Positions 1-64,000 of a stretch of 64,000 nucleotides of DNA are shown one piece after another (position 1 is the first letter of the stretch; each line of letters begins with the position of its first letter). Below the pieces are notes generated by a model. The model was not told where the DNA came from and did not search any database. It was given only the letters and a program-made list of their open reading frames with translations. Source of the DNA: a virus; the IMG/VR virus record IMGVR_UViG_3300019124_000038, positions 32,001 to 96,000 of that record. One strand, written 5' to 3'. The translations under genes and the position numbers were made by a program.

Positions 1-3000
1 GAGCTTACAGATGAGATGCGTAAATCTGGTATCTCTTTTGAAGGCCCTCATATGTATTCCTACACTACACAGGATGGAAATAAAGTAAACTTCCGTAGTG
101 GAGATCAATCTGCCTATGATAGACTGGTAGAAGACGGGCGCAAAGCTGGTAGAATTAGAAGCGAAGAAGATAGACCATTCGAACGATCTGTACAGGCTTA
201 CATGAATATGGGAGCCGTTATGGACGGTCTGCGTAGACTCGGAGAGGTTGTTCAAGACGCAGATCGCTACGCGAAAATCGCTTCTTCGGGCAATGACTTC
301 CGCTTTATGGGTGCTACCAACTCATCGGCATACTACTCTGCCCAAATGGGTGTACACACGAATGCTTTGCAACAACTAAGTGGCGGATACTCAGCTCTGC
401 AAAATGATAAGCGAATGATCGACTCTACCCTGATGAACCTTGACTCTGACCTCGCGGCAATTCAAGGGAAAACAAATCCGAAGTTCGTAGAAGAAATCAA
501 CGCAAAGTTTACAGAAATGAAGAACGCTGGTCAAGAAGCTCAATTCCTTGATAGCTACCAAGACTACGAGACCGAAGAAGGCAGAGCTAAAGCGGCTTAT
601 GCCCTTGCGAAGTACAACAAGGAAATGGCGGCTAAGGCGACCCAAGGCATCCAAGAAGAGATCGACAAGACTAATCAGTCGATCATTGACCATGTAACAA
701 AACTCAAAGACATGCACTCACAATATGTGCAAGCATCTGCTGGCGTTCAGCTCTTTGAGCAAGCTCTAAAAGGTGTTCGAACAAACATCACAGCGGCACA
801 AAACCTCATGAACGCAATCCAAAACCCTGAGCGTAGAGTCAAGCAAGGCGCGACAGTGTTTGGCATGATGATCCAAGAGGTCGGACTGCTCGATCAAGAA
901 CTTGGTTCAATCCAAGCGAAAATGGCAGAATTGCAAAGTACTGGTCAAGATTTCTCAATCAATGCACTCTACAACCCGAACTCAGAAGGTCTATCTGCTG
1001 AACAAGCGGCATACAAGGGTCTTCTGGAGAAGCGTCAGGAGGTTGAGTCAACCCTTCAATCATCTGTAGCCGCTCAACGCGAAATGCAGGAGCAAATGGT
1101 ACAGCTTGTAATGTCAACCGACAGATACAAGGACATGTGGGACAGTGTACAAAGCCGTCTTGAAATGATTCGGGGTATGGCGAAAGAGATTCGAGACTTG
1201 CAAAATCAAGAGATCGTCAATGCTTCAATGAATGGCATCCGTTCACGTCTGTTGGGTCAAACATTTGACGCTAATGGCGAAGCTAAATCACAGTATGAGC
1301 AACTGCGAGACGCGCATCTCTCGAATGTCGAAAAGCTCCAAAAGGCTCGACTTGAATCTGGTCAAGATGCTGAGAAGTTGAAGCAAGCAATTGATGAGAT
1401 CAACTCGAATACTCGCGACCAAATGAAGAGTGCCATCATTGACCCAATGAAGAACCTCATTAGGAATGACCTTAGCGACGCTATTAAGCGTCAACAGGAC
1501 GCAAGCGAGGAACTTAAAAAAGGAGCAGAGTTCTTTGACCAATCGGCACAAGAACTGCTGACAAAACTCCAAAGTGTCAAGATTACCGTTAGCTCAGATG
1601 GTAAGACAGTTTCCTTCAGAGACGGCACTTCTACTGCTTCCAGTATGACAACAGATTCCAATAATTCATATTGGGATAATGCTAACTGGGATGACCCTGA
1701 AGTGCAGAAGCGTTACAAGCGTCAATTGAACAAGGAAGAGAGCGACAAAAAGGCTCTTGACCTGTCATTTGGTGGCGGTCAAAAAGACTTTGTTGAGAAG
1801 ATGGCTCCATATGCTTCTATGGCTTCACAGAAGACAGGGCTTCCAATGGACTATATTCTAACTCAATGGGGTCTGGAATCTGGTTGGGGAACCTCGGCGG
1901 CAGTACAGCAGAACAACAACTTTGCTGGTATTAAGCCTTGGGGTAACTACCGTGGAAGTGCGGCAAATCCAACTTATGCGGCATACTCAACAGTCGGTGA
2001 TTTTGCGAATGGTTATGCAGACTTCTATTTGCAAAACTCACGATACAACGGTCTTATCTCAGCGGCTAAGAGCGGTGCTGGTACTTCACAACTGTTCAAT
2101 ATCCTTGGAGGTACTGGATATGCAGAAGACCCTAACTACGCAAGTAAGCTGAGTTCTACTGCAAGCTATGTGCGTCAGTATATTCCAAGCTCATACGGCG
2201 TAGCAAATCCAAGTGCTACCGCTATCACACAAGATAACGGTGGGCTGGTGGTAAACGCTACTGGCTTAACAAACGAAGCTAACTCTGCGGAGGAAGCGGC
2301 GCGTCGTGATCAGGAGTACAAGCGCAAGGCGCAAATGTACGAAATGCAAGAACTCTTTGCTTCGTTCAGAGCGCAAGCAATGGCATTGGCGAACAATAGC
2401 GTGGAGTATGGCGTAAACAACCAGATTCGTGACGCAAAAGTACGCTACTCCATCACTGGAGCAAAATCAGAGTTGACTCTTGGAACATTCGATGCCTACA
2501 ACAGCGGGCGCGAGGAGATCGCCCGCAGAAAGGCAGAGAATGCTGAATACCTGAAAGTTCTGGAGAACGAGAAGAAATACCGTGAGTCTGTCAGCGCAGG
2601 GTATTATGCTGATGCCATGTCTACTGGTGACTACTCGCTCTACCACGCGAACTCAGAAGGTATCAAAATGTTCGGCGAGATGATCGAGACTCTGAAAAAG
2701 AACAACGAACAACTCGACGCTCTGAACAAGACCTACTCTGAACGGGCTTACTTTGACCCACGCTATAACAGCGGGGAAGCAAATAAAGAGATCAAATCTC
2801 TGCTTGAATCCCTTCAAGACAAGATCGAAAAGGGGGAAAGTGGCGACGGTCAGTACTACCGAATGCTCGACGATCTCCAACGCATGAACAGCGAGTATTT
2901 CAACAGAGAAAAAGCTGTGGATGCTCGGAAGTTCGCTTTCGATAAGTTTGGCTTTGATTACGAGGGCTACGCACGAGTCAAGCTAATCAAGCAGAAGGAA

Positions 3001-5037
3001 GACCTTGAACTCCTCTTCAACCAATGGGTGCAAATCAGTGATGTTCTTGCAACCATGAAGAGAGGGTCTAATGACTGGTTCGCTGTTCTTGAAGACGCAG
3101 TCGCTATCCAAGAGAAGTATGTCGAACTAGAGAACAAGAAAACTGAACTGTCGAAACGCTGGTTCGAACTGACGGGACAAGATATGCCAGCTTATGTCAA
3201 CTCTCGCGCTTATCAGCAATCCCGTGACTATGTACAGGACAGAAAGAACCTCGGAACCGCTATCAGTGAATACCGCGATAAGGGTCAAACAATGGATGCT
3301 AATGAGCAACTGGTTACGCTCCAGATCATCTCGGAAACTGCTGATAAGCTGGCGCAACAAATGAACGATTACCGCACGGCTGTCGTCGGTGCGTTCAAAG
3401 CTGGTGCGATCAGCATGGACGAGTATATCCAACGCCTGTACGATCTCAGAGATGTTCAGCGGGAAAACAGAGAGCAAGCTGTTCAGATGATGGATAGCAT
3501 CTCTGGAACCTTTGAGCAATCTCTGGCTAGTGCTCTGCAAAGCGGAATGCAAGGCAACTTCGATGCCCCGTTAGAGTTCATGCAGAATGTAAAGAATGGT
3601 CTGGCATCTGCTGTTTCAAGCCAAATGTCAAATCTGATTCTGAACAACTCTGGTCTGAAAACCGTAATGGATGGACTGATGAAGTCCATGACCGAAGCAA
3701 TGACTACAGGTGATGTGAACAAGAGTCTGAATGCTTTCAATCTGAATGACTTCAAGGGTCAGATTGACAGCGCACTTGCTCCATTCCTGCCGCTCATTCA
3801 GCAAATCTCCGCTAGTACCGATGGTATTTTCGGCATCATGAAAGACCAAGTGTTCAACGCACCAACGGGCTTCAAGATCGACGATTACCTCTATAGGTAC
3901 ACTAAGGACAAGACCTATACCGATCTTGCTCCTTGGTTGGATGGCACTATCCGAAACGAAGCTGGCTCTCCAATTGGGCAAACACCATCTGGAACAATTA
4001 ATGTTCCCACTCTTCCTGCCCCAAAAGGCGTTCCAAATGTTATCACGAACCCCATTGATCCACTTCGCGGCGGAGCGTTGGTCGAAACAAAAGTTAGAAA
4101 CCCTGTAAAGGAAATCATTCAAAACATCCTGAAAGATCAATCTGTTTGGGATGCTAAGACTGGTCTGTCTGATGCGGGGAATGTGCAAGCCCACACTAAC
4201 GCAAACGCAAACCGCAAACTTTTAGAACAAATCGCACCAGATATCGCAAGGGCAGTTGGGGATGGAAGCACTGGTTTAGGCGGTTCGGCTCTGCAAGACT
4301 ACTTGAAGAATACTGACCTGTCAATGTTTGATATGGTAGAAAAAACGGATGGTGTCAACAGCTCTATCGTTGGGATGAACTCTGATCTGAAAACGAAGCT
4401 GGATACTCTGAACGCAACTACGGCGCAAGTCGTATCTGCTATTGCAAGTATGCGGTCATCTGGCGGCTCAAGTTCATCTGGCGGCTCATCTTACTCATCG
4501 AATTACGGCTCTGTATCGTCTAACGATGCTAAACTCGCGCAAATGAAAGCAAACTCAGCGGCTTGGGCTAACGCTACAAGCGACGCAGAGCGGCAGAAAC
4601 TTGCTGATGCTAACCTTTCGCTCGGCGCGTCATTGGGCTATACCCGTGGTGATGATGGTGTGTGGCGCGACAAGAGCGGTAAGCGGGTTTACCATACAGG
4701 CGGTATCGCTGGTGTCGGAAACTTCGCTAAGGCTAGTGGTCTGATGCCGAGTGAGCTTAATGCGCTCTTGCAAAAGCATGAATATATCTTCCAGCCAGCT
4801 CAGGTAAGCGATCTGATCGGTGGTGCGGTGGCTCGATACGCGGACAGTGGATACAGCACTGGTATCGGCGGAGGGTTCGCAACACAAAGTGAAGGGGTTA
4901 ACATCTATGTCACCGTCGAGGGTGGCGGCGATACCTCAATCGAAGCGGCTGTAAAAAATGCTGTACGCCTTGCATTTGTGGAGTACGACAAGTCTAAGCG
5001 ACAAATGGCTCTCCAAACTAGGGGTGTCACCTACTAA
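1..5037 (+). CDS. Tape measure protein (5'-truncated by window) with internal GH73 glucosaminidase/FlgJ-like domain
   Basis: Frame is open from base 1; long Ala/Gln/Glu-rich helical sequence; GH73 motifs QWGLESGWG, NNFAGIK, GYAEDPNYASKL (~1780-2160); C-terminal YHTGG..E...L...E motif typical of TMPs; tail genes follow. Confidence 0.85.
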   Translation, partial: ELTDEMRKSGISFEGPHMYSYTTQDGNKVNFRSGDQSAYDRLVEDGRKAGRIRSEEDRPFERSVQAYMNMGAVMDGLRRLGEVVQDADRYAKIASSGNDFRFMGATNSSAYYSAQMGVHTNALQQLSGGYSALQNDKRMIDSTLMNLDSDLAAIQGKTNPKFVEEINAKFTEMKNAGQEAQFLDSYQDYETEEGRAKAAYALAKYNKEMAAKATQGIQEEIDKTNQSIIDHVTKLKDMHSQYVQASAGVQLFEQALKGVRTNITAAQNLMNAIQNPERRVKQGATVFGMMIQEVGLLDQELGSIQAKMAELQSTGQDFSINALYNPNSEGLSAEQAAYKGLLEKRQEVESTLQSSVAAQREMQEQMVQLVMSTDRYKDMWDSVQSRLEMIRGMAKEIRDLQNQEIVNASMNGIRSRLLGQTFDANGEAKSQYEQLRDAHLSNVEKLQKARLESGQDAEKLKQAIDEINSNTRDQMKSAIIDPMKNLIRNDLSDAIKRQQDASEELKKGAEFFDQSAQELLTKLQSVKITVSSDGKTVSFRDGTSTASSMTTDSNNSYWDNANWDDPEVQKRYKRQLNKEESDKKALDLSFGGGQKDFVEKMAPYASMASQKTGLPMDYILTQWGLESGWGTSAAVQQNNNFAGIKPWGNYRGSAANPTYAAYSTVGDFANGYADFYLQNSRYNGLISAAKSGAGTSQLFNILGGTGYAEDPNYASKLSSTASYVRQYIPSSYGVANPSATAITQDNGGLVVNATGLTNEANSAEEAARRDQEYKRKAQMYEMQELFASFRAQAMALANNSVEYGVNNQIRDAKVRYSITGAKSELTLGTFDAYNSGREEIARRKAENAEYLKVLENEKKYRESVSAGYYADAMSTGDYSLYHANSEGIKMFGEMIETLKKNNEQLDALNKTYSERAYFDPRYNSGEANKEIKSLLESLQDKIEKGESGDGQYYRMLDDLQRMNSEYFNREKAVDARKFAFDKFGFDYEGYARVKLIKQKEDLELLFNQWVQISDVLATMKRGSNDWFAVLEDAVAIQEKYVELENKKTELSKRWFELTGQDMPAYVNSRAYQQSRDYVQDRKNLGTAISEYRDKGQTMDANEQLVTLQIISETADKLAQQMNDYRTAVVGAFKAGAISMDEYIQRLYDLRDVQRENREQAVQMMDSISGTFEQSLASALQSGMQGNFDAPLEFMQNVKNGLASAVSSQMSNLILNNSGLKTVMDGLMKSMTEAMTTGDVNKSLNAFNLNDFKGQIDSALAPFLPLIQQISASTDGIFGIMKDQVFNAPTGFKIDDYLYRYTKDKTYTDLAPWLDGTIRNEAGSPIGQTPSGTINVPTLPAPKGVPNVITNPIDPLRGGALVETKVRNPVKEIIQNILKDQSVWDAKTGLSDAGNVQAHTNANANRKLLEQIAPDIARAVGDGSTGLGGSALQDYLKNTDLSMFDMVEKTDGVNSSIVGMNSDLKTKLDTLNATTAQVVSAIASMRSSGGSSSSGGSSYSSNYGSVSSNDAKLAQMKANSAAWANATSDAERQKLADANLSLGASLGYTRGDDGVWRDKSGKRVYHTGGIAGVGNFAKASGLMPSELNALLQKHEYIFQPAQVSDLIGGAVARYADSGYSTGIGGGFATQSEGVNIYVTVEGGGDTSIEAAVKNAVRLAFVEYDKSKRQMALQTRGVTY

Positions 5038-5053
5038 GGAAGGAGTGTAGTGC

Positions 5054-6046
5054 ATGAACCAGAGATGGCAATATGGCAACTACACTTTCAGACTTAACCC
5101 AAGTGGCAACAACTCGAAATTTGATGTTGTGGGAGATGATGTTCGCACTCTAACGGGTGCGGTCATCTCCCAACCCACGGGGGTTACTGAAAGCATGTCG
5201 GTAGAAGCTGTTTTCTACCAGCCACGAACAAGAATCTATAATGAAAGAAGTCTGCCTTTTACAAATTTCATTGCATGTGACGGTATTGAGTGTAGGAGCA
5301 TGAATGTAGATACAATGACAATTACCGTATACTCAGATGATTTTACAACGACTGCATCTACGATTCAGATTGCGGGTGTTCTCGGTGTCCCAACAGGCTT
5401 TGCAGTCTCAGACGGATACTACTTTGTATCTTCTCGAACATCCACAGATGAGAAAGTTTACCGATTTTACGGCAACTCACTGTCTGAAACATATACGATC
5501 AGTCGCCCAACTGGAACGTCTACGAGCAGGGGCGTTGCTATTATTGGAAACTACATCTACCTTCTGTGGGATAACAACACGATTAGCGCATATGACAGCA
5601 CTCGTCTTGGAGCCTATGTAAAGACTATCAACTTACCGCACGTCGCAGGGTTCACAAGCATTGATTCGGACGGGGAGTTCTTGCTGGTGGGCAACTACGA
5701 CTATGACAACAATGTGATTTCTCATATCGACCCATCTTCTGGTATGATCGTAAATTCGATCACAACAGACGGCATTAATGAAGTTGACGATGTGAGCCAC
5801 AATGGGAATCTTTACTTTGTGCTCAATCGAGAGAAAGGCACAATCCAATCTATAAGGGGTAACACAGTGAACCTTGATCTGTTCAAGTTCCATCGTGAAA
5901 CAGCGAAAGGATATGTAAGGCTTACAGATGATCGTGGTGTTTCATCAATGGTAGGCGTGACTTCTGTGAGTGCAACCAGACGATCTAACTACGAAGTAGC
6001 ATATGATGTGTCGATTTCATTTCAGCGAGTGAATAGAGGTGTATAA
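5054..6046 (+). CDS. Distal tail (Dit-like) protein with inserted beta-propeller-like region
   Basis: Directly after TMP; N-term W.YG.Y.F.LNPS and C-term LTDD.G...YDVS shared with next gene. Confidence 0.5.
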   Translation: MNQRWQYGNYTFRLNPSGNNSKFDVVGDDVRTLTGAVISQPTGVTESMSVEAVFYQPRTRIYNERSLPFTNFIACDGIECRSMNVDTMTITVYSDDFTTTASTIQIAGVLGVPTGFAVSDGYYFVSSRTSTDEKVYRFYGNSLSETYTISRPTGTSTSRGVAIIGNYIYLLWDNNTISAYDSTRLGAYVKTINLPHVAGFTSIDSDGEFLLVGNYDYDNNVISHIDPSSGMIVNSITTDGINEVDDVSHNGNLYFVLNREKGTIQSIRGNTVNLDLFKFHRETAKGYVRLTDDRGVSSMVGVTSVSATRRSNYEVAYDVSISFQRVNRGV

Positions 6047-6048
6047 GG

Positions 6049-7437
6049 ATGAGACGAAGATGGTGGCTAGGCGGGCATGAAGTTGAAATTAACCCATCTC
6101 AATTAGGCTACGATAAAAAGGCAACTGCACAGCCAATTGTTACAGCTAATGGAGTAGTGTCTAACCCAAATAGATTCTATGACAGGCAATTAAATTTTCA
6201 ACTGAATATCCTTGACCAACCTACAAGGATTGAGCGACCAACTATGGCAAAATTCCCTTCTGGCAAATACACGGCGATCACAGAAGACGCTTTCTTCTCG
6301 CAATACTATCTGCTGAACACAATCGGAAATTCGATTGACGTTTACAGCAGGAGCGGGGCTGTCATTAAGGCATTCGGCATCAAACAAGCGAATGTGGCTT
6401 TTGGCAAGGCGGTCTTCACAACGACAGGCAACAATGGTGGCTCGATCACTGACGGAAACACTGACACCTACTGGGATATGTTGGGAAACAATGGAGGAGA
6501 TGCTGTTGTTGACTTAGGTTCTCTGGTCACGATCAATTCAATCTCTTTTACGACAAAGATGTATACAGCCGATATTCAGGTAGACATATCTTCTGATGGA
6601 ACAAACTATTCAACAGCATTCTCTCTAACTTCTTTTTCGGGAGGAGAAAAGGAGCAAACAATTTCCCCAAGTGCCACACGATATATCCGTCTTAGGGTTT
6701 CGAATCTTACAGGGAATGGCGGAGACTCGATGTTCGTATCCGAGTTGTCAGCAAAGTTCATTCCTGTCGGAAATGCAAGCGGTGTTGCGTATATGAATGG
6801 TGAAGTTGCATGGTTCTATCCAAACCAAGGCGGAGGGGCGGCAGTAGTAATCACTGACGAAAATGGATTCGAAAATCGTAAATATTACTATGCAAACGAT
6901 GCAAACCTCAAAGATGTGAACCATATTACTTACTCGTCAAATGACAACTCACTATACTGTATGAACAAGTACGGGAAGATCATAGCAATTAGCTTGACAG
7001 ACGGATCGGCGATAGTAAAGAAGCAATTTACTGACTACGACACTAACGCTAATGGCTCGATGGCAATTTACAGAAGTGTCCATCTATACGGAGACTTTAT
7101 TGGAGTTGTTAAGAACAGTACAGTTGAATATTACACGCTATCAGGATATTCGATCTTTCACCGCATCGAATTGCCAACAAATATTGTAGCTCTGACAACC
7201 GATGGAATGACAAGAACATTCCACATGATTAGCAATACAAAACTCCAATCCTTAAACATGAATCTGTCCATCATTGAGTTAGAACAGGTCAAATCTGTAC
7301 TTGGAACAGGGTTCTTCACGCTTACTGACGATAGCAATATCCCAAAGCGTGTCGCGCTAACTGATATGAGTGTCAGACGGGTTCGTGAGATGTCGGAGCT
7401 TCGGTACGAGGTTAGTGTGAACGGAATTGAGCAGTAA
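6049..7437 (+). CDS. Second Dit-like tail protein with propeller-like region and F5/8 type C (discoidin) module
   Basis: Paralogous termini to 5054..6046; discoidin motifs ITDGNTDTYW, VVDLGSL, SSDGTNY, TRYIRL. Confidence 0.55.
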   Translation: MRRRWWLGGHEVEINPSQLGYDKKATAQPIVTANGVVSNPNRFYDRQLNFQLNILDQPTRIERPTMAKFPSGKYTAITEDAFFSQYYLLNTIGNSIDVYSRSGAVIKAFGIKQANVAFGKAVFTTTGNNGGSITDGNTDTYWDMLGNNGGDAVVDLGSLVTINSISFTTKMYTADIQVDISSDGTNYSTAFSLTSFSGGEKEQTISPSATRYIRLRVSNLTGNGGDSMFVSELSAKFIPVGNASGVAYMNGEVAWFYPNQGGGAAVVITDENGFENRKYYYANDANLKDVNHITYSSNDNSLYCMNKYGKIIAISLTDGSAIVKKQFTDYDTNANGSMAIYRSVHLYGDFIGVVKNSTVEYYTLSGYSIFHRIELPTNIVALTTDGMTRTFHMISNTKLQSLNMNLSIIELEQVKSVLGTGFFTLTDDSNIPKRVALTDMSVRRVREMSELRYEVSVNGIEQ

Positions 7438-7443
7438 GGAGGG

Positions 7444-9504
7444 GTGGGAATGATCGCAGTAACTCAAACTTATCAACAAGCGTTTGACTCAGACACCCGA
7501 ATGTGGCGGCTGAAAGTCGAGATTCAACGGAATGACAATCCGAATGACATATGGGTAGATATCTCAGATCGTGTTCTCCAGTGCTCGATCAGCCACGACT
7601 ATGAGCGTCGCAATAGCACGGCAAACATCGAGCTGGATAATTTCGACGCTTCTCTTTCTCCTTTCAATAGAAACAGCTCTACCAATTTCGTTGGTGGTGT
7701 CTACAATCCATTATTAGACGCTATGCACAAAATCCGCGTCTCCTATGGACTACTGACGACGGCTGGCTATGAGTACATTGTCAAATTCACGGGCTTGCTC
7801 GGCGACGACATTGATACAGAGTCATATCCTAGTCAAATCTCACTCGCTTGTCGTGACTTGTCAAAATACCTACAGGACACCTACATCTTCCAAAGCAAGA
7901 CATACAAAACAACGGTTGTTGAGAATGTTATGCAGGACATGATTAGCCAGTTCGTTCCCGAGCTAGGTCTTACAGTTCAAATTCAGAATGACACCAAATT
8001 CATGATCGGCAGACCAGATCAACCGTACACAGCGAAAGATATCAACCTTTGGGATGCCCTGCAACAACTTGCAGATGCGGCAAGCCATGAGCTTCGATTC
8101 CTTGAAGACGGGAGACTTATTCTGCGGAAAATTGTCAGAGACTTTACTGGAATTACTCCAGTTGCAATATTTGATGAAAGCCAACTTGTAAAAGACACGC
8201 TAAACATCAGTGACGCAGATATTCGGAACCACATCGTTCTAAAGGTACAAGGTCTCAATCCGATTGAAAAGGTTGACGCTCATTCTGTAGCTCAATATGG
8301 AAGACGATACATGGAAGTCCATCGTTCTATGGCAAACATCATCACAACTGCTGAACAAGGTCATCAACTTGTGCAAGATATGCTGTATGATCTGAGCCAT
8401 GTCGCACCAAACGACAATCTTGAACTTGCCCTTTACCCTCAAATCCAAGTTGGCGACTTCGTTGCTGTTCGGAATACACAAACTGGCACTGATCCTACTT
8501 ATGACATCTTCCGAGTGATTCGTGTTCAGGATAGGTACACAGCAAATAGCAAGCGAACAACTCTTCAACTAAAAGGCAAAACGAGCTTCATCCCAGAAGA
8601 ATCCATTGCCCCAAGACCCCCAACAAACCTGAGAGCATCCTTAATTTCCAGACAGGTATTCAATTACCCAAACTCTGGATGGGCAGGAGACTCCAAGACA
8701 ACATACTATCCGCAGATTCAGTGGGATGCACCCACGGCAAACATTAGCGGAACGGGTATCGGAGTTGACTTTGGCGGCTACACGATCTATCGTAAAGACG
8801 ATCTTCACGCAGGGATGGTGAATGTAGGCTCAGTAAGATGGGCACAGGTTAGCGGGAACCAAAACAAGTGGTGGCAATATCCAGCATCGGTCACCACAGA
8901 GTCTAGCTTGCAAGGTGACTATATAATCACGACATCTGGTCAAAGCATGACCATCAAGATGCTCAACCCATTAAAGCCTAACGATAACTGGTCTGTAGTT
9001 GTTAACACTCAATTCTCTGGCGGCGCGTATCGTCCAAAAGTTGATGTTTTCCGCTCGGGAAACTCGGTCAAAACAACTGGCGCAATGCCATTGACTTTAG
9101 GTACAGCAGTCCCAGTCCGTGTGGATATCATCAGCGGCAATGTCAATGTGTATACGGGAAATGTCTACACTACGCCATTTTGCACGATGGCAATTCCAAG
9201 CGGAGTCAGCCTAAGATTCGATTCTATCCGTGGGTTTGTTTCTCAGGACTACGCCTATGTTCAGAATTTGAAGTACAAGGGCAATGACTGGTATCCAGTG
9301 GCTACGATTGCTTCCTACATTCCGTCAATGAATTTGAAGGTGCAACATTTCTACGACTATACAGTTTCAGGCGGAGCGCAGTACGAGTACAAGATGACGG
9401 CTGTAGATAAGCTAGGTGCGGTTTCTACAAGCTCTCAGATTTTATCAATTGCAGTACAGCCAACAACTTATGCTACTTTGCCAAGCCAAGGTAGTGGTGG
9501 TTAA
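7444..9504 (+). CDS. Baseplate hub/Tal-like tail protein with C-terminal FN3-like domain
   Basis: Position after Dit-like genes; hub-like motifs (WDALQQLADA, S.AQYGRR); FN3 motifs PRPPTNL...WDAP...GYTIYR...YEYKMTAVD. Confidence 0.6.
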   Translation: MGMIAVTQTYQQAFDSDTRMWRLKVEIQRNDNPNDIWVDISDRVLQCSISHDYERRNSTANIELDNFDASLSPFNRNSSTNFVGGVYNPLLDAMHKIRVSYGLLTTAGYEYIVKFTGLLGDDIDTESYPSQISLACRDLSKYLQDTYIFQSKTYKTTVVENVMQDMISQFVPELGLTVQIQNDTKFMIGRPDQPYTAKDINLWDALQQLADAASHELRFLEDGRLILRKIVRDFTGITPVAIFDESQLVKDTLNISDADIRNHIVLKVQGLNPIEKVDAHSVAQYGRRYMEVHRSMANIITTAEQGHQLVQDMLYDLSHVAPNDNLELALYPQIQVGDFVAVRNTQTGTDPTYDIFRVIRVQDRYTANSKRTTLQLKGKTSFIPEESIAPRPPTNLRASLISRQVFNYPNSGWAGDSKTTYYPQIQWDAPTANISGTGIGVDFGGYTIYRKDDLHAGMVNVGSVRWAQVSGNQNKWWQYPASVTTESSLQGDYIITTSGQSMTIKMLNPLKPNDNWSVVVNTQFSGGAYRPKVDVFRSGNSVKTTGAMPLTLGTAVPVRVDIISGNVNVYTGNVYTTPFCTMAIPSGVSLRFDSIRGFVSQDYAYVQNLKYKGNDWYPVATIASYIPSMNLKVQHFYDYTVSGGAQYEYKMTAVDKLGAVSTSSQILSIAVQPTTYATLPSQGSGG

Positions 9505-9554
9505 GTTACTACGCCAGTCAAAGGCGGGGGCGTTTAAAAGGAAGGAGAATCACT

Positions 9555-12500
9555 ATGACTAATTCAAGGTTTCTGATGTACGAGAGTACCAATGATCGGT
9601 TCACAAAGACGATGACTGACTACGGGCAAATCGTGCAGATCATTTCTGAGCAATACATTAATGTTAATATTCAAGGTGCTCGGGATGCGAACGGAGAAAT
9701 GGTCATTCTCGAACAAGTTGCCGTTGCTGGTGACTATGTTCCTAAGCTCGGAGACTGGGTAGGAATCGAGTGGAGAAATGGTCAGCCTGTAGCTATTGGA
9801 ACTAACAACACGGCGGCGGGAATCAACGATATCAACAACAATGTCAAAATCATTTCTCCGCAGGACATGACCAACAATGTCGTGAAGTCAAACCACATCC
9901 AAGCTGAATCAATTCTTGCACGTCATATTAAAGCGGGCGAGATTCAGGCAGATCACATCTCAGCCAACTCGATTGACGCTACAAAGATCAAGGCAGGGGA
10001 AATCACTTCCGTCCATATTTCAGCGAACTCAATTGATACAATGCACATCAAGGCGGACGCGGTAACTGCAACACAAATTTCTGCCAATTCTGTTGTTGCA
10101 GAAAAGATTGCGTCTGGAGCCATCACCACCGAAAAGATCGCGGCGGGAGCGATTACAGCAGTTCAAATCTCCGCAAACGCAATTGATGCAACTAGAATGA
10201 AGGTTGGAACGATTACTGCCGCTTCTGGTATCCTTGCCAGTGCTTCTGTTGGAACAGCCAACATCATCGACGGTTCAATCACGAACGCGAAGATTGGGAA
10301 CGCAGAAATCACAGGAGCTAAGATTGCAAATGCAACAATTGACACAGCACAAATCAAGGACGCGGCAATTACAAATGCCAAAATCCAAGATGTGAGTGCT
10401 GGAAAGATCACTACGGGATACCTTGACACGGCTCGTATCCAAGCTGGTTCGATTACTGGCGACTTGATCTCTGCCAACACAATTACTGGTGACAAAATTG
10501 CGGCTCGTACAATTGAGAGTGGACAGATCAAAGCTGGAGCGATTACTACTACCGAACTTGCGGCTGGTAGCGTCACCGCTGAGAAAATCAAAGCTGGCAC
10601 TATCACTGGTGAGCAGATTCATGCTGGCTCTATTTCTACCGAGCATATCTCTACGGTCGGCCTTGATGCTCGAAGCATTAAGATTTATAACGGAGATAGC
10701 GGTGAGACCCTGCTTGGTTCTGGCTACATTCGTGTGGACGGGTTCGATGTTGGGGTAGTTCAGTCAGATAACCTTGTTTCGAACGGTCTGTTTCTCATTA
10801 ATTCGAAAGATTGGGGTCTTCGACGCAAGAACATTGAGGGAGAACCTATCCTTGGACTTGGAAACTCCGCATCTGGCGGTAATACCATTTGGGCTTATGA
10901 CCTTCTTACAACCCCGCCAACACTCGTTACCGATTCTCTTCTAGCAGGGAAAAAACCAGCTTGCATTCTGATCTCGCAAGACGGGACAACTGCATATGTG
11001 TCGAATCAAGGCGACGGAACAGTATCGAAATTGAACCTCATGTCTGGCGCAGAGGTTGCTACGCTGTCAACGGGTAAAGAGCCTACAGTTATGAAGTTTA
11101 CCTCTGATGGAAGGTACATCCTTGTCTTAAACTCAGACTTGAATTCACAATCTTCACCAGACACAGTGGCGGTCATTGATACGATCACATTCACTGTCGT
11201 AAAAGAATTGATTGTAGGTTCAACTCCATTCGATATCGTTGTGAGCGGCAATACTGCATACATCTCAACAGGTATCGACGGCGATATCTACATCCTCGAA
11301 ACTGATGAGATGAAGGTTGTTGGAGCAATCCCGACTGGCAAACTTGCCTACCCAACAGGGATGGAGCTTTCAACTGACGGAGTATTCGTCTATGTGTCAC
11401 ACTCCCTTCTCGACGAAGTTGGGAAGTATGATATTAACTCTGGGGAACTCGTGACTACCGTGCCAGTAGGAGATACACCTAGCTTTATTGAGCGGCACAA
11501 TGGCAAGCTGTATGTAGCCGCATCTGGTAGCAATAAGGTCGCAGTCATTGATGAAGTGACATTCACGGTTGAAGCGTCAATTGATGCTGGCGTTAAACCA
11601 GTTGGTCTTGCTGTTAATCCGTATGCTGGTACTGCGGGTTATCTGTTTGTGGCATCTAGTGGTATCAACAAGGTACTTATCGTTGACATGGCTATCAACG
11701 CAGTTATTGGGTATCTTGATGCTGGAGCGAATGTACTGAATTTAGCGTTCAGTCCAGACTATCGCTACCTGTATATGACGAACAACGGCGACTCTAGCTT
11801 TATTTCCTTCACTTATCCCGAGGGAGATTTCATCGGTGATGCATATGTTAGTGCAGACGGTACGACAAAATACTATGGTGCGGACTACTGGATGCCAAAC
11901 CGTAGTGATCGAGTAATCGACGGTAGTGGTAATATCATTGGCGCGGCTTCTGTAGAGTTCCATATCGGTGAGCCGAAGAACAATGAGGGCGGATATGCCA
12001 AACTGCTCGTAGCTGGCGGCGTTAACCAGTATGCATACATTGAGCAGGACATCTTTGGTGTAACGAACTTTTCTGACGGCGTTTCGCCTACAGGAACTTG
12101 GTTCAAATATCATAACATTTCTGCTCAGATGATGGCGCAACAGCCAGTAGCCCCCAACATTGTCACTAAGCTGGAAGTAGATGAGCTTGTTCCGAAATTC
12201 ATCGTTGTAGAAGACACACAGACCGTTCCATTTACTCCGCTTGCGGATGGCGTGAATCAGGAGTACGAGGGTCTTGTGCTCAGTGCTATGACGAATCGTG
12301 CCCTCAATCTGCCAACAACTAGTATCACTTCATCTGACCCTGCGGCGACTGGTTTTGAAAAGCTAGTTGATGGAAGCCACTTCGACTATGAAAGTAATGT
12401 GTCTCTTGCAAGCGGAAATCAGTGGGTACAGCTTGATCTTGGTGATTTATACATGGTAAACACTGTCAAGATGTGGAGATACTACGGAGATGGTAGAACA

Positions 12501-15140
12501 TACAATGGTACAAAGGTAGAAGTGTCTACCGATGGGGTTAGTTGGACTACCGTGTATGACCAGACAATCTCTGGTGGGTATGCGGAGACACCAGAAGGTA
12601 AGACGATCATATTCCCTTCTTGCCCTGCCCGTTTCGTGAGATTTTGGTCTAATGGTAGCTCGGCGAATGAGTTCAATCATTGGGTAGAGTTGCAGGTATT
12701 CGGAGACTGGAAACTAGAGATGGCTCCAACTACGACCATTCTTGTGAATGGTGTCCCTACTCAGGCTCCGATGACCAACAATGGGACACACATCACTACG
12801 GATGTGGCACAGGCTTATGTCGAGTACAACATAGACATTGAGTTTCTGTCTGACTGGTACTATACCTATATCTCAGGCGCAGAGTATGGTACTTGCCGTC
12901 TCTATATTGACGATGCCTCTCAAAAGAGAATCGACGGCACTACAAACCTGTATATCTTCCAAAATGGCAACTCTACAATGCCACAGGCATTCCAAGGCTC
13001 CAAGCTCAAAACGGGTCGTCATAAGATTCGTATTGAGCAAAGCTCTGGTAAGATCAGTTTTGACCGTCTCAGATTCGACGACTTCCAATACTACATGAAG
13101 TCTTCAACACTATTTAATTCAGCAGACACTAACTGGAGCAGAGTGAAGCTGGTTCCAGTAAATGCGCGTGGATATGTGGGTCAAGGTCGTCAAACAACTA
13201 GTGGTGCATTTGATACTCCACGGGTTAACCCAAGAACTGGTCAGCCAGATGGTAGCGTTGAAATCAAGTACCGAGTTCGGGTTCGCACCGATCTTATCGG
13301 AGGTGGCACGGCAGTTGCAGGAGTCACCTATGTAACAGGAGTTATCTGTGAAACAGGCAAGCTCCATACGCACTGGAGAAAGTCGCAGTCCTTTGAACGA
13401 TTCCCAAGCGAAATGCTCGAAGAATGGAGCGACAATAAGCCATTTAGTTCGGGTATTCAGACGAAGCATATCGCAGATGGCGCGGTGTTGGGCACAAAGA
13501 TCAAGTCTCAATCTCTGATGGATTGGCACATTAACCCATATGCTAAAATTGCAGAGTTCAAACTTGACCTTAGCTACCCAACACACCCGCACGAAAACAA
13601 GGAAGCTCTTGACTTAATCCTTGGGTTCAGCGGCAATGGGGTCTCGAACTACATGGCACGGGCAGACCATGATCATAACAACCTGTACTACACGAAGATT
13701 GAAATTGACCAGCGTTTAGGGAATGGAGCTGGCGGGTCAGGAGATATCTTAGCTTCTGGTAATAACATCTTCTATGGCACAAACACCTTCATGCAGACTG
13801 TTACGATGATGGGTGATCTCAATGTCAGCGGTAACATCAACTATCACGGAAGTAGCGCGATTATTGGAGACCAATCTATAACTGGTAGCTTAACGGTTGG
13901 TGGGGCTCTAATCCTAAATCAACAAGCTACAATGGAAAACCATGCGGTTCGCGCAGATCGTCGAGTTAATGCTGGAGCTGGCTTAACTGGCGGCGGTAAC
14001 TTGACCACAGATGTGACTCTCTCTGTGGCATTCTCTGGCAACGGTTCATCGTATATGGCTTCACACAGCGACCATAATCACGATAACTGGTATGTTCGAA
14101 CAGATAGAGAGAACCAGACTGTTAAAAATGGACTTACCATGACAAATGGAACAATGTACCTCGGCACAAACAGCTCTGGCAATAGCGGATCACTTGTTCT
14201 GAGAAACAACTTGGGGCTTACATCCATTCAGATTGATGGTGCTGGAAGTGGAATGATCTCTGGTGTGAAATCCTATATTGGAGCTGATGGATCGGCTAAA
14301 TTCGCTTCGATTGTGCAAGTCGGAAGCCTAAAAGTCGATGATTCGACTCTTGTGCAAAAACTGAACGCTCAATTCTTGAACGGTAAAAGGGATACCGATT
14401 TTGTTGATACTCTGTCAATTGTAGAGAACTTGGGGTCAGGTGTGCTTAATGGTCTTGTTATGACACAGACTGCTCCAACACCGACTAACGCTGTGACGAT
14501 CAGTGCAGGTGTTGTGTATACAAAATCGGGTCGTCGCGTATCCATCCCACAGCAGAATGTCACAATTCCTGCGGCAAGTGCGGTTGGAGACCGATATGAT
14601 TATGTATACATTTCTGGTTCATCTGACCCGCTCGGAGATGGTGTGATTAGAGTTCTGTCTGGTGCGGTAGGTGGCTCCTTCCCGACACTTCCTTCAGATG
14701 CTATTCTGCTTGGCTATGTGCATGTAAGAAAGAACAACAACACATTTACTGATGGTAAGGACGGGACACCAAAAGACATCAACAGCCAGAGATACATGAA
14801 GAGTATCTATGCCGACTCGACTGGTTCGTTCGTATCTGGAAGGCTGAAAACAGGTGAGATTACTCCTGTTACGGATGGACAGCCAATTGGCATTGGTGGT
14901 GTTCTCATGCAAAATGGAGCGTCATTTGCAGGAGAGGTTCTAATTCCAGCAGGTCAGACAGTAGTGGAAGTTGTTCATGGCTACGATTCATTGCCTGACT
15001 ACTATATCTTCTTATCCTGCAATTCTCCACATCGGCATGTGTACTGGAACAAGACCGATGTTGACAGGTTTGAAATCTGTCTTGATGATGCATATGACTA
15101 TCCTGTTACTGTCAACTGGTTCATTGTAGGAACGGCATAA
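9555..15140 (+). CDS. Large tail fibre/spike, receptor-binding protein (I-x-A-x-x-I repeats, YVTN-type beta-propeller, discoidin, HxH fibre motifs)
   Basis: Long run of [IV].A..I[TD]A..I repeats; YVTN-like repeats (AYVSNQGDGTVS, LYVAASGSNKVAVID); discoidin WVQLDLG...EVSTDG..W; DHDH/DHNH motifs. Confidence 0.75.
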   Translation: MTNSRFLMYESTNDRFTKTMTDYGQIVQIISEQYINVNIQGARDANGEMVILEQVAVAGDYVPKLGDWVGIEWRNGQPVAIGTNNTAAGINDINNNVKIISPQDMTNNVVKSNHIQAESILARHIKAGEIQADHISANSIDATKIKAGEITSVHISANSIDTMHIKADAVTATQISANSVVAEKIASGAITTEKIAAGAITAVQISANAIDATRMKVGTITAASGILASASVGTANIIDGSITNAKIGNAEITGAKIANATIDTAQIKDAAITNAKIQDVSAGKITTGYLDTARIQAGSITGDLISANTITGDKIAARTIESGQIKAGAITTTELAAGSVTAEKIKAGTITGEQIHAGSISTEHISTVGLDARSIKIYNGDSGETLLGSGYIRVDGFDVGVVQSDNLVSNGLFLINSKDWGLRRKNIEGEPILGLGNSASGGNTIWAYDLLTTPPTLVTDSLLAGKKPACILISQDGTTAYVSNQGDGTVSKLNLMSGAEVATLSTGKEPTVMKFTSDGRYILVLNSDLNSQSSPDTVAVIDTITFTVVKELIVGSTPFDIVVSGNTAYISTGIDGDIYILETDEMKVVGAIPTGKLAYPTGMELSTDGVFVYVSHSLLDEVGKYDINSGELVTTVPVGDTPSFIERHNGKLYVAASGSNKVAVIDEVTFTVEASIDAGVKPVGLAVNPYAGTAGYLFVASSGINKVLIVDMAINAVIGYLDAGANVLNLAFSPDYRYLYMTNNGDSSFISFTYPEGDFIGDAYVSADGTTKYYGADYWMPNRSDRVIDGSGNIIGAASVEFHIGEPKNNEGGYAKLLVAGGVNQYAYIEQDIFGVTNFSDGVSPTGTWFKYHNISAQMMAQQPVAPNIVTKLEVDELVPKFIVVEDTQTVPFTPLADGVNQEYEGLVLSAMTNRALNLPTTSITSSDPAATGFEKLVDGSHFDYESNVSLASGNQWVQLDLGDLYMVNTVKMWRYYGDGRTYNGTKVEVSTDGVSWTTVYDQTISGGYAETPEGKTIIFPSCPARFVRFWSNGSSANEFNHWVELQVFGDWKLEMAPTTTILVNGVPTQAPMTNNGTHITTDVAQAYVEYNIDIEFLSDWYYTYISGAEYGTCRLYIDDASQKRIDGTTNLYIFQNGNSTMPQAFQGSKLKTGRHKIRIEQSSGKISFDRLRFDDFQYYMKSSTLFNSADTNWSRVKLVPVNARGYVGQGRQTTSGAFDTPRVNPRTGQPDGSVEIKYRVRVRTDLIGGGTAVAGVTYVTGVICETGKLHTHWRKSQSFERFPSEMLEEWSDNKPFSSGIQTKHIADGAVLGTKIKSQSLMDWHINPYAKIAEFKLDLSYPTHPHENKEALDLILGFSGNGVSNYMARADHDHNNLYYTKIEIDQRLGNGAGGSGDILASGNNIFYGTNTFMQTVTMMGDLNVSGNINYHGSSAIIGDQSITGSLTVGGALILNQQATMENHAVRADRRVNAGAGLTGGGNLTTDVTLSVAFSGNGSSYMASHSDHNHDNWYVRTDRENQTVKNGLTMTNGTMYLGTNSSGNSGSLVLRNNLGLTSIQIDGAGSGMISGVKSYIGADGSAKFASIVQVGSLKVDDSTLVQKLNAQFLNGKRDTDFVDTLSIVENLGSGVLNGLVMTQTAPTPTNAVTISAGVVYTKSGRRVSIPQQNVTIPAASAVGDRYDYVYISGSSDPLGDGVIRVLSGAVGGSFPTLPSDAILLGYVHVRKNNNTFTDGKDGTPKDINSQRYMKSIYADSTGSFVSGRLKTGEITPVTDGQPIGIGGVLMQNGASFAGEVLIPAGQTVVEVVHGYDSLPDYYIFLSCNSPHRHVYWNKTDVDRFEICLDDAYDYPVTVNWFIVGTA

Positions 15141-15158
15141 GCGCATCAACACACAATG

Positions 15159-15197
15159 ACCTCGCAGTATATGTAAGTACTGCGGGGTTTTCTTTTT
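15159..15197 (+). terminator. Rho-independent terminator
   Basis: Stem ACCTCGCAGTA/TACTGCGGGGT followed by T-run. Confidence 0.7.
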
Positions 15198-15211
15198 AAG
15201 GAGGGGACACA

Positions 15212-15955
15212 ATGTCCAATGCACATAAGGTAAGTTTGTTGCCTTTGAAGAATCAACTGGTAGGAGTGCCTTTTGATTCGTTTCATCTTTGTGTGGATGA
15301 AAACTCATTCGGAATTCAGTATGGAGACATGGTACTACCGTCTGTTCAAAGTGGAGTCACAATTACAAACGGTAGGTTCTGGATGGCAACACGTATACCG
15401 CAGAACAGTCAATTATTCTACCCCACCTCGATTCTCAATCCAAATGGCTCAACTATTTCTGGTTGGTTCATGTGTCCACAAATTCACCAATCATCTAGTG
15501 GAAACATGGGGATTCAAGGCAACTGGTATCTTCCAATTATTGAGATTGCGCCTACGGAAAACAAAGGGACAGTCGGATACTTGTCGATTATGGTAGAGCC
15601 TGATGCCGCTGGTTATTCACGAAGAGTAGTGCTTGCTTTGCCAAACAATACCTCATATACAACAGGAAAGCAAATTGAAAACAACACATGGTATCACTTC
15701 GCTATTGTATTTAATAAAGATCAATACATCTTGTACATCAATGGGAAAGTAGAACACGCTATCGCCAATTGTTCTGCTGTTAGCCTATCGACCTCTATGC
15801 TTATGATCGGTGGTGGATATAGGGGTCAACCTAATATCGTAATGGATGAAATTCTAGTGGATAGATTCATGAGAACAAGTGACGAGATTGAAATGTTCTA
15901 CAATGCTAATCAGCCGTTCTACAACCCATATGACTATAGGATTTACGCATACTAA
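15212..15955 (+). CDS. LamG/concanavalin A-like tail-associated protein
   Basis: TISGWF...WYHFAIV...LYING...MDEI motif set of LamG domains. Confidence 0.7.
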   Translation: MSNAHKVSLLPLKNQLVGVPFDSFHLCVDENSFGIQYGDMVLPSVQSGVTITNGRFWMATRIPQNSQLFYPTSILNPNGSTISGWFMCPQIHQSSSGNMGIQGNWYLPIIEIAPTENKGTVGYLSIMVEPDAAGYSRRVVLALPNNTSYTTGKQIENNTWYHFAIVFNKDQYILYINGKVEHAIANCSAVSLSTSMLMIGGGYRGQPNIVMDEILVDRFMRTSDEIEMFYNANQPFYNPYDYRIYAY

Positions 15956-15974
15956 CGGAAAGGATGGATGATAC

Positions 15975-18900
15975 ATGTCACAGGCACATAAAGGCAGTCA
16001 TCTTTTACTCAAAAATGTTGTGGTGGGTGTTGACAACTACACATCATTTTTGGCTCACTACGACATTACGGAGTATGATGTATTGCGCGGTATTACGCCT
16101 TTGTCTGGAAACTATGTTCTGTTCCCGTATGAGGGAAAATTCGGTGGTGGTATTTCTCTGGAAGCGGCTACAACGAATCTGCTTGCTGGCGGGATCACAT
16201 CTGTAGGCGTTACTTCTGGAAACAACTACACATTCAGTGTATACAGTACACCATCCTCAAACTCGTCTACAATCGAAGGGTTCATGTTCAACTCATCTAC
16301 GAACTCTTTCTCTGGTACAAAAACTGGCGTAACTGTAGCCAATGCGAAGCTGATTCAGCAACGATCTGGCGTAGACTTTTCTCAGATTTTATCAGCTAAC
16401 GCGGCAGGAACAACAGTTGAAAATACTGCCGTAAGCGGCTCCACAATTGTACTCGATAGGGGTACAAATCTGTCGCAGTCATATGGAGCAGGAACATGGG
16501 ACGGGACAATGAATGATCTAACTGGCTCTGGTCCACTTGCGCTTCAAAAAGAGGGATTAGACCTAACAATTGTTCAGACAGATTTAAATAGTGGATTCGG
16601 TAGCGGAACCTTGACCGACGCTGTTGTCTCTACTGATAGAGTTACATTGGCAAAACAGGGTACTAATGTAAGCAAAATTGCTGATCTTCAAGCCGATTGG
16701 CAAGCTGGTTCTCTCGTTGGCATGGATGCCACGTCAACACCAAATAGCATTAAGCTGTCTAGCGCAACTCGTAGCGGATGGCAGTCAACTCTTGGAGCGT
16801 GGGGATATCGTAAGCCGATTTCTCTCCAGAATATCACAGCCTACAGCAAAAACGGAGAACCAGTTCGTCTCACGATCAGTTCTTCGAGCATCAAGGCTGG
16901 CGGGGCAGATATCCGTGTCGTAGACAACTCAGGTAACATCATTTCTCATCGTATTGTTTCCGCTAACGACGCAACAAAAAACTATACGATTCAGTTTGAG
17001 ACACGAACTATTCCTGCCAATAGTGTGGTAACATACTATGTCTATTATGGAAATGCCAATGCAACTTCCACAAGCGTAACTAATATGGAAACCAACTACG
17101 AGCCCATTACTACATTTAGCAGTTCTGGAGGCGCAGTTCATTCGCACTACTCTATCTGGAGGAACAACAACTACTACGAAACCTACAATGCAAATGGAGT
17201 CACTTTAATTGGTAGTTCTGATGACTCGGCGTACAACACTGTGGCGAACTTCCTATTCCCATATTGGAACGGAACTTCATTAGTGACAATTAACACTCTG
17301 ATTGGCTCTACAAATGGTCGTATGCACATGACTTCGAACGGTGCGTCGGCAACCGCTCTACCGTATAATGACACAGTAAACAACTATTACTTCGTAGGTC
17401 TCATCAATCTCGACCAAGTAGGTGCTGTTTATGCTGGTGCTGTGCCAGCTCAGGGGAATCAAACTGCTGGATGGAAAGTCTCTCATAACGCACATGACTA
17501 CAATGATACAACATATCGTCCAGCTTCCACGGTTGTTTTCCCATCTGGTCGTATTCAAATCAGCATTACGCTTGGCAGATCATACACAAATGGTTCTTCT
17601 GGCGGCGGGGTAGGATTGAAACTTGGGAATGCGAACTGGCTAACATGGAACTATAATCACGGAGATTGCTATGTGGCTATTCTTGAACCAGTGATCCAGT
17701 CCCAAGGGGCAGAAGAATCGTCTATCGCTTATACGACTAGTGGTGCTTGGATTTCTCCTGTGTGGGATGTTAGTGCAACCGTATTGCCAATTAGCTCATT
17801 GTATAGCGTAACCACAACCTCTCTTCCTGCTGGTACATCAATTACATTGGATGTAAAAACATCTCCAAACAACATCACTTGGACGGATTGGATTAGAGCA
17901 TCTGCCAATAATGTTCCATATGATAAGTACATCCAAGTACGATTGAATGTTACTGGAGACGGAACTTCTACGCCAGTGATTGATAAACTGATGGTTAGTT
18001 ACACAGCAGGATACTATGCATCGGGCACTTTCCTATCTGCTCCAATTGATCTATCGACAGTAGTAAAATCAAATGGAGTTGCAACAACATTATGGGGAGG
18101 AAGTTTGCCAACTGGCACATCTATTGTGGTCGAATATTCTATCGCACTAGATGGGGCTAACTATGGAGCGTGGAAGCCAATTGTCGGCACGACTTCCATC
18201 ACAGAGATTGCAAAGGGTACAAATCTAACTATTGCGAAGATCAAGTATCGCGTAACATTGAATGCAAATTCAGATCGGACTTCAACTCCTACCTTCTCTG
18301 ATATCACATTCAATGTTGGTACTGCTTACAAGACAACTGGGACATGGGTCAGCGCACCATTGAGTCTTAACGCAGTTAAGTGGATTGCCGAATCGTCTGT
18401 ATCGTTCAGTGGGTCTACACCAGCCAGCACAGCAGTCATTGTAGAAACAAGCGTAGATGGCGGAGCAACATGGCAAACAGCAACAAGCGGGAATGCAATC
18501 AGTAATATTCCTGCAAATGGGTCAGGGAATACCGTGTCGGTGCGCGTGTCATTATCCACAACTGACATTGCCATCACTCCAATTATGGCAAATCTTACGC
18601 TGACCGTAGCGGCTCGTTATGCTCCTATTGGCTCGGTTGTATTTGCTCCTATGGATATTAGCTCTGTTCAATGGGCGTACAATTCAACAATCACATGGGT
18701 TAATAATGTTCCATCTGGAACAGCAGTAACGGTTTCTGGTCAGCTTTCAACGGATGGTGGATCAACTTATGGTGAATGGCAGGTACTTACTTCTGGATTG
18801 CCGTTCCTTGGTATCGTCAATAGGTTTGACGCTACCAACGCGAGAGTTAAGTTTAAAGTAGACCTTACTCCAAGCACAGATGGATCAGTAACACCTTCGC

Positions 18901-19850
18901 TTTCAACAGTTTCAACAAGTATTTACTCTGGGTATATTCCTACTGGCTCATACCAGACTGACCCGATCACTGTTACTGTTAAGGGCGATACTGTAAGTCT
19001 TGTTGCTTTGGCAAATCCAGTTGTTTCAAATTCCACAGCTACTCAACCATCTGCAATGTTCTACTACTCAAAGAACAATGAGGAATGGGTGCAAGTTGCG
19101 TCTGGTAGTGAAATTCCGCTTGCTGTAGGAGATACCATCAAGTTAAAGGTTGATGTTGACGCTGGTTCTCATATTAACAACTACATGAGTGTAGATTATA
19201 TTCGTATTGATACTAAGCTCGTCGGAGCATACCCAAACAGAAAAACAATGACATTCAAACCTTACCCACAAACTAGCCCGCTGAAATTCGTCAAGAATGG
19301 AACATTCAACTGGCAGTTGGAGAGTGGCACTTTGTCTACTGGGTATTCCGATAGTACAAGACCAGAGGGGAAAATCTCTTACCCAACAGATGGGGTTCTT
19401 AGTACGCAAGCTGGTACAATTTCACTTTGGTTTAAGCCAAGCGGAAGCTCTTCAGACGGAACGCTCTTCTATGTAAACTCAAATGTGTATCAGATGACAT
19501 ATGAGAGCGGAGGAGTAAAAATGAACGATACTACAGTATCGACAGAGATCACGCCTAATGGGTGGTACAATGTCGTCTATAGGTGGGATGTTTCAGCTAG
19601 TGACAAACAATATCTCTTCCTATTCGACGAGAACGGAGATATCATAGGAGCAGATAGTTCATCACTGACTCCTCCAGCGTTAACAAATTACACACAGTTT
19701 TTTGTTGGTAGCAACGGCATCCTTGCTGGCAATGTCATGATTGATGAACTCCGTATTGATCTGATCGCTCGGACAGACGAAGAGATCGAGTCATGGGCAT
19801 ATTGCGGGAATCCATTTTACCCAAGAGGAGTCTTCGGGGCGGCATACTAA
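15975..19850 (+). CDS. Large tail-associated adhesin/fibre: DUF2341-like domain, Ig-like repeats, C-terminal LamG
   Basis: WGYRKPISL...GADIRVVD...YYVYYGN (DUF2341-like); five Y..SG.W.S.P.D repeats; GTISLWFKP...IDELRI LamG. Confidence 0.65.
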   Translation: MSQAHKGSHLLLKNVVVGVDNYTSFLAHYDITEYDVLRGITPLSGNYVLFPYEGKFGGGISLEAATTNLLAGGITSVGVTSGNNYTFSVYSTPSSNSSTIEGFMFNSSTNSFSGTKTGVTVANAKLIQQRSGVDFSQILSANAAGTTVENTAVSGSTIVLDRGTNLSQSYGAGTWDGTMNDLTGSGPLALQKEGLDLTIVQTDLNSGFGSGTLTDAVVSTDRVTLAKQGTNVSKIADLQADWQAGSLVGMDATSTPNSIKLSSATRSGWQSTLGAWGYRKPISLQNITAYSKNGEPVRLTISSSSIKAGGADIRVVDNSGNIISHRIVSANDATKNYTIQFETRTIPANSVVTYYVYYGNANATSTSVTNMETNYEPITTFSSSGGAVHSHYSIWRNNNYYETYNANGVTLIGSSDDSAYNTVANFLFPYWNGTSLVTINTLIGSTNGRMHMTSNGASATALPYNDTVNNYYFVGLINLDQVGAVYAGAVPAQGNQTAGWKVSHNAHDYNDTTYRPASTVVFPSGRIQISITLGRSYTNGSSGGGVGLKLGNANWLTWNYNHGDCYVAILEPVIQSQGAEESSIAYTTSGAWISPVWDVSATVLPISSLYSVTTTSLPAGTSITLDVKTSPNNITWTDWIRASANNVPYDKYIQVRLNVTGDGTSTPVIDKLMVSYTAGYYASGTFLSAPIDLSTVVKSNGVATTLWGGSLPTGTSIVVEYSIALDGANYGAWKPIVGTTSITEIAKGTNLTIAKIKYRVTLNANSDRTSTPTFSDITFNVGTAYKTTGTWVSAPLSLNAVKWIAESSVSFSGSTPASTAVIVETSVDGGATWQTATSGNAISNIPANGSGNTVSVRVSLSTTDIAITPIMANLTLTVAARYAPIGSVVFAPMDISSVQWAYNSTITWVNNVPSGTAVTVSGQLSTDGGSTYGEWQVLTSGLPFLGIVNRFDATNARVKFKVDLTPSTDGSVTPSLSTVSTSIYSGYIPTGSYQTDPITVTVKGDTVSLVALANPVVSNSTATQPSAMFYYSKNNEEWVQVASGSEIPLAVGDTIKLKVDVDAGSHINNYMSVDYIRIDTKLVGAYPNRKTMTFKPYPQTSPLKFVKNGTFNWQLESGTLSTGYSDSTRPEGKISYPTDGVLSTQAGTISLWFKPSGSSSDGTLFYVNSNVYQMTYESGGVKMNDTTVSTEITPNGWYNVVYRWDVSASDKQYLFLFDENGDIIGADSSSLTPPALTNYTQFFVGSNGILAGNVMIDELRIDLIARTDEEIESWAYCGNPFYPRGVFGAAY

Positions 19851-19862
19851 TTGCCGCCCTTT
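19837..19862 (+). terminator. Probable terminator hairpin
   Basis: GGGCGGCA-tactaat-TGCCGCCC followed by TTT. Confidence 0.5.
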
Positions 19863-19896
19863 GAAGTATAAGTAGGGTACAAAGGAGGTCGAGATA

Positions 19897-20997
19897 ATGC
19901 TTCAACCACGACAACTATTGTCGCAAGCCAATCTAAATACGGCGTTCATCTCTAGGTCGGATACAGCAGATCAGTCCGTTGCAAGTAACTTGCAAGTTGG
20001 TGGCGGTCGCATTACGCTCAAAAATTCGATTCTAAGCGATAGCTCTAGTGCTAGTTACATGCAGATCAACCCGCAGGGAAGTCTTTTGATCGTGTACGAT
20101 GGCGTTACAGATATGGACTTACGGGTTTACTCACGAAGCGGTACACAGTATCTTAGCATGAAGACTTACGGCGGTACTGATCCTTTTGGTCAGATTGAAG
20201 CCAACGGCGTAAATCGGCTAGAGATCAACACGGCAAACAACTTGCCAGTAAAGTTCGGCTCAGGAATGATTACAACATCTGGTGCTGTAAAGATCAATAG
20301 ATCAAGCGATCATATCCAGCTTGCAGATGGACTAGGAAACGCAAAGTACCGTATGCAGTTTAATGAATCATCTGGTAGGTTTGACATTTCCGAAGTCGGA
20401 ATTGGGTTTCCATTCAAACTTGAAGCAGGACTTGTGGCCAAGACTGCAAACAACACACTTGACGCTGGTAATGGCGATATGGTGGTTTCTGGTCACATGA
20501 CCATTGGGAAGAACCTATATCTCTCGCCAAGCCACAATGTCAAAATGAACGGCACAGCCGATAACCAAGAGTGGAGTTTTGACCTGATGAACCAAAATAC
20601 TTACGCGGGCAATTACTGGCAAGTTTGGTCTGACAAAAATAGTCGAACGGTTCTGGCAGTTACAGGCGACACGGAGAGAGTGGGTGTGGGCACATTCCAG
20701 CCAGCCGCAAAATTTCACGTCAATGACCCAGTTGCGCTTGGTGGAAATGTTGGCAATAAGCGAGATATTGCTGTGTTTGCTATGCCAGTGCAGAACTACC
20801 TCCAGATGAAAGTACAGGCTGTCCGAACGGCGGCAGGAACAGATTGGACAACAGCCGATCTTGTCATCCAGCGAACAACAGATACTACCGATCAAGCAAG
20901 CATTACTCTGGCGGCTGATAATTCAGTTAAAACAAACGCTAAGTTCGTACCGTATCGAATGGTGCTTCCAGTTGGCGCAAATATGTACGCAACTTAA
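19897..20997 (+). CDS. Tail fibre-like protein
   Basis: Beta-rich, RVGVGTFQPAAKFHV fibre motif; last gene of tail module. Confidence 0.55.
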   Translation: MLQPRQLLSQANLNTAFISRSDTADQSVASNLQVGGGRITLKNSILSDSSSASYMQINPQGSLLIVYDGVTDMDLRVYSRSGTQYLSMKTYGGTDPFGQIEANGVNRLEINTANNLPVKFGSGMITTSGAVKINRSSDHIQLADGLGNAKYRMQFNESSGRFDISEVGIGFPFKLEAGLVAKTANNTLDAGNGDMVVSGHMTIGKNLYLSPSHNVKMNGTADNQEWSFDLMNQNTYAGNYWQVWSDKNSRTVLAVTGDTERVGVGTFQPAAKFHVNDPVALGGNVGNKRDIAVFAMPVQNYLQMKVQAVRTAAGTDWTTADLVIQRTTDTTDQASITLAADNSVKTNAKFVPYRMVLPVGANMYAT

Positions 20998-21054
20998 TGG
21001 AGGGGCAACCCTCCTGAACGTGGGGGAAATTCTAAGACGAAAGGGTGAGTTACG

Positions 21055-21333
21055 GTGTTGGATGCTGTTCTACAGGCGATTCAGCCTATCACAGAATTGA
21101 TTCAAACTTTGGGTTTTCCAACTGCGGTGGCTATTTGGGCACTCTGGCGAATCGACAAGTTCTTCGCTCGGGGCGATAGCTTTCAGACTTCTCTTGACAA
21201 CCTTCAAGAGTCAGTAGATGAATTGCACGTTCTCGTCGAAAAGAACACTGAAATTCAATTTGAGCTGGCGACAACACTTCGATTGCTTATGATGACTCGT
21301 AACTTACATGGTGGTGAAAAAGATGATCGTTGA
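21055..21333 (+). CDS. YvrJ-like membrane protein, putative holin
   Basis: LGFPTAVAIWALWRIDK TM segment followed by coiled coil; upstream of endolysin. Confidence 0.55.
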   Translation: MLDAVLQAIQPITELIQTLGFPTAVAIWALWRIDKFFARGDSFQTSLDNLQESVDELHVLVEKNTEIQFELATTLRLLMMTRNLHGGEKDDR

Positions 21334-21553
21334 GCTGATGTATTTCGGGCTAGGATTCTTGTTCGCTCTGGCATTTAAGTACGAAGTCGATCAACGCAAG
21401 AGTGCGCGTAAGATCGCCAAGAGAGCAGGGTATATCCGTACTGTCGCTTCCAGCAATAAAGTGCAGGAAAGTGACGATGTGCTTGCTACCATTCGGCACA
21501 TCAATGAGGGCTTGTCGGCTCTTAACAACAACCAAGGCAAAGGGGCGCGATAA
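21323..21553 (+). CDS. Small membrane protein of lysis cassette
   Basis: N-terminal TM helix then basic stretch; ATG 21323 has RBS GGTGGTGA. Confidence 0.5.
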   Translation: MIVELMYFGLGFLFALAFKYEVDQRKSARKIAKRAGYIRTVASSNKVQESDDVLATIRHINEGLSALNNNQGKGAR

Positions 21554-21556
21554 GAG

Positions 21557-21865
21557 ATGTTCCTGCTTCTCATTTATGCTGTTTCTGCAATTGCTTGGGG
21601 CTTAGTTTTCTGGCAATTGAGTAAAACGGTATTTCACAACAACAAGCATGGCTTAGAGAATCCACCTCTTTTGATTCCTCTCGCCATTGCAACCTTCGCC
21701 ATTTTAGTAGAGAGTATCTACTTCGGCGGTAGTGCGTACTTTATTTTTTTCGGTCATCAAGACTTATTAGAGCTAACAATTCAACAAGAAAATTGGATGA
21801 TTCCAAAGCTACTCATTGCATTCAGCGGAATCCTCCTTTTCTTCAAGTTGAAAAAATCTAGCTAA
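21557..21865 (+). CDS. Three-TM membrane protein, putative holin/antiholin
   Basis: Three hydrophobic segments, basic C-terminus KLKKSS, immediately before endolysin. Confidence 0.5.
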   Translation: MFLLLIYAVSAIAWGLVFWQLSKTVFHNNKHGLENPPLLIPLAIATFAILVESIYFGGSAYFIFFGHQDLLELTIQQENWMIPKLLIAFSGILLFFKLKKSS

Positions 21866-21885
21866 TCTGAGGAGGGCACAGCAAC

Positions 21886-22605
21886 ATGTCAAAATATCGT
21901 ATTTGCGTAGATGCGGGGCATGGTGGCAAGGACTCGGGTGCGGTCGGGAATGGTCTTTTAGAAAAGAACCTTAATCTGATCGTTTCACTAAAACTTTCGG
22001 AAATTCTCAACAAAGACGACCGCTTCGAGGCAATCCTTACTCGTTCAACAGATGTGTTTGTAGAGTTGAGTGAACGCGCTCGTATTGCGAATAACTTTAG
22101 GGCGCACCTTTTTGTATCTGTGCACTTCAACGCCTACAACCAGAAGGCATTCGGGGTAGAGGTTCTGGACTACAATGGAACTGGCTTAGGTCGCGTAGTT
22201 GGACAGGCTTTTGTTGACATTCTTGAAAAGGAACATGGAGCATTTGATCGTGGTATACGAGCTACCCATAGTGCCTTTGCTGTCATCCGTGAAACTAAGT
22301 GCCCTTCCATTATTACAGAGAGTGCGTTCATCGACAATCCTTTGGATATTCAGAAGTTCGATGAGCCACATGAACTTGCGATTCTGGCATATGACCACTA
22401 CCGAGCTATTTGCGCGGGCTTCGGTGTTCAAGCAAAATCAGAACTGCACCCGAACTACAAGGCTCCCGAGCCAGCGTACGATCATGCAAAAGCCCTCTCA
22501 CAAGCGGCGGCACAGAAACTTGGACTCTCTGACCCTGCATATTGGGAGGAGCGCATCCGTAAAGATCAGTACATCCAATGGTTGTTTGAGAAGATCGTCA
22601 AGTAG
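21886..22605 (+). CDS. Endolysin, N-acetylmuramoyl-L-alanine amidase (Amidase_3)
   Basis: DAGHGGKDSGAVG, EK.LNL, LSERARIAN, FVSVHFNA, ITESAFIDN. Confidence 0.92.
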   Translation: MSKYRICVDAGHGGKDSGAVGNGLLEKNLNLIVSLKLSEILNKDDRFEAILTRSTDVFVELSERARIANNFRAHLFVSVHFNAYNQKAFGVEVLDYNGTGLGRVVGQAFVDILEKEHGAFDRGIRATHSAFAVIRETKCPSIITESAFIDNPLDIQKFDEPHELAILAYDHYRAICAGFGVQAKSELHPNYKAPEPAYDHAKALSQAAAQKLGLSDPAYWEERIRKDQYIQWLFEKIVK

Positions 22606-22617
22606 TCTGACTATTCC

Positions 22618-22646
22618 TTGACTATGGTAGAATGTTCTATTATAAT
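22618..22646 (+). promoter_or_regulatory. SigA-type promoter for phoH
   Basis: TTGACT-N17-TATAAT. Confidence 0.8.
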
Positions 22647-22703
22647 ATAGGTGTAGTATAAAATTCGACGGCAACATTGGTCGCTAGGAGTTGAACAACT
22701 AAA

Positions 22704-23654
22704 ATGCTCAGACATTGGGAGCACATCGAAGAAGCGAACGCTGTAGACTATGATCTGTTCCAAAAGCACGGGAGAGCGATCATCCCAAACTGGTCGAAGC
22801 TAACCGATTCTCTGGAGCCAAATACTGCTGTGTTCGTTGTTCCAGAAGGCGGTGGAAAGCGACTGGAGGGCATCTATGATAAGTCGGCTGGAGGAATCCG
22901 CCCACTGTTCCGATCAGATGCACCTAACCGTGATCTTCGGCTTTATATTGACGCTCTCAACAATCCGAATATCACGCAGATTGCGGTTGACGGACTCATG
23001 GGAACAGGTAAGACCAGCACAGCCATCGAGTACCTTGTGGAGAACCATATCCCAAAAGATGTAAGGGTTCCACATAACTTCCAAACAATGGACTGGAAGA
23101 CTTCTGCCGAACGCAAAATGGTAGTAAGAGAAGACCACTATAAGATAATGATCGCGAAGCCAGCAGTTAATGCGGGCGGCGAAGAATACGGGTTCCTGCC
23201 GGGGGATATTGATGAAAAGATCAGCCCAACGCTCAGGAACTACACTCAATACTTTGATCGCTTCCACAATGCAGGGTTCGAGTCGCTTAACCTTATGGGA
23301 TATGTTGAAATTCTTCCACTCGGCTTTATCCGTGGTCTCGATGCCGAAAACATGACAATTGTGGTTGACGAAGCTCAGAACACCAAGGAGCTAATTACGG
23401 TTGGTACTCGGGAAGCTAAGAATGGTCGAATCATTTTCATCGGCGACACTAGCCCGTTCCAGATTGACCTCGAAAGCAATACACCTACACAAAACGGTCT
23501 TGCAGACTACATCGACCTGATGGCTGGAGCAGAATTCTTCCAGTACATCGAAATGAAGTCGCTCGAACACATTGTCCGTTCTCCGCGAGTACGAGAGATT
23601 GTGCGTCGTCTCTTCAACAAGCACGGCTCAAACCCGCGAGAATGGCTTACCTGA
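22704..23654 (+). CDS. phoH: PhoH-family ATPase
   Basis: GLMGTGKT Walker A, GFLPGDIDEK, FIRG, VDEAQN, IGD..QID. Confidence 0.9.
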   Translation: MLRHWEHIEEANAVDYDLFQKHGRAIIPNWSKLTDSLEPNTAVFVVPEGGGKRLEGIYDKSAGGIRPLFRSDAPNRDLRLYIDALNNPNITQIAVDGLMGTGKTSTAIEYLVENHIPKDVRVPHNFQTMDWKTSAERKMVVREDHYKIMIAKPAVNAGGEEYGFLPGDIDEKISPTLRNYTQYFDRFHNAGFESLNLMGYVEILPLGFIRGLDAENMTIVVDEAQNTKELITVGTREAKNGRIIFIGDTSPFQIDLESNTPTQNGLADYIDLMAGAEFFQYIEMKSLEHIVRSPRVREIVRRLFNKHGSNPREWLT

Positions 23655-23663
23655 ATGGAATCG

Positions 23664-23690
23664 GGCAGGGGCGGAATCCCCTGTCTTTTT
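23664..23690 (+). terminator. Rho-independent terminator
   Basis: GGCAGGGG-cggaat-CCCCTGTC followed by TTTTT. Confidence 0.7.
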
Positions 23691-23698
23691 CCATTTGC

Positions 23699-23727
23699 TT
23701 GACAGCTCTATCAAACTTTCTTATAAT
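23699..23727 (+). promoter_or_regulatory. SigA-type promoter
   Basis: TTGACA-N17-TATAAT (consensus). Confidence 0.85.
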
Positions 23728-23762
23728 ACAATTAGAATATAGCACCATGAAAGGAGAATGGC

Positions 23763-24398
23763 ATGAAGTTAGGGAAGAAGGTAGCTACTACATTTGTACT
23801 AGCCAGTACGGTCTTGTCCTACATGAGCATCGCCGATGGGCAAGCACCAGCACCTACCACGGCAGAAGTGGCACGGTTTAAGCCACTCGCGTCTCGAAGC
23901 GGGGAAGTGCTGATGCACCAACAGGAGCAACAGCAGGAGACAAAGCCAGAGGTAAAGGGTCAACCTACGGAGGGCAATTTGGTTACGGCAGAACTTCCAA
24001 GGGAGCAAAAGGTGGGAACACCAGCTCCAACACCAGTTGCACAGCCGCAACCACAACCTGATCCGCCAAAGGAGCCTGAAAAGCCAAAGGAGACATACGG
24101 CGAATGGCAACCATTCGTAGCAACTTTCTACACCCTTAACGAAGGTAGCGGAACAGGTCGCACGGCAACAGGCACAATTCCAACAGCACACCGAACACTT
24201 GCTGTTGACCCGAATAGAATCCCGCTTGGTTCAGTGGTAGAAATCAAATACCCTGACGGTAGTGTGGAACGACGGGTTGCAGAGGATACAGGTGGAGCGA
24301 TTCATGGCAACATTCTCGACGTATATGTTGTTACCGTACAAGAAGCTCTCAGCAGAGGGCGACAGAACGTACAACTTAGAATCGTTCAAACTCCGTAG
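23763..24398 (+). CDS. Secreted 3D-domain protein (MltA-like/YocH-like cell-wall lytic enzyme)
   Basis: Signal peptide, Pro/Gln linker, TATG...LAVDPNRIPLGS...AEDTGGAIHGNILDVY. Confidence 0.85.
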   Translation: MKLGKKVATTFVLASTVLSYMSIADGQAPAPTTAEVARFKPLASRSGEVLMHQQEQQQETKPEVKGQPTEGNLVTAELPREQKVGTPAPTPVAQPQPQPDPPKEPEKPKETYGEWQPFVATFYTLNEGSGTGRTATGTIPTAHRTLAVDPNRIPLGSVVEIKYPDGSVERRVAEDTGGAIHGNILDVYVVTVQEALSRGRQNVQLRIVQTP

Positions 24399-24413
24399 AA
24401 AGGAGAATGCAAC

Positions 24414-25337
24414 TTGATGGTTCCTCTCGATTGGCTCGAACAGATTGAGACGATCAGCACACTACGGGTACTCACGACTTTTTGCAAGAAGGCGAAATCA
24501 GAGGGTTCGATGGTGTTCGACTACCGCCTGACAGATATCTACTCCGATTCTGGACTTGCGAAAAACTCAGCCGTTGATGGGCTAAAAGAACTCTGCGAAA
24601 AGGGGATAATTACCATCGTGGAGCGCGGTAGTGGAAGACGACCGAACCGATTCTCGATTAACTTAGCTGTCTCAGAAGTTGAGCCACAAGATGTAGCTGT
24701 CTCAAAAGATGAGGTATCAAAAGTTGAGACTACTACAGTGCTCGGAGAGTGGAAAAAGTCAGTGGCGGTGCGGGGTCAAGGTAGATCAGAGAAGGAAAGT
24801 GAGATCGCTAATAGTATTAAGGACCTTGATCTTTTTTCTATAAATCTCTATACAATAGACATTAATTCAATGTCAGTGGATAACCCCAACGCTACTCTAT
24901 CAAAGAAAGATATCGGATATTTAGCACAACGAATAGTGCTAGAAATTTTTAAGCCACGCTTATCCATGACGGTGAACGCAAAATGGTTTGGGTATCAAAT
25001 CGGAATAACGAAGCGGCTATTGGCACAATACAGGACTGAACAAATAATTGCGGCTATTGTCTATTGGACAGAGATCAGCGATCAGAAGATCACAAGTCTG
25101 CGCTACCTGACCTACGCAAACAAGAAAGGGACAAGCAAGCTCATGGTTGCTCTTGACTATTTCAAAGCCGAGTACCTGAAACAAGGCGGAGATAATAACG
25201 TAGAAGAGGTTATTGAGCGTATCGTCACTGAAGAAAGCGAAAAACAGAAGCGACTTGAAGAAGAGAAAGCAAGGGTTTCGTCCATGAGTGATGATGACTT
25301 TCTAGATAGTCTTCTTGGAAACATTGGAGGGAAGTAG
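24414..25337 (+). CDS. Putative replication initiator (N-terminal winged HTH)
   Basis: wHTH-like DIYSDSGLAKNSAVDGLKELCEKGII; internal palindromic repeats plus AT-rich tract; upstream of recA/dnaB. Confidence 0.5.
   Translation: MMVPLDWLEQIETISTLRVLTTFCKKAKSEGSMVFDYRLTDIYSDSGLAKNSAVDGLKELCEKGIITIVERGSGRRPNRFSINLAVSEVEPQDVAVSKDEVSKVETTTVLGEWKKSVAVRGQGRSEKESEIANSIKDLDLFSINLYTIDINSMSVDNPNATLSKKDIGYLAQRIVLEIFKPRLSMTVNAKWFGYQIGITKRLLAQYRTEQIIAAIVYWTEISDQKITSLRYLTYANKKGTSKLMVALDYFKAEYLKQGGDNNVEEVIERIVTEESEKQKRLEEEKARVSSMSDDDFLDSLLGNIGGK
24664..24730. repeat. Three iteron-like repeats, consensus GTCTCA-N5-TGAG
   Basis: TAGCTGTCTCAGAAGTTGAG (24664), TAGCTGTCTCAAAAGATGAG (24694), GTATCAAAAGTTGAGAC (24714). 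Confidence 0.65.
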
Positions 25338-26171
25338 ATGTGGACACAGAATAAGCTACGCAAGCTGAAACGGCATTACCCGAACATGGATGATGCTGAG
25401 ATTGCATCAATGCTCAACATGAGCGTTAGGATGATTCAGCGTAAGGCAGAGGAATTAGGGCTGGAGAAAGATGACCAGCCCTCCTTTCATTGGACGAGCT
25501 ATGAGGAAATATGGCTCAAGGACAATCATGGGTCTTGGTCTGACGAAGAAATAGCCTTGATGCTAAATAAGACCGTCGATGGTGTGCGTGAAAAGATCAG
25601 CGAACTTGGTCTCCAGCGTGAAAGTGGATGGACAAACTCACAACTCGATATTCTGGAGCGATTCTATGCATTCACGCCGAATGAGGAGATTGCCAAGTCA
25701 GTTAATAAGAGCAAGATGAGGGTTGAGCATATGGCATTCCGAATGGGTCTTCGTAAAAATCGAACATTCTACGCTAGCCTTACAGATACCGATGAGGAAC
25801 TACTGTTGATTAAGGAGGCCGCCGCTCGATACCACAAATCCATGAACTGCTCCAGAGGACACTATCTGGTTGGCGTAATCCTGAGCTACCTCTACCCGAC
25901 TTTCATCAAGGTGGAGGAGGAGCCAATTGGAGGGTTGCGACTCGATTGGTACATTCCTGAACTGAGACTCGCTTTTGAGTTCGACGGAGTACAGCATTTC
26001 GAGTACAGCGAGTTCTTTCACAGGAACAAGTTTGAGTTTCAGCGGGCACAAGATCGTGACTATCAGAAGTCATTCCTCTGTGAACAAGAAGGAATCGCCA
26101 TTGTGCGTTTCGCATATGACGAAGACCTTACGCCAGCTTTGGTCAGAGCTAAGGTTGAGGAGGTACTGTAG
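25338..26171 (+). CDS. Tandem HTH/Myb-like repeats fused to a DUF559/Vsr-like endonuclease domain
   Basis: Three WT..E...L...Y......EIA..L.K/R repeats; C-terminal LDWYIPELRLAFEFDGVQH...D..K...C...GI. Confidence 0.6.
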   Translation: MWTQNKLRKLKRHYPNMDDAEIASMLNMSVRMIQRKAEELGLEKDDQPSFHWTSYEEIWLKDNHGSWSDEEIALMLNKTVDGVREKISELGLQRESGWTNSQLDILERFYAFTPNEEIAKSVNKSKMRVEHMAFRMGLRKNRTFYASLTDTDEELLLIKEAAARYHKSMNCSRGHYLVGVILSYLYPTFIKVEEEPIGGLRLDWYIPELRLAFEFDGVQHFEYSEFFHRNKFEFQRAQDRDYQKSFLCEQEGIAIVRFAYDEDLTPALVRAKVEEVL

Positions 26172-26193
26172 CCGTCCCTAGTGGGCGGCTTTT
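26170..26193 (+). terminator. Rho-independent terminator
   Basis: AGCCGTCC-ctagt-GGGCGGCT followed by TTT. Confidence 0.65.
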
Positions 26194-26201
26194 GTCACTC
26201 C

Positions 26202-26230
26202 TTGACAGGCACTTATAATACAGTTATAAT
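26202..26230 (+). promoter_or_regulatory. SigA-type promoter for recA
   Basis: TTGACA-N17-TATAAT. Confidence 0.85.
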
Positions 26231-26272
26231 ATAATAGTAGACTGTAACGTAAGGTCAAGGAGGAATTACTGG

Positions 26273-27412
26273 ATGGCAAAAGCACCATTAGAGAAGAATC
26301 TAGCTCTCTCTCCAGAAGAGATCAAGCGACGATTCGAAATGACAATGAAGGGAATTGATAAGGATTTCGGCATGGGAACATGTCAGATTCTCGGTGACGC
26401 GAAACCGATTCCACTTGCGCGTTTCCATTCTGGTTCCTATCGCTTGAACGATGTACTTGGTGGCGGATACCCGAAAGGACGTATCATCGAAATTTCTGGC
26501 CCTGAGTCGTCTGGTAAGACAACCGTTGCACTTCACGCTATCGCCGAAGCACAGAAGTTCGGGTATTGCGTATTTATTGACGCAGAACATGCTCTTAGTC
26601 TGGAATATGCGGCGAAACTTGGGGTAGATGTCAAAAATCTAATCGTAGCACAACCAGACACAGCAGAACATTGTCTTCAGATTGCAGAACGGTGGATTCG
26701 ATCTGGAATTGTCAGTTTAGTCGTTGTTGACTCTGTGGCGGCAATGGTTCCAGAGAAGGAACTTGAAGGGGATATCGGCGACAGCCATGTCGGTCTACTG
26801 GCTCGTCTCATGTCACAAGCACTCCGAAAACTGGCTGGTATTACATTGAAAACTGGCTCGACGCTTATCTTTATTAACCAGCTTCGTGAGAAGGTTGGGG
26901 TTATGTTTGGCAATCCTGAGACTACTTCTGGTGGACGAGCATTGAAGTTCTACGCGTCTATTCGTCTAGATGTTCGCGCCAGAGAAGTCAACAAAAAAGG
27001 CGACGAAGCTGTCTCTCGTACTACGAAGATTGAAGCGAAGAAGAACAAGACTGCACCGCCACTTCGAAGCGTAGAAGTTGACATTGAGTTCGGCGAAGGC
27101 ATCTCTAAAGCGGCTGAGATTCTTGATATCGGTGAAGAGATCGGTGTGGTCAAGAAATCTGGAGCATGGTACTCCTACTACGATGAGAACGGCGAAGAAA
27201 TCCGTGTAGCCCAAGGGCGAGAGAACGCAAAGAAATTCCTTAAAGAAAACGAAGGCGTACTCAACTACATCGAGAGCCGAATCATCGAGGTATACTACGG
27301 TGGTACAGTCGTAGAAGAAGTTCCATTCGAACCTACTGAACTGACGGCTATTGAATCCACTCTTGGAGATGAGGAAGTGCCTACTCCAGCCGAAGAGACT
27401 TTTGAGGAATAG
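26273..27412 (+). CDS. recA: RecA recombinase
   Basis: [65 protein letters not shown]. Confidence 0.97.
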
Positions 27413-27423
27413 GGGGTATTGAG

Positions 27424-27915
27424 ATGAGTTTCGTGCTTAACCAAGTAGAGGAACTGCGTCGAACGGGTATCTACGGAGCGGAGCGTGTTGAATCAAATAC
27501 CATTGCAAAAATCCTTAACATGGCTGAGTGGGAATACTACGATCTCGACCTCTCAACCTTAGAGTCATATCTTGGACTTTTAGCACAGCAAATCTACTTC
27601 TTGCAACAAGAGTGCAACATCTCTGTAGCCAAGGAGATTGAATTAGGGAACGACTTCAAACGGTCGGCTTTACCGCATGTGGTAGGGGCAAAGATTCGTT
27701 CTGTTGAGGAGCGGTGGCTATTTGCCGCTTCCCTCGACGAAGAACTCGCCGCAAAATTCAACGCGTGGCAAAATTCCATTATCGACGCGACACTAAAAAA
27801 GAACTTAGCTGACCCCGTTATCGAGAAGTTAAATGTCTTGAAAAAAATGTATGATGAGCGACGAATGGATGGACGCAACAAATATGTTCATAAACATGCG
27901 GAGGGGAACCAGTAA
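27424..27915 (+). CDS. Hypothetical helical protein (possible recombination mediator)
   Basis: ORF with RBS directly after recA; function inferred from position only. Confidence 0.4.
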   Translation: MSFVLNQVEELRRTGIYGAERVESNTIAKILNMAEWEYYDLDLSTLESYLGLLAQQIYFLQQECNISVAKEIELGNDFKRSALPHVVGAKIRSVEERWLFAASLDEELAAKFNAWQNSIIDATLKKNLADPVIEKLNVLKKMYDERRMDGRNKYVHKHAEGNQ

Positions 27916-28079
27916 TGAAAGATTCAGAAAATACCTGTTTAACATGTCATACAAAAACAGTATATCTTTACGACAAGTGTGAATCGTGTTTTAAAAGCGA
28001 CTGGCGAGAATGCAAAAGTTGCGGCGAGCTGTCTCCATCCTTACTAGGTGGCAGTTGTTCGTCGTGTTGGGGCTATTAA
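27915..28079 (+). CDS. Small double zinc-ribbon protein (54 aa, not in ORF track)
   Basis: MKDSENTCLTC...CESC...CKSC...CSSCWGY, four CxxC; start overlaps upstream stop; RBS GGAGGGG. Confidence 0.6.
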   Translation: MKDSENTCLTCHTKTVYLYDKCESCFKSDWRECKSCGELSPSLLGGSCSSCWGY

Positions 28080-28461
28080 GTAATGGGCATGGGCGAATGG
28101 ATCGACGGCTGTTTCACCCTTATCGTAGTGTGTATCTTGCTGTTTGCATCGGTCTGCTTTGGTTTGGGATATCTGATCGCATCATTCTTCTGAGAGAGGG
28201 AGTGAGGAAATTGAATTTTGAGACAAATGATCTCCGCGCATTAAAAGTAGCACTCGAACTAATGGAAGAAGAGAATGGAACCGTGTGGTACACATATGCA
28301 AACAACGAATACGGTGAACCAGTTTATCTCATGGAACTGCGTCATAGAATCGAAAAGGAAATTGAACAGAGGGCATAGCCCTCTTTCTATTTTATACCTT
28401 GACTTTTCCTATAATTCAGTTGTAATATAAGAGTATCGAACGACGAAATGAAAGAGGGAAT

Positions 28462-29925
28462 ATGATGACTGTACCTTACAACATCCTCAACTTGCCAGAA
28501 GACTTGAGGCGACAGTACGATAGCATTGCTCATGTAGGCGCAGAGCGAGCGGTACTGGGTATCGCGCTTCAAGACCCTGACACGCTGTTCGACATTTCTA
28601 CGGAGATCGAACCCGAAGACTTCACGAACCAATCGAACCGTCATATCTACGAAATCATGCTTACGGTTCTGGATGGTACTATCGCCAACATCGAAAAGGT
28701 CAATGTCTCCGTCATCAACGCGCTTGCGATTCGCTCGGGTCTCCAAGATTCGGTGAACATGCAGTACCTTGAAGCGGTGGCGCGTACCAATGCGGGCGTA
28801 GAGAATATCAAGTTCTTTACTGACCAAGTGAAGCAAGCATCTGTTCGACGCAAGACATTCCTTCAAGCGTATGCTACCATGCAAGACGCAATCACAAAAG
28901 AGGACGAGCCTATCGACAGCTTCGTGGCGCGTCAAGAAGAACGATTCCTTGATATCGTCATCGAATCAAAAGGCGGGAACGATGTAGTCAAGATTGGCGA
29001 TTGCATCGAAATGGTAATCGAGAAACGCGCTTCAACGGTTCGGGAAATTCTCGGTGTACCGACTGGCTTCACGGAGTACGACAAGCAGACTGGCGGTTTG
29101 GTTCCATCTCGGCTGAAAGTAATTGCGGCTCCTGCTAAGACTGGTAAGTCGGCTTGTGCTCTTAATATCGCCAAGAACATTGCGGTAGATCAAGGACACC
29201 CTGTTCTGTATGTGGATACAGAGATGACAACAGAGGAACAGATTGATCGACTGATTTCTATTGTTGCAACGGAATACCTGAACGCACAGGGCGATCCTCG
29301 ACATGTGGCTGAAAGTGAAGTCTCTCGCGGTCTCTTCAAGAATGATCCTGTGAAAGAGAATGCTGTCATGATGGCGAAGGAGATTGTGAAGAACGCTCCT
29401 TTCTACCACATCTACATGCCTGACTTCACACCTGAGAAAGTTCACAATCTTGCTCGTAAGATGCAACGCCAGATTGGTGTCGAATGGAACGGCTATGAGA
29501 ATCAGTTTGTTCTCATCTTCGACTACATCAAGATGCCAGATGCCACGATGGGCAACGGCAATGTATCTGAGTATTTGCTTCTTGGTCAGATCACCAGCAT
29601 GTTGAAGAACAAGACTGCTGGCATGTTGAAGATTCCTGTTCTGGCATTTGCACAGCTCAACCCGCGAACTACTCAAAACGCGGAAGATGTTGACTCTTCG
29701 CACATGTCTGGTTCTAACCGAATCGTCATGTTTGTCAACGAGTTGGCATTCCTGCGGAAGAAGACCCCCGCTGAGATTGAAGCAGACGGGCGGGAAAACG
29801 GGAACATCGTCTTCAAGCTCGGCGAGACCCGAAATGGTGGTTCCTATGTCGGGTGGATTGACTACACCACTTACAGAGGTGTCCCAAAAATGCGAGAAAT
29901 TCGAAATGTCGCAATGGCAGGATAG
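28462..29925 (+). CDS. dnaB: Replicative DNA helicase, DnaB family
   Basis: AERAVLG, GVPTGF..YD..TGG, AAPAKTGKS, DTEM, IFDYI, AQLN. Confidence 0.9.
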   Translation: MMTVPYNILNLPEDLRRQYDSIAHVGAERAVLGIALQDPDTLFDISTEIEPEDFTNQSNRHIYEIMLTVLDGTIANIEKVNVSVINALAIRSGLQDSVNMQYLEAVARTNAGVENIKFFTDQVKQASVRRKTFLQAYATMQDAITKEDEPIDSFVARQEERFLDIVIESKGGNDVVKIGDCIEMVIEKRASTVREILGVPTGFTEYDKQTGGLVPSRLKVIAAPAKTGKSACALNIAKNIAVDQGHPVLYVDTEMTTEEQIDRLISIVATEYLNAQGDPRHVAESEVSRGLFKNDPVKENAVMMAKEIVKNAPFYHIYMPDFTPEKVHNLARKMQRQIGVEWNGYENQFVLIFDYIKMPDATMGNGNVSEYLLLGQITSMLKNKTAGMLKIPVLAFAQLNPRTTQNAEDVDSSHMSGSNRIVMFVNELAFLRKKTPAEIEADGRENGNIVFKLGETRNGGSYVGWIDYTTYRGVPKMREIRNVAMAG

Positions 29926-29936
29926 GGGGAAACTTA

Positions 29937-30254
29937 ATGCGGATGAACGGGAAGCCGTGGAATGAATCTTCACGAGAGTCTAAATCCCGAATCAACGGTT
30001 GGCGCATCCAAGATATGCGGAAGCACTTGGAGAATTATGACGCTGACCCCAGACAGAAGGAGCGCATTACACAACAAAGATGCAAATTCTGCTACTACGC
30101 TGGTAGCCAGTTGGGTCTTGCGGTAATCACGGTAGCCCCATGTGGTTGCTGTGGACAAGATCAGACCTATGGCTCATCAGCCATTGACACTCTCTGTGAG
30201 TCTTGTGCAGTCAATCATGATTGTTGCAAAGAGTGTGGCGGAGCAATGGATTAG
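29937..30254 (+). CDS. Cys-rich hypothetical protein
   Basis: CKFC, CGCC, CESC, CKEC motifs. Confidence 0.55.
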   Translation: MRMNGKPWNESSRESKSRINGWRIQDMRKHLENYDADPRQKERITQQRCKFCYYAGSQLGLAVITVAPCGCCGQDQTYGSSAIDTLCESCAVNHDCCKECGGAMD

Positions 30255-30264
30255 GCGGTGAACT

Positions 30265-30447
30265 ATGGGATACGGGCAAAATACAGGAACATTCATGCAC
30301 AAGGTTCGCAAACGCCGTCGAACACCGCCCAAATGGGTAATCTGCAAAGGGTGTAACTCAGCTATGAACAAGAGTGAAGCCAAGAAAAACGACTATCTAT
30401 GCGGCAGTTGCCAACGACTAGGTAAACTCGAAAAAGTGAAGGAGTGA
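30265..30447 (+). CDS. Small basic zinc-finger protein
   Basis: CKGC...CGSC; RBS AGGCGGTG. Confidence 0.45.
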   Translation: MGYGQNTGTFMHKVRKRRRTPPKWVICKGCNSAMNKSEAKKNDYLCGSCQRLGKLEKVKE

Positions 30448-30452
30448 GTGCA

Positions 30453-30599
30453 ATGGCTTGGGCAGAATGCGTTGACTGCGGCAAACCCTTGAAGGGAGAA
30501 CGGCTCCGCTGTGATCGTTGTCACGATAAGTATGACGACAACGACTTCCGCTACGGAGACCCGTATCTTCCGCCTTGGGGCGATTTAGATGACGAGTAG
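30453..30599 (+). CDS. Small zinc-finger protein (48 aa, not in ORF track)
   Basis: MAWAECVDCGKP...RCDRCH; RBS AAGGAG. Confidence 0.5.
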   Translation: MAWAECVDCGKPLKGERLRCDRCHDKYDDNDFRYGDPYLPPWGDLDDE

Positions 30600-30894
30600 C
30601 GTCAAAGAAACGACCGTAGTGAATATCCACCACAAGCTCCCCTACGATGTGTATATCGGTCGGGGGAGCAAGTGGGGGAACCCGTTCACGCACTTGAAAG
30701 GAACAAAAGCTCAACATGTTGTGGCGACAAGGGAGGAAGCAATTGCGCTCTACTGGGACTACCTATTCAGCAGACCCGACCTACTGAACTCCATCCATGA
30801 GCTAAAGGGCAAAGTCCTCGGGTGCTACTGTCATCCTCATGCTTGCCACGGTCATATCTTGGCTGAAATTGCAAATCTACTGGAGGTTGAATGA
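30589..30894 (+). CDS. DUF4326-family protein
   Basis: YDVYIGRGSKWGNPF...LKGKVLGCYCHPHACHGHIL. Confidence 0.8.
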   Translation: MTSSVKETTVVNIHHKLPYDVYIGRGSKWGNPFTHLKGTKAQHVVATREEAIALYWDYLFSRPDLLNSIHELKGKVLGCYCHPHACHGHILAEIANLLEVE

Positions 30895-31071
30895 GATGCC
30901 GATGATCGACTCCGATAAAGTTAAATCTGAATTGCAAGCTATTCTTGACAGCAATCGTGGTGGTTGCCTCTGCACCATGCGTGAAAGCTGTAGTGAATGT
31001 GACCCATACTCTAGTGGGCGACGGGTGAAGGATGCCCTGTACAAATACATCCAAAAATTGGGGGAAGCGTA

Positions 31072-31416
31072 ATGGCTATCACGACCTACAAATACACCCT
31101 AACGCCAAGCAACGGTATTACTGTCCTTGATCTGCCGCTTGGTGCGCGTGTTATCTCTGCAAAAAACCAATTCGACGAGGTTCAGGTGTGGGCAATCGTG
31201 AACTCTGACTTTCCAACTGAGCCACATGAGTTCTTGTGTGTAGGTACAGGATGGGAACTGTCTGGCGATATTTTTGATTTCGAACCTGTAGACACTGTTC
31301 TGACCCACGGCGGAAAACTCGTATGGCACGTTTTTCATCGCAGTCCTAATAAAAATCAAGACATCTTCGATATGGCAAGGCGTTTTCGTCAACCAATCGA
31401 CATTGAAATCGAATAA
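31072..31416 (+). CDS. Conserved phage hypothetical protein
   Basis: YKY.L...LPLGARVIS...Q...WA.V...VGTG...VWHVF pattern. Confidence 0.55.
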   Translation: MAITTYKYTLTPSNGITVLDLPLGARVISAKNQFDEVQVWAIVNSDFPTEPHEFLCVGTGWELSGDIFDFEPVDTVLTHGGKLVWHVFHRSPNKNQDIFDMARRFRQPIDIEIE

Positions 31417-31424
31417 AAAGAACC

Positions 31425-31453
31425 TTGCCAAAAGTTAGATGCTATAATATACT
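31425..31453 (+). promoter_or_regulatory. SigA-type promoter upstream of primase unit
   Basis: TTGCCA-N17-TATACT, overlapped by TATAAT. Confidence 0.65.
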
Positions 31454-31685
31454 TGTCTTACAACAAACGAGAGGGTGAGATGAAATGGTCTTCTGTATTT
31501 TAATGGCAATCCCCCTTGCTGGTGTGTCTGGTTTTCTCTGGTGGCGTGTTGTTGAGGGCATCCGCTACGGAGACTATGATGCGGCAGATATGATAGGACT
31601 GTGCACTTCAGGTCTTGTTATAACAGGATTTTTTGCCGCATGTGTGCAACAAATCGTTGACTTGGCTGGATAGGAGTGGAATGAA

Positions 31686-32885
31686 ATGGCAGACTTCACG
31701 GTGGTCAAGGAGCTGATTCGGGAATCCATCGACCCCGTGCTCCTGCTGGAATACTACGGAGTGGACGTTCCAAACCGTAATTTCCGATACGGCGCGATTC
31801 GTTGCCCATGCCCGATTCACGGCGGGGATAACGAAACAGGATTCGGTTTCGATCTTAACAACAAACAGTTCACTTGCTTCACCAAGGGTTGCGGCGGTAG
31901 TCCCGAGGACTGGTGGTTCGTTCCGAAACAAGGCGGCGTGTCACGCGACATCTACCTCTTCATCAAGCTGATGGAGGAACGCAAAGCGCGGGAAGAAGGG
32001 CGAAGAAATTATGTTTGCCCCTTTCCGCAAGCACTGGAGATCGCGTCTCAATTGGCAGGAATCCCAATTGACGAATCAACGTCTTCCTATAATAAGGAGA
32101 TGCTTGACAAGCTCGACAACCAACGGTTCATCCGTCAAATGAATCGCATCCAGCAAGACGTAGAGCTTGACCCGATCAATGAAGACGAAATCGAAATATT
32201 CAAAGCACACTTGCCAATGTGTGAGTATGCAGAGACTCGTAACTTCTCTGAAGATATCGTAGAGCTGTTTGAGTGGGGCTACTCTCATGATGGTGTAGAT
32301 GAGCCTTGGGCATCTGGAAAACAGGATTTTGATGGTCGCCTGATCTTCCCTGTAAGAGATGACAACGGTGTGTTGGTAGGGTGGTCGGGTCGCCTTGCTA
32401 CACAGGACAAGGTACGCATCAAGAAGTATGGCAAGTGGAGACACATGCTGGACTTCGAGAAGGGCTTTGTTCTATACAACTACGACAAGGCAAAAGAGTT
32501 CGTCGAAGAGATGAAGGAACTGATCTTGGTAGAAGGGCCTTTCGACGTTCAAAGGCTATGGTCTTATGGCATTTACAATGTAGTAGCTGTCATGGGGGCA
32601 TCGTTAACCCCTGAGCAGTTGTCAATCGCAATCTCATCTGCATTCAAAATCCACATCTGGCTAGATGGCGACGGCGCGGGGGAAAGCGGGTCAAACCGAA
32701 TTGGTAAACAACTCTTGCCCTATGTCAACGTATACCAGATCAAAACAGAGAAAGACCCCGACGATCTCACGTTTGATGAAGCATGGGATGCACTCAGCAA
32801 GGCAGAGAGGTTCATACCAAAGGAGGAGAAGCGAGATGCCAGAAGTACGACTGGAAATCGGCGCAACGGTTACAAGCCACGGTGA
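31686..32885 (+). CDS. dnaG: DNA primase (CHC2 zinc finger + TOPRIM)
   Basis: CPCPIHGGDN...CFTKGCG; GRLIFPVRD..G.LVGWSGR; LVEGPFDV; LDGDGAG; KDPDD. Confidence 0.92.
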   Translation: MADFTVVKELIRESIDPVLLLEYYGVDVPNRNFRYGAIRCPCPIHGGDNETGFGFDLNNKQFTCFTKGCGGSPEDWWFVPKQGGVSRDIYLFIKLMEERKAREEGRRNYVCPFPQALEIASQLAGIPIDESTSSYNKEMLDKLDNQRFIRQMNRIQQDVELDPINEDEIEIFKAHLPMCEYAETRNFSEDIVELFEWGYSHDGVDEPWASGKQDFDGRLIFPVRDDNGVLVGWSGRLATQDKVRIKKYGKWRHMLDFEKGFVLYNYDKAKEFVEEMKELILVEGPFDVQRLWSYGIYNVVAVMGASLTPEQLSIAISSAFKIHIWLDGDGAGESGSNRIGKQLLPYVNVYQIKTEKDPDDLTFDEAWDALSKAERFIPKEEKRDARSTTGNRRNGYKPR

Positions 32886-33156
32886 ACGATGGGTTCTCTC
32901 GTTTGAGACTATCGACGGCAAGTGGTTTGCCCGTAAGGAGAATCACCCCGCCATTACCACGACGCTTGACCCTGACGAGATTGAGGGTGAGGAGTAGATG
33001 TGGCAGGAGGAGTTGCTGAATATTGCGAGGGAGTTTAAACAAGTAGAGCTTCATCAATTTATGAGTCTTGATAAGCTCGATCAGTATCTTTCAGATAAGG
33101 CAAAACAGATCGAAGAAATCGTGCAACAAAACCGATAATCAAGGAGGTAGAGTAAA

Positions 33157-33591
33157 ATGTTCTACGCTAAGTACAAAGAAGAAATCATGGGTCTCATCAA
33201 GGATGCAATGAAGGAGCGAAACACAGTAGTTCTGAACACCTATCGCGGTTTGAAGAATGCCGTAGACACAGCGGCAAAAGAAAAGATGGCTGAACTCACT
33301 TCTGATGAGTTCGACGCAGTTGTGATGCGTGAAGTCAAAGCGTATCGAGATACATTGGATGCGGCGCAAAAACTGGAGAGATATGATATCATTGCTGACT
33401 GCACCTATTCTCTGGATATGCTGAAATACTTCATGCCAGATCAAGCAACGGAGGAGGAAATCCGTGCCTACCTCCAGCGTCTCACTGTAACAAATATAGG
33501 GCAAGCTATGTCAGCCATGAAGTTGAAATTCGATGGTCGCGCCGACATGAAAGTTGTTGCGTCTATTGTCAAGGAGCATCTTCAAAACTAG
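33157..33591 (+). CDS. GatB/YqeY-domain protein
   Basis: IKDAMKER...YFMPDQATEEEI...NIGQAMSAMKLKFDGRADMKVVASIVK. Confidence 0.8.
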   Translation: MFYAKYKEEIMGLIKDAMKERNTVVLNTYRGLKNAVDTAAKEKMAELTSDEFDAVVMREVKAYRDTLDAAQKLERYDIIADCTYSLDMLKYFMPDQATEEEIRAYLQRLTVTNIGQAMSAMKLKFDGRADMKVVASIVKEHLQN

Positions 33592-33597
33592 CATCCC

Positions 33598-33626
33598 TTG
33601 ACAAAGTTCTAGACTGATAGTATAAT
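33598..33626 (+). promoter_or_regulatory. SigA-type promoter for ssb
   Basis: TTGACA-N17-TATAAT. Confidence 0.85.
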
Positions 33627-33660
33627 ACATGTATAATATAATAGAGGAGAGATTACCACA

Positions 33661-33984
33661 ATGTCCCATTACCAACGCATGGAACTGAAAGGTGTGGCGC
33701 GTGACGCACACGAAAGTTTCCCGATTCGATTCGATTACTCTGATAAGAATACTGCATTCTTCATCGGTTGCAAGGTTGAGTCGAATATCGAGTACCCGAA
33801 CGGCGATACGTTCCCTCGCGACATGGAAATCCGCGCCTTCGGTGAAACCGCAGAATCCCTTGCCCATGTGCAAGCTGGTGATGAAATCACCGTAGCTGGT
33901 CGGTACGAGATGAAGAAAGTCGAGAAAGACGGCAAGACTCGCTACTACCCGATTGTTACGGTCGATACCGTGATCGAAGCCTAA
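33661..33984 (+). CDS. ssb: Single-stranded DNA-binding protein (OB fold, no acidic tail)
   Basis: L.G.ARD...IRAFGETAE...GDEITVAGR...EKDGKTRY. Confidence 0.7.
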   Translation: MSHYQRMELKGVARDAHESFPIRFDYSDKNTAFFIGCKVESNIEYPNGDTFPRDMEIRAFGETAESLAHVQAGDEITVAGRYEMKKVEKDGKTRYYPIVTVDTVIEA

Positions 33985-34263
33985 CAGTGATCTTGTAACA
34001 CTAAGGCTTTTCACGCGAAGCTAAATGGGGAAATGAGGCGAGTTTATGGAGAAAGAAATGTACATGCAGTACCGAGAAGAGAAGTGGGAGCAATTTTTCT
34101 CTGTGATGAGCAGACATTTCTCTTATAGTGTAGATGAGCAACTATTGCTGAAATTAGGCTTTATGAAAGGACTAGACACCGCAACAAAAGGTGGGCAATT
34201 TGTCAACCGATAGACTAAATGGAAGCTCAAAAAGGGCTTCCTCTCTAATTTCAAGGAGGAATC

Positions 34264-35052
34264 ATGGTGAATACAGTAGCAACTAATGTGGCCGATATCC
34301 TGAAACATCTAACCGTAGGCGAAGCACAGGCATTCGTGAACGCAAGCAACAAGATTGCTCAAGCGAATCGCTATAAAATGGATGAGATTATTGTCGTCGC
34401 TCCCACCGCAAAAGTGTTCGAAGATGAAGATGGCGTAACCAACGCGTACTACTTCCAAGGTATCAACGACTCTCTGGAACTGACTGCCCGTGTGCTGACA
34501 AATTTCGCAGATAATGTTACGTTCATGCGGCGGGGCACAGCAGAAGAAGACCCGAGTTTCAAACAGCTCATTCCATATACTCTTGTGACCAAGTACAACG
34601 AGAAGGCAGAGCCATCTGTCTTTGTCTATGAGCGTCTGTCTGCTGGTGGTGAAGCACGTCTGCACGGGAAGCTCTCTGTTGGTGTAGGTGGTCACATGAA
34701 TCAAATTTTCGATGCTTTCTCTGTTGATGGGACGATCTGCGAAGAAGCCAGACGTGAACTCTTCGAGGAGCTGAACTTCGTTGCAGAAGGCGGTGAGGAA
34801 CAACTATATGATGGTTGTGTTCTCAGCTTGATGGGTCTTATCAACGACGACAATGATCCCGTAGGCAAGGTTCATCTTGGTGTTCTGACTGAACTTGTCA
34901 TCGTAGATGAATCAATCAATGTCAGTGTCAGTGAAACAGATCAGCTTCGTGGCGGCTGGATGACGCTTGAAGAATTGCTGGAGCCAGCTAATTTTGAGCG
35001 TTTGGAATCTTGGTCAAAACTGGCTATGATGCTTCTTGTCAAGAGATCGTAG
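34264..35052 (+). CDS. NUDIX-fold phosphoesterase
   Basis: RRGTAEEDPSFKQLIPY, GEARLHGKLSVGVGGH, RRELFEEL, GLIND...VGKVHLG. Confidence 0.8.
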   Translation: MVNTVATNVADILKHLTVGEAQAFVNASNKIAQANRYKMDEIIVVAPTAKVFEDEDGVTNAYYFQGINDSLELTARVLTNFADNVTFMRRGTAEEDPSFKQLIPYTLVTKYNEKAEPSVFVYERLSAGGEARLHGKLSVGVGGHMNQIFDAFSVDGTICEEARRELFEELNFVAEGGEEQLYDGCVLSLMGLINDDNDPVGKVHLGVLTELVIVDESINVSVSETDQLRGGWMTLEELLEPANFERLESWSKLAMMLLVKRS

Positions 35053-35066
35053 GAGAGTGACGGCAG

Positions 35067-35600
35067 ATGGCGAATCGTTCAGAGCGCGATATGGCGATCG
35101 ACAAGGTAGCACCCGAGTTCATCGAAAAACTGGTTGAGTGGATTGCGAACGAAAAAATGAATCTTGATGACTTCATTGCTAATCCACAGGGGCATGTGAT
35201 GTATAATCCATATATTGATGTGGACTTTGACATGCTGGCTATGCGAAGCGAGATGCTTAATCAAGTTATTGGTGGATTGCGCGTTATTATCGCTTTTAAA
35301 AATGGGAATCCCGATGTAACTCGCGCAATGCACGATCTTGCTCTGGACAGTATGCCATATCAAGTATTCGACCGACTCGTTGAATGGATTGATAGAATGC
35401 ACAGAAGTATGACAGGTAATGTCGATCTGCCATTGAAAGACTACGGAGAACTCATTTCTTTCAATCGTGAAAGGTATGAGGAAGACATGCGTAAGCATGT
35501 TGATGCGCTTGAAGGTCTGCGGATTGTGCAAGAGTTCGGGCGGGAGACACAGATGAGTGTTGCGGGCGCAGAAAATTTTGCGAAAGGAACTCTCTACTAA
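35067..35600 (+). CDS. Hypothetical protein
   Basis: ORF with RBS AGGAG in co-oriented run. Confidence 0.55.
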   Translation: MANRSERDMAIDKVAPEFIEKLVEWIANEKMNLDDFIANPQGHVMYNPYIDVDFDMLAMRSEMLNQVIGGLRVIIAFKNGNPDVTRAMHDLALDSMPYQVFDRLVEWIDRMHRSMTGNVDLPLKDYGELISFNRERYEEDMRKHVDALEGLRIVQEFGRETQMSVAGAENFAKGTLY

Positions 35601-35851
35601 TGGACAAAACAAAGCTGGTTGTCGGGTTGTTTTTAGCGGCTTCACTAGTTACTGCTGGATGTGCAACCAATACTGATTCTAGCGATGACTGTGAAGATAA
35701 AAACGAGCAGGTATGTGAACAGGATTCATCTTCATCTGGCTATGTTAAGCCTTCATCTTCTTCTGGTCATAAGTCTAGTATATCGTCTGGCCGATCTTCC
35801 TCTGGAGCGAAGGGCGGGGTCGGGCGTAGCTCGGGAGGAAGTAGCTCATAA
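35600..35851 (+). CDS. Small lipoprotein with Ser/Gly-rich tail
   Basis: Signal peptide with lipobox LVTAG-C; Ser/Gly low-complexity C-terminus. Confidence 0.65.
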   Translation: MDKTKLVVGLFLAASLVTAGCATNTDSSDDCEDKNEQVCEQDSSSSGYVKPSSSSGHKSSISSGRSSSGAKGGVGRSSGGSSS

Positions 35852-35855
35852 GGAA

Positions 35856-35902
35856 CAGGGCAAGGTTTATTCCTTGTCCTTTTTCTCGTTTCGTGATATA
35901 AT
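35856..35902 (+). promoter_or_regulatory. Terminator hairpin overlapping dnaE promoter
   Basis: AGGGCAAGG/CCTTGTCCT+T-run; TTGTCC-N17-TATAAT with extended -10 TG. Confidence 0.65.
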
Positions 35903-35989
35903 ATACTTATAATACAGGAGAGAAACCGCGTTGAACCTCCCAAGATGACTTGCCAAGTATCTCAATCCTACAGAAAGGGAAGTGAATAT

Positions 35990-38900
35990 ATGCGAGAGCC
36001 ATTCGCGGTATTGGACTCTGGAGTTTTCCGAGTCGTAAGTTACCGCAACCTCCATCTTCATACAGACGCTTCGCATCTTGACGGTCTGAACGATATCGAC
36101 AACCTCATAAAGCGTCTGAAAGAGATCGGTCATGATGTGTGCGCGATCACCGACCACGGCAATATGCACAATGCACTCAAATTCTACCAAGAGTGTATCA
36201 ACAATGGAATCAAGCCATTGCTCGGTTTCGAAGCCTACATGTTCCATGACCACACCCTGCGAAACATCGAGGACATTCGGGCTATCGTAGCAGAAGCAGA
36301 CGATGACTTCTTAGCAGTAGAGTCGCATCTTGTACTCTTGGCTAAAGACTTCACGGGTTATCAGAACCTCATGCGTCTGACTTCTATTGGCTACCGATAC
36401 GGCTTCTACAAACGCCCTCACATCGACTTCAACCTGTTGAAGCAGTACAGCGAAGGGGTCATCGTTATCAACGGTCACGTTGGTACGGATGTGGCGAAGG
36501 CGGCAGAGCGTCATTGCAATCCAGTGTCCGCTCTGGAGAAGTCCCTGAACGGCGAAATTGTTCGATTGAATCAAGAAAAGTATGTTAAGCAAGCGTGGAA
36601 GTTCTCTCCGAGACTATTCGACTTAGAAGGTCTGGACTTATTGGAAGAGAACGAGCGCATGTTTGCCATTAACATGCTATTTGAGAAGATCAAGAGCGAT
36701 GCCGTTATGGTCGAAAAATTGATCGCATGGGAAAAAGAAATGTACGCCAAGCGTGAGCTTGAACGGGTCTACGAACTCAATCGAAAGTATCTGGAGGTCT
36801 TTGGTGAGGACTACTACCTCGAAATCCAGAACCACGGATTGAATATTGAATACCAAGTATCGCCAATCATTTTACAGTCGGCGCGAGACTTGGGAATCAA
36901 AGTAGTCGCCACGAACGACTCCCACTACACTTGGCGTACTGACGCAGATGCTCACCGCGTTCACATTTCGAACGGCATCGGTAAGACTCTCGAAGAGTTC
37001 TATGCCGCTGACTTTGAAGGCTTCGCTACTTGCGACGAGTTCTATGTCAAGTCTGACGAAGAAATGTCCCAAGCACTTTGGGAGTACGGTGAAGAAGGTC
37101 TGCAAGCACTCGCAAACACTTGGGAGATTGTTAACAAGTGTAATGTCGAGATTCCAGCAATCGAGTTTGGCGGAGCGGAATATAGCGAAAAGAAAGGCAA
37201 GATGGTAGGGAATTGGAAGACAAAGGAGCACCTGTTCCCGCACTTCGAGATTCCAGCACCATATGCAGACGCTACCGCATACTTTAAGTACCTCTCACAG
37301 AAAGGCTTGGAGCAACGCATTCTTGATGGCGAATGTGATCTTGAAAACTTCGATCTGGCGCAATACCAGCAACGTCTCGACTACGAGATCGGAGTCATCG
37401 AGAACATGGGATTCCCGACATACTTCCTCATTCTGTGGGATGTAATCGACTTCTGTGCAAAGAACGATATCCCTGTTGGTAAAGGTCGCGGCTCTGGTGC
37501 TGGCTCACTGGTTGCCTACGCGCTCCGTATCACGGACGTAGACCCGCTCCCATACCAACTCCTGTTCGAACGATTCCTCAACCCAAGCCGTATCTCTCTG
37601 CCTGATATTGACACTGACTTCTGCTACGAACGAGTTGGCGAAGTCATTGACTATATCAAAGAGAAGTACGGAGAAGACCATGTTTGCATCATCGGTACTT
37701 TCGGTACGCTTGGATGTAAGGCGGTTCTCAAAGATGTCGCTCGGGTACTCGACTATCCGTTCGACAAGATCAATGCGATCACCCGCCAGATCACCGATCT
37801 TGATATTACAGTCAAGAAGGCAATTGAGAAGTACGATGCAATCCGTGACGTTGTAGCAAACGATACTGAACTCCAACGCATCGTGAACATTGCTATTCGT
37901 CTTGAAGGTCTACAACGGCATACTTCCCAACATGCGGCTGGTGTAATCATCTCTCCGTTCCCGATCACGGAATTGATGCCTGTCAAGGTTACGAAGGATG
38001 GTACGCTGGTCTCTCAGTATGATATGGGAGACTGCGAACTGCTCGGGTTCGTTAAATACGATTTCCTGAAACTTCGCACTCTGACCATCATCAAAGACAC
38101 CACTAATAGCATTGAGAGACTGACTGGCGAAGTCATTGATATTAACAAGATTCCGTTTAATGATCCGAAAGTCTTCGCTGAGTTTCAACGGGGCAATACG
38201 GTTGGTATCTTCCAGTTTGAATCAGACGGTATGCAACGACTTCTGCGCGGGATGAAGCCAAAAAGCATGGACGATCTTTCTGCGGCAAACGCTCTCTACC
38301 GTCCCGGCCCTTTGGACTTTAAGGTAGAAGACCCGAATGATCCGAACTTTGGCAAGACGATGGTAGAGGTATATGTTGACCGCGCTAATGGCACTGTGCC
38401 TGTTGTCTATGATCACCCTCTGCTAATGCAAGTGCAGGGTGAGACCTACGGGGTATTCGTATTCCAAGAACAGGTCATGAAAGCGTCAGTGGTGCTTGCA
38501 GGGTTCACACTCCCTGAGTCTGATGAATTGCGTAAGGTCGTAGGTAAGAAGCTGATGGAGAAGATGCCTGAGCAACGCGACAAGTTTATTGGTGGATGCC
38601 TGAACAACCCTGAGTTCATTAACGGATGCAAAGACATGGGGAAAGAAGCTGGAGAGGTTGCGCTGGTCATCTGGTTGCAGATCGAAACCTTCGGTCGGTA
38701 CGGTTTCAACCGCTCTCACTCAACTGCCTACGCGATTCTGGCATACCAGTCGATGTACCTGAAAGTCTACTACCCGACGCACTTCATGGCATCGGTTCTG
38801 ACCTCTTGGATGGGCAAGAAGATTGAGCAGATGGTTCCGTACCTGAATGAAGCACGAGCAATGGGAATTAGGATTCTGCCACCCGATGTGAACCAATCGA

Positions 38901-40006
38901 CCAATAAGTTTGAGGTATCGCGTGATGGTAATGGCATCCACTTCGGTCTTAAAGGTATCCAAGGCGTAGGCGATGCGGCGATCAAGAACATTCTTGATAT
39001 TCGCGAACGTCACAATATTCGCTCGATGGTAGACTTCCTGTTGCTGACCGACTCGTCTGTCAACAAGACGGTAGTAACAGCACTCATCAAGTGTGGCGCA
39101 TTTGACTCCCTTGGCTACAACCGCAAGACCTTGCTCACAGCGGCAGAAGACTTGCTGGCACTCCGCTCTAAGGCGAAGCAACGCATCTCGCAGAACAAGA
39201 AGCGCAAGAACCCTGAGACTGATATCAGTAAGTTCTTTGATCCTCTCTACGACTACGAGATCGTGAAGCATTATGAGTTCCCATTTGAAGAACTCTGCCA
39301 GATGGAACGAGAATTGACTGGATTCTACATGGCGCATCATCCTCTGGACGGTTTAGTTCCGTACATCCGTCACTATACTACACACTCGTCGGCTGAGATC
39401 AACGAAGGCGTGTTTGTAGGTTACGAAGAAGATGAAATGTCCAATGTGTATCAAGCTGAACTCGCCCCGCTAACAGACGACAGTGACACCCTGACTCCGA
39501 TCTACGAAAAACTCCCGAAAGGGCGCACGGTTATCTTCGGTGGCTTCATCAAGCAACGGAAGGAGATCACGATTGGTAAAGGGCGCAACAAAGGGAAGAC
39601 AATGCTGTCATTCATCGTAGAAGACGCATACCAAGGCGACGTTCGCTGTACGGCGTTCTTTGAAGAGTACGCCAAGTATAAACTGGCTCTCCAAGAAGGC
39701 AATGCGGTGCTCATTAAGGGTCACATCGACTACTATCATGACAAAGCACAAGTCAACATCAGTGATGTAGCTTCGGTTAACCGCGAGAAGGTACGGGTAT
39801 GGGAAGAGGAAGAAAAGCGCTATAGCAGTCAAAAAATTGACCGTGAAGAGATCGTTTGTGAACTGGAGAATCTGACTGAGGATATCCGTCTTTGCGAGGA
39901 GTGCATTCAACTCTTGGGAGATGATGCAGACCAACTCAGCGCAGTAACGGAGGAGTTAGTGACCATGTACGAACGCAAAGATCAACTGGAGGGGCTTCTG
40001 AAATGA
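35990..40006 (+). CDS. dnaE: DNA polymerase III alpha subunit (family C)
   Basis: PHP domain LHLHT..S.LDG, AITDHG; GRGSGAGSLVAY; PDIDTDF; HAAGV; KYDFL; FQFES; YGFNRSH; C-terminal OB fold. Confidence 0.97.
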   Translation: MREPFAVLDSGVFRVVSYRNLHLHTDASHLDGLNDIDNLIKRLKEIGHDVCAITDHGNMHNALKFYQECINNGIKPLLGFEAYMFHDHTLRNIEDIRAIVAEADDDFLAVESHLVLLAKDFTGYQNLMRLTSIGYRYGFYKRPHIDFNLLKQYSEGVIVINGHVGTDVAKAAERHCNPVSALEKSLNGEIVRLNQEKYVKQAWKFSPRLFDLEGLDLLEENERMFAINMLFEKIKSDAVMVEKLIAWEKEMYAKRELERVYELNRKYLEVFGEDYYLEIQNHGLNIEYQVSPIILQSARDLGIKVVATNDSHYTWRTDADAHRVHISNGIGKTLEEFYAADFEGFATCDEFYVKSDEEMSQALWEYGEEGLQALANTWEIVNKCNVEIPAIEFGGAEYSEKKGKMVGNWKTKEHLFPHFEIPAPYADATAYFKYLSQKGLEQRILDGECDLENFDLAQYQQRLDYEIGVIENMGFPTYFLILWDVIDFCAKNDIPVGKGRGSGAGSLVAYALRITDVDPLPYQLLFERFLNPSRISLPDIDTDFCYERVGEVIDYIKEKYGEDHVCIIGTFGTLGCKAVLKDVARVLDYPFDKINAITRQITDLDITVKKAIEKYDAIRDVVANDTELQRIVNIAIRLEGLQRHTSQHAAGVIISPFPITELMPVKVTKDGTLVSQYDMGDCELLGFVKYDFLKLRTLTIIKDTTNSIERLTGEVIDINKIPFNDPKVFAEFQRGNTVGIFQFESDGMQRLLRGMKPKSMDDLSAANALYRPGPLDFKVEDPNDPNFGKTMVEVYVDRANGTVPVVYDHPLLMQVQGETYGVFVFQEQVMKASVVLAGFTLPESDELRKVVGKKLMEKMPEQRDKFIGGCLNNPEFINGCKDMGKEAGEVALVIWLQIETFGRYGFNRSHSTAYAILAYQSMYLKVYYPTHFMASVLTSWMGKKIEQMVPYLNEARAMGIRILPPDVNQSTNKFEVSRDGNGIHFGLKGIQGVGDAAIKNILDIRERHNIRSMVDFLLLTDSSVNKTVVTALIKCGAFDSLGYNRKTLLTAAEDLLALRSKAKQRISQNKKRKNPETDISKFFDPLYDYEIVKHYEFPFEELCQMERELTGFYMAHHPLDGLVPYIRHYTTHSSAEINEGVFVGYEEDEMSNVYQAELAPLTDDSDTLTPIYEKLPKGRTVIFGGFIKQRKEITIGKGRNKGKTMLSFIVEDAYQGDVRCTAFFEEYAKYKLALQEGNAVLIKGHIDYYHDKAQVNISDVASVNREKVRVWEEEEKRYSSQKIDREEIVCELENLTEDIRLCEECIQLLGDDADQLSAVTEELVTMYERKDQLEGLLK

Positions 40007-40623
40007 AACCCTTCTCAAAAAAAGCCGTAGCAGAACTCGCACTCAGGGTGGCTAACGGAGAACAGGAAGCGTTTGTGGAGCTGGAGAGGGTAGCACAGCC
40101 TCTCCTTCGCTCTCTTTCTTCTCGGTTCTCTAGCTATCATCATAGATTCGAATACGATGATTTTTACATGATCGGAGCAATAGGACTTTACCTTGCTTGC
40201 TTATCTTATGATCCGATCAATCCCTCATTCCTTGACTATGCTAAAGTCGTGATGCTTCGAGAATACTGGCGCGAACTTGATTACCAAAATGCGGCGAAGA
40301 GAAGCGTATATGCTAATGATCTATCTTACGATCAAATGTTGGAGGATACTGGCGTAGAGCCGATAGAGGATGAGAGTGATTTGTTTGAGATTGCGCGTAT
40401 CAACGAAGTGCGAGAACACATTGAGTCAATCGTTGAACAGTGCTTCACCCAAGAAAAAGCAACCATCATGAAAATGTTCCTCTTTGACGAGATGCGCGTG
40501 ATTGACATTGCGACAGAATTGAACCTGAAGTATAAGAATGTTCATTCAACTGTCAAACGCGGTGTAGAGAAAATTCGAAAGGAATACTCTACTAGGTTCC
40601 TTGACGAAAAAATGGTGGTATAA
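40003..40623 (+). CDS. Phage RNA polymerase sigma-70-family factor (SigH/ECF-like size)
   Basis: Region 2 (GEQEAF..L...EYDDFYMIG.IGL..A..SYD...SF..YA) and C-terminal HTH (IDIATELNLKYKNV). Confidence 0.75.
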   Translation: MKPFSKKAVAELALRVANGEQEAFVELERVAQPLLRSLSSRFSSYHHRFEYDDFYMIGAIGLYLACLSYDPINPSFLDYAKVVMLREYWRELDYQNAAKRSVYANDLSYDQMLEDTGVEPIEDESDLFEIARINEVREHIESIVEQCFTQEKATIMKMFLFDEMRVIDIATELNLKYKNVHSTVKRGVEKIRKEYSTRFLDEKMVV

Positions 40624-40629
40624 TATACT
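40601..40629 (+). promoter_or_regulatory. SigA-type promoter
   Basis: TTGACG-N17-TATACT, overlapped by TATAAT. Confidence 0.7.
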
Positions 40630-40655
40630 TGTAGTATAAGGTAGGTGAGACACAC

Positions 40656-41111
40656 TTGTTTGAAGTAATGCATACACGATCAGATGGAACCTCCTTGTGT
40701 TACGTCGATCACCCCGACTTTCTCAAATACTTGAAGGACAGATATGAGAAAGACAGCAAGGGAAAGGCGAACGGAATCAAGCTGTCTGTTACTCCGTACA
40801 TGAGAGCCAATAAGCGCGGTGTCATGCAAGAGATTGCATGGAATGTTGTTCTACCTCATGCGGACGTAAAAGGGCTAGAGAAGATTGCCAAGCAGGACAA
40901 GTACAAGAGTGAACGCGATCTGGAAAATGAACGCAAAGCGGCGGCTGAAAAGGTAGCGGCAAAAGCGGCAAAGAAATCTGAACGAGAAGCCGCACGTCTG
41001 GCGGCACGGGAAGCGGCAAAGGCAGAAAGAAAGCGTCTGAAGGAAGAACCGAAGCCGAAACGCACCCGCAAGAAAGCCGAACCAGCAGAACAACTCTCAC
41101 TCGATATTTGA
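40656..41111 (+). CDS. Hypothetical protein with Ala/Lys/Glu-rich C-terminus
   Basis: ORF with RBS AGGTGAG after promoter. Confidence 0.55.
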   Translation: MFEVMHTRSDGTSLCYVDHPDFLKYLKDRYEKDSKGKANGIKLSVTPYMRANKRGVMQEIAWNVVLPHADVKGLEKIAKQDKYKSERDLENERKAAAEKVAAKAAKKSEREAARLAAREAAKAERKRLKEEPKPKRTRKKAEPAEQLSLDI

Positions 41112-41304
41112 TGAAAAGGAGAGCGCGCCATTGTGGGCAAACAAGACATTGCTTTGGTATTCATAAGTATCGCCCTTTTTCTGGCGGCTTATGGTAGGGC
41201 AGGGAAATTTAGCCGTAAGGTAGGCTGGTGGATAATGGGTCTCTGCTTTATACTCGTAGTTGCGAGTAGCATCCTTGGTGATTTTTGACAGGAGGTAGCA
41301 ATAA

Positions 41305-41514
41305 ATGAGACGCAAAGGAAGCACTGGCGGTCGCATTCGCAAGTCCTATCCTCATGATAAACCAATCCCGATGATGAAAAAACTTGGGTGGAGACAAGGC
41401 ACGGCTCGTAGCCCATATCGAAGACAGCGACTAGTCTGGCGGAAGACACTCAAAGACATGCACAAAACCAAACAGCGACAATACAACAAACGATTATGCA
41501 AGGAGGAAGGTTGA
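41305..41514 (+). CDS. Small highly basic protein
   Basis: RBS AGGAGG; Arg/Lys-rich 69 aa. Confidence 0.5.
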   Translation: MRRKGSTGGRIRKSYPHDKPIPMMKKLGWRQGTARSPYRRQRLVWRKTLKDMHKTKQRQYNKRLCKEEG

Positions 41515-41656
41515 TGGAAGACAATGGACAGATTCATTGTTGTGCTGAGTTTCCGTTTTGTGAGTGCTACGTTGATATAGAGATTGATGAAATGGAAATC
41601 CAACAGCTCTATACACAGCTACAAACAATGGTGATCGAAGGGGAGGATGAGGAATA

Positions 41657-41956
41657 ATGCCGAATGTCATATATGCATGGCATCGTAATGGCAAACTCGT
41701 GCAAGACAGATCGCGCCGCTTGTACTATACAGAGGGTATGGCTAAGGGGGCACTCAAAAATTCACATAAGGGTCGGCAAGAAAAGGAAGAAATTGAGATT
41801 GTCGAGTACATGCCAGTCAACGAAGCCCGCGAAGCAATCGCCGAGCTTGTTGCAATCTATGATCGCTTGCGGAACGGTAAATCAGAAATGTTCGATGAAG
41901 AGAATGTGGCTGAAATCTGTAGTCCATTCACTTTCAATATTAAAAGGGAGGAATAA
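41657..41956 (+). CDS. Hypothetical protein
   Basis: RBS GAGGA; in-run ORF. Confidence 0.5.
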   Translation: MPNVIYAWHRNGKLVQDRSRRLYYTEGMAKGALKNSHKGRQEKEEIEIVEYMPVNEAREAIAELVAIYDRLRNGKSEMFDEENVAEICSPFTFNIKREE

Positions 41957-41959
41957 CAA

Positions 41960-42787
41960 TTGCACCAGTATCTTGACCTTTGCAAGCATGTACTAGAGAA
42001 CGGAACCTTCAAAGAAGATCGCACGGGCACAGGAACATACAGTGTTTTCGGCTATCAGATGCGATTTAACCTCGCAGAAGGCTTCCCTTTGGTGACGACG
42101 AAGAAAGTTCATCTGAAATCCATCATCTACGAACTGCTCTGGTTCCTTAGCGGCAACACTAATATCAAATATTTGACCGATAACGGAGTTCGCATTTGGA
42201 ACGAATGGGCAGATGAGAACGGCGATCTCGGTCCGGTCTATGGAGCGCAATGGAGATATTGGGTAAACCCTCATCAATCCTACACGCATCCTGACAAAGC
42301 TGTAACCTTCGGAACCATTGACCAGATATCTCGTGTTATCGAAGAGATTAAGCAAAACCCAGATTCCCGTCGCCTTGTGGTAAGTGCATGGAACGTCTCG
42401 GACCTCGACAAGATGGCGTTGCATCCGTGCCATGTACTATTCCAGTTCTATGTTCTCGATGGCAAGCTCTCTTGCCAGCTCTATCAGCGGTCAGGCGATA
42501 TCTTCCTCGGCATACCGTTTAATATTGCATCCTATGCGCTCCTCACAATGATGGTAGCGCAGGTATGCGATCTCGAACTCGGTGACTTCGTGCACACTCT
42601 CGGCGACGCACATATCTACAGCAACCATGTCGAGCAAGTGAAGCTCCAACTTACCCGTGAGCCATACCCGCTTCCGAAGATGCTGATTAACCCCGAGGTC
42701 AAAGATATCTTCGGCTTCAAGTACGAAGACTTCGAGCTTGTTGGCTACGAAGCGCACCCAAGCATCAAAGGAGAGGTCGCGGTATAG
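41960..42787 (+). CDS. thyA: Thymidylate synthase
   Basis: DRTGTGT, ELLWFL.G.TN, LGPVYG.QWR, PDSRR, ALHPCH, LYQRSGD.FLG.PFNIASY. Confidence 0.97.
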
Positions 42788-43033
42788 ATGGCTAGTAAAC
42801 CAAAGCGAAGCAAGACCTATATTCTTCATGAGCTTGCTACTGGAGGTCGCTTTCGTGTGATCGGCAGATATCGTGTAGGAGCAAAGAACGAAGAACAAGC
42901 CAAGGAGTTCCTGCGGGGCAAAATCGGTAAGCACAAGAAGGTTCGTGTCTACTACGAGGAGAAGAACGAAAGTAACTTTATAGAGCACGGCACTGTAATG
43001 CCAGACATTCCGATAGGGGGTCTTTATAGGTGA
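42788..43033 (+). CDS. Hypothetical protein
   Basis: In-run ORF directly after thyA. Confidence 0.5.
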   Translation: MASKPKRSKTYILHELATGGRFRVIGRYRVGAKNEEQAKEFLRGKIGKHKKVRVYYEEKNESNFIEHGTVMPDIPIGGLYR

Positions 43034-43227
43034 TTTGGCTATGGCTGTTGTGCGGGCTATACCTAGCCTGTGGTCTGTTTTTACTAATCCTATTTGCTAC
43101 ATCTGATTGGGGTGTGGGCGGATGGAAGGGAGCATTATACCTGATCTTCGTTGTCCCTGCGTTCTTCATTTGGCAAATTATCGAAGAAGGAATCGGAGGA
43201 GGTTTTCGTAAATGGCGATCAAAATGA
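43030..43227 (+). CDS. Small membrane protein
   Basis: Two hydrophobic segments; overlaps neighbours. Confidence 0.45.
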   Translation: MIWLWLLCGLYLACGLFLLILFATSDWGVGGWKGALYLIFVVPAFFIWQIIEEGIGGGFRKWRSK

Positions 43228-43772
43228 TTGCAGTAGTGGACGGACATGGTGCAATCGGACGGGAGAATGGGCTTCTGGCTCATCTCCCCGATGATTGGCG
43301 GTTCTTCATGGACAATACGATTGGGCATGGTGTCCTCATGGGGCGCAAGACATATGAGTCTCTTCCGTCCTTTGGCAAACAGTCTGGTGGAAAACATCTG
43401 CCGCGCCGCTACAACTTTGTGCTGACAAGGCAACCGATCTTCTACGGTCGTGCCGTTGAAACACTAGGTTCGGTAGAGGAAGCCTTGTTCATTGCTGAGT
43501 CTGTACAGCGCAGAGGCAAGGACTTCTGGATTATCGGCGGGGCAGAAATCTACGATCTGTTCTCAGATCATGTAGATGAGGTCTACCTGACCTATGTAAA
43601 TCATGTGTTCCCCGATGCTGATGCATTTTTCCCGTTGGATTTTTTGCGAGAACTAGAGTCAACTGACAAATGGGATTACGAAAGCCTTGGCAAGCATGAG
43701 GCCGATGAACGACATGCCTATAGCTTCGAGTTCGTTAAATATACTCGAATTAAAGGAGAAGAGACCTCATGA
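43212..43772 (+). CDS. folA: Dihydrofolate reductase
   Basis: IG.ENGL..HLPDD..FF, LMGRKTYESLP, LPRR.N.VLTR, IIGGAEIY, DADAFFP. Confidence 0.93.
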   Translation: MAIKMIAVVDGHGAIGRENGLLAHLPDDWRFFMDNTIGHGVLMGRKTYESLPSFGKQSGGKHLPRRYNFVLTRQPIFYGRAVETLGSVEEALFIAESVQRRGKDFWIIGGAEIYDLFSDHVDEVYLTYVNHVFPDADAFFPLDFLRELESTDKWDYESLGKHEADERHAYSFEFVKYTRIKGEETS

Positions 43773-44240
43773 TTTGTATTAATTGCCAGAAGGATATCAG
43801 CGAATCGGTGTTTACCTGTGACTCTGGAGTTGCGGGTAGGTTGGATATGGGGTTCGAGTGCGAAGATTGTGAAATCGTGATCTGGACTCATAAGGTGGAA
43901 CGATCATCAGATGTTTGGGAAGTCAAAGAGGAGGAGTAGGCAAATGAGCAAGGAAGAAATTTTGCGAGATTTTGCGATAGAGGACAATTTGTCTATCGAC
44001 GAAGTACTAGCGGGCTATACAGTTGTCGATTGGGGTAGTGGAGAGCTGGCAGTTGAACCGAAAGGAGATGTCAATATGAAGAATGAAGAAATGGTGACGA
44101 TTCCTAAGAAAGAATACGACAAACTGGTTGAAGATAGCAATTGGCTTTCTTGTTTGGAGGGGGCTGGCGTAGACAACTGGGATGGCATTAGTGAAGCATA
44201 TGCGCTTCGCAGAGAGTGGTACGGTCAAGACTAGCGTTCC

Positions 44241-44269
44241 TTGACTTTCTTAGCGTCGAATATTATAAT
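44241..44269 (+). promoter_or_regulatory. SigA-type promoter
   Basis: TTGACT-N17-TATAAT. Confidence 0.8.
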
Positions 44270-44516
44270 ATAGGTATAAGACAAGGAGGAGAGAATTTTG
44301 CTAGATGTAACATTGAAAACCATCACGGGAGCTGAAAGTGAAGACTCGTTCGATTATGTGAGCATCCGCATGTCCAAAGAGCAAGCATATTCGCTCGTTC
44401 GTTTCATTGAGACTGATGAAGCAAGTATCGAAGTCATGGAGTTCCTTGATAGACTTGTTGATCTTATCAGAGATGAAGTGCTTACTGATTGGTCAACGTC
44501 ATGAGGGGGAAGTAAA

Positions 44517-45695
44517 ATGATCATACATTACCTATCCGCCAGCAGACTTAAAAAGTATCTCCAATGTCCTGAAGCATACCATCAACACTACGAAAACGGT
44601 GTTAAGTCTGATGCTGAACATCTTCGGTTTGGAACGCTTATGCACAAAGTTCTGGAGCGGTGGTATCAAGAGTTTGATAAAACGATGAAGGAAATTTTCG
44701 ACTACGAGTGGATTCGGGCGGACATTGCCAGTCCTGAACTCCACAAGGACGCTTTGGATATCATAGATATCTTTGAGCGGCAGAACAACAGGAATGAATC
44801 CATTAACCTTGGTTTTGAGCTTGCGTTCGCTATCGACATTCTGAATGATCGGGTAGTTGACACATCTCACGTTGATTGGTCTGACTACGATCAGATGAAA
44901 GCGTTTCTGAAAACTCTGGAAGAGGACGAGAATCCTTATATCTTCGGATACATTGACCGTGTCGAATATGATGCGATCAGTGATACCTTGAAGATCAAGG
45001 ACTACAAGACCTCTCGAATCCCTCTAACACAGGCAGAAGCAGACACAGATGAGCAGATGAGTATGTATGCTCTTGTAGCTGAGTACATGTTTCCTGAATA
45101 CGAGCGTGTGGCTCTCCAGCTTGAATACGTGCGTCATGGTACTACTGTCACCACGTACCGAAGCGCAGAAGACAATGCTCGATTCAAAGACTGGCTCATC
45201 CTTATGTTCTACAAGATCAAGGAGGACACCGCACACGTTGCAACGCTTAACAAATATTGCGGATGGTGTGATGCTCGACATGGTTGTTATGCATACAAGC
45301 AACTGCTTGACGAAGGGTACGATGTAGACGCTGAGAAACTTGACTTCGAAGCTATGGACGTTGAGTTGGAGAAGTTGAAGGTCTACAAAAAAATCATGGA
45401 GGGTCGAATCAAAGAAATTGAAACCACCATGAAAGATCAACTGAAAGCCACTGACAATCGACCTATCGTGGCGGGCTCGGCAGAGCGTTATCTGACACCA
45501 AACATGCGTGTCAACTACGACCCTGCAACTGTCCTGAACATCTTCGGCGAGGATGGCTTTAAGTTCCTGTCGGTCAACAAAACCGAAGTGGACAAGGCTG
45601 TTCGAGGAGATGAGGAGAAGCAACGTGCTCTCATGGAAACGGGTCATAGCTACTATATTGCCCCAACTCTGCGGCGAGGTAAAGGGAAAAAGTAG
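44517..45695 (+). CDS. PD-(D/E)XK exonuclease, RecB/AddB/Cas4-like with Fe-S Cys cluster
   Basis: LSASRL..Y.QCP, GYIDRV, IKDYKTS, Q...YA, CGWC.....C. Confidence 0.85.
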   Translation: MIIHYLSASRLKKYLQCPEAYHQHYENGVKSDAEHLRFGTLMHKVLERWYQEFDKTMKEIFDYEWIRADIASPELHKDALDIIDIFERQNNRNESINLGFELAFAIDILNDRVVDTSHVDWSDYDQMKAFLKTLEEDENPYIFGYIDRVEYDAISDTLKIKDYKTSRIPLTQAEADTDEQMSMYALVAEYMFPEYERVALQLEYVRHGTTVTTYRSAEDNARFKDWLILMFYKIKEDTAHVATLNKYCGWCDARHGCYAYKQLLDEGYDVDAEKLDFEAMDVELEKLKVYKKIMEGRIKEIETTMKDQLKATDNRPIVAGSAERYLTPNMRVNYDPATVLNIFGEDGFKFLSVNKTEVDKAVRGDEEKQRALMETGHSYYIAPTLRRGKGKK

Positions 45696-45894
45696 AATGA
45701 GGGGGCGAAAGCTCCCTTGTCTATGTTGCACAAGGAGACAAGGATAAATGAAAAAGACCACGCGTAAGATTGCGGCTTTCCCATTTAAGATAATCTGGTG
45801 GATTCTGAAAGCTCCATTCAAGCTCCTGAAAGAAATTGGAGAAATCCTTCTGGAGTGGCTAACAGGCGTCGAGGTGTAGAAAGGGGAGTTCTGG

Positions 45895-46377
45895 ATGTCA
45901 TTAGTACATGCATTGCGTCATGAAATCGAACAGATCAATGGCGACGAGATGCGCGGCTTCGTAGTTGATGTGCTGGCTGACTACGATGAAAAGGCGGACG
46001 AAAATAAAGACCGCAATGTGTACGCATACCACACAAAGCGCATCGTCAGCCTTATGAGAATTATGCTGGAAGAATTGGACATAACTGATCGTCTGATGGA
46101 CATTGGTACTGCCGCCGCGCTGATTCATCTTGCTGGAAGCCTGACCGATGATCCGACAGGTGTAGAGAACAGGTTGGGGGCATTAGCTCTTCGCGGTCGC
46201 TATGCTGGCTTACAGTCGAATATTGGATTGGAAGATTATGATGCGGTGATGCGTTTAGTCGAAGGTCAGCACGGCATCCATTCACCTATCCCGCAAGTAG
46301 AGCCGCAATTGGATGACCCTGTGTATGTTTGGCTTCTCCCATTGGCTATCCGCATCGCAAAGGAGGGGGTGATATGA
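45895..46377 (+). CDS. Degenerate HD-domain-like protein
   Basis: HTKRIV...AAALIH (HD Asp absent)...HG. Confidence 0.4.
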   Translation: MSLVHALRHEIEQINGDEMRGFVVDVLADYDEKADENKDRNVYAYHTKRIVSLMRIMLEELDITDRLMDIGTAAALIHLAGSLTDDPTGVENRLGALALRGRYAGLQSNIGLEDYDAVMRLVEGQHGIHSPIPQVEPQLDDPVYVWLLPLAIRIAKEGVI

Positions 46378-46531
46378 GCCGTGCCATAGTAATAACTGAT
46401 GAATTACTAGACTATCTAGCTGAAAAGTACCAAAGTCGTCCTGTGCATTTAGCTATGTCATTTGAGCAGTATGTAGAAAATTGCGTCTGTGGCATTGAAG
46501 ATCGACTTTATGAAATTGAGGTGTATAGCAA

Positions 46532-46897
46532 ATGAGATTGAAATACAAGTATATCGCAATCGACTTCGACGGAACTATCGCAGAAGATTCATTCCCTGAG
46601 CTTGGAGCGATCAAGCCATACGCCGCGCAAGTCATCAAGAAAGTGGCAGATCACGGGGGTCAAATTGCAATCTGGACATGCCGTGCAGGGGTGTACGTTA
46701 ACCAAATTAAAGAACTGCTGAATGAATACGGTATTCCATATCACACGTTCAACGAGCCGTTCCCTGAACAACTGGCAATGTTCCCCGACAATAGCCGCAA
46801 AATTTTTGCAGATGTGTACATTGATGATCGCAGTCTTCATGCTAAAGAAGAAGGGATTGATTGGCTCGATGTGGAGCGTCGTTTGTTCGATTTTTAG
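46532..46897 (+). CDS. HAD-superfamily phosphatase-like protein
   Basis: IAIDFDGTI, IWTCR, RKIFADVYIDDR. Confidence 0.85.
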   Translation: MRLKYKYIAIDFDGTIAEDSFPELGAIKPYAAQVIKKVADHGGQIAIWTCRAGVYVNQIKELLNEYGIPYHTFNEPFPEQLAMFPDNSRKIFADVYIDDRSLHAKEEGIDWLDVERRLFDF

Positions 46898-46909
46898 GGA
46901 GGAATACAG

Positions 46910-47494
46910 GTGTCTTTTGATGTTAATTCATATAAGGCTGACGCTCGTTCAAAAGATGAGCTTGTCAGTGACATGACAAAAGGCTTACGGAACGAAGTTG
47001 TAGCCATCCGTCACTTTGAGAAACTTCTGGAAGCAAGTAGCGTAGAGAGTCCAAGCATCGTCTACTGTGGTTCAGAGAAGGAAGGAGAGGTGCTGATGGA
47101 AGGGGATCAGGTCGCGAATGTTGGTCTTTTCCCTGACTACTTACTGAAATTCCGTAGGCATCGTCGCGCACAGTTCAAGTTCATTGAGGTCAAGATTTGC
47201 AACCCGCACTCACGCTTGGCGTACTTCAAGGTTAAGCAACTCGAACAGTATCGGGATATGGGGAGTGTTCTCATTCTGTTCGTGATGGGCTTTGATACTT
47301 GCGATCCAAAGTACATGCTTGTAGAGCCAGAGGAGATTTTGAAGATCGACATTGATACCGAGCTGGTATACGGCAAGGAGACAATGAAGATTCCGACGAA
47401 TTTCTTCCGATGGGATGATTTCAGGCAATTCAATCGGAAGGCGAATCCACTGGAGAAGAGCTACATCAAAGAGCATGTTCCTCGCAAGGTGTAG
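46910..47494 (+). CDS. Putative PD-(D/E)XK nuclease
   Basis: E...PDY...FIEVK motif. Confidence 0.5.
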   Translation: MSFDVNSYKADARSKDELVSDMTKGLRNEVVAIRHFEKLLEASSVESPSIVYCGSEKEGEVLMEGDQVANVGLFPDYLLKFRRHRRAQFKFIEVKICNPHSRLAYFKVKQLEQYRDMGSVLILFVMGFDTCDPKYMLVEPEEILKIDIDTELVYGKETMKIPTNFFRWDDFRQFNRKANPLEKSYIKEHVPRKV

Positions 47495-47531
47495 AAGTAT
47501 ATGTAGTTGCCACTGAGGAGGAGAGGTACTA

Positions 47532-47891
47532 ATGGTCATTGTCTACGCTTCACGTACAGGCAATGTCAGACGGTTCGTGTCGAATATTCGACGCTACGAA
47601 TGCTACAGTATCTCCGAGTACGACAAGACGCTTGGCAAATATGTCCTCATCACCTACACCACTGGCTTCGGTGAAGCACCAGAAGAAGTGAAACAGTTTC
47701 TAACTGAGCACGGGGAGAACATGGTCGCAGTAGCGGCAAGCGGTAATCGTAATTGGGGTCTAGCATTCTGTAAGTCTGCCGACACGATCTCTGAACAATA
47801 CAACGTCCCTGTCCTGCACAAATTCGAGATGTCAGGATTGCAACGGGATGCAGAGATCATAGAGAAGGAGATGGACAGATTTGAGTGCTAG
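47532..47891 (+). CDS. nrdI: Class Ib RNR flavodoxin NrdI
   Basis: YASRTGNVRRF, TYTTGFGE.P, ASGNRNWG..F, KFEMSG. Confidence 0.95.
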   Translation: MVIVYASRTGNVRRFVSNIRRYECYSISEYDKTLGKYVLITYTTGFGEAPEEVKQFLTEHGENMVAVAASGNRNWGLAFCKSADTISEQYNVPVLHKFEMSGLQRDAEIIEKEMDRFEC

Positions 47892-50013
47892 ATTTATTGC
47901 ACTAAACAACGAAGTTAAGATCAAGAAGGATGGGAAGTATCAGTTCGAGAAGGACTTGGAAGCGGTTCGAGCCTATTTCATTGACTATGTGAATCAGAAC
48001 ACAGTTTTCTTCCACGATCTTCGCGAAAAGCTCAATTACTTGGTCGAAAACGCATACTACGACAAAGAGATTCTTGACTGGTATACCTTTGACCAGATCA
48101 AAGAAGTCTTCAAACTAACCTACTCGAAGAAGTTTCGATTCGCTTCTTTCATGAGCGCATTCAAGTTCTACAATAGCTACGCTCTTAAAACGAACGATGG
48201 CTCTAAGTTTCTTGAACGCTACGAAGATCGTGTAGCGGCTAATGCTCTCTTCCTAGCGGAAGGCAACTTCGAAAAGGCAAAAGAGCACGTATGGAATCTC
48301 ATCGAACAGATGTACCAACCAGCCACTCCAACATTCCTGAACGCACTCCGAGAACGCGCAGGGGAGCTAGTATCGTGCTTCCTGCTGGACATGCCAGACT
48401 CTACTGAGGGTATCATGTATGTCGCAGAAGCGTGTGCTCAACTCAGCCGTAATGGTGGCGGCGTAGGCATTAACCTCTCCAAACTTCGTGCAGAAGGCGA
48501 AGATATCATGGGTGTGGAGGGGGCGGCAAGCTCTCCAGTCGGAGTGGCAAAGATGCTGGAGACAATTTTCAATCACTTCAACCAGCTCGGACAACGCAAT
48601 GGCTCTGGCGTTGCGTACCTGAATCTCTTCCACGCTAGCATCGAAGAGTTCTTGGACACCAAAAAGATCAACGCTGACGAAGATGCTCGATTGAAAACCC
48701 TCTCTATTGGCGTAATCGCTCCAAACAAGTTCTTCGACCTTGCAGAAGAAGAAAAGCCATACTTTGTCTTCTACCCGCACAGTGTTTATAAAGAGTACGG
48801 CATCCATATGGATGACATGGACATGAGCGAATGGTACGACAAATTGGTCGCAAACCCGAATGTTCGTAAGAAGAAACTCGATGCACGGCAGATGCTTACG
48901 AAGATTGAACAGATTCGTCAAGAGTCTGGCTACCCATACTACATGTTCGTAGACAACGCGAACCAGTATAACGCTCTTAAAGCACTTGGTCGCATCATCA
49001 TGTCAAACCTGTGTAACGAAATCTACCAGATTCAACTCCCGTCTGAGATCAAGGCGCGGGCAGAAAAAAGCGAGTACGGTTATGATGTATCTTGTAACCT
49101 CGGCTCCATGAACATCACAAACCACATGGAGAAAGGTCACGGCGGAAACTTCCGACGCTCCGTGCACCTCGCAATGGACGCTCTTAATACAGTAGCAAAA
49201 CGGACTTCGATTGATGTTGTGCCGACAGTTCGAAACGCAAACGCGGCACTCCGCTCTGTAGGACTTGGCGCAATGGGGCTTCATGGTTATCTAGCTAAGA
49301 ATCGAATTGTATATGGTAGCAGAGAATCGAAGGACTTCGCAAACACCTACTTCATGATGCTGAACTTCCACTCGCTCGAACGCTCGATGCAAATTGCGCG
49401 AGAAGAAGGGTTCGTGTTCGAAGGATTCGAAAAGTCTACCTATGCAACAGGAGAATACTTCACTAAATACCTGAACCATAGTTTTGCTCCTCGCACAGAG
49501 AAGGTTAAGGCGTTATTTGACGGCATCTACATTCCAACTCAGGAAGATTGGGCGCGATTGATGGCCGATGTACAAAAATACGGTATCGCTCATGCTTACC
49601 GTATGGCGATTGCTCCTACGGGTTCGATTTCCTATGTACAGAACGCTACTCCCTCCATTGCCCCGATCACTGAGCAAGTAGAGACGCGCACCTATGGTGA
49701 CAGTACAACACACTATCCGATGCCGTTTATGACGAACGAGAACATGATGTTCTACCGTACGGCTTATGAAATGGACATGATGAAATTCATCGACCTTGTA
49801 GCCGTCATTCAACAGCATGTTGACCAAGGCATCTCGACCACTCTGTATGTGACTTCGGAACACAGCACACGCGATATGGCTCGTTATGTCATCTACGCGA
49901 ACCGTAAAAAGCTCAAAGGGCTCTACTATGTTCGCACCAAGCTCATCACTACGATGACTGGTGATAATGGCGTAGAGATCGGCATTGACGAGTGCATGAA
50001 CTGTGCGGTATAA
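47881..50013 (+). CDS. nrdE: Class Ib ribonucleotide reductase alpha subunit
   Basis: YQPATPTFLN, LVSCFL, SNLCNEI, SCNLGS, AIAPTGSISY, DQGIS, LYYVR, C-terminal CxxC. Confidence 0.97.
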   Translation: MSARFIALNNEVKIKKDGKYQFEKDLEAVRAYFIDYVNQNTVFFHDLREKLNYLVENAYYDKEILDWYTFDQIKEVFKLTYSKKFRFASFMSAFKFYNSYALKTNDGSKFLERYEDRVAANALFLAEGNFEKAKEHVWNLIEQMYQPATPTFLNALRERAGELVSCFLLDMPDSTEGIMYVAEACAQLSRNGGGVGINLSKLRAEGEDIMGVEGAASSPVGVAKMLETIFNHFNQLGQRNGSGVAYLNLFHASIEEFLDTKKINADEDARLKTLSIGVIAPNKFFDLAEEEKPYFVFYPHSVYKEYGIHMDDMDMSEWYDKLVANPNVRKKKLDARQMLTKIEQIRQESGYPYYMFVDNANQYNALKALGRIIMSNLCNEIYQIQLPSEIKARAEKSEYGYDVSCNLGSMNITNHMEKGHGGNFRRSVHLAMDALNTVAKRTSIDVVPTVRNANAALRSVGLGAMGLHGYLAKNRIVYGSRESKDFANTYFMMLNFHSLERSMQIAREEGFVFEGFEKSTYATGEYFTKYLNHSFAPRTEKVKALFDGIYIPTQEDWARLMADVQKYGIAHAYRMAIAPTGSISYVQNATPSIAPITEQVETRTYGDSTTHYPMPFMTNENMMFYRTAYEMDMMKFIDLVAVIQQHVDQGISTTLYVTSEHSTRDMARYVIYANRKKLKGLYYVRTKLITTMTGDNGVEIGIDECMNCAV

Positions 50014-50085
50014 GGGTTGGGGTCTCTTGACCCCTCCTTACTACAGTCACAAAATAGATCATTAAAACGAGGAGAGAGAAGCAAG

Positions 50086-51123
50086 ATGGCATATCCATTC
50101 ACAAAAGTTCACTCGGCGGTGAACTGGAATAATGTAATTGACAATTATACTCATTGGTTTTGGGAGCAAAACTTGAAACAGCTCTGGACAGACACCGAAA
50201 TGAAGCCATTGAAGGACATGAAAGTTTGGAAAAATGACTCTCTCATGACTCCCGAAAAACGATGGGTCTACTCTCGCGCTCTTGGTGGGCTAACGCTCCT
50301 TGATACGAAACAGGCAAATGTTGGGATGCCAATGATTGCCTACGCGGTTGAGGATGAACAGCGTAAGGGCGTGTTATCGCTGATGGGCATGATGGAGAAT
50401 ATTCATGCGAAGTCCTACTCAACAATCTTCACAACTCTCATGGTCAAGGAAGAGATTGACGAGGTGTTTGCATGGGTTGAGAACAACCGCTATCTCCAGT
50501 ACAAGGCAGAGACCATTGAGAGCTACTACATGCGACTCTTCAAGCCGAAAGACCAGCTCACGCAGAAAGAAATCTACATGGCAATGGTCGCATCGGTATT
50601 TCTTGAATCCTTCCTTTTCTACAGCGGATTCTTCTACCCATTGTATCTTGCTGGTCAATCTCCAGCAATGATGTTCCACTCTGGCGAGATCATCAATCTC
50701 ATTCTGCGTGATGAAAGTATTCACGGTGTCTATATCGGTTTGCTGGCACAAGAAATCTACAGCAACAAGCTCACTGATGTAGAGCGGGCAGAAGTAGACG
50801 CAGAAATGTACGAACTGCTTCAAAAGCTCATGGAGAATGAAGTTGCATACACGGAGGATATCTACGCTTGCATCAATCTCGACGCAGAAGTGAAGAAATT
50901 CCTCAAATACAACGCGAACAAGGCTCTTATGAACCTCGGCAAGCCAGCCCTCTATCAGAGTGTAGTGATTGACCCTGTTGTAGAAAATGGTCTTAGCACT
51001 GAAACCAAGACGCATGACTTCTTCTCAGCAAAAGGCAACGGATACCAAAAGGGTAAAGTCGAGCCGATTGAAGACGAAGACTTCAAATTTAACCTCGACG
51101 ATGAGTTCATCGTTGCGGCGTAA
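50086..51123 (+). CDS. nrdF: Class Ib ribonucleotide reductase beta subunit
   Basis: GLTLLDT.Q, MENIHAKSYS, LESFLFYSGF, RDESIHG, HDFFS.KGNGY; metal ligands intact. Confidence 0.96.
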   Translation: MAYPFTKVHSAVNWNNVIDNYTHWFWEQNLKQLWTDTEMKPLKDMKVWKNDSLMTPEKRWVYSRALGGLTLLDTKQANVGMPMIAYAVEDEQRKGVLSLMGMMENIHAKSYSTIFTTLMVKEEIDEVFAWVENNRYLQYKAETIESYYMRLFKPKDQLTQKEIYMAMVASVFLESFLFYSGFFYPLYLAGQSPAMMFHSGEIINLILRDESIHGVYIGLLAQEIYSNKLTDVERAEVDAEMYELLQKLMENEVAYTEDIYACINLDAEVKKFLKYNANKALMNLGKPALYQSVVIDPVVENGLSTETKTHDFFSAKGNGYQKGKVEPIEDEDFKFNLDDEFIVAA

Positions 51124-51141
51124 CTAATAGGAGGGAAATCA

Positions 51142-51927
51142 TTGCTACGAAATCAAGTATACTGTAGTGACTGTGTGGTTGGTATGCGAAATTTGCCAGA
51201 TGCTTGCGTTGATTTAACTGTGACATCCCCTCCCTATGACAATCTTAGGCTATATAATGGCTATTCATTTGATTTTAATAGCGTCGCGCACGAACTTTAT
51301 CGCGTAACCAAGGATGGAGGTGTGGTTGTATGGATTGTAGGAGATGCAACCCGAAATGGAAGCGAATCAGGTACATCTTTTAAGCAAGCCCTCTATTTTA
51401 TGGAGATTGGGTTTAATTTGCATGATACGATGATTTACATGTCGGATAAGCCGCCATTAAGTCATAGACGATATGAACAAAAATTTGAATATATGTTCAT
51501 TCTCAGCAAGGGGCGACCAAAAACTTTTAATCCAATCATGGAAGAAAGCAAATACGCAGGAGCCAGCAAAAAGGCTCGAACATTCAGACAAGATGAGCAT
51601 GGAGAACTTGAAGAGTCACATAGCAAGAGTGCTGTTAAAAAGGAAAAAATTAAAGGGAATGTGTGGTTTTATCCTACGGGTTATAACAAATCAACGAAGG
51701 ATAAAATCGCCTTTGCCCACCCTGCGATATTCCCTGAGCGTCTTGCTCTTGACCACATTCTGTCTTGGTCAGATGAAGGTGATCTAGTTCTCGACCCCTT
51801 TGCAGGGAGTGGAACGACAGCTAAAATGTCGCTTTTAAGTGGGAGAGAATTCATTGGTTTTGAAATTTCACAAGAGTATGTCGATATAGCGAATCAAAGA
51901 ATTGCAACAGTTCAGGAGGAGAAGTGA
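51142..51927 (+). CDS. Orphan DNA methyltransferase, beta class (N4-C/N6-A)
   Basis: VTSPPY before HPAIFP and DPFAGSGTT. Confidence 0.9.
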   Translation: MLRNQVYCSDCVVGMRNLPDACVDLTVTSPPYDNLRLYNGYSFDFNSVAHELYRVTKDGGVVVWIVGDATRNGSESGTSFKQALYFMEIGFNLHDTMIYMSDKPPLSHRRYEQKFEYMFILSKGRPKTFNPIMEESKYAGASKKARTFRQDEHGELEESHSKSAVKKEKIKGNVWFYPTGYNKSTKDKIAFAHPAIFPERLALDHILSWSDEGDLVLDPFAGSGTTAKMSLLSGREFIGFEISQEYVDIANQRIATVQEEK

Positions 51928-51929
51928 GT

Positions 51930-52211
51930 ATGGCAAATGTAAAGATCATCAAGTATGAGAAGCCGTATTGCGCTCCATGCGCCCGCGTAGAAGGATACCT
52001 CAAAGACCTTGGGGTAGCAGATGTAGTTGACCATCGCAATCCGTTCGACGACCCTGACGCGGCGGCAAAACATGGCGTAATGATGAGTGTTCCTGTGGTA
52101 GCACTTGTCAATGCCGATACCGACGAACTGATCGTGAGTGCGGAAGGCGACAACCGAGACGGCATCAATGTCCTTGTCGATATGTACCACAAATTGAAAC
52201 AGGGGGCGTAA
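51930..52211 (+). CDS. nrdH: NrdH/thioredoxin-like redoxin
   Basis: CAPC active site, SVPV cis-Pro; within nrd cluster. Confidence 0.75.
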   Translation: MANVKIIKYEKPYCAPCARVEGYLKDLGVADVVDHRNPFDDPDAAAKHGVMMSVPVVALVNADTDELIVSAEGDNRDGINVLVDMYHKLKQGA

Positions 52212-52227
52212 GCTCCCTTTCTTTTTA
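52201..52227 (+). terminator. Rho-independent terminator
   Basis: AGGGGGC-gtaa-GCTCCCT followed by T-run. Confidence 0.6.
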
Positions 52228-52246
52228 CCAAGGAGGAGGAACCGAA

Positions 52247-52945
52247 GTGGCATTCATCTATATGAGCAACGGGGAGCCAGTAGAGATTGATGATGAGGAT
52301 TTCGCTTGGCTTAGTCAGTACAAATGGAGACCAGACAAAGATGGATATGCGCGAACGACTTGGAGGCAAGATGGGACACGGTATGACAGACGAATGCACC
52401 GCATGATTTTAGATGCTTCTAGGGGTCAAATTGTAGATCATATCGACGGGAATCGCCTTAATAATCGCAAAAACAATCTTCGTTTTGTGAGTAGCCGACA
52501 AAACTCACAAAACATGAAGAGACCGCGCACAAACACTACAGGCTATAAGGGTGTAGTGAAGCGCAGAGAAAATAGGTATGAAGCGAAAGTCACTCACGGC
52601 GGAGATTGTTTGTACTGCGGAACATACACGAATGCTCTTGCCGCCGCACATGCCTATAATTACAACGCTAAGTTATGCTTCGGTCAGTTCGCACAGCTCA
52701 ACGAGGTCGAACCTTTGGATGATTGGAGAGACTTTCGGGTTGCGACTGTTCCGAAATCACAATGGCGTGGAGTGAGTGAAAAAGGCGATAAGTGGCAAGC
52801 ATCTATTTTTCATGAAGGTCAAAGAGTCTATATTGGTCTATATGAGACAGAGATTCAGGCGGCTTTAGCCTATAACGCTAAGGCATCTGAGTTAAAAGGA
52901 GAAAGTGCTGTATTGAACGAAGTGGAGGATGATCTAGTATGCTAG
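52247..52945 (+). CDS. Free-standing HNH homing endonuclease with two AP2-like domains
   Basis: MHRMI...VDHIDGNRLNNRKNNLR; GYKGV...AA.AYN and WRGV...AALAYN. Confidence 0.9.
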   Translation: MAFIYMSNGEPVEIDDEDFAWLSQYKWRPDKDGYARTTWRQDGTRYDRRMHRMILDASRGQIVDHIDGNRLNNRKNNLRFVSSRQNSQNMKRPRTNTTGYKGVVKRRENRYEAKVTHGGDCLYCGTYTNALAAAHAYNYNAKLCFGQFAQLNEVEPLDDWRDFRVATVPKSQWRGVSEKGDKWQASIFHEGQRVYIGLYETEIQAALAYNAKASELKGESAVLNEVEDDLVC

Positions 52946-53805
52946 GAATTGCATTCGCAGGAGGTGGAATCAGAGGAAGTGTCGAACTCGGCATCGTAAA
53001 GGCTTTCTACGAAGCGAACATTCGCCCAACAATCTTTACTGGTGCATCCGCTGGTTCAATTGTGGCAGGGCTACTAGCGATGGGCTACAGTCCTGACGAA
53101 GCATTCGCTGAGTTTTCAAAAGTTGGTAGTGATGTAATGGATGTAGCGTATGGTCATATCCTGTCTGGTCTCTTCTCGAAAGAACGAGTGCAAGGACTAG
53201 TTAGGGGTGACAGATTAGAGTCTATGTTGAACATGCTCTATTGCCGACGACAAATGCATGGGATTCCACAACCTAATAAGTTGGCAGTTGTTGCGACAGA
53301 CATCCAGACAGGCAAACAGATCATTTTTGCGAATCAAGACCCAGTAGACACAAGCATGATTGGTGATGATAATTTCGCATGGTTTAATCAGAGCACTTTG
53401 CCAATCAGTTTTGCTGTTCGCAGTTCATGCTCTTTCCCCGCCGTCTTCTTACCGAAGAGGTACATGGATTATGTATTAGTGGACGGGGGACTCACCAACA
53501 ATGTCCCATCGGATATTGCGCGGGCACTGGGAGCAACACAGGTCATTACTATTGATCTTGGCTACAACGGGGAGAAAGAGGAAGTAGGTGGTATCGCTTC
53601 AATCATCGGGAAAAGCATTTCAATTCTCATGGAGCGCGTAAACGATCATAATAACGATACACATGGAATCTATCTGAATCCTAGCGTGGATGATGTTGGA
53701 ACATTTGATTTCTCGCAAATGGACGAACTCTACCAGATCGGCTATAGATACGGGAAAGCAATGATCCAAGAAGTTCGTGAGAAGCTAGTCCTTGCCACAG
53801 CCTAG
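52939..53805 (+). CDS. Patatin-like phospholipase
   Basis: GGGIRG, GASAG nucleophile, SCSFP..F, LVDGG. Confidence 0.9.
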   Translation: MLGIAFAGGGIRGSVELGIVKAFYEANIRPTIFTGASAGSIVAGLLAMGYSPDEAFAEFSKVGSDVMDVAYGHILSGLFSKERVQGLVRGDRLESMLNMLYCRRQMHGIPQPNKLAVVATDIQTGKQIIFANQDPVDTSMIGDDNFAWFNQSTLPISFAVRSSCSFPAVFLPKRYMDYVLVDGGLTNNVPSDIARALGATQVITIDLGYNGEKEEVGGIASIIGKSISILMERVNDHNNDTHGIYLNPSVDDVGTFDFSQMDELYQIGYRYGKAMIQEVREKLVLATA

Positions 53806-53821
53806 CAATCTATGTTATACT
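53792..53821 (+). promoter_or_regulatory. SigA-type promoter of the radical SAM operon
   Basis: TTGCCA-N18-TATACT with extended -10 TG; same CC prefix and downstream TATAAG as other phage promoters. Confidence 0.65.
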
Positions 53822-53851
53822 ACACCTATAAGATAAGAGGAGGAACACCGC

Positions 53852-54187
53852 ATGGTAACAATCGCAAATGGCGTTGTTTTCAATGACACCCATGTCGTAA
53901 CAACAACTGAGCTTTTACGGCTCTCCTTCTATGGGACAGGCAATGAGAATGTCATCATTGCCTTTGCTCCTAGTGTTGAGCGTCGTGGCTTGAAAGTTCT
54001 AAATGATTTCAAGCAAAACGGTACAGCAAAGATTCAAGTGTACAACAACGGTGTGCTTATCTTTGAAGATAGTGCCTATACAGATGTACAGTTCGAATAT
54101 GCCAAGAACGACACGCAAAATCTGGTAGAGCAACTGAACTTCACCAAGTCTGTTTCTTCGCTATCGACATCTACGGTCAGCGGGTAG
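53852..54187 (+). CDS. Hypothetical beta-rich protein, first gene of rSAM operon
   Basis: RBS GAGGAGG; 111 aa. Confidence 0.6.
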   Translation: MVTIANGVVFNDTHVVTTTELLRLSFYGTGNENVIIAFAPSVERRGLKVLNDFKQNGTAKIQVYNNGVLIFEDSAYTDVQFEYAKNDTQNLVEQLNFTKSVSSLSTSTVSG

Positions 54188-54196
54188 GTGTTATAG

Positions 54197-54853
54197 ATGC
54201 CAGCACAGAAAGGTACAGTTTGGATTACCGATTCTGAGTTTCATCTGGTAGGTGAGGACGGACTGCATTGGTACTATGTCGGCACTGATGCGGGTGCGGC
54301 TCCAGCGGATGCAGACCTTGGCTCTATTTGGGTTAACACCAATCTGTATTACATCGACGCTAACGCTAGGATTCGGTATATCCCAAGCGTAGTCATGAGC
54401 GCTGTGCAGGGTGTTGCTGGTAGTGCATGGATTAATAACCGTTTCCTCTACTGGCTAGATAACACAAAGACCATCCGATACGGTCATTCAGATGTCGCAG
54501 GATACAACGACTACGGCGATTCACGCGCTCACGGAGACACGGCATTCTATGACAGGGCACATACCGATTCCTATGGCACATATACAAACTGGGCGCATAG
54601 CGACACTCCTCACTCTGACAACGCACACGGTGACTGGCAACCATACTGCGACGTAACTGGTTGCTCGCCTACGCACGGTGATTATGGACATGGCGATAGT
54701 CCACATAGTGATAATCCGCATGTAGATTCACCAGCGCAATATTTCGATATTCCACACGGGGATACGCCACATAGCGACACCCCACCATACTCGGATTACG
54801 GCGATTCTCGGGCACATGCAGACTACCCACGACAGGGAACGACAATTGCATAG
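54197..54853 (+). CDS. His/Tyr-X-Asp repeat protein, putative substrate of the adjacent radical SAM enzyme
   Basis: Three N-terminal G[ST].W[IV] repeats, then 20 aromatic-X-Asp motifs in residues 97-209. Confidence 0.75.
   Translation: MPAQKGTVWITDSEFHLVGEDGLHWYYVGTDAGAAPADADLGSIWVNTNLYYIDANARIRYIPSVVMSAVQGVAGSAWINNRFLYWLDNTKTIRYGHSDVAGYNDYGDSRAHGDTAFYDRAHTDSYGTYTNWAHSDTPHSDNAHGDWQPYCDVTGCSPTHGDYGHGDSPHSDNPHVDSPAQYFDIPHGDTPHSDTPPYSDYGDSRAHADYPRQGTTIA
54485..54823 (+). repeat. Coding repeat array of H/Y/F-X-D motifs (mostly 5-residue period)
   Basis: HSD,YND,YGD,HGD,FYD,HTD,HSD,HSD,HGD,YCD,HGD,HGD,HSD,HVD,YFD,HGD,HSD,YSD,YGD,HAD; YGDSRAH occurs near both ends. Confidence 0.85.
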
Positions 54854-54864
54854 GAGGGGAAAGG

Positions 54865-56079
54865 ATGGCTAACGAAGTTAGACCTATGGGTGTAGCATGT
54901 AATCTTAAATGCACTTACTGCTATCAGAACCCTCTTCGGGATGCGGGGAATATCAATACTCTGTATGATCTCGAAAAGATCATCGAGCAACTTGACAAGA
55001 CCACATCAGAGTTTCACCTTTTCGGGGGTGAAGCTCTACTAATCCCGAAGAAAGATTTAGAGGTTCTTTGGTCATACGGATTAAAACGGTTCGGACAAAA
55101 CGGGATTCAAACGAACGGCGTACTTATCGACGCTGAACACGTAGAACTGTTCAAAAAATATAAAGTTTCTGTCGGCATCTCTATCGACGGCCCTGCCGAA
55201 CTCAACGACATGCGTTGGGCGGGTTCTCTCGACAAGACACGGGAAGCAACGCAAAAGATCATGGACAACATCGTTATGCTGGCTAATGAGGGTGTGCAGA
55301 TGGGCATTATCATCACCATCCACAAACTTAATGGTATGCCAGAACATCTTCCACGACTGCTCAATTTTATTCGTTGGCTCGGAGATATCGGCGTTAAAGG
55401 CGGCAACATTCACACCCTTGAAGTCGATAATGAGATTGTAAGGAACATGTTCTGTCTGACAGAAGAAGAAAATCTTTATGCGTTCCTGACTCTGGCGCAG
55501 TTCTTTCAGGAGAACCCTGATCTGTCATGGAATCCGTTCGGAGAAATATACAAGCTCCTCCAAGGTGATGACTACGGGGCTAACTGTAATTTTAAACGAT
55601 GTGATTCTATGAACACTCAGGCGGTCTATGGCATTGAAGGGAATGGCGCACTGTCTAACTGCTCTCGCACTAACAAAGAAGGTATCGACATGTATAAGGC
55701 AGACGATCATGGCTATGAGCGCTACATTTCGCTCTACCACACGCCGCCTGAGTATGGTGGCTGTAACGGTTGCCGTTTCTGGTCGATCTGCGGTGGATCA
55801 TGTCCCGGTGAAAGTGTTAATGGAGACTTTAGAAACAAAACAATACACTGTCAAACAATGAAGGGTATTCTCGGTTTCTACGAAGAAGTTCTGGAGAGCG
55901 AGGGTATTCAACCTATCACTAAGCATCCGAATCTCTACGAATACGAGAGAGAGATGTTGAAGTGGATGGCGCAAGGTCAGAACTGCTTGCTCAGTGATGC
56001 TATCAGGATGGTTGATGGTCGCGGGGAAAATGGCGAAATTCGCGTAGTTCCTGTGTACAGAAATGAAGGGAGGGAGTAA
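54865..56079 (+). CDS. Radical SAM/SPASM-domain peptide/protein maturase (no N-terminal RRE)
   Basis: CNLKCTYC (CX3CX2C), FGGEAL, QTNG, SIDGP; SPASM C...C...C plus CNGCRFWSICGGSC (CX2CX5CX3C) and distal Cys. Confidence 0.9.
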   Translation: MANEVRPMGVACNLKCTYCYQNPLRDAGNINTLYDLEKIIEQLDKTTSEFHLFGGEALLIPKKDLEVLWSYGLKRFGQNGIQTNGVLIDAEHVELFKKYKVSVGISIDGPAELNDMRWAGSLDKTREATQKIMDNIVMLANEGVQMGIIITIHKLNGMPEHLPRLLNFIRWLGDIGVKGGNIHTLEVDNEIVRNMFCLTEEENLYAFLTLAQFFQENPDLSWNPFGEIYKLLQGDDYGANCNFKRCDSMNTQAVYGIEGNGALSNCSRTNKEGIDMYKADDHGYERYISLYHTPPEYGGCNGCRFWSICGGSCPGESVNGDFRNKTIHCQTMKGILGFYEEVLESEGIQPITKHPNLYEYEREMLKWMAQGQNCLLSDAIRMVDGRGENGEIRVVPVYRNEGRE

Positions 56080-57041
56080 TGATGGAACTGCTTGGCTTTG
56101 ACATGCCGCCGTTTGCGCGTATTCAATATGTTACAGCAGGTGTCAAGAACGAGTGGGAGCCGCGTGTTGCAAGAGCCGCAAAAGCCTACTACGATCTGGA
56201 GCTTCTAACTGTCAAGCATGGAGTACGCGCATGTACTACACGTCATGTCTCTCCACAGAACTTGGAGTATGACTTACAGAACTTTGCGCGGCATGGTCTT
56301 GTGTGGCTTCCGATTCAACGAGTGGGAAGCTATCAGGGCTTTGCTCACAAGCATCCTCCTGTTCAGGAAGGTCGCCCTTGGGCTTGGTATGGTGTAGTGG
56401 CTCGTACAATGGAAGACGCTTTGAAGTTTGTCGAAGCATCGACGACAAAGTTCGACCACGATGTTCTTGGTCAGCTTCTTGGCTATCCCGACTGTTGTCG
56501 AAAGTTTTTTAATGAGGTGTGGGGGGCAGGGTATATTGACCCAATATGGCAACAAGCAGGAGGTGATCTTGAACACATGATACAGCATGAGGTCACGGAA
56601 GGTCAGGAAATGGTGCACTTCTCCAGTAGCGTCTCACATTTGACCGTATCCATGCTTCGTTATATTGGTGTGCGTATCGTACCGCATATCCCGTGCTCTG
56701 TAGGTTGCAAACATTCAGAGCATATTGCTCAGGCATGGTTTGAAGTCGGAGAGAAAGAGGAGGTAGAAGGTCTCCGTGATCTTGTAGCCCTCTTGACTCT
56801 GCCTACTGAATGGGACTGCCTGAGAGGGATTGCCGTTGTCTCTACACCTTTGTTCAAGATTCAGACGAACTCTATGACCACAACGAAGCGGTACATTGTT
56901 CGTAAGGATGGCGAATGGTATCCAGAAGAAGCACCAAGCGGCTTGAAGTTTCCTTGGCAAACGAAAGTAGGATTCGGATGTAATACCAGTATTCGCTCAC
57001 ACGCCAAGTCTGATCTGATTCAAGTAGAGAGTACACAATGA
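56079..57041 (+). CDS. Cys/His-rich protein with DUF483-like LGYPxCC motif
   Basis: GQLLGYPDCCRKFF, PHIPCSVGCKHS; start overlaps rSAM stop. Confidence 0.55.
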   Translation: MMELLGFDMPPFARIQYVTAGVKNEWEPRVARAAKAYYDLELLTVKHGVRACTTRHVSPQNLEYDLQNFARHGLVWLPIQRVGSYQGFAHKHPPVQEGRPWAWYGVVARTMEDALKFVEASTTKFDHDVLGQLLGYPDCCRKFFNEVWGAGYIDPIWQQAGGDLEHMIQHEVTEGQEMVHFSSSVSHLTVSMLRYIGVRIVPHIPCSVGCKHSEHIAQAWFEVGEKEEVEGLRDLVALLTLPTEWDCLRGIAVVSTPLFKIQTNSMTTTKRYIVRKDGEWYPEEAPSGLKFPWQTKVGFGCNTSIRSHAKSDLIQVESTQ

Positions 57042-57211
57042 AACTTCTCCGCATATTGTTAGTGCCAATCACGTACCCGATTTTCGTGGTTCTCGTTATT
57101 CTCGCGAATTTACTTATAGTAGTAACATTTGGAGATGTTCGTTGGGCATGGATATTCGCAGGATGGGTACAGGATTACTACTATTGGATAAGTGAATGGA
57201 GGTATATGTAG
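57038..57211 (+). CDS. Small membrane protein (57 aa, not in ORF track)
   Basis: ATGA overlap with upstream stop; long hydrophobic helix then Trp/Tyr-rich tail. Confidence 0.45.
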   Translation: MKLLRILLVPITYPIFVVLVILANLLIVVTFGDVRWAWIFAGWVQDYYYWISEWRYM

Positions 57212-57429
57212 TGGCTAAGGACACCAATATTGACACTCAAAAGTTTGACTGTTGCTACGAACTGAGCCACAAGGGGATTTACATGGAGGTTGACCTGAAT
57301 AGTACCCATGTGGCCTTCTCAATGTATAATCGTGCGCGGTTTGAAACACAAGTTTGTATCAATAGCAAGGACGACGCACGTAGGCTCATTGAGTTGTTAG
57401 AGGAATATTGTCAGCGATCCTAGCATTCC

Positions 57430-57458
57430 TTGACAAATCTGTCACTAAAGTCTATAAT
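57430..57458 (+). promoter_or_regulatory. SigA-type promoter for erf
   Basis: TTGACA-N17-TATAAT. Confidence 0.85.
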
Positions 57459-57499
57459 ATAACTATAAGATAACTGATTGAAAAGGAGAACGTAGCTGA

Positions 57500-58267
57500 A
57501 TGAAAACATCTGAAAGTCTAGTAAATTTCGCTCCTGCTTTTGTCGGATTTAGCTCAGAGGTAGAACGAATTGAGAAAGATCGTCGTAATCCGCACTTTAA
57601 GAATGACTACGCGACGCTTGACCAACTGATCGACGCAACACGTCCGATTCTTGCCAAATATGGTTTGGCTGTTACTCAGAGTGCGGCTGGAGATGAAAAC
57701 GGGAATGTCGTTCTTACAACTCGGGTAATGCATACCTCTGGCGAATGGCAAGAAACAGAGCCTCTTATCATGAAGCCTGTGAAAACAGACCCGCAAGGCA
57801 TGGGTTCCGCAACTACTTATGCGCGACGTTATCAATACGCGGCGGCTCTGAATCTGAGTACTGGCGAGGATGATGATGGCAACGACGCAAGCGGCATCGG
57901 TAATACGGATAAGACACCCGCTCCTGATGTAGAAACCCGTCGCCAAAATGCGCGACAAGAAGCCATGAATCGTCGCAACTCTGGAGGTAACAATTCCACT
58001 CCTACCGCACCGACTACTCCAGCAGAAACGACCTCTGCAAGCATGGAGAGCACAGGCATGATTACTGATGGTCAAGTCAAGTCCATCAATAACATGACGA
58101 ATGTACTTGACCGCAAGTACGGTGACGAACGCGTAGGTTCCCGACTGCTCGGCGACAAGCTGGCTGAATATGGCAAGGGCGATCTCTCCGAGCTAACCTT
58201 TGACGAAGCGGCTGGTATCCTGTCTACCTTCAACGGAGCAATGCGTAACAAACCGACCTTCAACTAG
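57500..58267 (+). CDS. erf: ERF-family ssDNA annealing protein
   Basis: KD..NPHFK..YATLD, L.HTSGEW, PQGMGSATTYARRY, EDDDG. Confidence 0.9.
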   Translation: MKTSESLVNFAPAFVGFSSEVERIEKDRRNPHFKNDYATLDQLIDATRPILAKYGLAVTQSAAGDENGNVVLTTRVMHTSGEWQETEPLIMKPVKTDPQGMGSATTYARRYQYAAALNLSTGEDDDGNDASGIGNTDKTPAPDVETRRQNARQEAMNRRNSGGNNSTPTAPTTPAETTSASMESTGMITDGQVKSINNMTNVLDRKYGDERVGSRLLGDKLAEYGKGDLSELTFDEAAGILSTFNGAMRNKPTFN

Positions 58268-58276
58268 GTCATATGG

Positions 58277-58302
58277 GGTAGGAGGAATCCTGCCCCTTTT
58301 CC
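58277..58302 (+). terminator. Probable terminator
   Basis: GGGGTAGGA-ggaa-TCCTGCCCC followed by TTTT. Confidence 0.6.
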
Positions 58303-58323
58303 ATTTTAAAGGAGGGGCTAATA

Positions 58324-58572
58324 GTGTACGGCGCATTGGACGATTTCTACAAAGGGACACTTTTTTCGCGAGATGAACTGGAGCGAGAAATTGATTTCTG
58401 GCAAAAGGTCGTAGACGAAAAAGAAGAAAACGACGTATACCAAGGCGATCAATACTATCAAGATGACTTACAGGCTCTAGGAGCTTTGAGGGAAGCACTC
58501 GAAAATTTCTCTCAATACTATGAAGAGCAAGAGGATGGTAGCTTGACCTATATTTTCGGAACGGAGAGATAA
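58324..58572 (+). CDS. Small acidic hypothetical protein
   Basis: RBS AGGAGG; Asp/Glu-rich. Confidence 0.5.
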   Translation: MYGALDDFYKGTLFSRDELEREIDFWQKVVDEKEENDVYQGDQYYQDDLQALGALREALENFSQYYEEQEDGSLTYIFGTER

Positions 58573-58575
58573 TAA

Positions 58576-59079
58576 GTGCAGGACTACTATTTCGTAACTA
58601 TTGATGGGCGGCCAATCGCAAAGTCGAACATGTACGGCGTTCGTGTTGTTGGGAAGCGCGGCATCATGTATACGACCAAGGAACTTGAAGAATATGAGTT
58701 GCTGGTAGGCAAAGCCGTGAGCGACGCAATCCCTACAATACTACCGCACGATTTCTACTCAATCTATCTCCGCATCTACCAGCACGGCAAGAAGTGGATT
58801 GATGTGGACAACTGCTTCAAGGCAATTCAGGATGGGATGGACTCCACCAAAACGATCAAGCGCGGGAAACAAGAGATCAAAGTCTGCGAAAGCGGCATTG
58901 AAAATGACCGCTATTTCCAACTGATCGTCGGTGAGCGCATCATTGTTGAGTCGGCGGAAGAACAGCGGGTAGAGTTGATTATTGCACCATATCGTGGACT
59001 GTTCAATTTGGTTAGCATTGTGAAAGAGCACTATAAAATTGATGAAGATTACCATGAGCAATTGATCTTGCCTTTGTGA
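58576..59079 (+). CDS. rusA: RusA-like Holliday junction resolvase
   Basis: G.PIAKSN...DVDNCFKAIQDG...IENDR. Confidence 0.75.
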   Translation: MQDYYFVTIDGRPIAKSNMYGVRVVGKRGIMYTTKELEEYELLVGKAVSDAIPTILPHDFYSIYLRIYQHGKKWIDVDNCFKAIQDGMDSTKTIKRGKQEIKVCESGIENDRYFQLIVGERIIVESAEEQRVELIIAPYRGLFNLVSIVKEHYKIDEDYHEQLILPL

Positions 59080-59305
59080 TATGTTATATTATGGATATAG
59101 TTCACAAAGGAGTGGTAAAAATGTGTAATAAAAAGAATTGCAATTTGGGTAAGGAGTCACTTACGCCGTATGCCCCATATGTAGATGAAGTAATTAATGG
59201 CGACTATCTGGTAAGACAAACCTTTTACCCGTATAGATGTGAGTGTGGGTATTGGGAGCATTCGCCCGTCGATCTTTTTGAGGAAGAAGACTAATAGATT
59301 TTTCC

Positions 59306-59335
59306 TTGACAGATGGTAGTTGCGCCCAGTATACT
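59306..59335 (+). promoter_or_regulatory. SigA-type promoter of small peptide gene
   Basis: TTGACA-N18-TATACT. Confidence 0.7.
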
Positions 59336-59370
59336 ATAAGTGTAAGATAATAACAGAGGAGGAATTAGGC

Positions 59371-59538
59371 ATGATGAAGAAAATCACAGGAATGATGATT
59401 CGAGTGACCTTGGCACTCGCACTGGTGATGGGTACGGCGGTGCTCGACGAAATCATCCCGATCACACCCGACTCCCCGAGTGTGATCGCCCAAAATGACC
59501 CGCCGCTTCCGTGGAGCCATATCATCGTGATCGGCTAA
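59371..59538 (+). CDS. Small secreted peptide precursor (55 aa)
   Basis: RBS GAGGAGG; MMKK + hydrophobic core, then Pro-rich ...AQNDPPLPWSHIIVIG. Confidence 0.6.
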   Translation: MMKKITGMMIRVTLALALVMGTAVLDEIIPITPDSPSVIAQNDPPLPWSHIIVIG

Positions 59539-59544
59539 GAGAAC

Positions 59545-59593
59545 AGGGACAGCTTCGGCTGTCCTTGACTCTTTTCTAGTAGTCTAGTATAAT
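59545..59593 (+). terminator. Terminator (UUCG loop) overlapping next promoter
   Basis: AGGGACAGC-TTCG-GCTGTCCTT; TTGACT(59565)-N17-TATAAT(59588). Confidence 0.75.
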
Positions 59594-60146
59594 ACAGGTA
59601 TAATACATGAGAGGGTGACATGAATGATGATGTTCAATATTGTGTTTCTGATCTTGGCAGTTCTGTTCGTGGCGTTTGGTGCGCTGATGATTTGCATTCT
59701 GGAAAGCGCGGTGGCTCGACTCATTTGGGTTGGCATCATTCTGATCTGGATGATTAATGGTGCAAGTGCAGTTAACAGCTTGCTCGGCAACTAGGAGGAG
59801 TCAATATTATTCTGAACGCTATCGCCACTGTAACTTCGGGACTTGCCGCCGCAATTTGGTTTGCAATGGACAAGCCTAAGTACGGAGCAGTTATGCCGAT
59901 AACGAATTACAAACCACTCAACATGATTGAAATATTGGAGTGGATTAAGCGGTAGGAGGTTTGGCTGATGACACTTTTAGAAATTGGGATTCTTACGCTC
60001 GGACTTGTTGTTGCGCTCGGCGCAATGAAGCAAGAAGTTGAAACTGAGAATCCAAGCCCGTTCTGGTTTTACGTTTCCATCGTTGCCACGCCGATTCTGT
60101 TCGTCGGTTTGTGGCGCGGACTTCTGAGCCTGTGGGGGTGATAGCA

Positions 60147-60755
60147 ATGGGACTGAAAGTAAACATCTGTGGTGCTCCGAGTAGCCGCAAGAGTACCGTG
60201 TGCGCGGGGCTGGAAGCAAAGCTCAAACAGCAACGCATCAATGCAGAGACTTCTAAAGAATATGTCCGTCAGTACATTCAGACCTACGGAGTGCCGCAAG
60301 AGCTTGCTACTGAGTTCATCATCTACCATAATCAAATGTCTCGCGACATTGGTGTTGCTAACAACACTGACGTAATGTTGTCTGATACTCCAGCCGTTAA
60401 CGCTTATATTTTTGGGAAGCGTTCTTTGATGGCTAAGATGGCGCGGCAGGAACGAAAAACACCGACCGAAGAGGAATACAAAATTTTGGAGGAGCTTCAC
60501 TCTATGGCACTCCGAAAACTTCACTGGTTCGATCTGATCGTTCTCTTCCCGCCTACGATGGATGTTATAGACGATGGCGTTCGTACTGAGACGGTAGAAG
60601 ATCAAGTGGCAATCTTCAACGCAATCAAGGGGTTTCTCGATGCTGAACAAGTCCCCTACTTGGTTGCCGAAGGTACTCCCGATGAGAAGATTGACTATTG
60701 TTTCGGAGCCATTATGTCTCGTCTGTTCGTGATTCCTGACACGCCGCCGTTTTAA
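60147..60755 (+). CDS. NadR/AAA_28-like P-loop kinase/ATPase
   Basis: INICGAPSSRKST, EYVR.YI, SDTP, DDGVR. Confidence 0.7.
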   Translation: MGLKVNICGAPSSRKSTVCAGLEAKLKQQRINAETSKEYVRQYIQTYGVPQELATEFIIYHNQMSRDIGVANNTDVMLSDTPAVNAYIFGKRSLMAKMARQERKTPTEEEYKILEELHSMALRKLHWFDLIVLFPPTMDVIDDGVRTETVEDQVAIFNAIKGFLDAEQVPYLVAEGTPDEKIDYCFGAIMSRLFVIPDTPPF

Positions 60756-60771
60756 TAGAGGAGGAAAATAG

Positions 60772-61977
60772 ATGGCAAAGATCGTAATGCTATCCGATAG
60801 TCCCACGCTGACTACTGGGTATGGTCGCGTCATGCAAGTTTTAGCTCCTGCGTTTCATGAGCTAGGACATGCTGTGACAGTGATCGGATGGGGATATACG
60901 GGAGAGCCCCATGACTTCCCGTTTCCCATCATTCCGTGCAATGCACATGCCGACCGATTCGGCGAAGATATCCTTGGTGAATTCATTCGCTATGAAAAAC
61001 CAGATATCCTCTTCACACTTGGAGACCCTTGGATGACTGAGTTTATTCCAGAAATGGAGGAGCGCGTAGCTGTCCATTGGGTAAGTTACTTTCCACTAGA
61101 CGGATACCCTATCCCGAAGTCATGGCATGGATGGTTGCTAAATATTGATACTCCTATTGTGTTTAGCAAGTTTGCTCAGAACTTGGCAGAGGAGGTTCTT
61201 GGTCGTAAACCGCCGCTGATCTACCACGGCGTTGACACAAACAAGTTCCAAGTTCTTGATCGGAGCACATGCAAGCAGGAAATTCTCGGATTCGATGACA
61301 AGTTCATCGTAGGCACGGTGGCGCGGAATCAACCGAGAAAGAATCTACCTGCGCTTGTAAGAGCATTTGCGGATTTTGCAAGGGGTAAGGACGATGTGGC
61401 TCTTTATATGCACACACAGATTCGTGACGTAGGATGGAACATCGACGAGCTAGTAGAACGGTTCGAGCTATATGACAAAGCCTACTGCACAGATAACTTT
61501 AATGCTCTCAAAGGTGTTCCCGACAGTGAGTTAAACAAACTATACTCGATGTTTGACCTCTTCGCTCTCCCTACGATGAGCGAGGGTTTTGGGCTACCTA
61601 TTTTGGAAGCACAGGCTTGTGGCACACCTGTTCTTGTAACAGACTTCTCAGCATGTCCAGAACTTGTGGTCAACCGCAACCAGCTCATTAAGGTCAAAGA
61701 TACGATCATTATGGGGCGGAACATAGAGCAAGCTATTGTCGATCACGACGATATGGTTCGCAAACTCAACTACTACTACGCCGATTGGAAGAAAACACGC
61801 GCTGGAATCATGGGAGCCAATAGCGTTTTGAAGGCATATGGGGTTGCTGGTCGTAGACTGGCAGAGAGCTTTGACTGGTCGATTCAGTTGAAAGAGTTTA
61901 ACAAGATGCTGAGACAGATTACTCCACAAGCTGAAAGGCGTTCAAAGGCTATCTTTCCTCAGTTCCATAAAATTTAG
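60772..61977 (+). CDS. GT-B glycosyltransferase (GT4-like)
   Basis: TGYGRV, IYHGVD, VARNQPRKN, EGFGLPILEAQACGTPV. Confidence 0.9.
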   Translation: MAKIVMLSDSPTLTTGYGRVMQVLAPAFHELGHAVTVIGWGYTGEPHDFPFPIIPCNAHADRFGEDILGEFIRYEKPDILFTLGDPWMTEFIPEMEERVAVHWVSYFPLDGYPIPKSWHGWLLNIDTPIVFSKFAQNLAEEVLGRKPPLIYHGVDTNKFQVLDRSTCKQEILGFDDKFIVGTVARNQPRKNLPALVRAFADFARGKDDVALYMHTQIRDVGWNIDELVERFELYDKAYCTDNFNALKGVPDSELNKLYSMFDLFALPTMSEGFGLPILEAQACGTPVLVTDFSACPELVVNRNQLIKVKDTIIMGRNIEQAIVDHDDMVRKLNYYYADWKKTRAGIMGANSVLKAYGVAGRRLAESFDWSIQLKEFNKMLRQITPQAERRSKAIFPQFHKI

Positions 61978-62212
61978 AAGCGGGGTTGTTTGAAACTCTT
62001 TTACGGATCGTAGAATTGTACTATGGAGGTGTGGATGATGATTGAAGTAAAGAAAAATGAGCACCCTATTCCTCACATCAACATCAAGTTATCTGAACAG
62101 CAAGCGTCTTCGCTGGAATATGCACTGAGCCTAGTCAGGCTAAATGGGGCACTTGAAGGTGAGGTACAGGACTTCCTATACGCACTTCAAAAAGCTATTG
62201 GGGGTATTCTTG

Positions 62213-63367
62213 ATGAGTAATTACCAAGTGGTATGGCGGGGCATTGTGCACGATTCAACAGGGTACTCTCGGGCATCTCGGGAGTATCTTTTGTCTCTTG
62301 ACAGGGCAGGAGTTGATGTAAAAGTAGAGCCGATGAACTTTGGTTCACCGCCGACCGAACTGTCCACTGAACAAGCAAACCGCATTAGCGAATTAATCCA
62401 AAAGCCGTATGCAACAGACAAAAAAAAGGTACTGATTTACCATGCTCAACCAAGCGGGATTAATGTTGAAGCAGAACGATCTCAGTATGATTACGTCATC
62501 ATTAATACCGTATGGGAGACAACAAGAATTCCTGCTAGTTGGTTCCCTGGCGCAAATCTTTGTGACGCAATTATCGTGCCTTCTGAGCAGAACGTTCAAG
62601 CGCTACGGGATAGCGGTGTGACCGCTCCGATCTACAAGGTTCCGCACGGAGCAGACTTTGAGAGATTTAATCCAAACAACGCTCCATTTCATTTGCCGCA
62701 ACTCGAAGATCGTTTCGCATTTCTTTCAATCTTCCAGTGGCAACACAGAAAGGCTCCAGATATGCTTTTGAAAGCGTTCTGGTCTGAGTTCACAGCAGAA
62801 GAGAAAGTGATTCTTGTAATGAAAACGTACTGGGGTCATGCGCGGCATAGCGGTCGAGTGATTCGCAGTCGAATTTTCGATTATAAGGAACAACTCGGCT
62901 TCACTAATACTGCTCCGCTTTATTTAACAACAAGCCCGTTCAGCGACGATCAATTGAAAGGTCTATACACAATGGCTGATGTTTTTGTATTGCCGTCGAG
63001 GGGTGAGGGTGTGGGGCTTCCATATATCGAAGCACTATGTTCTGGTATTCCTGTAATTGCAACTGGGTGGGGTGGGCAAACTGACTTCTTGACAGATCAG
63101 AACTCTCTTCTTATTAACTACACATTGGAGAGTACACGATATCATCAGCATACCCTTGCCCCTGATTTTCATGACCTCTTCACGGCAGACATGCAATGGG
63201 CAGAGCCGAACATAGACAGCCTACGAAAAGCAATGCGCTGGTTCTATGAGCATAGATTCACCGCTCCGAAGGTATTTGGGCGACTCGGGCGGGAAGATAT
63301 GATGGAAATGTCATGGGACAATGCAGGACAAAGGTTTAAACAAACCATCGAGGAGGTGATTTCGTGA
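62213..63367 (+). CDS. GT-B glycosyltransferase (GT4-like)
   Basis: TGYSRA, WET, VPHG, W.HRK..D.LL.AF, PSRGEGVGLPYIEALCSGIPVI. Confidence 0.9.
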   Translation: MSNYQVVWRGIVHDSTGYSRASREYLLSLDRAGVDVKVEPMNFGSPPTELSTEQANRISELIQKPYATDKKKVLIYHAQPSGINVEAERSQYDYVIINTVWETTRIPASWFPGANLCDAIIVPSEQNVQALRDSGVTAPIYKVPHGADFERFNPNNAPFHLPQLEDRFAFLSIFQWQHRKAPDMLLKAFWSEFTAEEKVILVMKTYWGHARHSGRVIRSRIFDYKEQLGFTNTAPLYLTTSPFSDDQLKGLYTMADVFVLPSRGEGVGLPYIEALCSGIPVIATGWGGQTDFLTDQNSLLINYTLESTRYHQHTLAPDFHDLFTADMQWAEPNIDSLRKAMRWFYEHRFTAPKVFGRLGREDMMEMSWDNAGQRFKQTIEEVIS

Positions 63368-63502
63368 AAAACTCCAATAGAGAAAGATGCTCAAAATGTC
63401 AGACGAAATTAAAAACAGTTTCAGAAAAAGAGCGGAATACTTGCGCCAACTGTTACTTTGACGAAGTTGGTGGTCAATGCCACGATGGAAAGGAGTGAGC
63501 CT

Positions 63503-64000
63503 ATGCAAGCAATTATTCTGAGCGGAGGTAAGGGCACTCGCCTTTATCCTCTGACCCTTGAAGTACCAAAGCCGATGTTGCCGATTGGGGGTACTCCCCT
63601 CTTAGAGTATCAGATTCGACTCTTAAAGCAACACGGGATTGATGAGATCATCTTTTCGACTGGATATTTGCACGAACAGATTGTCGAGTATTTCGGTGAT
63701 GGTAGTAAGTTCGGTGTGAGTATCCAATATCGTGAGGATGGCGAGAAGCCATTGGGAACAGGCGGCGCGATCAAGAACTGCGCCGATCTTATTAAGTATG
63801 AAGATGTGCTAGTAATGAACGGTGATATTTTAACCGACATTGACTTGACCAAGATGATTGAATGGTGGGATACTTGTCGTTTTGACTGGAGCCTGATGAT
63901 AGCTCTGGCAGAGGTTGACAGCCCGCAGGACTATGGTTCGGTTATTCGAAAGTTCAATGGTGTTATCACGAGGTTCTACGAGAAGTCTGATAAACCAGCA
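63503..64000 (+). CDS. NDP-sugar pyrophosphorylase/nucleotidyltransferase (3'-truncated; not in ORF track)
   Basis: MQAIILSGGKGTRLYPLT..PKPMLPIG...PLGTGGAIK...VMNGDILTD. Confidence 0.9.
   Translation, partial: MQAIILSGGKGTRLYPLTLEVPKPMLPIGGTPLLEYQIRLLKQHGIDEIIFSTGYLHEQIVEYFGDGSKFGVSIQYREDGEKPLGTGGAIKNCADLIKYEDVLVMNGDILTDIDLTKMIEWWDTCRFDWSLMIALAEVDSPQDYGSVIRKFNGVITRFYEKSDKPA

Follow-up and report, generated by a model that had tools for sequence, protein, structure and literature searches.

Triceptide synthases join the C2 of histidine, or the ring of tyrosine or phenylalanine, to the C-beta of the residue two positions downstream, and their motifs include HTK, HAA and YDR (PMC11499958). In the XyeB/XncB, GrrM/OscB, YhhB, HaaB, HtkB, ChlB and AmcB systems, as in the phage locus described here, a radical SAM (rSAM)/SPASM enzyme without an RRE is encoded next to a substrate carrying aromatic-X-X motifs. 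The triceptide substrates are short leader-core peptides, whereas the phage substrates range from 176 to more than 1,000 aa, contain a folded domain and carry up to about 100 motifs. The phage family is further set apart by a third motif residue limited to Asp or Asn, by an obligate DUF483(-methyltransferase) partner, by its predominantly phage-borne distribution and by the lack of a peptidase or exporter; its crosslink chemistry is putative. We know of no triceptide system with a DUF483 partner.

A whole protein is the substrate in the HXS antiphage system, where HxsA, with His-Xaa-Ser repeats, is matured by the rSAM enzymes HxsB and HxsC, with HxsD, and blocks phage DNA entry (PMC13128918). 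HXS resembles the phage locus in pairing a protein with His-x-small-residue repeats with SPASM-type rSAM enzyme(s) and a small or unknown partner, and in its place in phage-host biology. However, HXS is bacterial, uses Ser rather than Asp, has only five repeats, which are basic, and includes a signal sequence, a peptidoglycan-binding domain and two rSAMs. The phage array is acidic and built on H/Y-x-D, and its enzyme is not close to HxsB or HxsC. A further likeness is to the tip of the T4 long tail fibre (gp37; PDB 2XGF), an out-and-back hairpin with in-register His-x-X ladders at the distal end of the fibre. There, HxH motifs bind Fe, and chaperones are needed but no rSAM. No sequence or fold relation of the window protein to gp37 was detected.

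A three-gene "rSAM module" has been reported in the Thermus phages Cumys and phiMa, for which DNA modification was suggested; neither the HxD motif nor a protein substrate is mentioned (Kolesnik 2024, Viruses 16:1410, PMC11437467). These phages share with our locus the order repeat protein, rSAM, DUF483, and all three genes are homologous and adjacent in both. The rSAM is 47-48% identical to our enzyme, and the "protein of unknown function" is an HxD-array homologue (29.5-30% identity, E 4e-14). In Cumys and phiMa, however, the module comes after baseplate/tail-collar genes, with about 60 motifs in its array, whereas our locus lies in a replication region and has 20 motifs, a third of them with Tyr or Phe. 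The first-pass annotation of our locus knew of no phage system like it in the literature. That statement has to be narrowed, since the three-gene module was published in 2024.

Gene content and conservation of the operon

The window is a 64,000-nt stretch of viral DNA (positions 32,001 to 96,000 of IMG/VR record IMGVR_UViG_3300019124_000038). The first-pass annotation had proposed a tightly packed, five-gene operon behind one promoter. All five ORFs are where it placed them (Table 1), with intergenic gaps of 9, 11, -1 and -4 nt in order, and a promoter-like site precedes them. GGAGG-type ribosome-binding sites lie upstream of the 111-aa, rSAM and 320-aa genes. Judged by the ATGA in which the start of the 320-aa gene overlaps the end of the rSAM gene, these two genes are translationally coupled. 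Five genes proved too many for the system itself: by comparison across genomes, the conserved core consists of the repeat protein, the rSAM and the DUF483-like protein.

Table 1. Positions of the operon's features and borders in the window.
Feature	Position	Strand	Remarks
Sigma-70-like promoter (TTGCCA-18-TATACT, extended TG)	53792..53821	+	Precedes operon; 10/12 consensus matches, consensus match only
ORF, 111 aa	53852..54187	+	No assigned function; clade-specific accessory outside conserved core
Repeat protein, 218 aa	54197..54853	+	Putative substrate
Repeat-protein N-terminal domain, aa 1-98	54197..54490	+	Three ~30-aa "GSxW...LxYxD" modules; predicted all-beta
Array of 20 aromatic-x-Asp motifs, aa 97-209	54485..54823	+	Putative modification sites
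Radical SAM/SPASM enzyme, 404 aa	54865..56079	+	Without RRE
DUF483-like partner, 320 aa	56079..57041	+	
Hydrophobic ORF, 57 aa	57038..57211	+	
Perfect consensus promoter (TTGACA-17-TATAAT)	57430..57458	+	Before ERF recombinase gene; downstream boundary of operon

The 111-aa ORF had no match in Pfam, NCBIfam or PHROG and no similarity to the same-position ORFs of two related phages (L005 and L006). The gene is common only to the window phage and a sister phage, L165, whose copy is 36% identical (E 7e-22). The position of the 57-aa ORF is kept in the sister phage while its sequence is not conserved, and it is probably outside the system. In the window the operon sits among replication genes, not tail genes. 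The operons of the window phage, L005, L006 and L165 alike lie among replication/nucleotide-metabolism genes, with their own promoter and beside a patatin-like phospholipase gene; in this clade the repeat protein measures 176-222 aa. In many other phages the module is found downstream of tail-fibre genes.

The same gene trio recurs in more than 100 phages and a few bacteria. By sequence comparison the rSAM family is discrete and mostly phage-borne, with at least 335 sequence clusters and members on at least 124 viral contigs in IMG/VR. The pairing of enzyme and motif-rich neighbour, first noticed in the window, is conserved across phage genomes. Of the 74 loci with enough upstream DNA to test, 68 have a same-strand ORF dense in aromatic-x-[D/N], so that homologous rSAMs usually have such a neighbour; in 55 it ends no more than 400 nt before the rSAM start. 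ORFs fall into two groups by motif density (0-6 and 8-17 per 60 aa), a bimodal distribution. One seeming exception, L008, has an HxD gene 8 nt after a second rSAM. A DUF483-like ORF is present at 74 of 80 loci.

Fusions join these components as well. Among the rSAMs of the 80 loci, 43 carry their own C-terminal tail with at least three HxD motifs, as do many database homologues, and rSAM-DUF483 fusions exist among homologues. A fusion to DUF364/DUF4213 "heavy-metal chelation" domains occurs in one homologue. In three bacteria (L086, L087 and L092) the rSAM-DUF483 pair is accompanied by short HxD peptides with an "RRxLLxAGWxxPV" leader, by PqqD (38-46 bits, cutoff 23.4) and by an HprK-related kinase, and in a fourth bacterial locus, L090, an 88-aa HxD peptide is encoded immediately upstream of an rSAM-DUF483 fusion. 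In pairing short leader-bearing HxD peptides with PqqD, the rare bacterial versions follow classic RiPP logic.

The motif array and the neighbouring proteins

The 218-aa protein has 20 Asp in residues 97-209, each with an aromatic at -2 (13 His, six Tyr, one Phe), and all 13 His of this stretch lie within HxD, exactly as the first-pass annotation had counted. None of 100,000 composition-preserving shuffles gave 20 motifs (maximum, 13). We conclude that the arrangement is far beyond chance; no other array of this kind occurs in the 146.5-kb record of the phage. Motif spacing is mirror-symmetric about YCDVTGC, and in the sister phage a compensatory spacing change keeps the symmetry. This spacing implies that the array forms an in-register hairpin.

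Is the grammar of the array a property of the family? Across 88 arrays (18,635 aa), His is followed at +2 by Asp in 82% of cases and by Asn in 16%, together 98%; Asp is preceded at -2 by His, Tyr, Phe or Trp in 91.5%; and 59% of Phe have Asn at +2. Tyr, Phe or Trp may thus stand in for His, while Glu makes up 1.0% and Lys plus Arg 0.8% of residues. By this grammar (aromatic at -2, Asx at +2, Glu about 1%), what the arrays require is an aromatic ring and an Asx side chain, not merely metal ligands or charge.

AlphaFold2 (AF2) predicts a disordered array (pLDDT 40-48), with confidence regained as a strand at the C-terminus, and a confidently folded N-domain (pLDDT 82-97 per 10-residue block, 11 strands). 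The N-domain is conserved among 47 distinct homologues. Its likeness to beta-prism II lectins is weak, whether to LLPA (3m7h; Z 4.1, rmsd 4.6 A over 91 residues) or by Foldseek (E 0.13), and so is that to Marasmius lectin and curculin (Z 2.2-2.6). The repeat protein has no detectable signal peptide or peptidoglycan-binding domain.

The 404-aa enzyme matches the Pfam Radical_SAM model (PF04055; 61.9 bits, cutoff 29.5; 1e-16). Its CX3CX2C begins at residue 12, with C12, C16 and C19 invariant among 41 homologues, and therefore leaves no space for an N-terminal RRE; no PqqD match was found with Pfam. Further Cys residues (241, 246, 266, 300-x2-303-x5-309-x3-313 and 329) are all invariant or nearly so across the 41 homologues, C246, C266, C300, C303, C309, C313 and C329 being invariant or at least 90% conserved. 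The Pfam SPASM model gave no report at E<=0.1, but full-length NCBIfam alignments to PapB, Clo7bot, CefB and QhpD span the SPASM region. Hence the features that the first-pass annotation had listed, namely CX3CX2C, a full SPASM Cys set and no RRE, were all borne out, and these residues and alignments place the enzyme in the SPASM subgroup. SPASM domains are typical of peptide and protein modifiers.

Which characterised family does it resemble? The best NCBIfam similarities include AmcB, YhhB, DynA, GrrM/OscB and XyeB, all cyclophane- or ether-forming maturases, and the top scores are tied among anSME, DynA/DarE and cyclophane enzymes. However, the enzyme falls below every cutoff of the curated NCBIfam triceptide, Hxs and anSME models (bits/cutoff: AmcB, 74.4/425; YhhB, 68/445; XyeB, 52.7/450; GrrM, 50.1/310; FxsB, 37.4/370). 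The triceptide families, best or near-best in similarity, are thus missed by 4-9 fold, and the enzyme is therefore not assignable to any characterised one. HxsB and HxsC are absent from its 25 best NCBIfam matches, that is, below 34.9 bits. A PDB sequence search matched two families only, anSME and the triceptide synthase ChlB. Sulfatase maturase, a reading that the first-pass annotation had left to be checked, was ruled out: TIGR03942 scored 76.4 bits against a cutoff of 349 with the N-terminal core alone aligned, and there is no sulfatase gene in the operon or its flanks. The other four operon ORFs had no NCBIfam match.

The 320-aa partner scores 20.5 bits against DUF483 (PF04467), under the cutoff of 25; clear homologues pass, among them that of L021 (31.6 bits), several database relatives carry the domain, and its atlas neighbours are 16-43% PF04467. 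Most relatives also have a methyltransferase domain, which is absent here. The description of this protein as Cys-rich was generous: it has seven Cys, of which only C139, C140 and C210 are conserved. Its predicted fold gave no functional clue.

Candidate chemistry and biological role

We consider it probable that the three-gene cassette matures the 218-aa protein into a full-length product by triceptide-type stapling, the chemistry being putative. The folded beta domain and the unstructured array of 20 triplets, brought into register as a hairpin, would be the substrate, and the RRE-less enzyme with its coupled DUF483-like protein would modify each triplet post-translationally. The likeliest chemistry would be H-atom abstraction at the C-beta of Asp or Asn, followed by C-C bonding to the ring (imidazole or phenyl) of the residue at -2. 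Each motif would thereby become a triceptide-type three-residue cyclophane and lose 2 Da.

A functional link between the rSAM and the repeat protein, as the first-pass annotation proposed, is supported by the synteny in more than 100 phages, the HxD tails fused to rSAMs and the bacterial RiPP-like cassettes with PqqD. Chemical modification of the triplets is very probable, with ring-forming crosslinks as its likely form; that these run from aromatic to Asp we infer from the motif grammar alone. The product would be a rigid, multiply stapled protein rather than a cleaved, secreted peptide. This suggestion, too, was upheld, by the conserved folded N-domain and by searches of Pfam, NCBIfam and PHROG that found no peptidase or transporter family in the operon, with no signal peptide on the protein.

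Perhaps the same substrate undergoes other chemistry on its aromatic-x-Asx triplets, with no intramotif aromatic-to-C-beta cyclophane? The Asx residue might be epimerised at C-alpha, or oxidised or hydroxylated at C-beta; the histidine ring might be modified; and C-O or C-N links, or crosslinks joining the two hairpin arms, would be further candidates. With all family models below cutoff, homology cannot transfer chemistry, and the tied top scores cover oxidation (anSME) and ether and C-C bonds (DynA/DarE) besides cyclophanes. The related HXS system shows an unexplained +8 Da rather than -2 Da (PMC13128918). In-register pairing of motifs on two arms would permit inter-arm links, and the methyltransferase domain of most relatives may point to multi-step chemistry. 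However, the strict i/i+2 relation of an aromatic (His, Phe, Tyr or Trp) to Asx is the triceptide grammar (PMC11499958), and Asx epimerisation or hydroxylation would need no aromatic at -2. We regard such other chemistry as unlikely.

It is very improbable, in our judgment, that the array stays unmodified and binds metal (Fe, Zn or Ni) as a hairpin or needle, with the rSAM and DUF483 proteins acting elsewhere, for example on DNA, or aiding folding. His and Asp, which dominate the array, are classical metal ligands; Glu is also a good ligand, and Phe cannot ligate metals. In principle, metal ions alone could hold the mirror-symmetric hairpin, which counts against stapling, and the symmetry kept in the sister phage and the C-terminal strand argue for a folded out-and-back structure. 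The tail-fibre position in many phages recalls metal-containing fibre tips, and the DUF364/DUF4213 fusion fits as well. Yet motifs with Phe (Phe-x-Asn, Phe-x-Asp) occur regularly, 16% of motifs have Asn in place of Asp, and Glu is almost excluded. Nor would metal binding explain the near-universal rSAM adjacency, the enzyme-fused HxD tails, the PqqD peptide cassettes or a SPASM domain. Hence a triceptide-type aromatic-to-C-beta crosslink fits the sequences better than metal binding alone.

Where might the stapled protein act? The gene for the homologous substrate closes the tail-fibre/baseplate block in most phages, where its product would probably be a virion fibre or needle. The full picture, in which phages staple tens of His/Tyr/Phe-x-Asx triplets on both hairpin arms to make a rigid needle, often as a tail-fibre protein, is possible but doubtful. 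In the window clade the gene would have been relocated to the replication region, a location that counts against a virion role here. For this clade the matured protein may instead be an intracellular or envelope effector, in superinfection exclusion or counter-defence, which we think quite unlikely. The genomic setting with its own promoter and phospholipase neighbour, the short substrate and the precedent of HXS for rSAM-matured repeat proteins in phage-host conflict (PMC13128918) speak for such a role. However, unlike HxsA, the protein lacks a signal peptide and a peptidoglycan-binding domain and is poor in Lys and Arg family-wide, HxsB and HxsC are outside the best matches of the enzyme, a PADLOC search gave no system match, and the N-domain is the same as in fibre-adjacent homologues.

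If stapling is correct, RiPP-type radical chemistry would extend beyond small secreted peptides to whole phage proteins, probably virion parts. It would represent a new class of protein post-translational modification, reveal a new factor governing how stable fibres are or how hosts are recognised, and offer a natural scaffold with up to about 100 enzymatic staples per chain. Function would be assigned to DUF483 and to the whole rSAM family. Should the needle picture hold, a triceptide would for the first time be known at protein scale, and a radical-SAM modification for the first time on a protein of the virus particle. The window version, short, Tyr/Phe-rich and methyltransferase-free, would be a minimal test case, and the system is directly testable, since the Thermus phages Cumys and phiMa can be grown in culture.

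Operon, surroundings and conserved core

The first-pass annotation had read five genes as one compact unit, and we found each ORF where it had been placed (table), with gaps of 9, 11, -1 and -4 nt and GGAGG-type ribosome-binding sites ahead of the 111-aa, radical SAM (rSAM) and 320-aa genes. Family searches of the operon ORFs gave no peptidase or transporter, as had been supposed. The phage record measures 146.5 kb in IMG/VR, at an estimated completeness of 76%. Every large ORF of the window lies on one strand; tail genes open the window, and those for DNA polymerase, helicase and primase occupy its middle. Ribonucleotide reductase (RNR), a DNA methyltransferase-like ORF recognized by sequence motif, HNH and patatin flank the operon on one side and the ERF recombinase on the other. 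The operon thus belongs to the replication region rather than to that of the tail genes.

Locations of the operon, its neighbors and related features elsewhere
Feature	Locus	Coordinates	Remarks
Patatin-like phospholipase gene	window	52939-53805	PF01734, 3.5e-26; directly upstream of operon
Promoter-like site	window	53792-53821	ahead of operon
111-aa ORF	window	53852-54187	
Repeat (HxD) protein, 218 aa	window	54197-54853	
rSAM, 404 aa	window	54865-56079	
DUF483-like partner, 320 aa	window	56079-57041	
57-aa ORF	window	57038-57211	
Perfect sigma-70 consensus promoter	window	57430-57458	TTGACA-17-TATAAT; 42 nt upstream of ERF gene; opens next unit
ERF recombinase gene	window	57500-58267	downstream of operon
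Virion-type ORF, 1673 aa	window	16-5037	endolysin-like domain; without aromatic-x-Asp arrays
Virion-type ORF, 1861 aa	window	9555-15140	tail-fiber PHROG matches; without aromatic-x-Asp arrays
Second ORF matching N-domain HMM	same phage, outside window	G000:C1:125818-126132, - strand	weak match (E 1e-4)
rSAM with HGD/HTD tail	L002 (Thermus phage phiLo)	5001-6449	
rSAM with HGD/HTD tail	L001	7038-8288	
Bacterial HxD peptide	L086 (Microcystaceae)	4248-4832	
Bacterial HxD peptide	L087 (Ardenticatenaceae)	7763-8194	
Bacterial HxD peptide	L092 (Isosphaeraceae)	7166-7477	
Bacterial HxD peptides	P0195, P0196		
Arrays of period 7-9	L020	1334-3940	one phage clade with L028
Arrays of period 7-9	L028	1985-3933	one phage clade with L020
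HxD gene after tail-fiber, J-like or baseplate genes	L048, L055, L057, L074, L083, L021; Cumys		

This gene order is shared by a sister phage, L165 (178 kb): RNR, patatin, 64 aa, 102 aa, HxD protein (222 aa), rSAM (408 aa), DUF483-like protein (323 aa), 58 aa and ERF. The patatin gene is thus kept at the same place. Of the two small ORFs, that of 111 aa is conserved only in this sister (36% identity) and not in the next relatives, L005 and L006, while that of 57 aa shows no sequence conservation, which leaves a conserved core of three genes. Searching 50,697 phage records with the operon by blastn gave no match. Among sequencing runs, the one listed as containing this DNA is a biocrust metagenome, from which the contig may itself derive; no RNA run is listed.

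A radical SAM family and its HxD partner

PF04055 (1e-16) identifies the 404-aa protein as a radical SAM enzyme. The first-pass description of its cofactor sites was accurate: by its position at residues 12-19 the CX3CX2C motif excludes an N-terminal RRE, and the SPASM cysteine set is complete (C246, C266, C300-x2-C303-x5-C309-x3-C313, C329). Across 41 homologues all of these cysteines are invariant or nearly so. Against curated NCBIfam models, every score fell far under its cutoff (bits/cutoff: anSME 76/349, DynA 76/450, AmcB 74/425, YhhB 68/445, PapB 68/340, XyeB 53/450, GrrM 50/310, FxsB 37/370), and the sole matches among PDB sequences were anSME (1e-10) and a triceptide synthase, ChlB (2e-5), both over the N-terminal core. 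These results define a discrete, uncharacterized SPASM clade which, judged by sequence, is not assignable to any characterized family; its mechanism may resemble that of a triceptide synthase. The possibility, raised at the outset, that the enzyme is a sulfatase maturase beside a sulfatase was rejected on its anSME score and because no sulfatase is present. Membership in the bacterial His-Xaa-Ser antiphage system (HXS) was likewise rejected, as neither HxsB nor HxsC is among the best 25 NCBIfam matches. Inteins (Hint plus LAGLIDADG) interrupt some family members (P0002, P0036, P0064), one of them twice; inteins usually reside in genes that matter to the phage.

The synteny survey proposed in the first-pass annotation revealed the trio of HxD protein, rSAM and DUF483-like protein to be a widespread, mostly phage-borne unit. 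By tblastn, the repeat protein has homologues in the Thermus phages phiMa and Cumys (~30% identity, E 4e-14), directly followed by the rSAM (47-48% identity) and the DUF483 protein. HMMER, run in full against 1.8 billion cluster representatives, returned 335 clusters of rSAM relatives at E<=1e-30. Scanning IMG/VR with alignment A2 (a single-protein query had given no match) yielded at least 124 contigs with a relative, and we examined 80 loci. Had homologous enzymes usually lacked an aromatic-x-Asp neighbor, the proposed pairing would have been in doubt. Among the 74 loci with at least 900 nt before the rSAM, however, 68 carry a same-strand ORF whose aromatic-x-[D/N] density is 8 or more per 60 aa; at 55 loci this ORF stops no more than 400 nt from where the rSAM begins. 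Over all ORFs, motif densities per 60 aa fall into two groups, 0-6 and 8-17. Loci seemingly without such an ORF are mostly cut by contig ends, and at L008 the HxD gene lies 8 nt after the second rSAM, just past the stretch first taken for analysis. A DUF483-like ORF is present at 74 of the 80 loci. Scanned with the nine-sequence alignment A3, only ~11 of 185,579 species genomes hold true members; a clear gap separates these (E<=1e-54) from generic anSME-like matches (E>=1e-18). Two tandem paralogous rSAM genes precede one DUF483 gene at L057, L065, L066, L068 and L071, and L008 has two of each; these pairs recall the two-rSAM HxsB/HxsC arrangement of HXS.

The motif is also found on the enzyme itself: an HGD/HTD-rich tail closes 43 of the 80 viral rSAMs, as it does many database homologues. 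This tail may be a substrate in cis, an element for docking or a segment that binds metal. One such enzyme is that of phiLo, where no separate HxD-array homologue was detected adjoining the rSAM; IS605-type transposase genes lie upstream. rSAM-DUF483 fusions occur, some adding methyltransferase, AAA or DUF364/DUF4213 domains, and at L090 a fusion is immediately preceded by an 88-aa HxD peptide. At bacterial loci the rSAM-DUF483 pair stands beside short peptides with an "RRxLLxAGWxxPV" leader, twin-arginine-like in appearance, and an HxD core; L086, L087 and L092 add PqqD (38-46 bits, cutoff 23.4) and an HprK-related kinase. This set appears to be an undescribed RiPP-like cassette of Cyanobacteria, Chloroflexota and Planctomycetota MAGs. 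Its layout follows ordinary RiPP cassette logic, which argues that the HxD sequence is the substrate of the enzyme. The comparative genomics, comprising synteny, fused tails and RiPP-like bacterial cassettes, thus strongly supports the enzyme-substrate pairing first proposed from the window alone.

The third component scores 20.5 bits against DUF483 (cutoff 25) and is clearly homologous to proteins of phages, bacteria and Nanobdellota-type archaea. Its AF2 model is confident (pLDDT 91.5). A profile search of PDB sequences gave no match, and Foldseek against PDB nothing at E<=1e-3; the best wider structure matches, at Z 5.8 to 2GUK (whose function is unknown) and Z 3.9 to NleE, are too weak to name a fold, and the Atlas returned other DUF483-like clusters only. 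Conserved residues include G-x-P-x-C-C (C139/C140) and C210. Most relatives, at ~480-500 aa, carry an added class-I methyltransferase domain that is absent from the window and Thermus phage versions. The partner may present the substrate, catalyze a second step or handle metal. In P0019 (998 aa) the rSAM is fused to DUF4213/DUF364 "putative heavy-metal chelation" domains, a fusion which hints that metal handling may belong to the system.

Array grammar, symmetry and candidate chemistry

Every Asp in residues 97-209 of the repeat protein had been said to follow an aromatic residue by two positions, and this was borne out for 20 of 20: position -2 is His (13), Tyr (6) or Phe (1), and all 13 His lie in HxD. 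In 100,000 shuffles of this segment the motif count never rose above 13, and the array is the sole one of its kind in the entire phage record. Across 88 distinct arrays (18,635 aa in total), the residue two after His is Asp (82.1%) or Asn (15.8%), together 97.9%; that two before Asp is His, Tyr, Phe or Trp in 91.5%; and Asn stands at +2 of 59% of Phe. Glu makes up 1.0% of residues and Lys plus Arg 0.8%, X2 is mainly Thr, Ser, Gly or Ala, and the modal motif spacing is 5. The window array is unusually rich in non-His aromatics, with 7 of 20 motifs versus ~8% of Asp -2 residues family-wide. The apparent requirement is an aromatic ring and, two residues on, a short Asx side chain. The clade of L020 and L028, with arrays such as "AAHTDNTTP" and "ASHSNATT", has several array proteins per locus and many H-x-N and F-x-N motifs; one protein of 869 aa holds ~58 H/Y/F/W-x-D motifs and more if H-x-N and F-x-N are counted.

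AF2 predicts a confident all-beta domain of three ~30-aa repeats in residues 1-98 (pLDDT 82-97), low confidence over the array (residues 100-207, pLDDT 40-48) and a short C-terminal strand where confidence is regained. The N-domain, usually beginning "MAKxPGSxWVEG...", is kept in 47 distinct homologues, one of them nanohaloarchaeal, and a conserved "QPVxVG" closes many arrays. Its predicted fold shows a weak likeness to beta-prism II lectins; in BFVD its single strong match is to a protein of 342 aa (E 2.9e-11), probably the homologue from phiMa. Some substrates are 770-1109 aa long and carry other N-terminal domains. PHROGs has no family for five large HxD proteins (766-1109 aa), and a sixth (717 aa) weakly matches a family of unknown function.

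The array is mirror-symmetric: 20 of 21 motif starts pair about its center (position sum 304). In L165, 20 of 22 pair (sum 308), with the 5-to-7 spacing change identical on both arms. Symmetry is also seen in the P0192, P0190 and phiMa arrays, and family-wide, 24 of 94 arrays are more symmetric than 99% of their spacing shuffles. Direct tandem duplication was rejected as its source, the best translational match covering 7 motifs versus 20 mirrored. The mirrored spacing argues for an in-register out-and-back hairpin, at least in this clade, and against a loose repeat. A conserved disulfide in the turn was discarded as a candidate, since L165 retains one of the two Cys only.

What might be done to such an array? 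A pure metal-ligand ladder fits less well: motifs include Phe, which cannot ligate metals, Asn, a poor ligand, replaces Asp, and Glu, a good ligand, is excluded. The grammar fits better with the triceptide rule, under which a crosslink joins an aromatic residue to the C-beta at position +2; known cases include links from His-C2 in HTK and HAA motifs and from Tyr in YDR (PMC11499958). Aromatic-to-Asp crosslinking in HxD arrays is plausible. Kolesnik et al. described the three-gene "rSAM module," though not the motif, and suggested that it modifies DNA (PMC11437467); the bacterial RiPP-like cassettes speak against that suggestion and for the HxD sequence as substrate. The first-pass view that no such phage system had been described needs amending, since the gene trio appeared in print in 2024 (PMC11437467), though with no insight into the substrate. 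Beyond it, our literature search found no description of a fiber-modifying phage rSAM, of phage triceptides or of HxD/His-Asp cyclophanes.

Biological role

The module of the window's clade (window, L165, L005 and L006) lies among replication genes, and its product may be an effector analogous to bacterial HXS (PMC13128918). HxsA, however, has a signal sequence, a peptidoglycan-binding domain and basic character, and the repeat protein has none of the three. Nor was a defense family matched: PADLOC found no defense system, the rSAM showing only generic core similarity to viperins and phospholipase-effector models (1e-11) matching the patatin gene only.

Many mid-sized phages have the HxD gene directly after tail-fiber, host-specificity (J-like) or baseplate genes. 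The most economical reading of this placement is that the family product would be a virion fiber or needle. In the window's clade, either the gene has merely relocated or the product would have another role.

Follow-up and report, generated by a model that had tools for sequence, protein, structure and literature searches.

The gene at 54197..54853 (+ strand) of the window, the term used here for the whole stretch of 64,000 nucleotides of viral DNA that was analyzed, encodes a protein of 218 amino acids (P0001), recognized from its ORF and from the motifs in its translation, whose aromatic-x-Asp repeats form two arms spaced as mirror images of each other. This mirror spacing is kept across the family of the protein through matched insertions on both arms, and the gene is linked to that of a radical SAM (rSAM) enzyme. 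From these observations we infer an antiparallel hairpin, stapled by the rSAM enzyme and standing on a folded base, which would probably be a virion appendage; as a whole, this explanation is given slightly better than even chances.

Regarding the repeat, the left, outgoing arm spans residues 97-146 (54485..54634, +), and a motif scan of the translation found in it ten aromatic-x-D/N motifs, starting at residues 97, 103, 106, 112, 117, 122, 129 (YTN), 134, 139, and 144. The right, returning arm spans residues 160-209 (54674..54823, +) and contains ten aromatic-x-D motifs, defined by the motif scan and by homolog alignments, that mirror those of the left arm and start at residues 160, 165, 170, 175, 182, 187, 192, 198, 201, and 207. 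These starts, together with a sum of 304 for each left/right pair, had been claimed in an earlier note for 54485-54823, a stretch that is exactly residues 97-209; both were reproduced in the translation, and the sum holds for 10 of 10 pairs. An additional motif, YCD at residue 150, is placed between the arms, so that the protein has 21 triads in total, mostly HxD; within residues 97-209, 20/20 Asp occupy motif position 3 and 13/13 His occupy motif position 1. The protein is present as a single copy in the 146.5-kb virus record, and its motif density, 11 motifs per 60 amino acids, compares with 5 at most in every other ORF of the window.

When YCD is left out, the 19 gaps between motif starts are 6,3,6,5,5,7,5,5,5,16,5,5,5,7,5,5,6,3,6, a perfect palindrome; with YCD included, the gap values are 3, 5, 6, 7, and 10. 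By our own count, palindromic orderings of this gap multiset (YCD omitted) are 1512 out of ~3.5e8 distinct ones, or ~4e-6, and none of 1000 shuffles of the gaps equaled the observed mirror score (p<=0.001). The sequence YxDYGDSRAHxD occurs at residues 103-114 and again at 198-209 as a direct repeat, and its 6-3-6 spacing is palindromic in itself; because of this block, and because most gaps are 5, the single P0001 sequence is suggestive and not conclusive, and the decisive support for the mirror comes from the homologs. As for the origin of the two arms in the DNA, an inverted repeat was considered and rejected, since a unit coding for HxD no longer does so when it is read as its reverse complement. 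Many synonymous-site differences separate the two DNA copies of the YxDYGDSRAHxD block, for which a recent duplication was therefore rejected as well.

The homologs were obtained by a full scan of 1.84 billion representatives, which gave 123 clusters at E<=1e-3, and most of them have a common architecture: a three-repeat domain of ~95 residues, the aromatic-x-D array, and a short tail starting with D-x-P. In P0002, which is 60% identical to P0001, 10 of 10 motif pairs sum to 308, and in P0005, which is 32% identical and has another gap pattern, 11 of 11 pairs sum to 307. The earlier note had proposed looking for indels compensated on both arms, and they were found in four independent pairs of close homologs. 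In the alignment of P0001 with P0002, an insertion of two residues after residue 142 is matched by another of two after residue 163 (142.5+163.5 = 306). P0006 and P0025 (69% identity) differ by one residue after 122, one after 178, and 16 after 150; all three indels are symmetric about 150.5 (axis sum 301), the same axis that is derived independently from the motif sums, and the 16-residue insertion falls exactly on it. Finally, P0007 and P0133 are related by a mirrored pair of four-residue insertions (+4/+4), and P0004 and P0007 by three single-residue indels, mirrored as well.

At the level of the family, an excess of palindromic arrays is seen in each of two sets, which were retrieved separately, and in the fusions to tail proteins. 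In the set retrieved with the substrate, 20 of 68 arrays had p<0.05 in the exact-mirror permutation test (3.4 expected) and 14 of 68 had p<0.01; in a second set, found via the enzyme and not via the substrate, p<0.05 was obtained for 11 of 34 arrays. About two thirds of the arrays fail this test, whose exact-mirror criterion is crude. In arrays fused to large tail proteins, the mirror is often almost perfect, and the mirrored motifs reach 42/43, 32/33, and 58/62. These data bear on the reading in which the mirror has no structural meaning and simply follows from the duplication of repeats in a low-complexity region whose periods are mostly of 5 residues. Such a region would account for the prevalence of gaps of 5 and for a 6-3-6 direct repeat whose palindromic form is accidental; some arrays of the family (e.g., that of locus L012) were clearly enlarged by tandem duplication, and many arrays fail the exact test. 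Yet tandem duplication produces translational and not mirror order, a point on which the present analysis agrees with the earlier note, and neither the low palindrome probability of the gap set, nor the mirrored indels in the four close pairs, nor the enrichment in both sets fits with this reading, which is regarded as highly improbable.

Because a DNA inverted repeat cannot encode the mirror and tandem duplication gives translational order, antiparallel paired arms are the natural reading. The out-and-back antiparallel arrangement put forward in the earlier note finds support in the compensated indels of the four close pairs and in the palindrome statistics of the family, and at the level of sequence comparison an antiparallel hairpin of the two arms is well supported. 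Pairing of the arms would superpose motif on motif in a single register, i+j = S+2 = 306, S being the pair sum, with each aromatic residue opposite an Asp of the partner; the positions of the mirrored indels, 142.5+163.5 = 306, agree with it. A regular flat β-ribbon is unlikely because the spacers vary from 0 to 4 residues, and a ladder in which linkers of matched length connect local rungs is a better fit.

The turn of this hairpin would correspond to the tip segment at residues 147-159 (WQP-YCD-VTGCSPT; 54635..54673, +), which holds the largest gap of the array, placed at 0.53 of its length, and the mirror axis at residue ~153. In 16 of 48 family members (4.8 expected), the widest interval between motifs falls at 0.45-0.55 of the array, and in 10 of 26 long arrays it falls at 0.48-0.52; across the family, central segments have 30% Gly+Pro, vs 18% in the other spacers. 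The protein has its sole two Cys in this centre, at residues 151 and 156, as the earlier note had stated, but the disulfide-closed tip drawn from them was not borne out, since a single tip Cys is present in the closest homolog and none in most relatives.

The centre of the array is also relevant for a different arrangement, an antiparallel homodimer in which the array of ~110 residues is extended and lies head-to-tail with that of a second subunit, while the C-terminal tail docks on the base of the other chain to form a dumb-bell. A two-fold axis through residue ~153 would leave the i+j = 306 symmetry unchanged, as well as the compensated indels, and a monomer AF2 model cannot separate intrachain from swapped docking of the tail; however, the array centre holds the largest segment, which is rich in Gly/Pro, is free of motifs, and accepts a 16-residue insertion, features that fit a turn and not self-pairing. 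The homodimer is therefore judged unlikely, and the intrachain hairpin is retained in what follows.

The structure of P0001 was modeled with AF2 as a monomer from a 46-sequence alignment. The N-terminal base domain, residues ~5-96 (54209..54484, +), delimited by the model and by conservation, consists of three repeats of ~25-30 amino acids of the type G-S-x-W ... L-x-Y-x-D ... R and is predicted to be all-β, with 11 strands and a pLDDT of 95-98; G6, G29, G42, S43, W45, Y52, G75, and W78 are nearly invariant across the family. Its best fold match is weak and is with the β-prism II lectins (LLPA, PDB 3m7h; Z 4.0, rmsd 4.7 Å, 92 residues aligned). At the opposite end of the chain, the C-terminal tail YPRQGTTIA (54824..54850, +) is predicted, from AF2 and conservation, to dock on the base domain: it has a pLDDT of 86 and a strand at residues 212-213, though the adjoining arm is at ~50. 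This strand must pair with the base domain because the arms have no other strands, so that both ends of the array would be brought together. P211 is kept in at least 90% of the family, and the tail of the motif-x-P (D-x-P) type co-occurs with the N-terminal domain (85/109 vs 25/54, odds ratio 4.1, p 8e-5).

As for the arms, residues ~101-205 were modeled with a pLDDT of ~50-52 and with neither strands nor other secondary structure, so that the register could not be read from the monomer; this, along with variable spacers of 0-4 residues that are unlike a regular β-ribbon, is a counterpoint to the hairpin. P0001 had no match in Pfam (E<=0.01), NCBIfam, or PHROGs, none at E<=1 in a sequence profile search against the PDB, and none by megablast against phage records, while all its scores in the protein atlas were under 0.8. 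Foldseek (PDB, BFVD) and VIA-align returned, beyond the weak lectin match, one viral homolog and no fibre tip; the fold search says little about fibre tips because the arms were modeled at low confidence.

The repeat protein is encoded in an operon of five tightly packed genes behind a promoter-like site (TTGCCA-18-TATACT with a TG extension, 53792..53821, +; a consensus match only, with 10/12 positions). The first gene encodes a 111-amino acid protein (53852..54187, +), an ORF with no match in Pfam, NCBIfam, or PHROG; it has 34% identity with a 102-amino acid protein at the corresponding position in locus L001, and it is not homologous to the tail-fibre-anchor-like small proteins found upstream in L005, L008, and L009. 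The repeat protein is followed by a radical SAM/SPASM enzyme of 404 amino acids (54865..56079, +), by a DUF483-like, Cys-rich protein of 320 amino acids (56079..57041, +; weak PF04467 match) whose start overlaps the rSAM stop, and, at the operon end, by a hydrophobic ORF of 57 amino acids (57038..57211, +) taken from the ORF list and its translation. Downstream of the latter, the next gene has a strong promoter-like site of its own, again from a consensus match, at 57430-57458. The ORF list and Pfam indicate no protease or transporter/exporter gene in the operon. Tail genes occupy 1-20 kb and replication genes 26-51 kb, and in the window the operon is found among replication and nucleotide-metabolism genes and not in the tail module; for this phage, its location is a counterpoint to a virion role.

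The rSAM enzyme matches PF04055 (1.1e-16), Fer4_12, and phrog_1802; it has the CX3CX2C motif at residues 12-19 (C12-x3-C16-x2-C19) and at least seven C-terminal Cys, which make a full SPASM set, and it has no N-terminal recognition domain. It aligns over its full length with the SPASM maturases PapB, CefB, and QhpD, and its relatives in the PDB are anSME (4k37) and the rSAM domain of ChlB (9gm3), a cyclophane synthase. Partial NCBIfam matches to anSME, DynA, AmcB, YhhB, PapB, and XyeB are all far under the cut-offs; for the named cyclophane synthase families (XyeB, GrrM/OscB, FxsB, YhhB, AmcB), with cut-offs of 310-450, it reaches 37-74 bits, and it is part of a distinct clade, phrog_1802.

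The link between the enzyme and the array was surveyed in 80 IMG/VR loci retrieved by rSAM alignment, 64 of which have a close homolog of the enzyme. The most motif-rich ORF, with 25-130 motifs, has its end within 60 nt of the rSAM start in 48 of these 64 loci, and in 11 more it is found 0.4-3.7 kb from the rSAM gene (~59/64 in all); the loci of distant rSAMs are without a motif-rich ORF. The order repeat protein, rSAM, DUF483-like protein is found in the window, in L001, L002, L003, L005, L007, and L008, and in the Thermus phage phiMa, and the DUF483-like gene usually comes after the rSAM gene in the surveyed loci. The carriers of the array next to the rSAM vary, and they include the three-repeat base, a tail-fibre-type N-terminus (P0004, P0007, P0066), and a domain of ~500 residues (P0021); moreover, four rSAM homologs have H-x-D repeats on their own C-terminus. 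On account of this adjacency across carriers and of the H-x-D tails on the enzymes, the array is most likely the substrate of the neighboring rSAM enzyme.

The third protein of the set would be a conserved partner of the other two: its gene is homologous in all eight loci, with an invariant LLGYPxCC and a second Cys pair, and in L003, L005, and L007 it is fused to a SAM methyltransferase domain. Its AF2 model has a pLDDT of 63, and the sole fold match in the PDB is 2guk (Z 6.0), a protein of unknown function.

A homologous three-gene set, with matching order, is present in the Thermus phages phiMa and Cumys, where it was described as an "rSAM module" made of an rSAM and two unknown proteins, perhaps involved in DNA modification.PMC11437467 The matches to phiMa, obtained with tblastn, are at 4e-14 and 3e-11 with 97-100% query coverage. 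The protein phiMa_29 (342 amino acids) is 29.5% identical over the whole query and has the same N-terminal domain and H-x-D array; phiMa_28 is the rSAM (phrog_1802), and phiMa_27 aligns with the DUF483-like protein. The description of the module mentions neither the repeats, nor the mirror, nor a protein substrate.PMC11437467

The same work reports that homologs of the rSAM and DUF483 proteins are found beside deazapurine DNA-modification genes in cyanobacteria,PMC11437467 an association that is in favor of another reading, in which these two proteins act on DNA or on a small molecule, the repeat protein is accessory or unrelated, and its His/Asp region serves as a flexible tail, either metal-binding or acidic. 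The position of the operon in the replication region and the occasional methyltransferase fusions of the DUF483-like protein point in the same direction. Against it, the rSAM tracks the array over unrelated N-terminal fusions, in ~59 of 64 viral loci; the motif is present on the tail of some rSAMs themselves; the enzyme belongs to the SPASM type of peptide maturase; and mirrored indels would not be maintained in a disordered tail. A DNA or small-molecule target is thus considered quite improbable, and the array is treated below as the substrate of the rSAM.

Regarding the chemistry of the triads, His, Tyr, Phe, and Trp interchange at position 1 in the family, and Asp and Asn interchange at position 3; in P0012, long runs of FSN and HSN motifs occur. 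Triceptide-type radical SAM/SPASM enzymes form ring-to-Cβ bonds on aromatic-X-X triads:PMC11002830,PMC11499958 YxdB acts on YxD motifs and links Tyr-C3 to Asp-Cβ,PMC11002830 and HtkB, which is His-specific, tolerates Phe or Trp in place of His.PMC11499958 By analogy with these systems, the triads are most likely modified as three-residue cyclophanes of the triceptide type. The interchange of H/Y/F/W and of D/N leaves the requirements of a cyclophane intact and would deprive a metal site of its ligands, so that i/i+2 cyclophanes are favored over a metal ladder, with cross-arm links and metal held by the His/Asp rungs as less favored possibilities. This is an argument for a motif dictated by radical SAM aryl-Cβ chemistry and not by metal ligation.

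The pattern of exchanges is pertinent to a further possibility, already suggested in the earlier note, namely a needle similar to the tip of T4 gp37. This tip is reportedly, from the 2010 work of Bartual et al., an out-and-back trimer with iron-binding HxH sites. The corresponding structure for the repeat protein would be a needle, probably a trimer of hairpins, with metal ions held by His/Asp along its axis and with the rSAM making inter-strand links or none. The two systems are alike in their out-and-back chain, which is derived here from sequence comparison only, and in the His-containing tripeptide motifs along both arms; the out-and-back mirror is consistent with such a needle, and His and Asp are good metal ligands, four of which would cluster at each rung in the 306 register. 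In addition, some relatives have tail-fibre-type N-termini, and tail fibres with such N-termini are usually trimers. In contrast, gp37 is an intertwined trimer whose HxH motifs bind iron, whereas the motif of the repeat protein is aromatic-x-Asp/Asn, a pattern open to Phe, Tyr, and Trp, and the free exchange of these residues for His, and of Asn for Asp (FSN and HSN in P0012), would destroy the metal sites. The three repeats of the base domain belong to one chain, which hints at a monomer; neither homology nor a sequence or fold match to a fibre tip was found, the fold search being made with arms modeled at low confidence, the Cys pair is not conserved, and the repeat protein is accompanied by an rSAM enzyme. 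Hence, little probability is assigned to the trimeric metal needle, which is less likely than the radical SAM-stapled hairpin.

As for the location of the proposed stapled hairpin, the relatives of P0001 provide the indications: P0066 matches a virion structural PHROG, the gene of P0021 is directly after a 984-amino acid gene in a siphovirus tail module, and tail-fibre-type N-terminal motifs are found in P0004, P0007, and P0066, as well as in small upstream genes. Because relatives fuse the same array to tail proteins, the repeat protein is probably a virion appendage.

Taken together, these elements suggest the following model. Residues 1-96 would form the folded, three-repeat β base, from which the chain would run out for ~50 residues, turn at residues ~147-159, and run back for ~50 residues, with the last nine residues docking onto the base again. 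The arms would pair in antiparallel fashion with i + j = 306, each triad facing the reversed triad of its partner and each aromatic residue facing an Asp; in the ~ten rungs so formed, the spacers that link one rung to the next would need equal length on both arms. The rSAM enzyme would convert each aromatic-x-Asp/Asn triad into a three-residue cyclophane by a C-C bond from the ring to the Cβ of residue 3, with loss of 2 Da per triad, and the outcome would be a rigid, covalently stapled rod. A more ambitious version of this model envisages a new class of stapled viral structural proteins, in which ~twenty cyclophanes are present on zipped arms, the rungs being either cyclophane pairs or clusters of His/Asp, to give a heat- and protease-resistant needle on diverse phage tails, those of Thermus phages included, either free-standing or fused to tail proteins; this version is possible but doubtful.

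Among known systems, the triceptides (XncB/XyeB, OscB/GrrM, MscB/FxsB, YxdB, HaaB, YhhB, HtkB, ChlB) are similar to the present one in that a SPASM rSAM adjoins a gene whose product repeats aromatic-x-X triads; among such triads, YxD has been proven, and so have those containing His, for HaaB and HtkB. The differences regard both partners. The triceptide substrate is a short leader-core peptide released as a small product, whereas the repeat protein has 218 residues, a folded domain of 96 residues (pLDDT >95), and ~21 triads, for the most part HxD, divided between two arms of mirrored spacing; it is encoded by a phage, has a DUF483-like partner, and is without a protease or exporter nearby. 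The enzyme is under the cut-off of each named family, and its chemistry is assigned by analogy. With the pentapeptide-repeat β-helices, the repeat protein shares a dominant 5-residue period, but its symmetry is mirror and not translational, and its core would be of polar His/Asp where Leu/Phe are found in those helices; no Pfam match to the pentapeptide repeats was obtained at E<=0.01, and the period is not strictly 5 (gaps 3-7, 10). A search of the literature on links between phages, cyclophanes, HxD, SPASM, and tail fibres found no description of such a mirror-array protein.

In conclusion, what was already known is the three-gene module of the Thermus phages,PMC11437467 and what is new is the repeat, its mirror, and the reading of the protein as the substrate. 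If this reading is true, radical SAM cyclophane chemistry, so far known from small RiPP peptides, would also operate on whole phage proteins, at up to ~130 sites, and equal spacers at mirrored positions would be the sequence rule of a fibre fold that is new and reinforced by covalent bonds. A function would then also be found for a widespread phage module (rSAM, DUF483-like, and repeat protein) that has so far been of unknown role or guessed to modify DNA, and for which a direct test system exists in the Thermus phage phiMa on T. thermophilus HB8.

Regarding the radical SAM (rSAM) enzymes, four homologs from other phage loci (L003:6759-8069, L005:5103-6299, L007:9217-10596 and L008:4320-5564) carry H-x-D repeats of their own at the C-terminus, with 4-10 triads each, e.g., HGDAHGDSPHGDAHGDHTD; these terminal repeats are lacking in the enzymes of the window, L001 and L002. 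Such enzyme-borne repeats may act as a tether, as a substrate built into the enzyme itself or as a mimic that autoinhibits it. The L002 homolog (L002:6682-8892), whose gene adjoins that of P0005, a relative of the repeat protein, reaches 737 aa because of an intein-like insert, with a weak match to Hom_end_hint; within the cluster motif CX3CX2C, the third Cys marks where the insert starts (CNIQCTY-C-LVEG...), and the radical SAM domain resumes at about residue 348.

As for the third gene, the DUF483-like protein has a SAM-dependent methyltransferase domain as its C-terminal part in some phages (L003:8069-9289, L005:6305-7513, L007:10643-12286), which hints at a second tailoring step, absent from the 320-aa version of the window, where this domain is missing. 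The stop of the latter gene is overlapped by the last ORF of the operon (57038-57211), strongly hydrophobic and 57 aa long; at the matching position, L001 has a 58-aa ORF annotated by a VbhA Pfam hit. Directly upstream of the operon, the window (52939-53805) and L001, a contig of a related phage, both have a patatin-like phospholipase gene.

In other phages, small proteins encoded 5' of the repeat gene (L005:3913-4197, L008:2344-2586, L009:7698-7988) have a tail-fibre-type N-terminal motif (..W....V.A.ELNEQIRDN..HLK) and end with LPVG-D-(R/K)-WA; the 111-aa upstream protein of the window is not related to them. In P0004, P0007 and P0066, the same N-terminal motif is fused onto the repeat protein itself.

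Finally, a 528-aa relative of the repeat protein (L012:2905-4491), with 101 triads, contains tandem direct repeats of ∼47 residues within its array; therefore, arrays also grow by tandem duplication, and those expanded in this way are possibly strings of several mini-hairpins.
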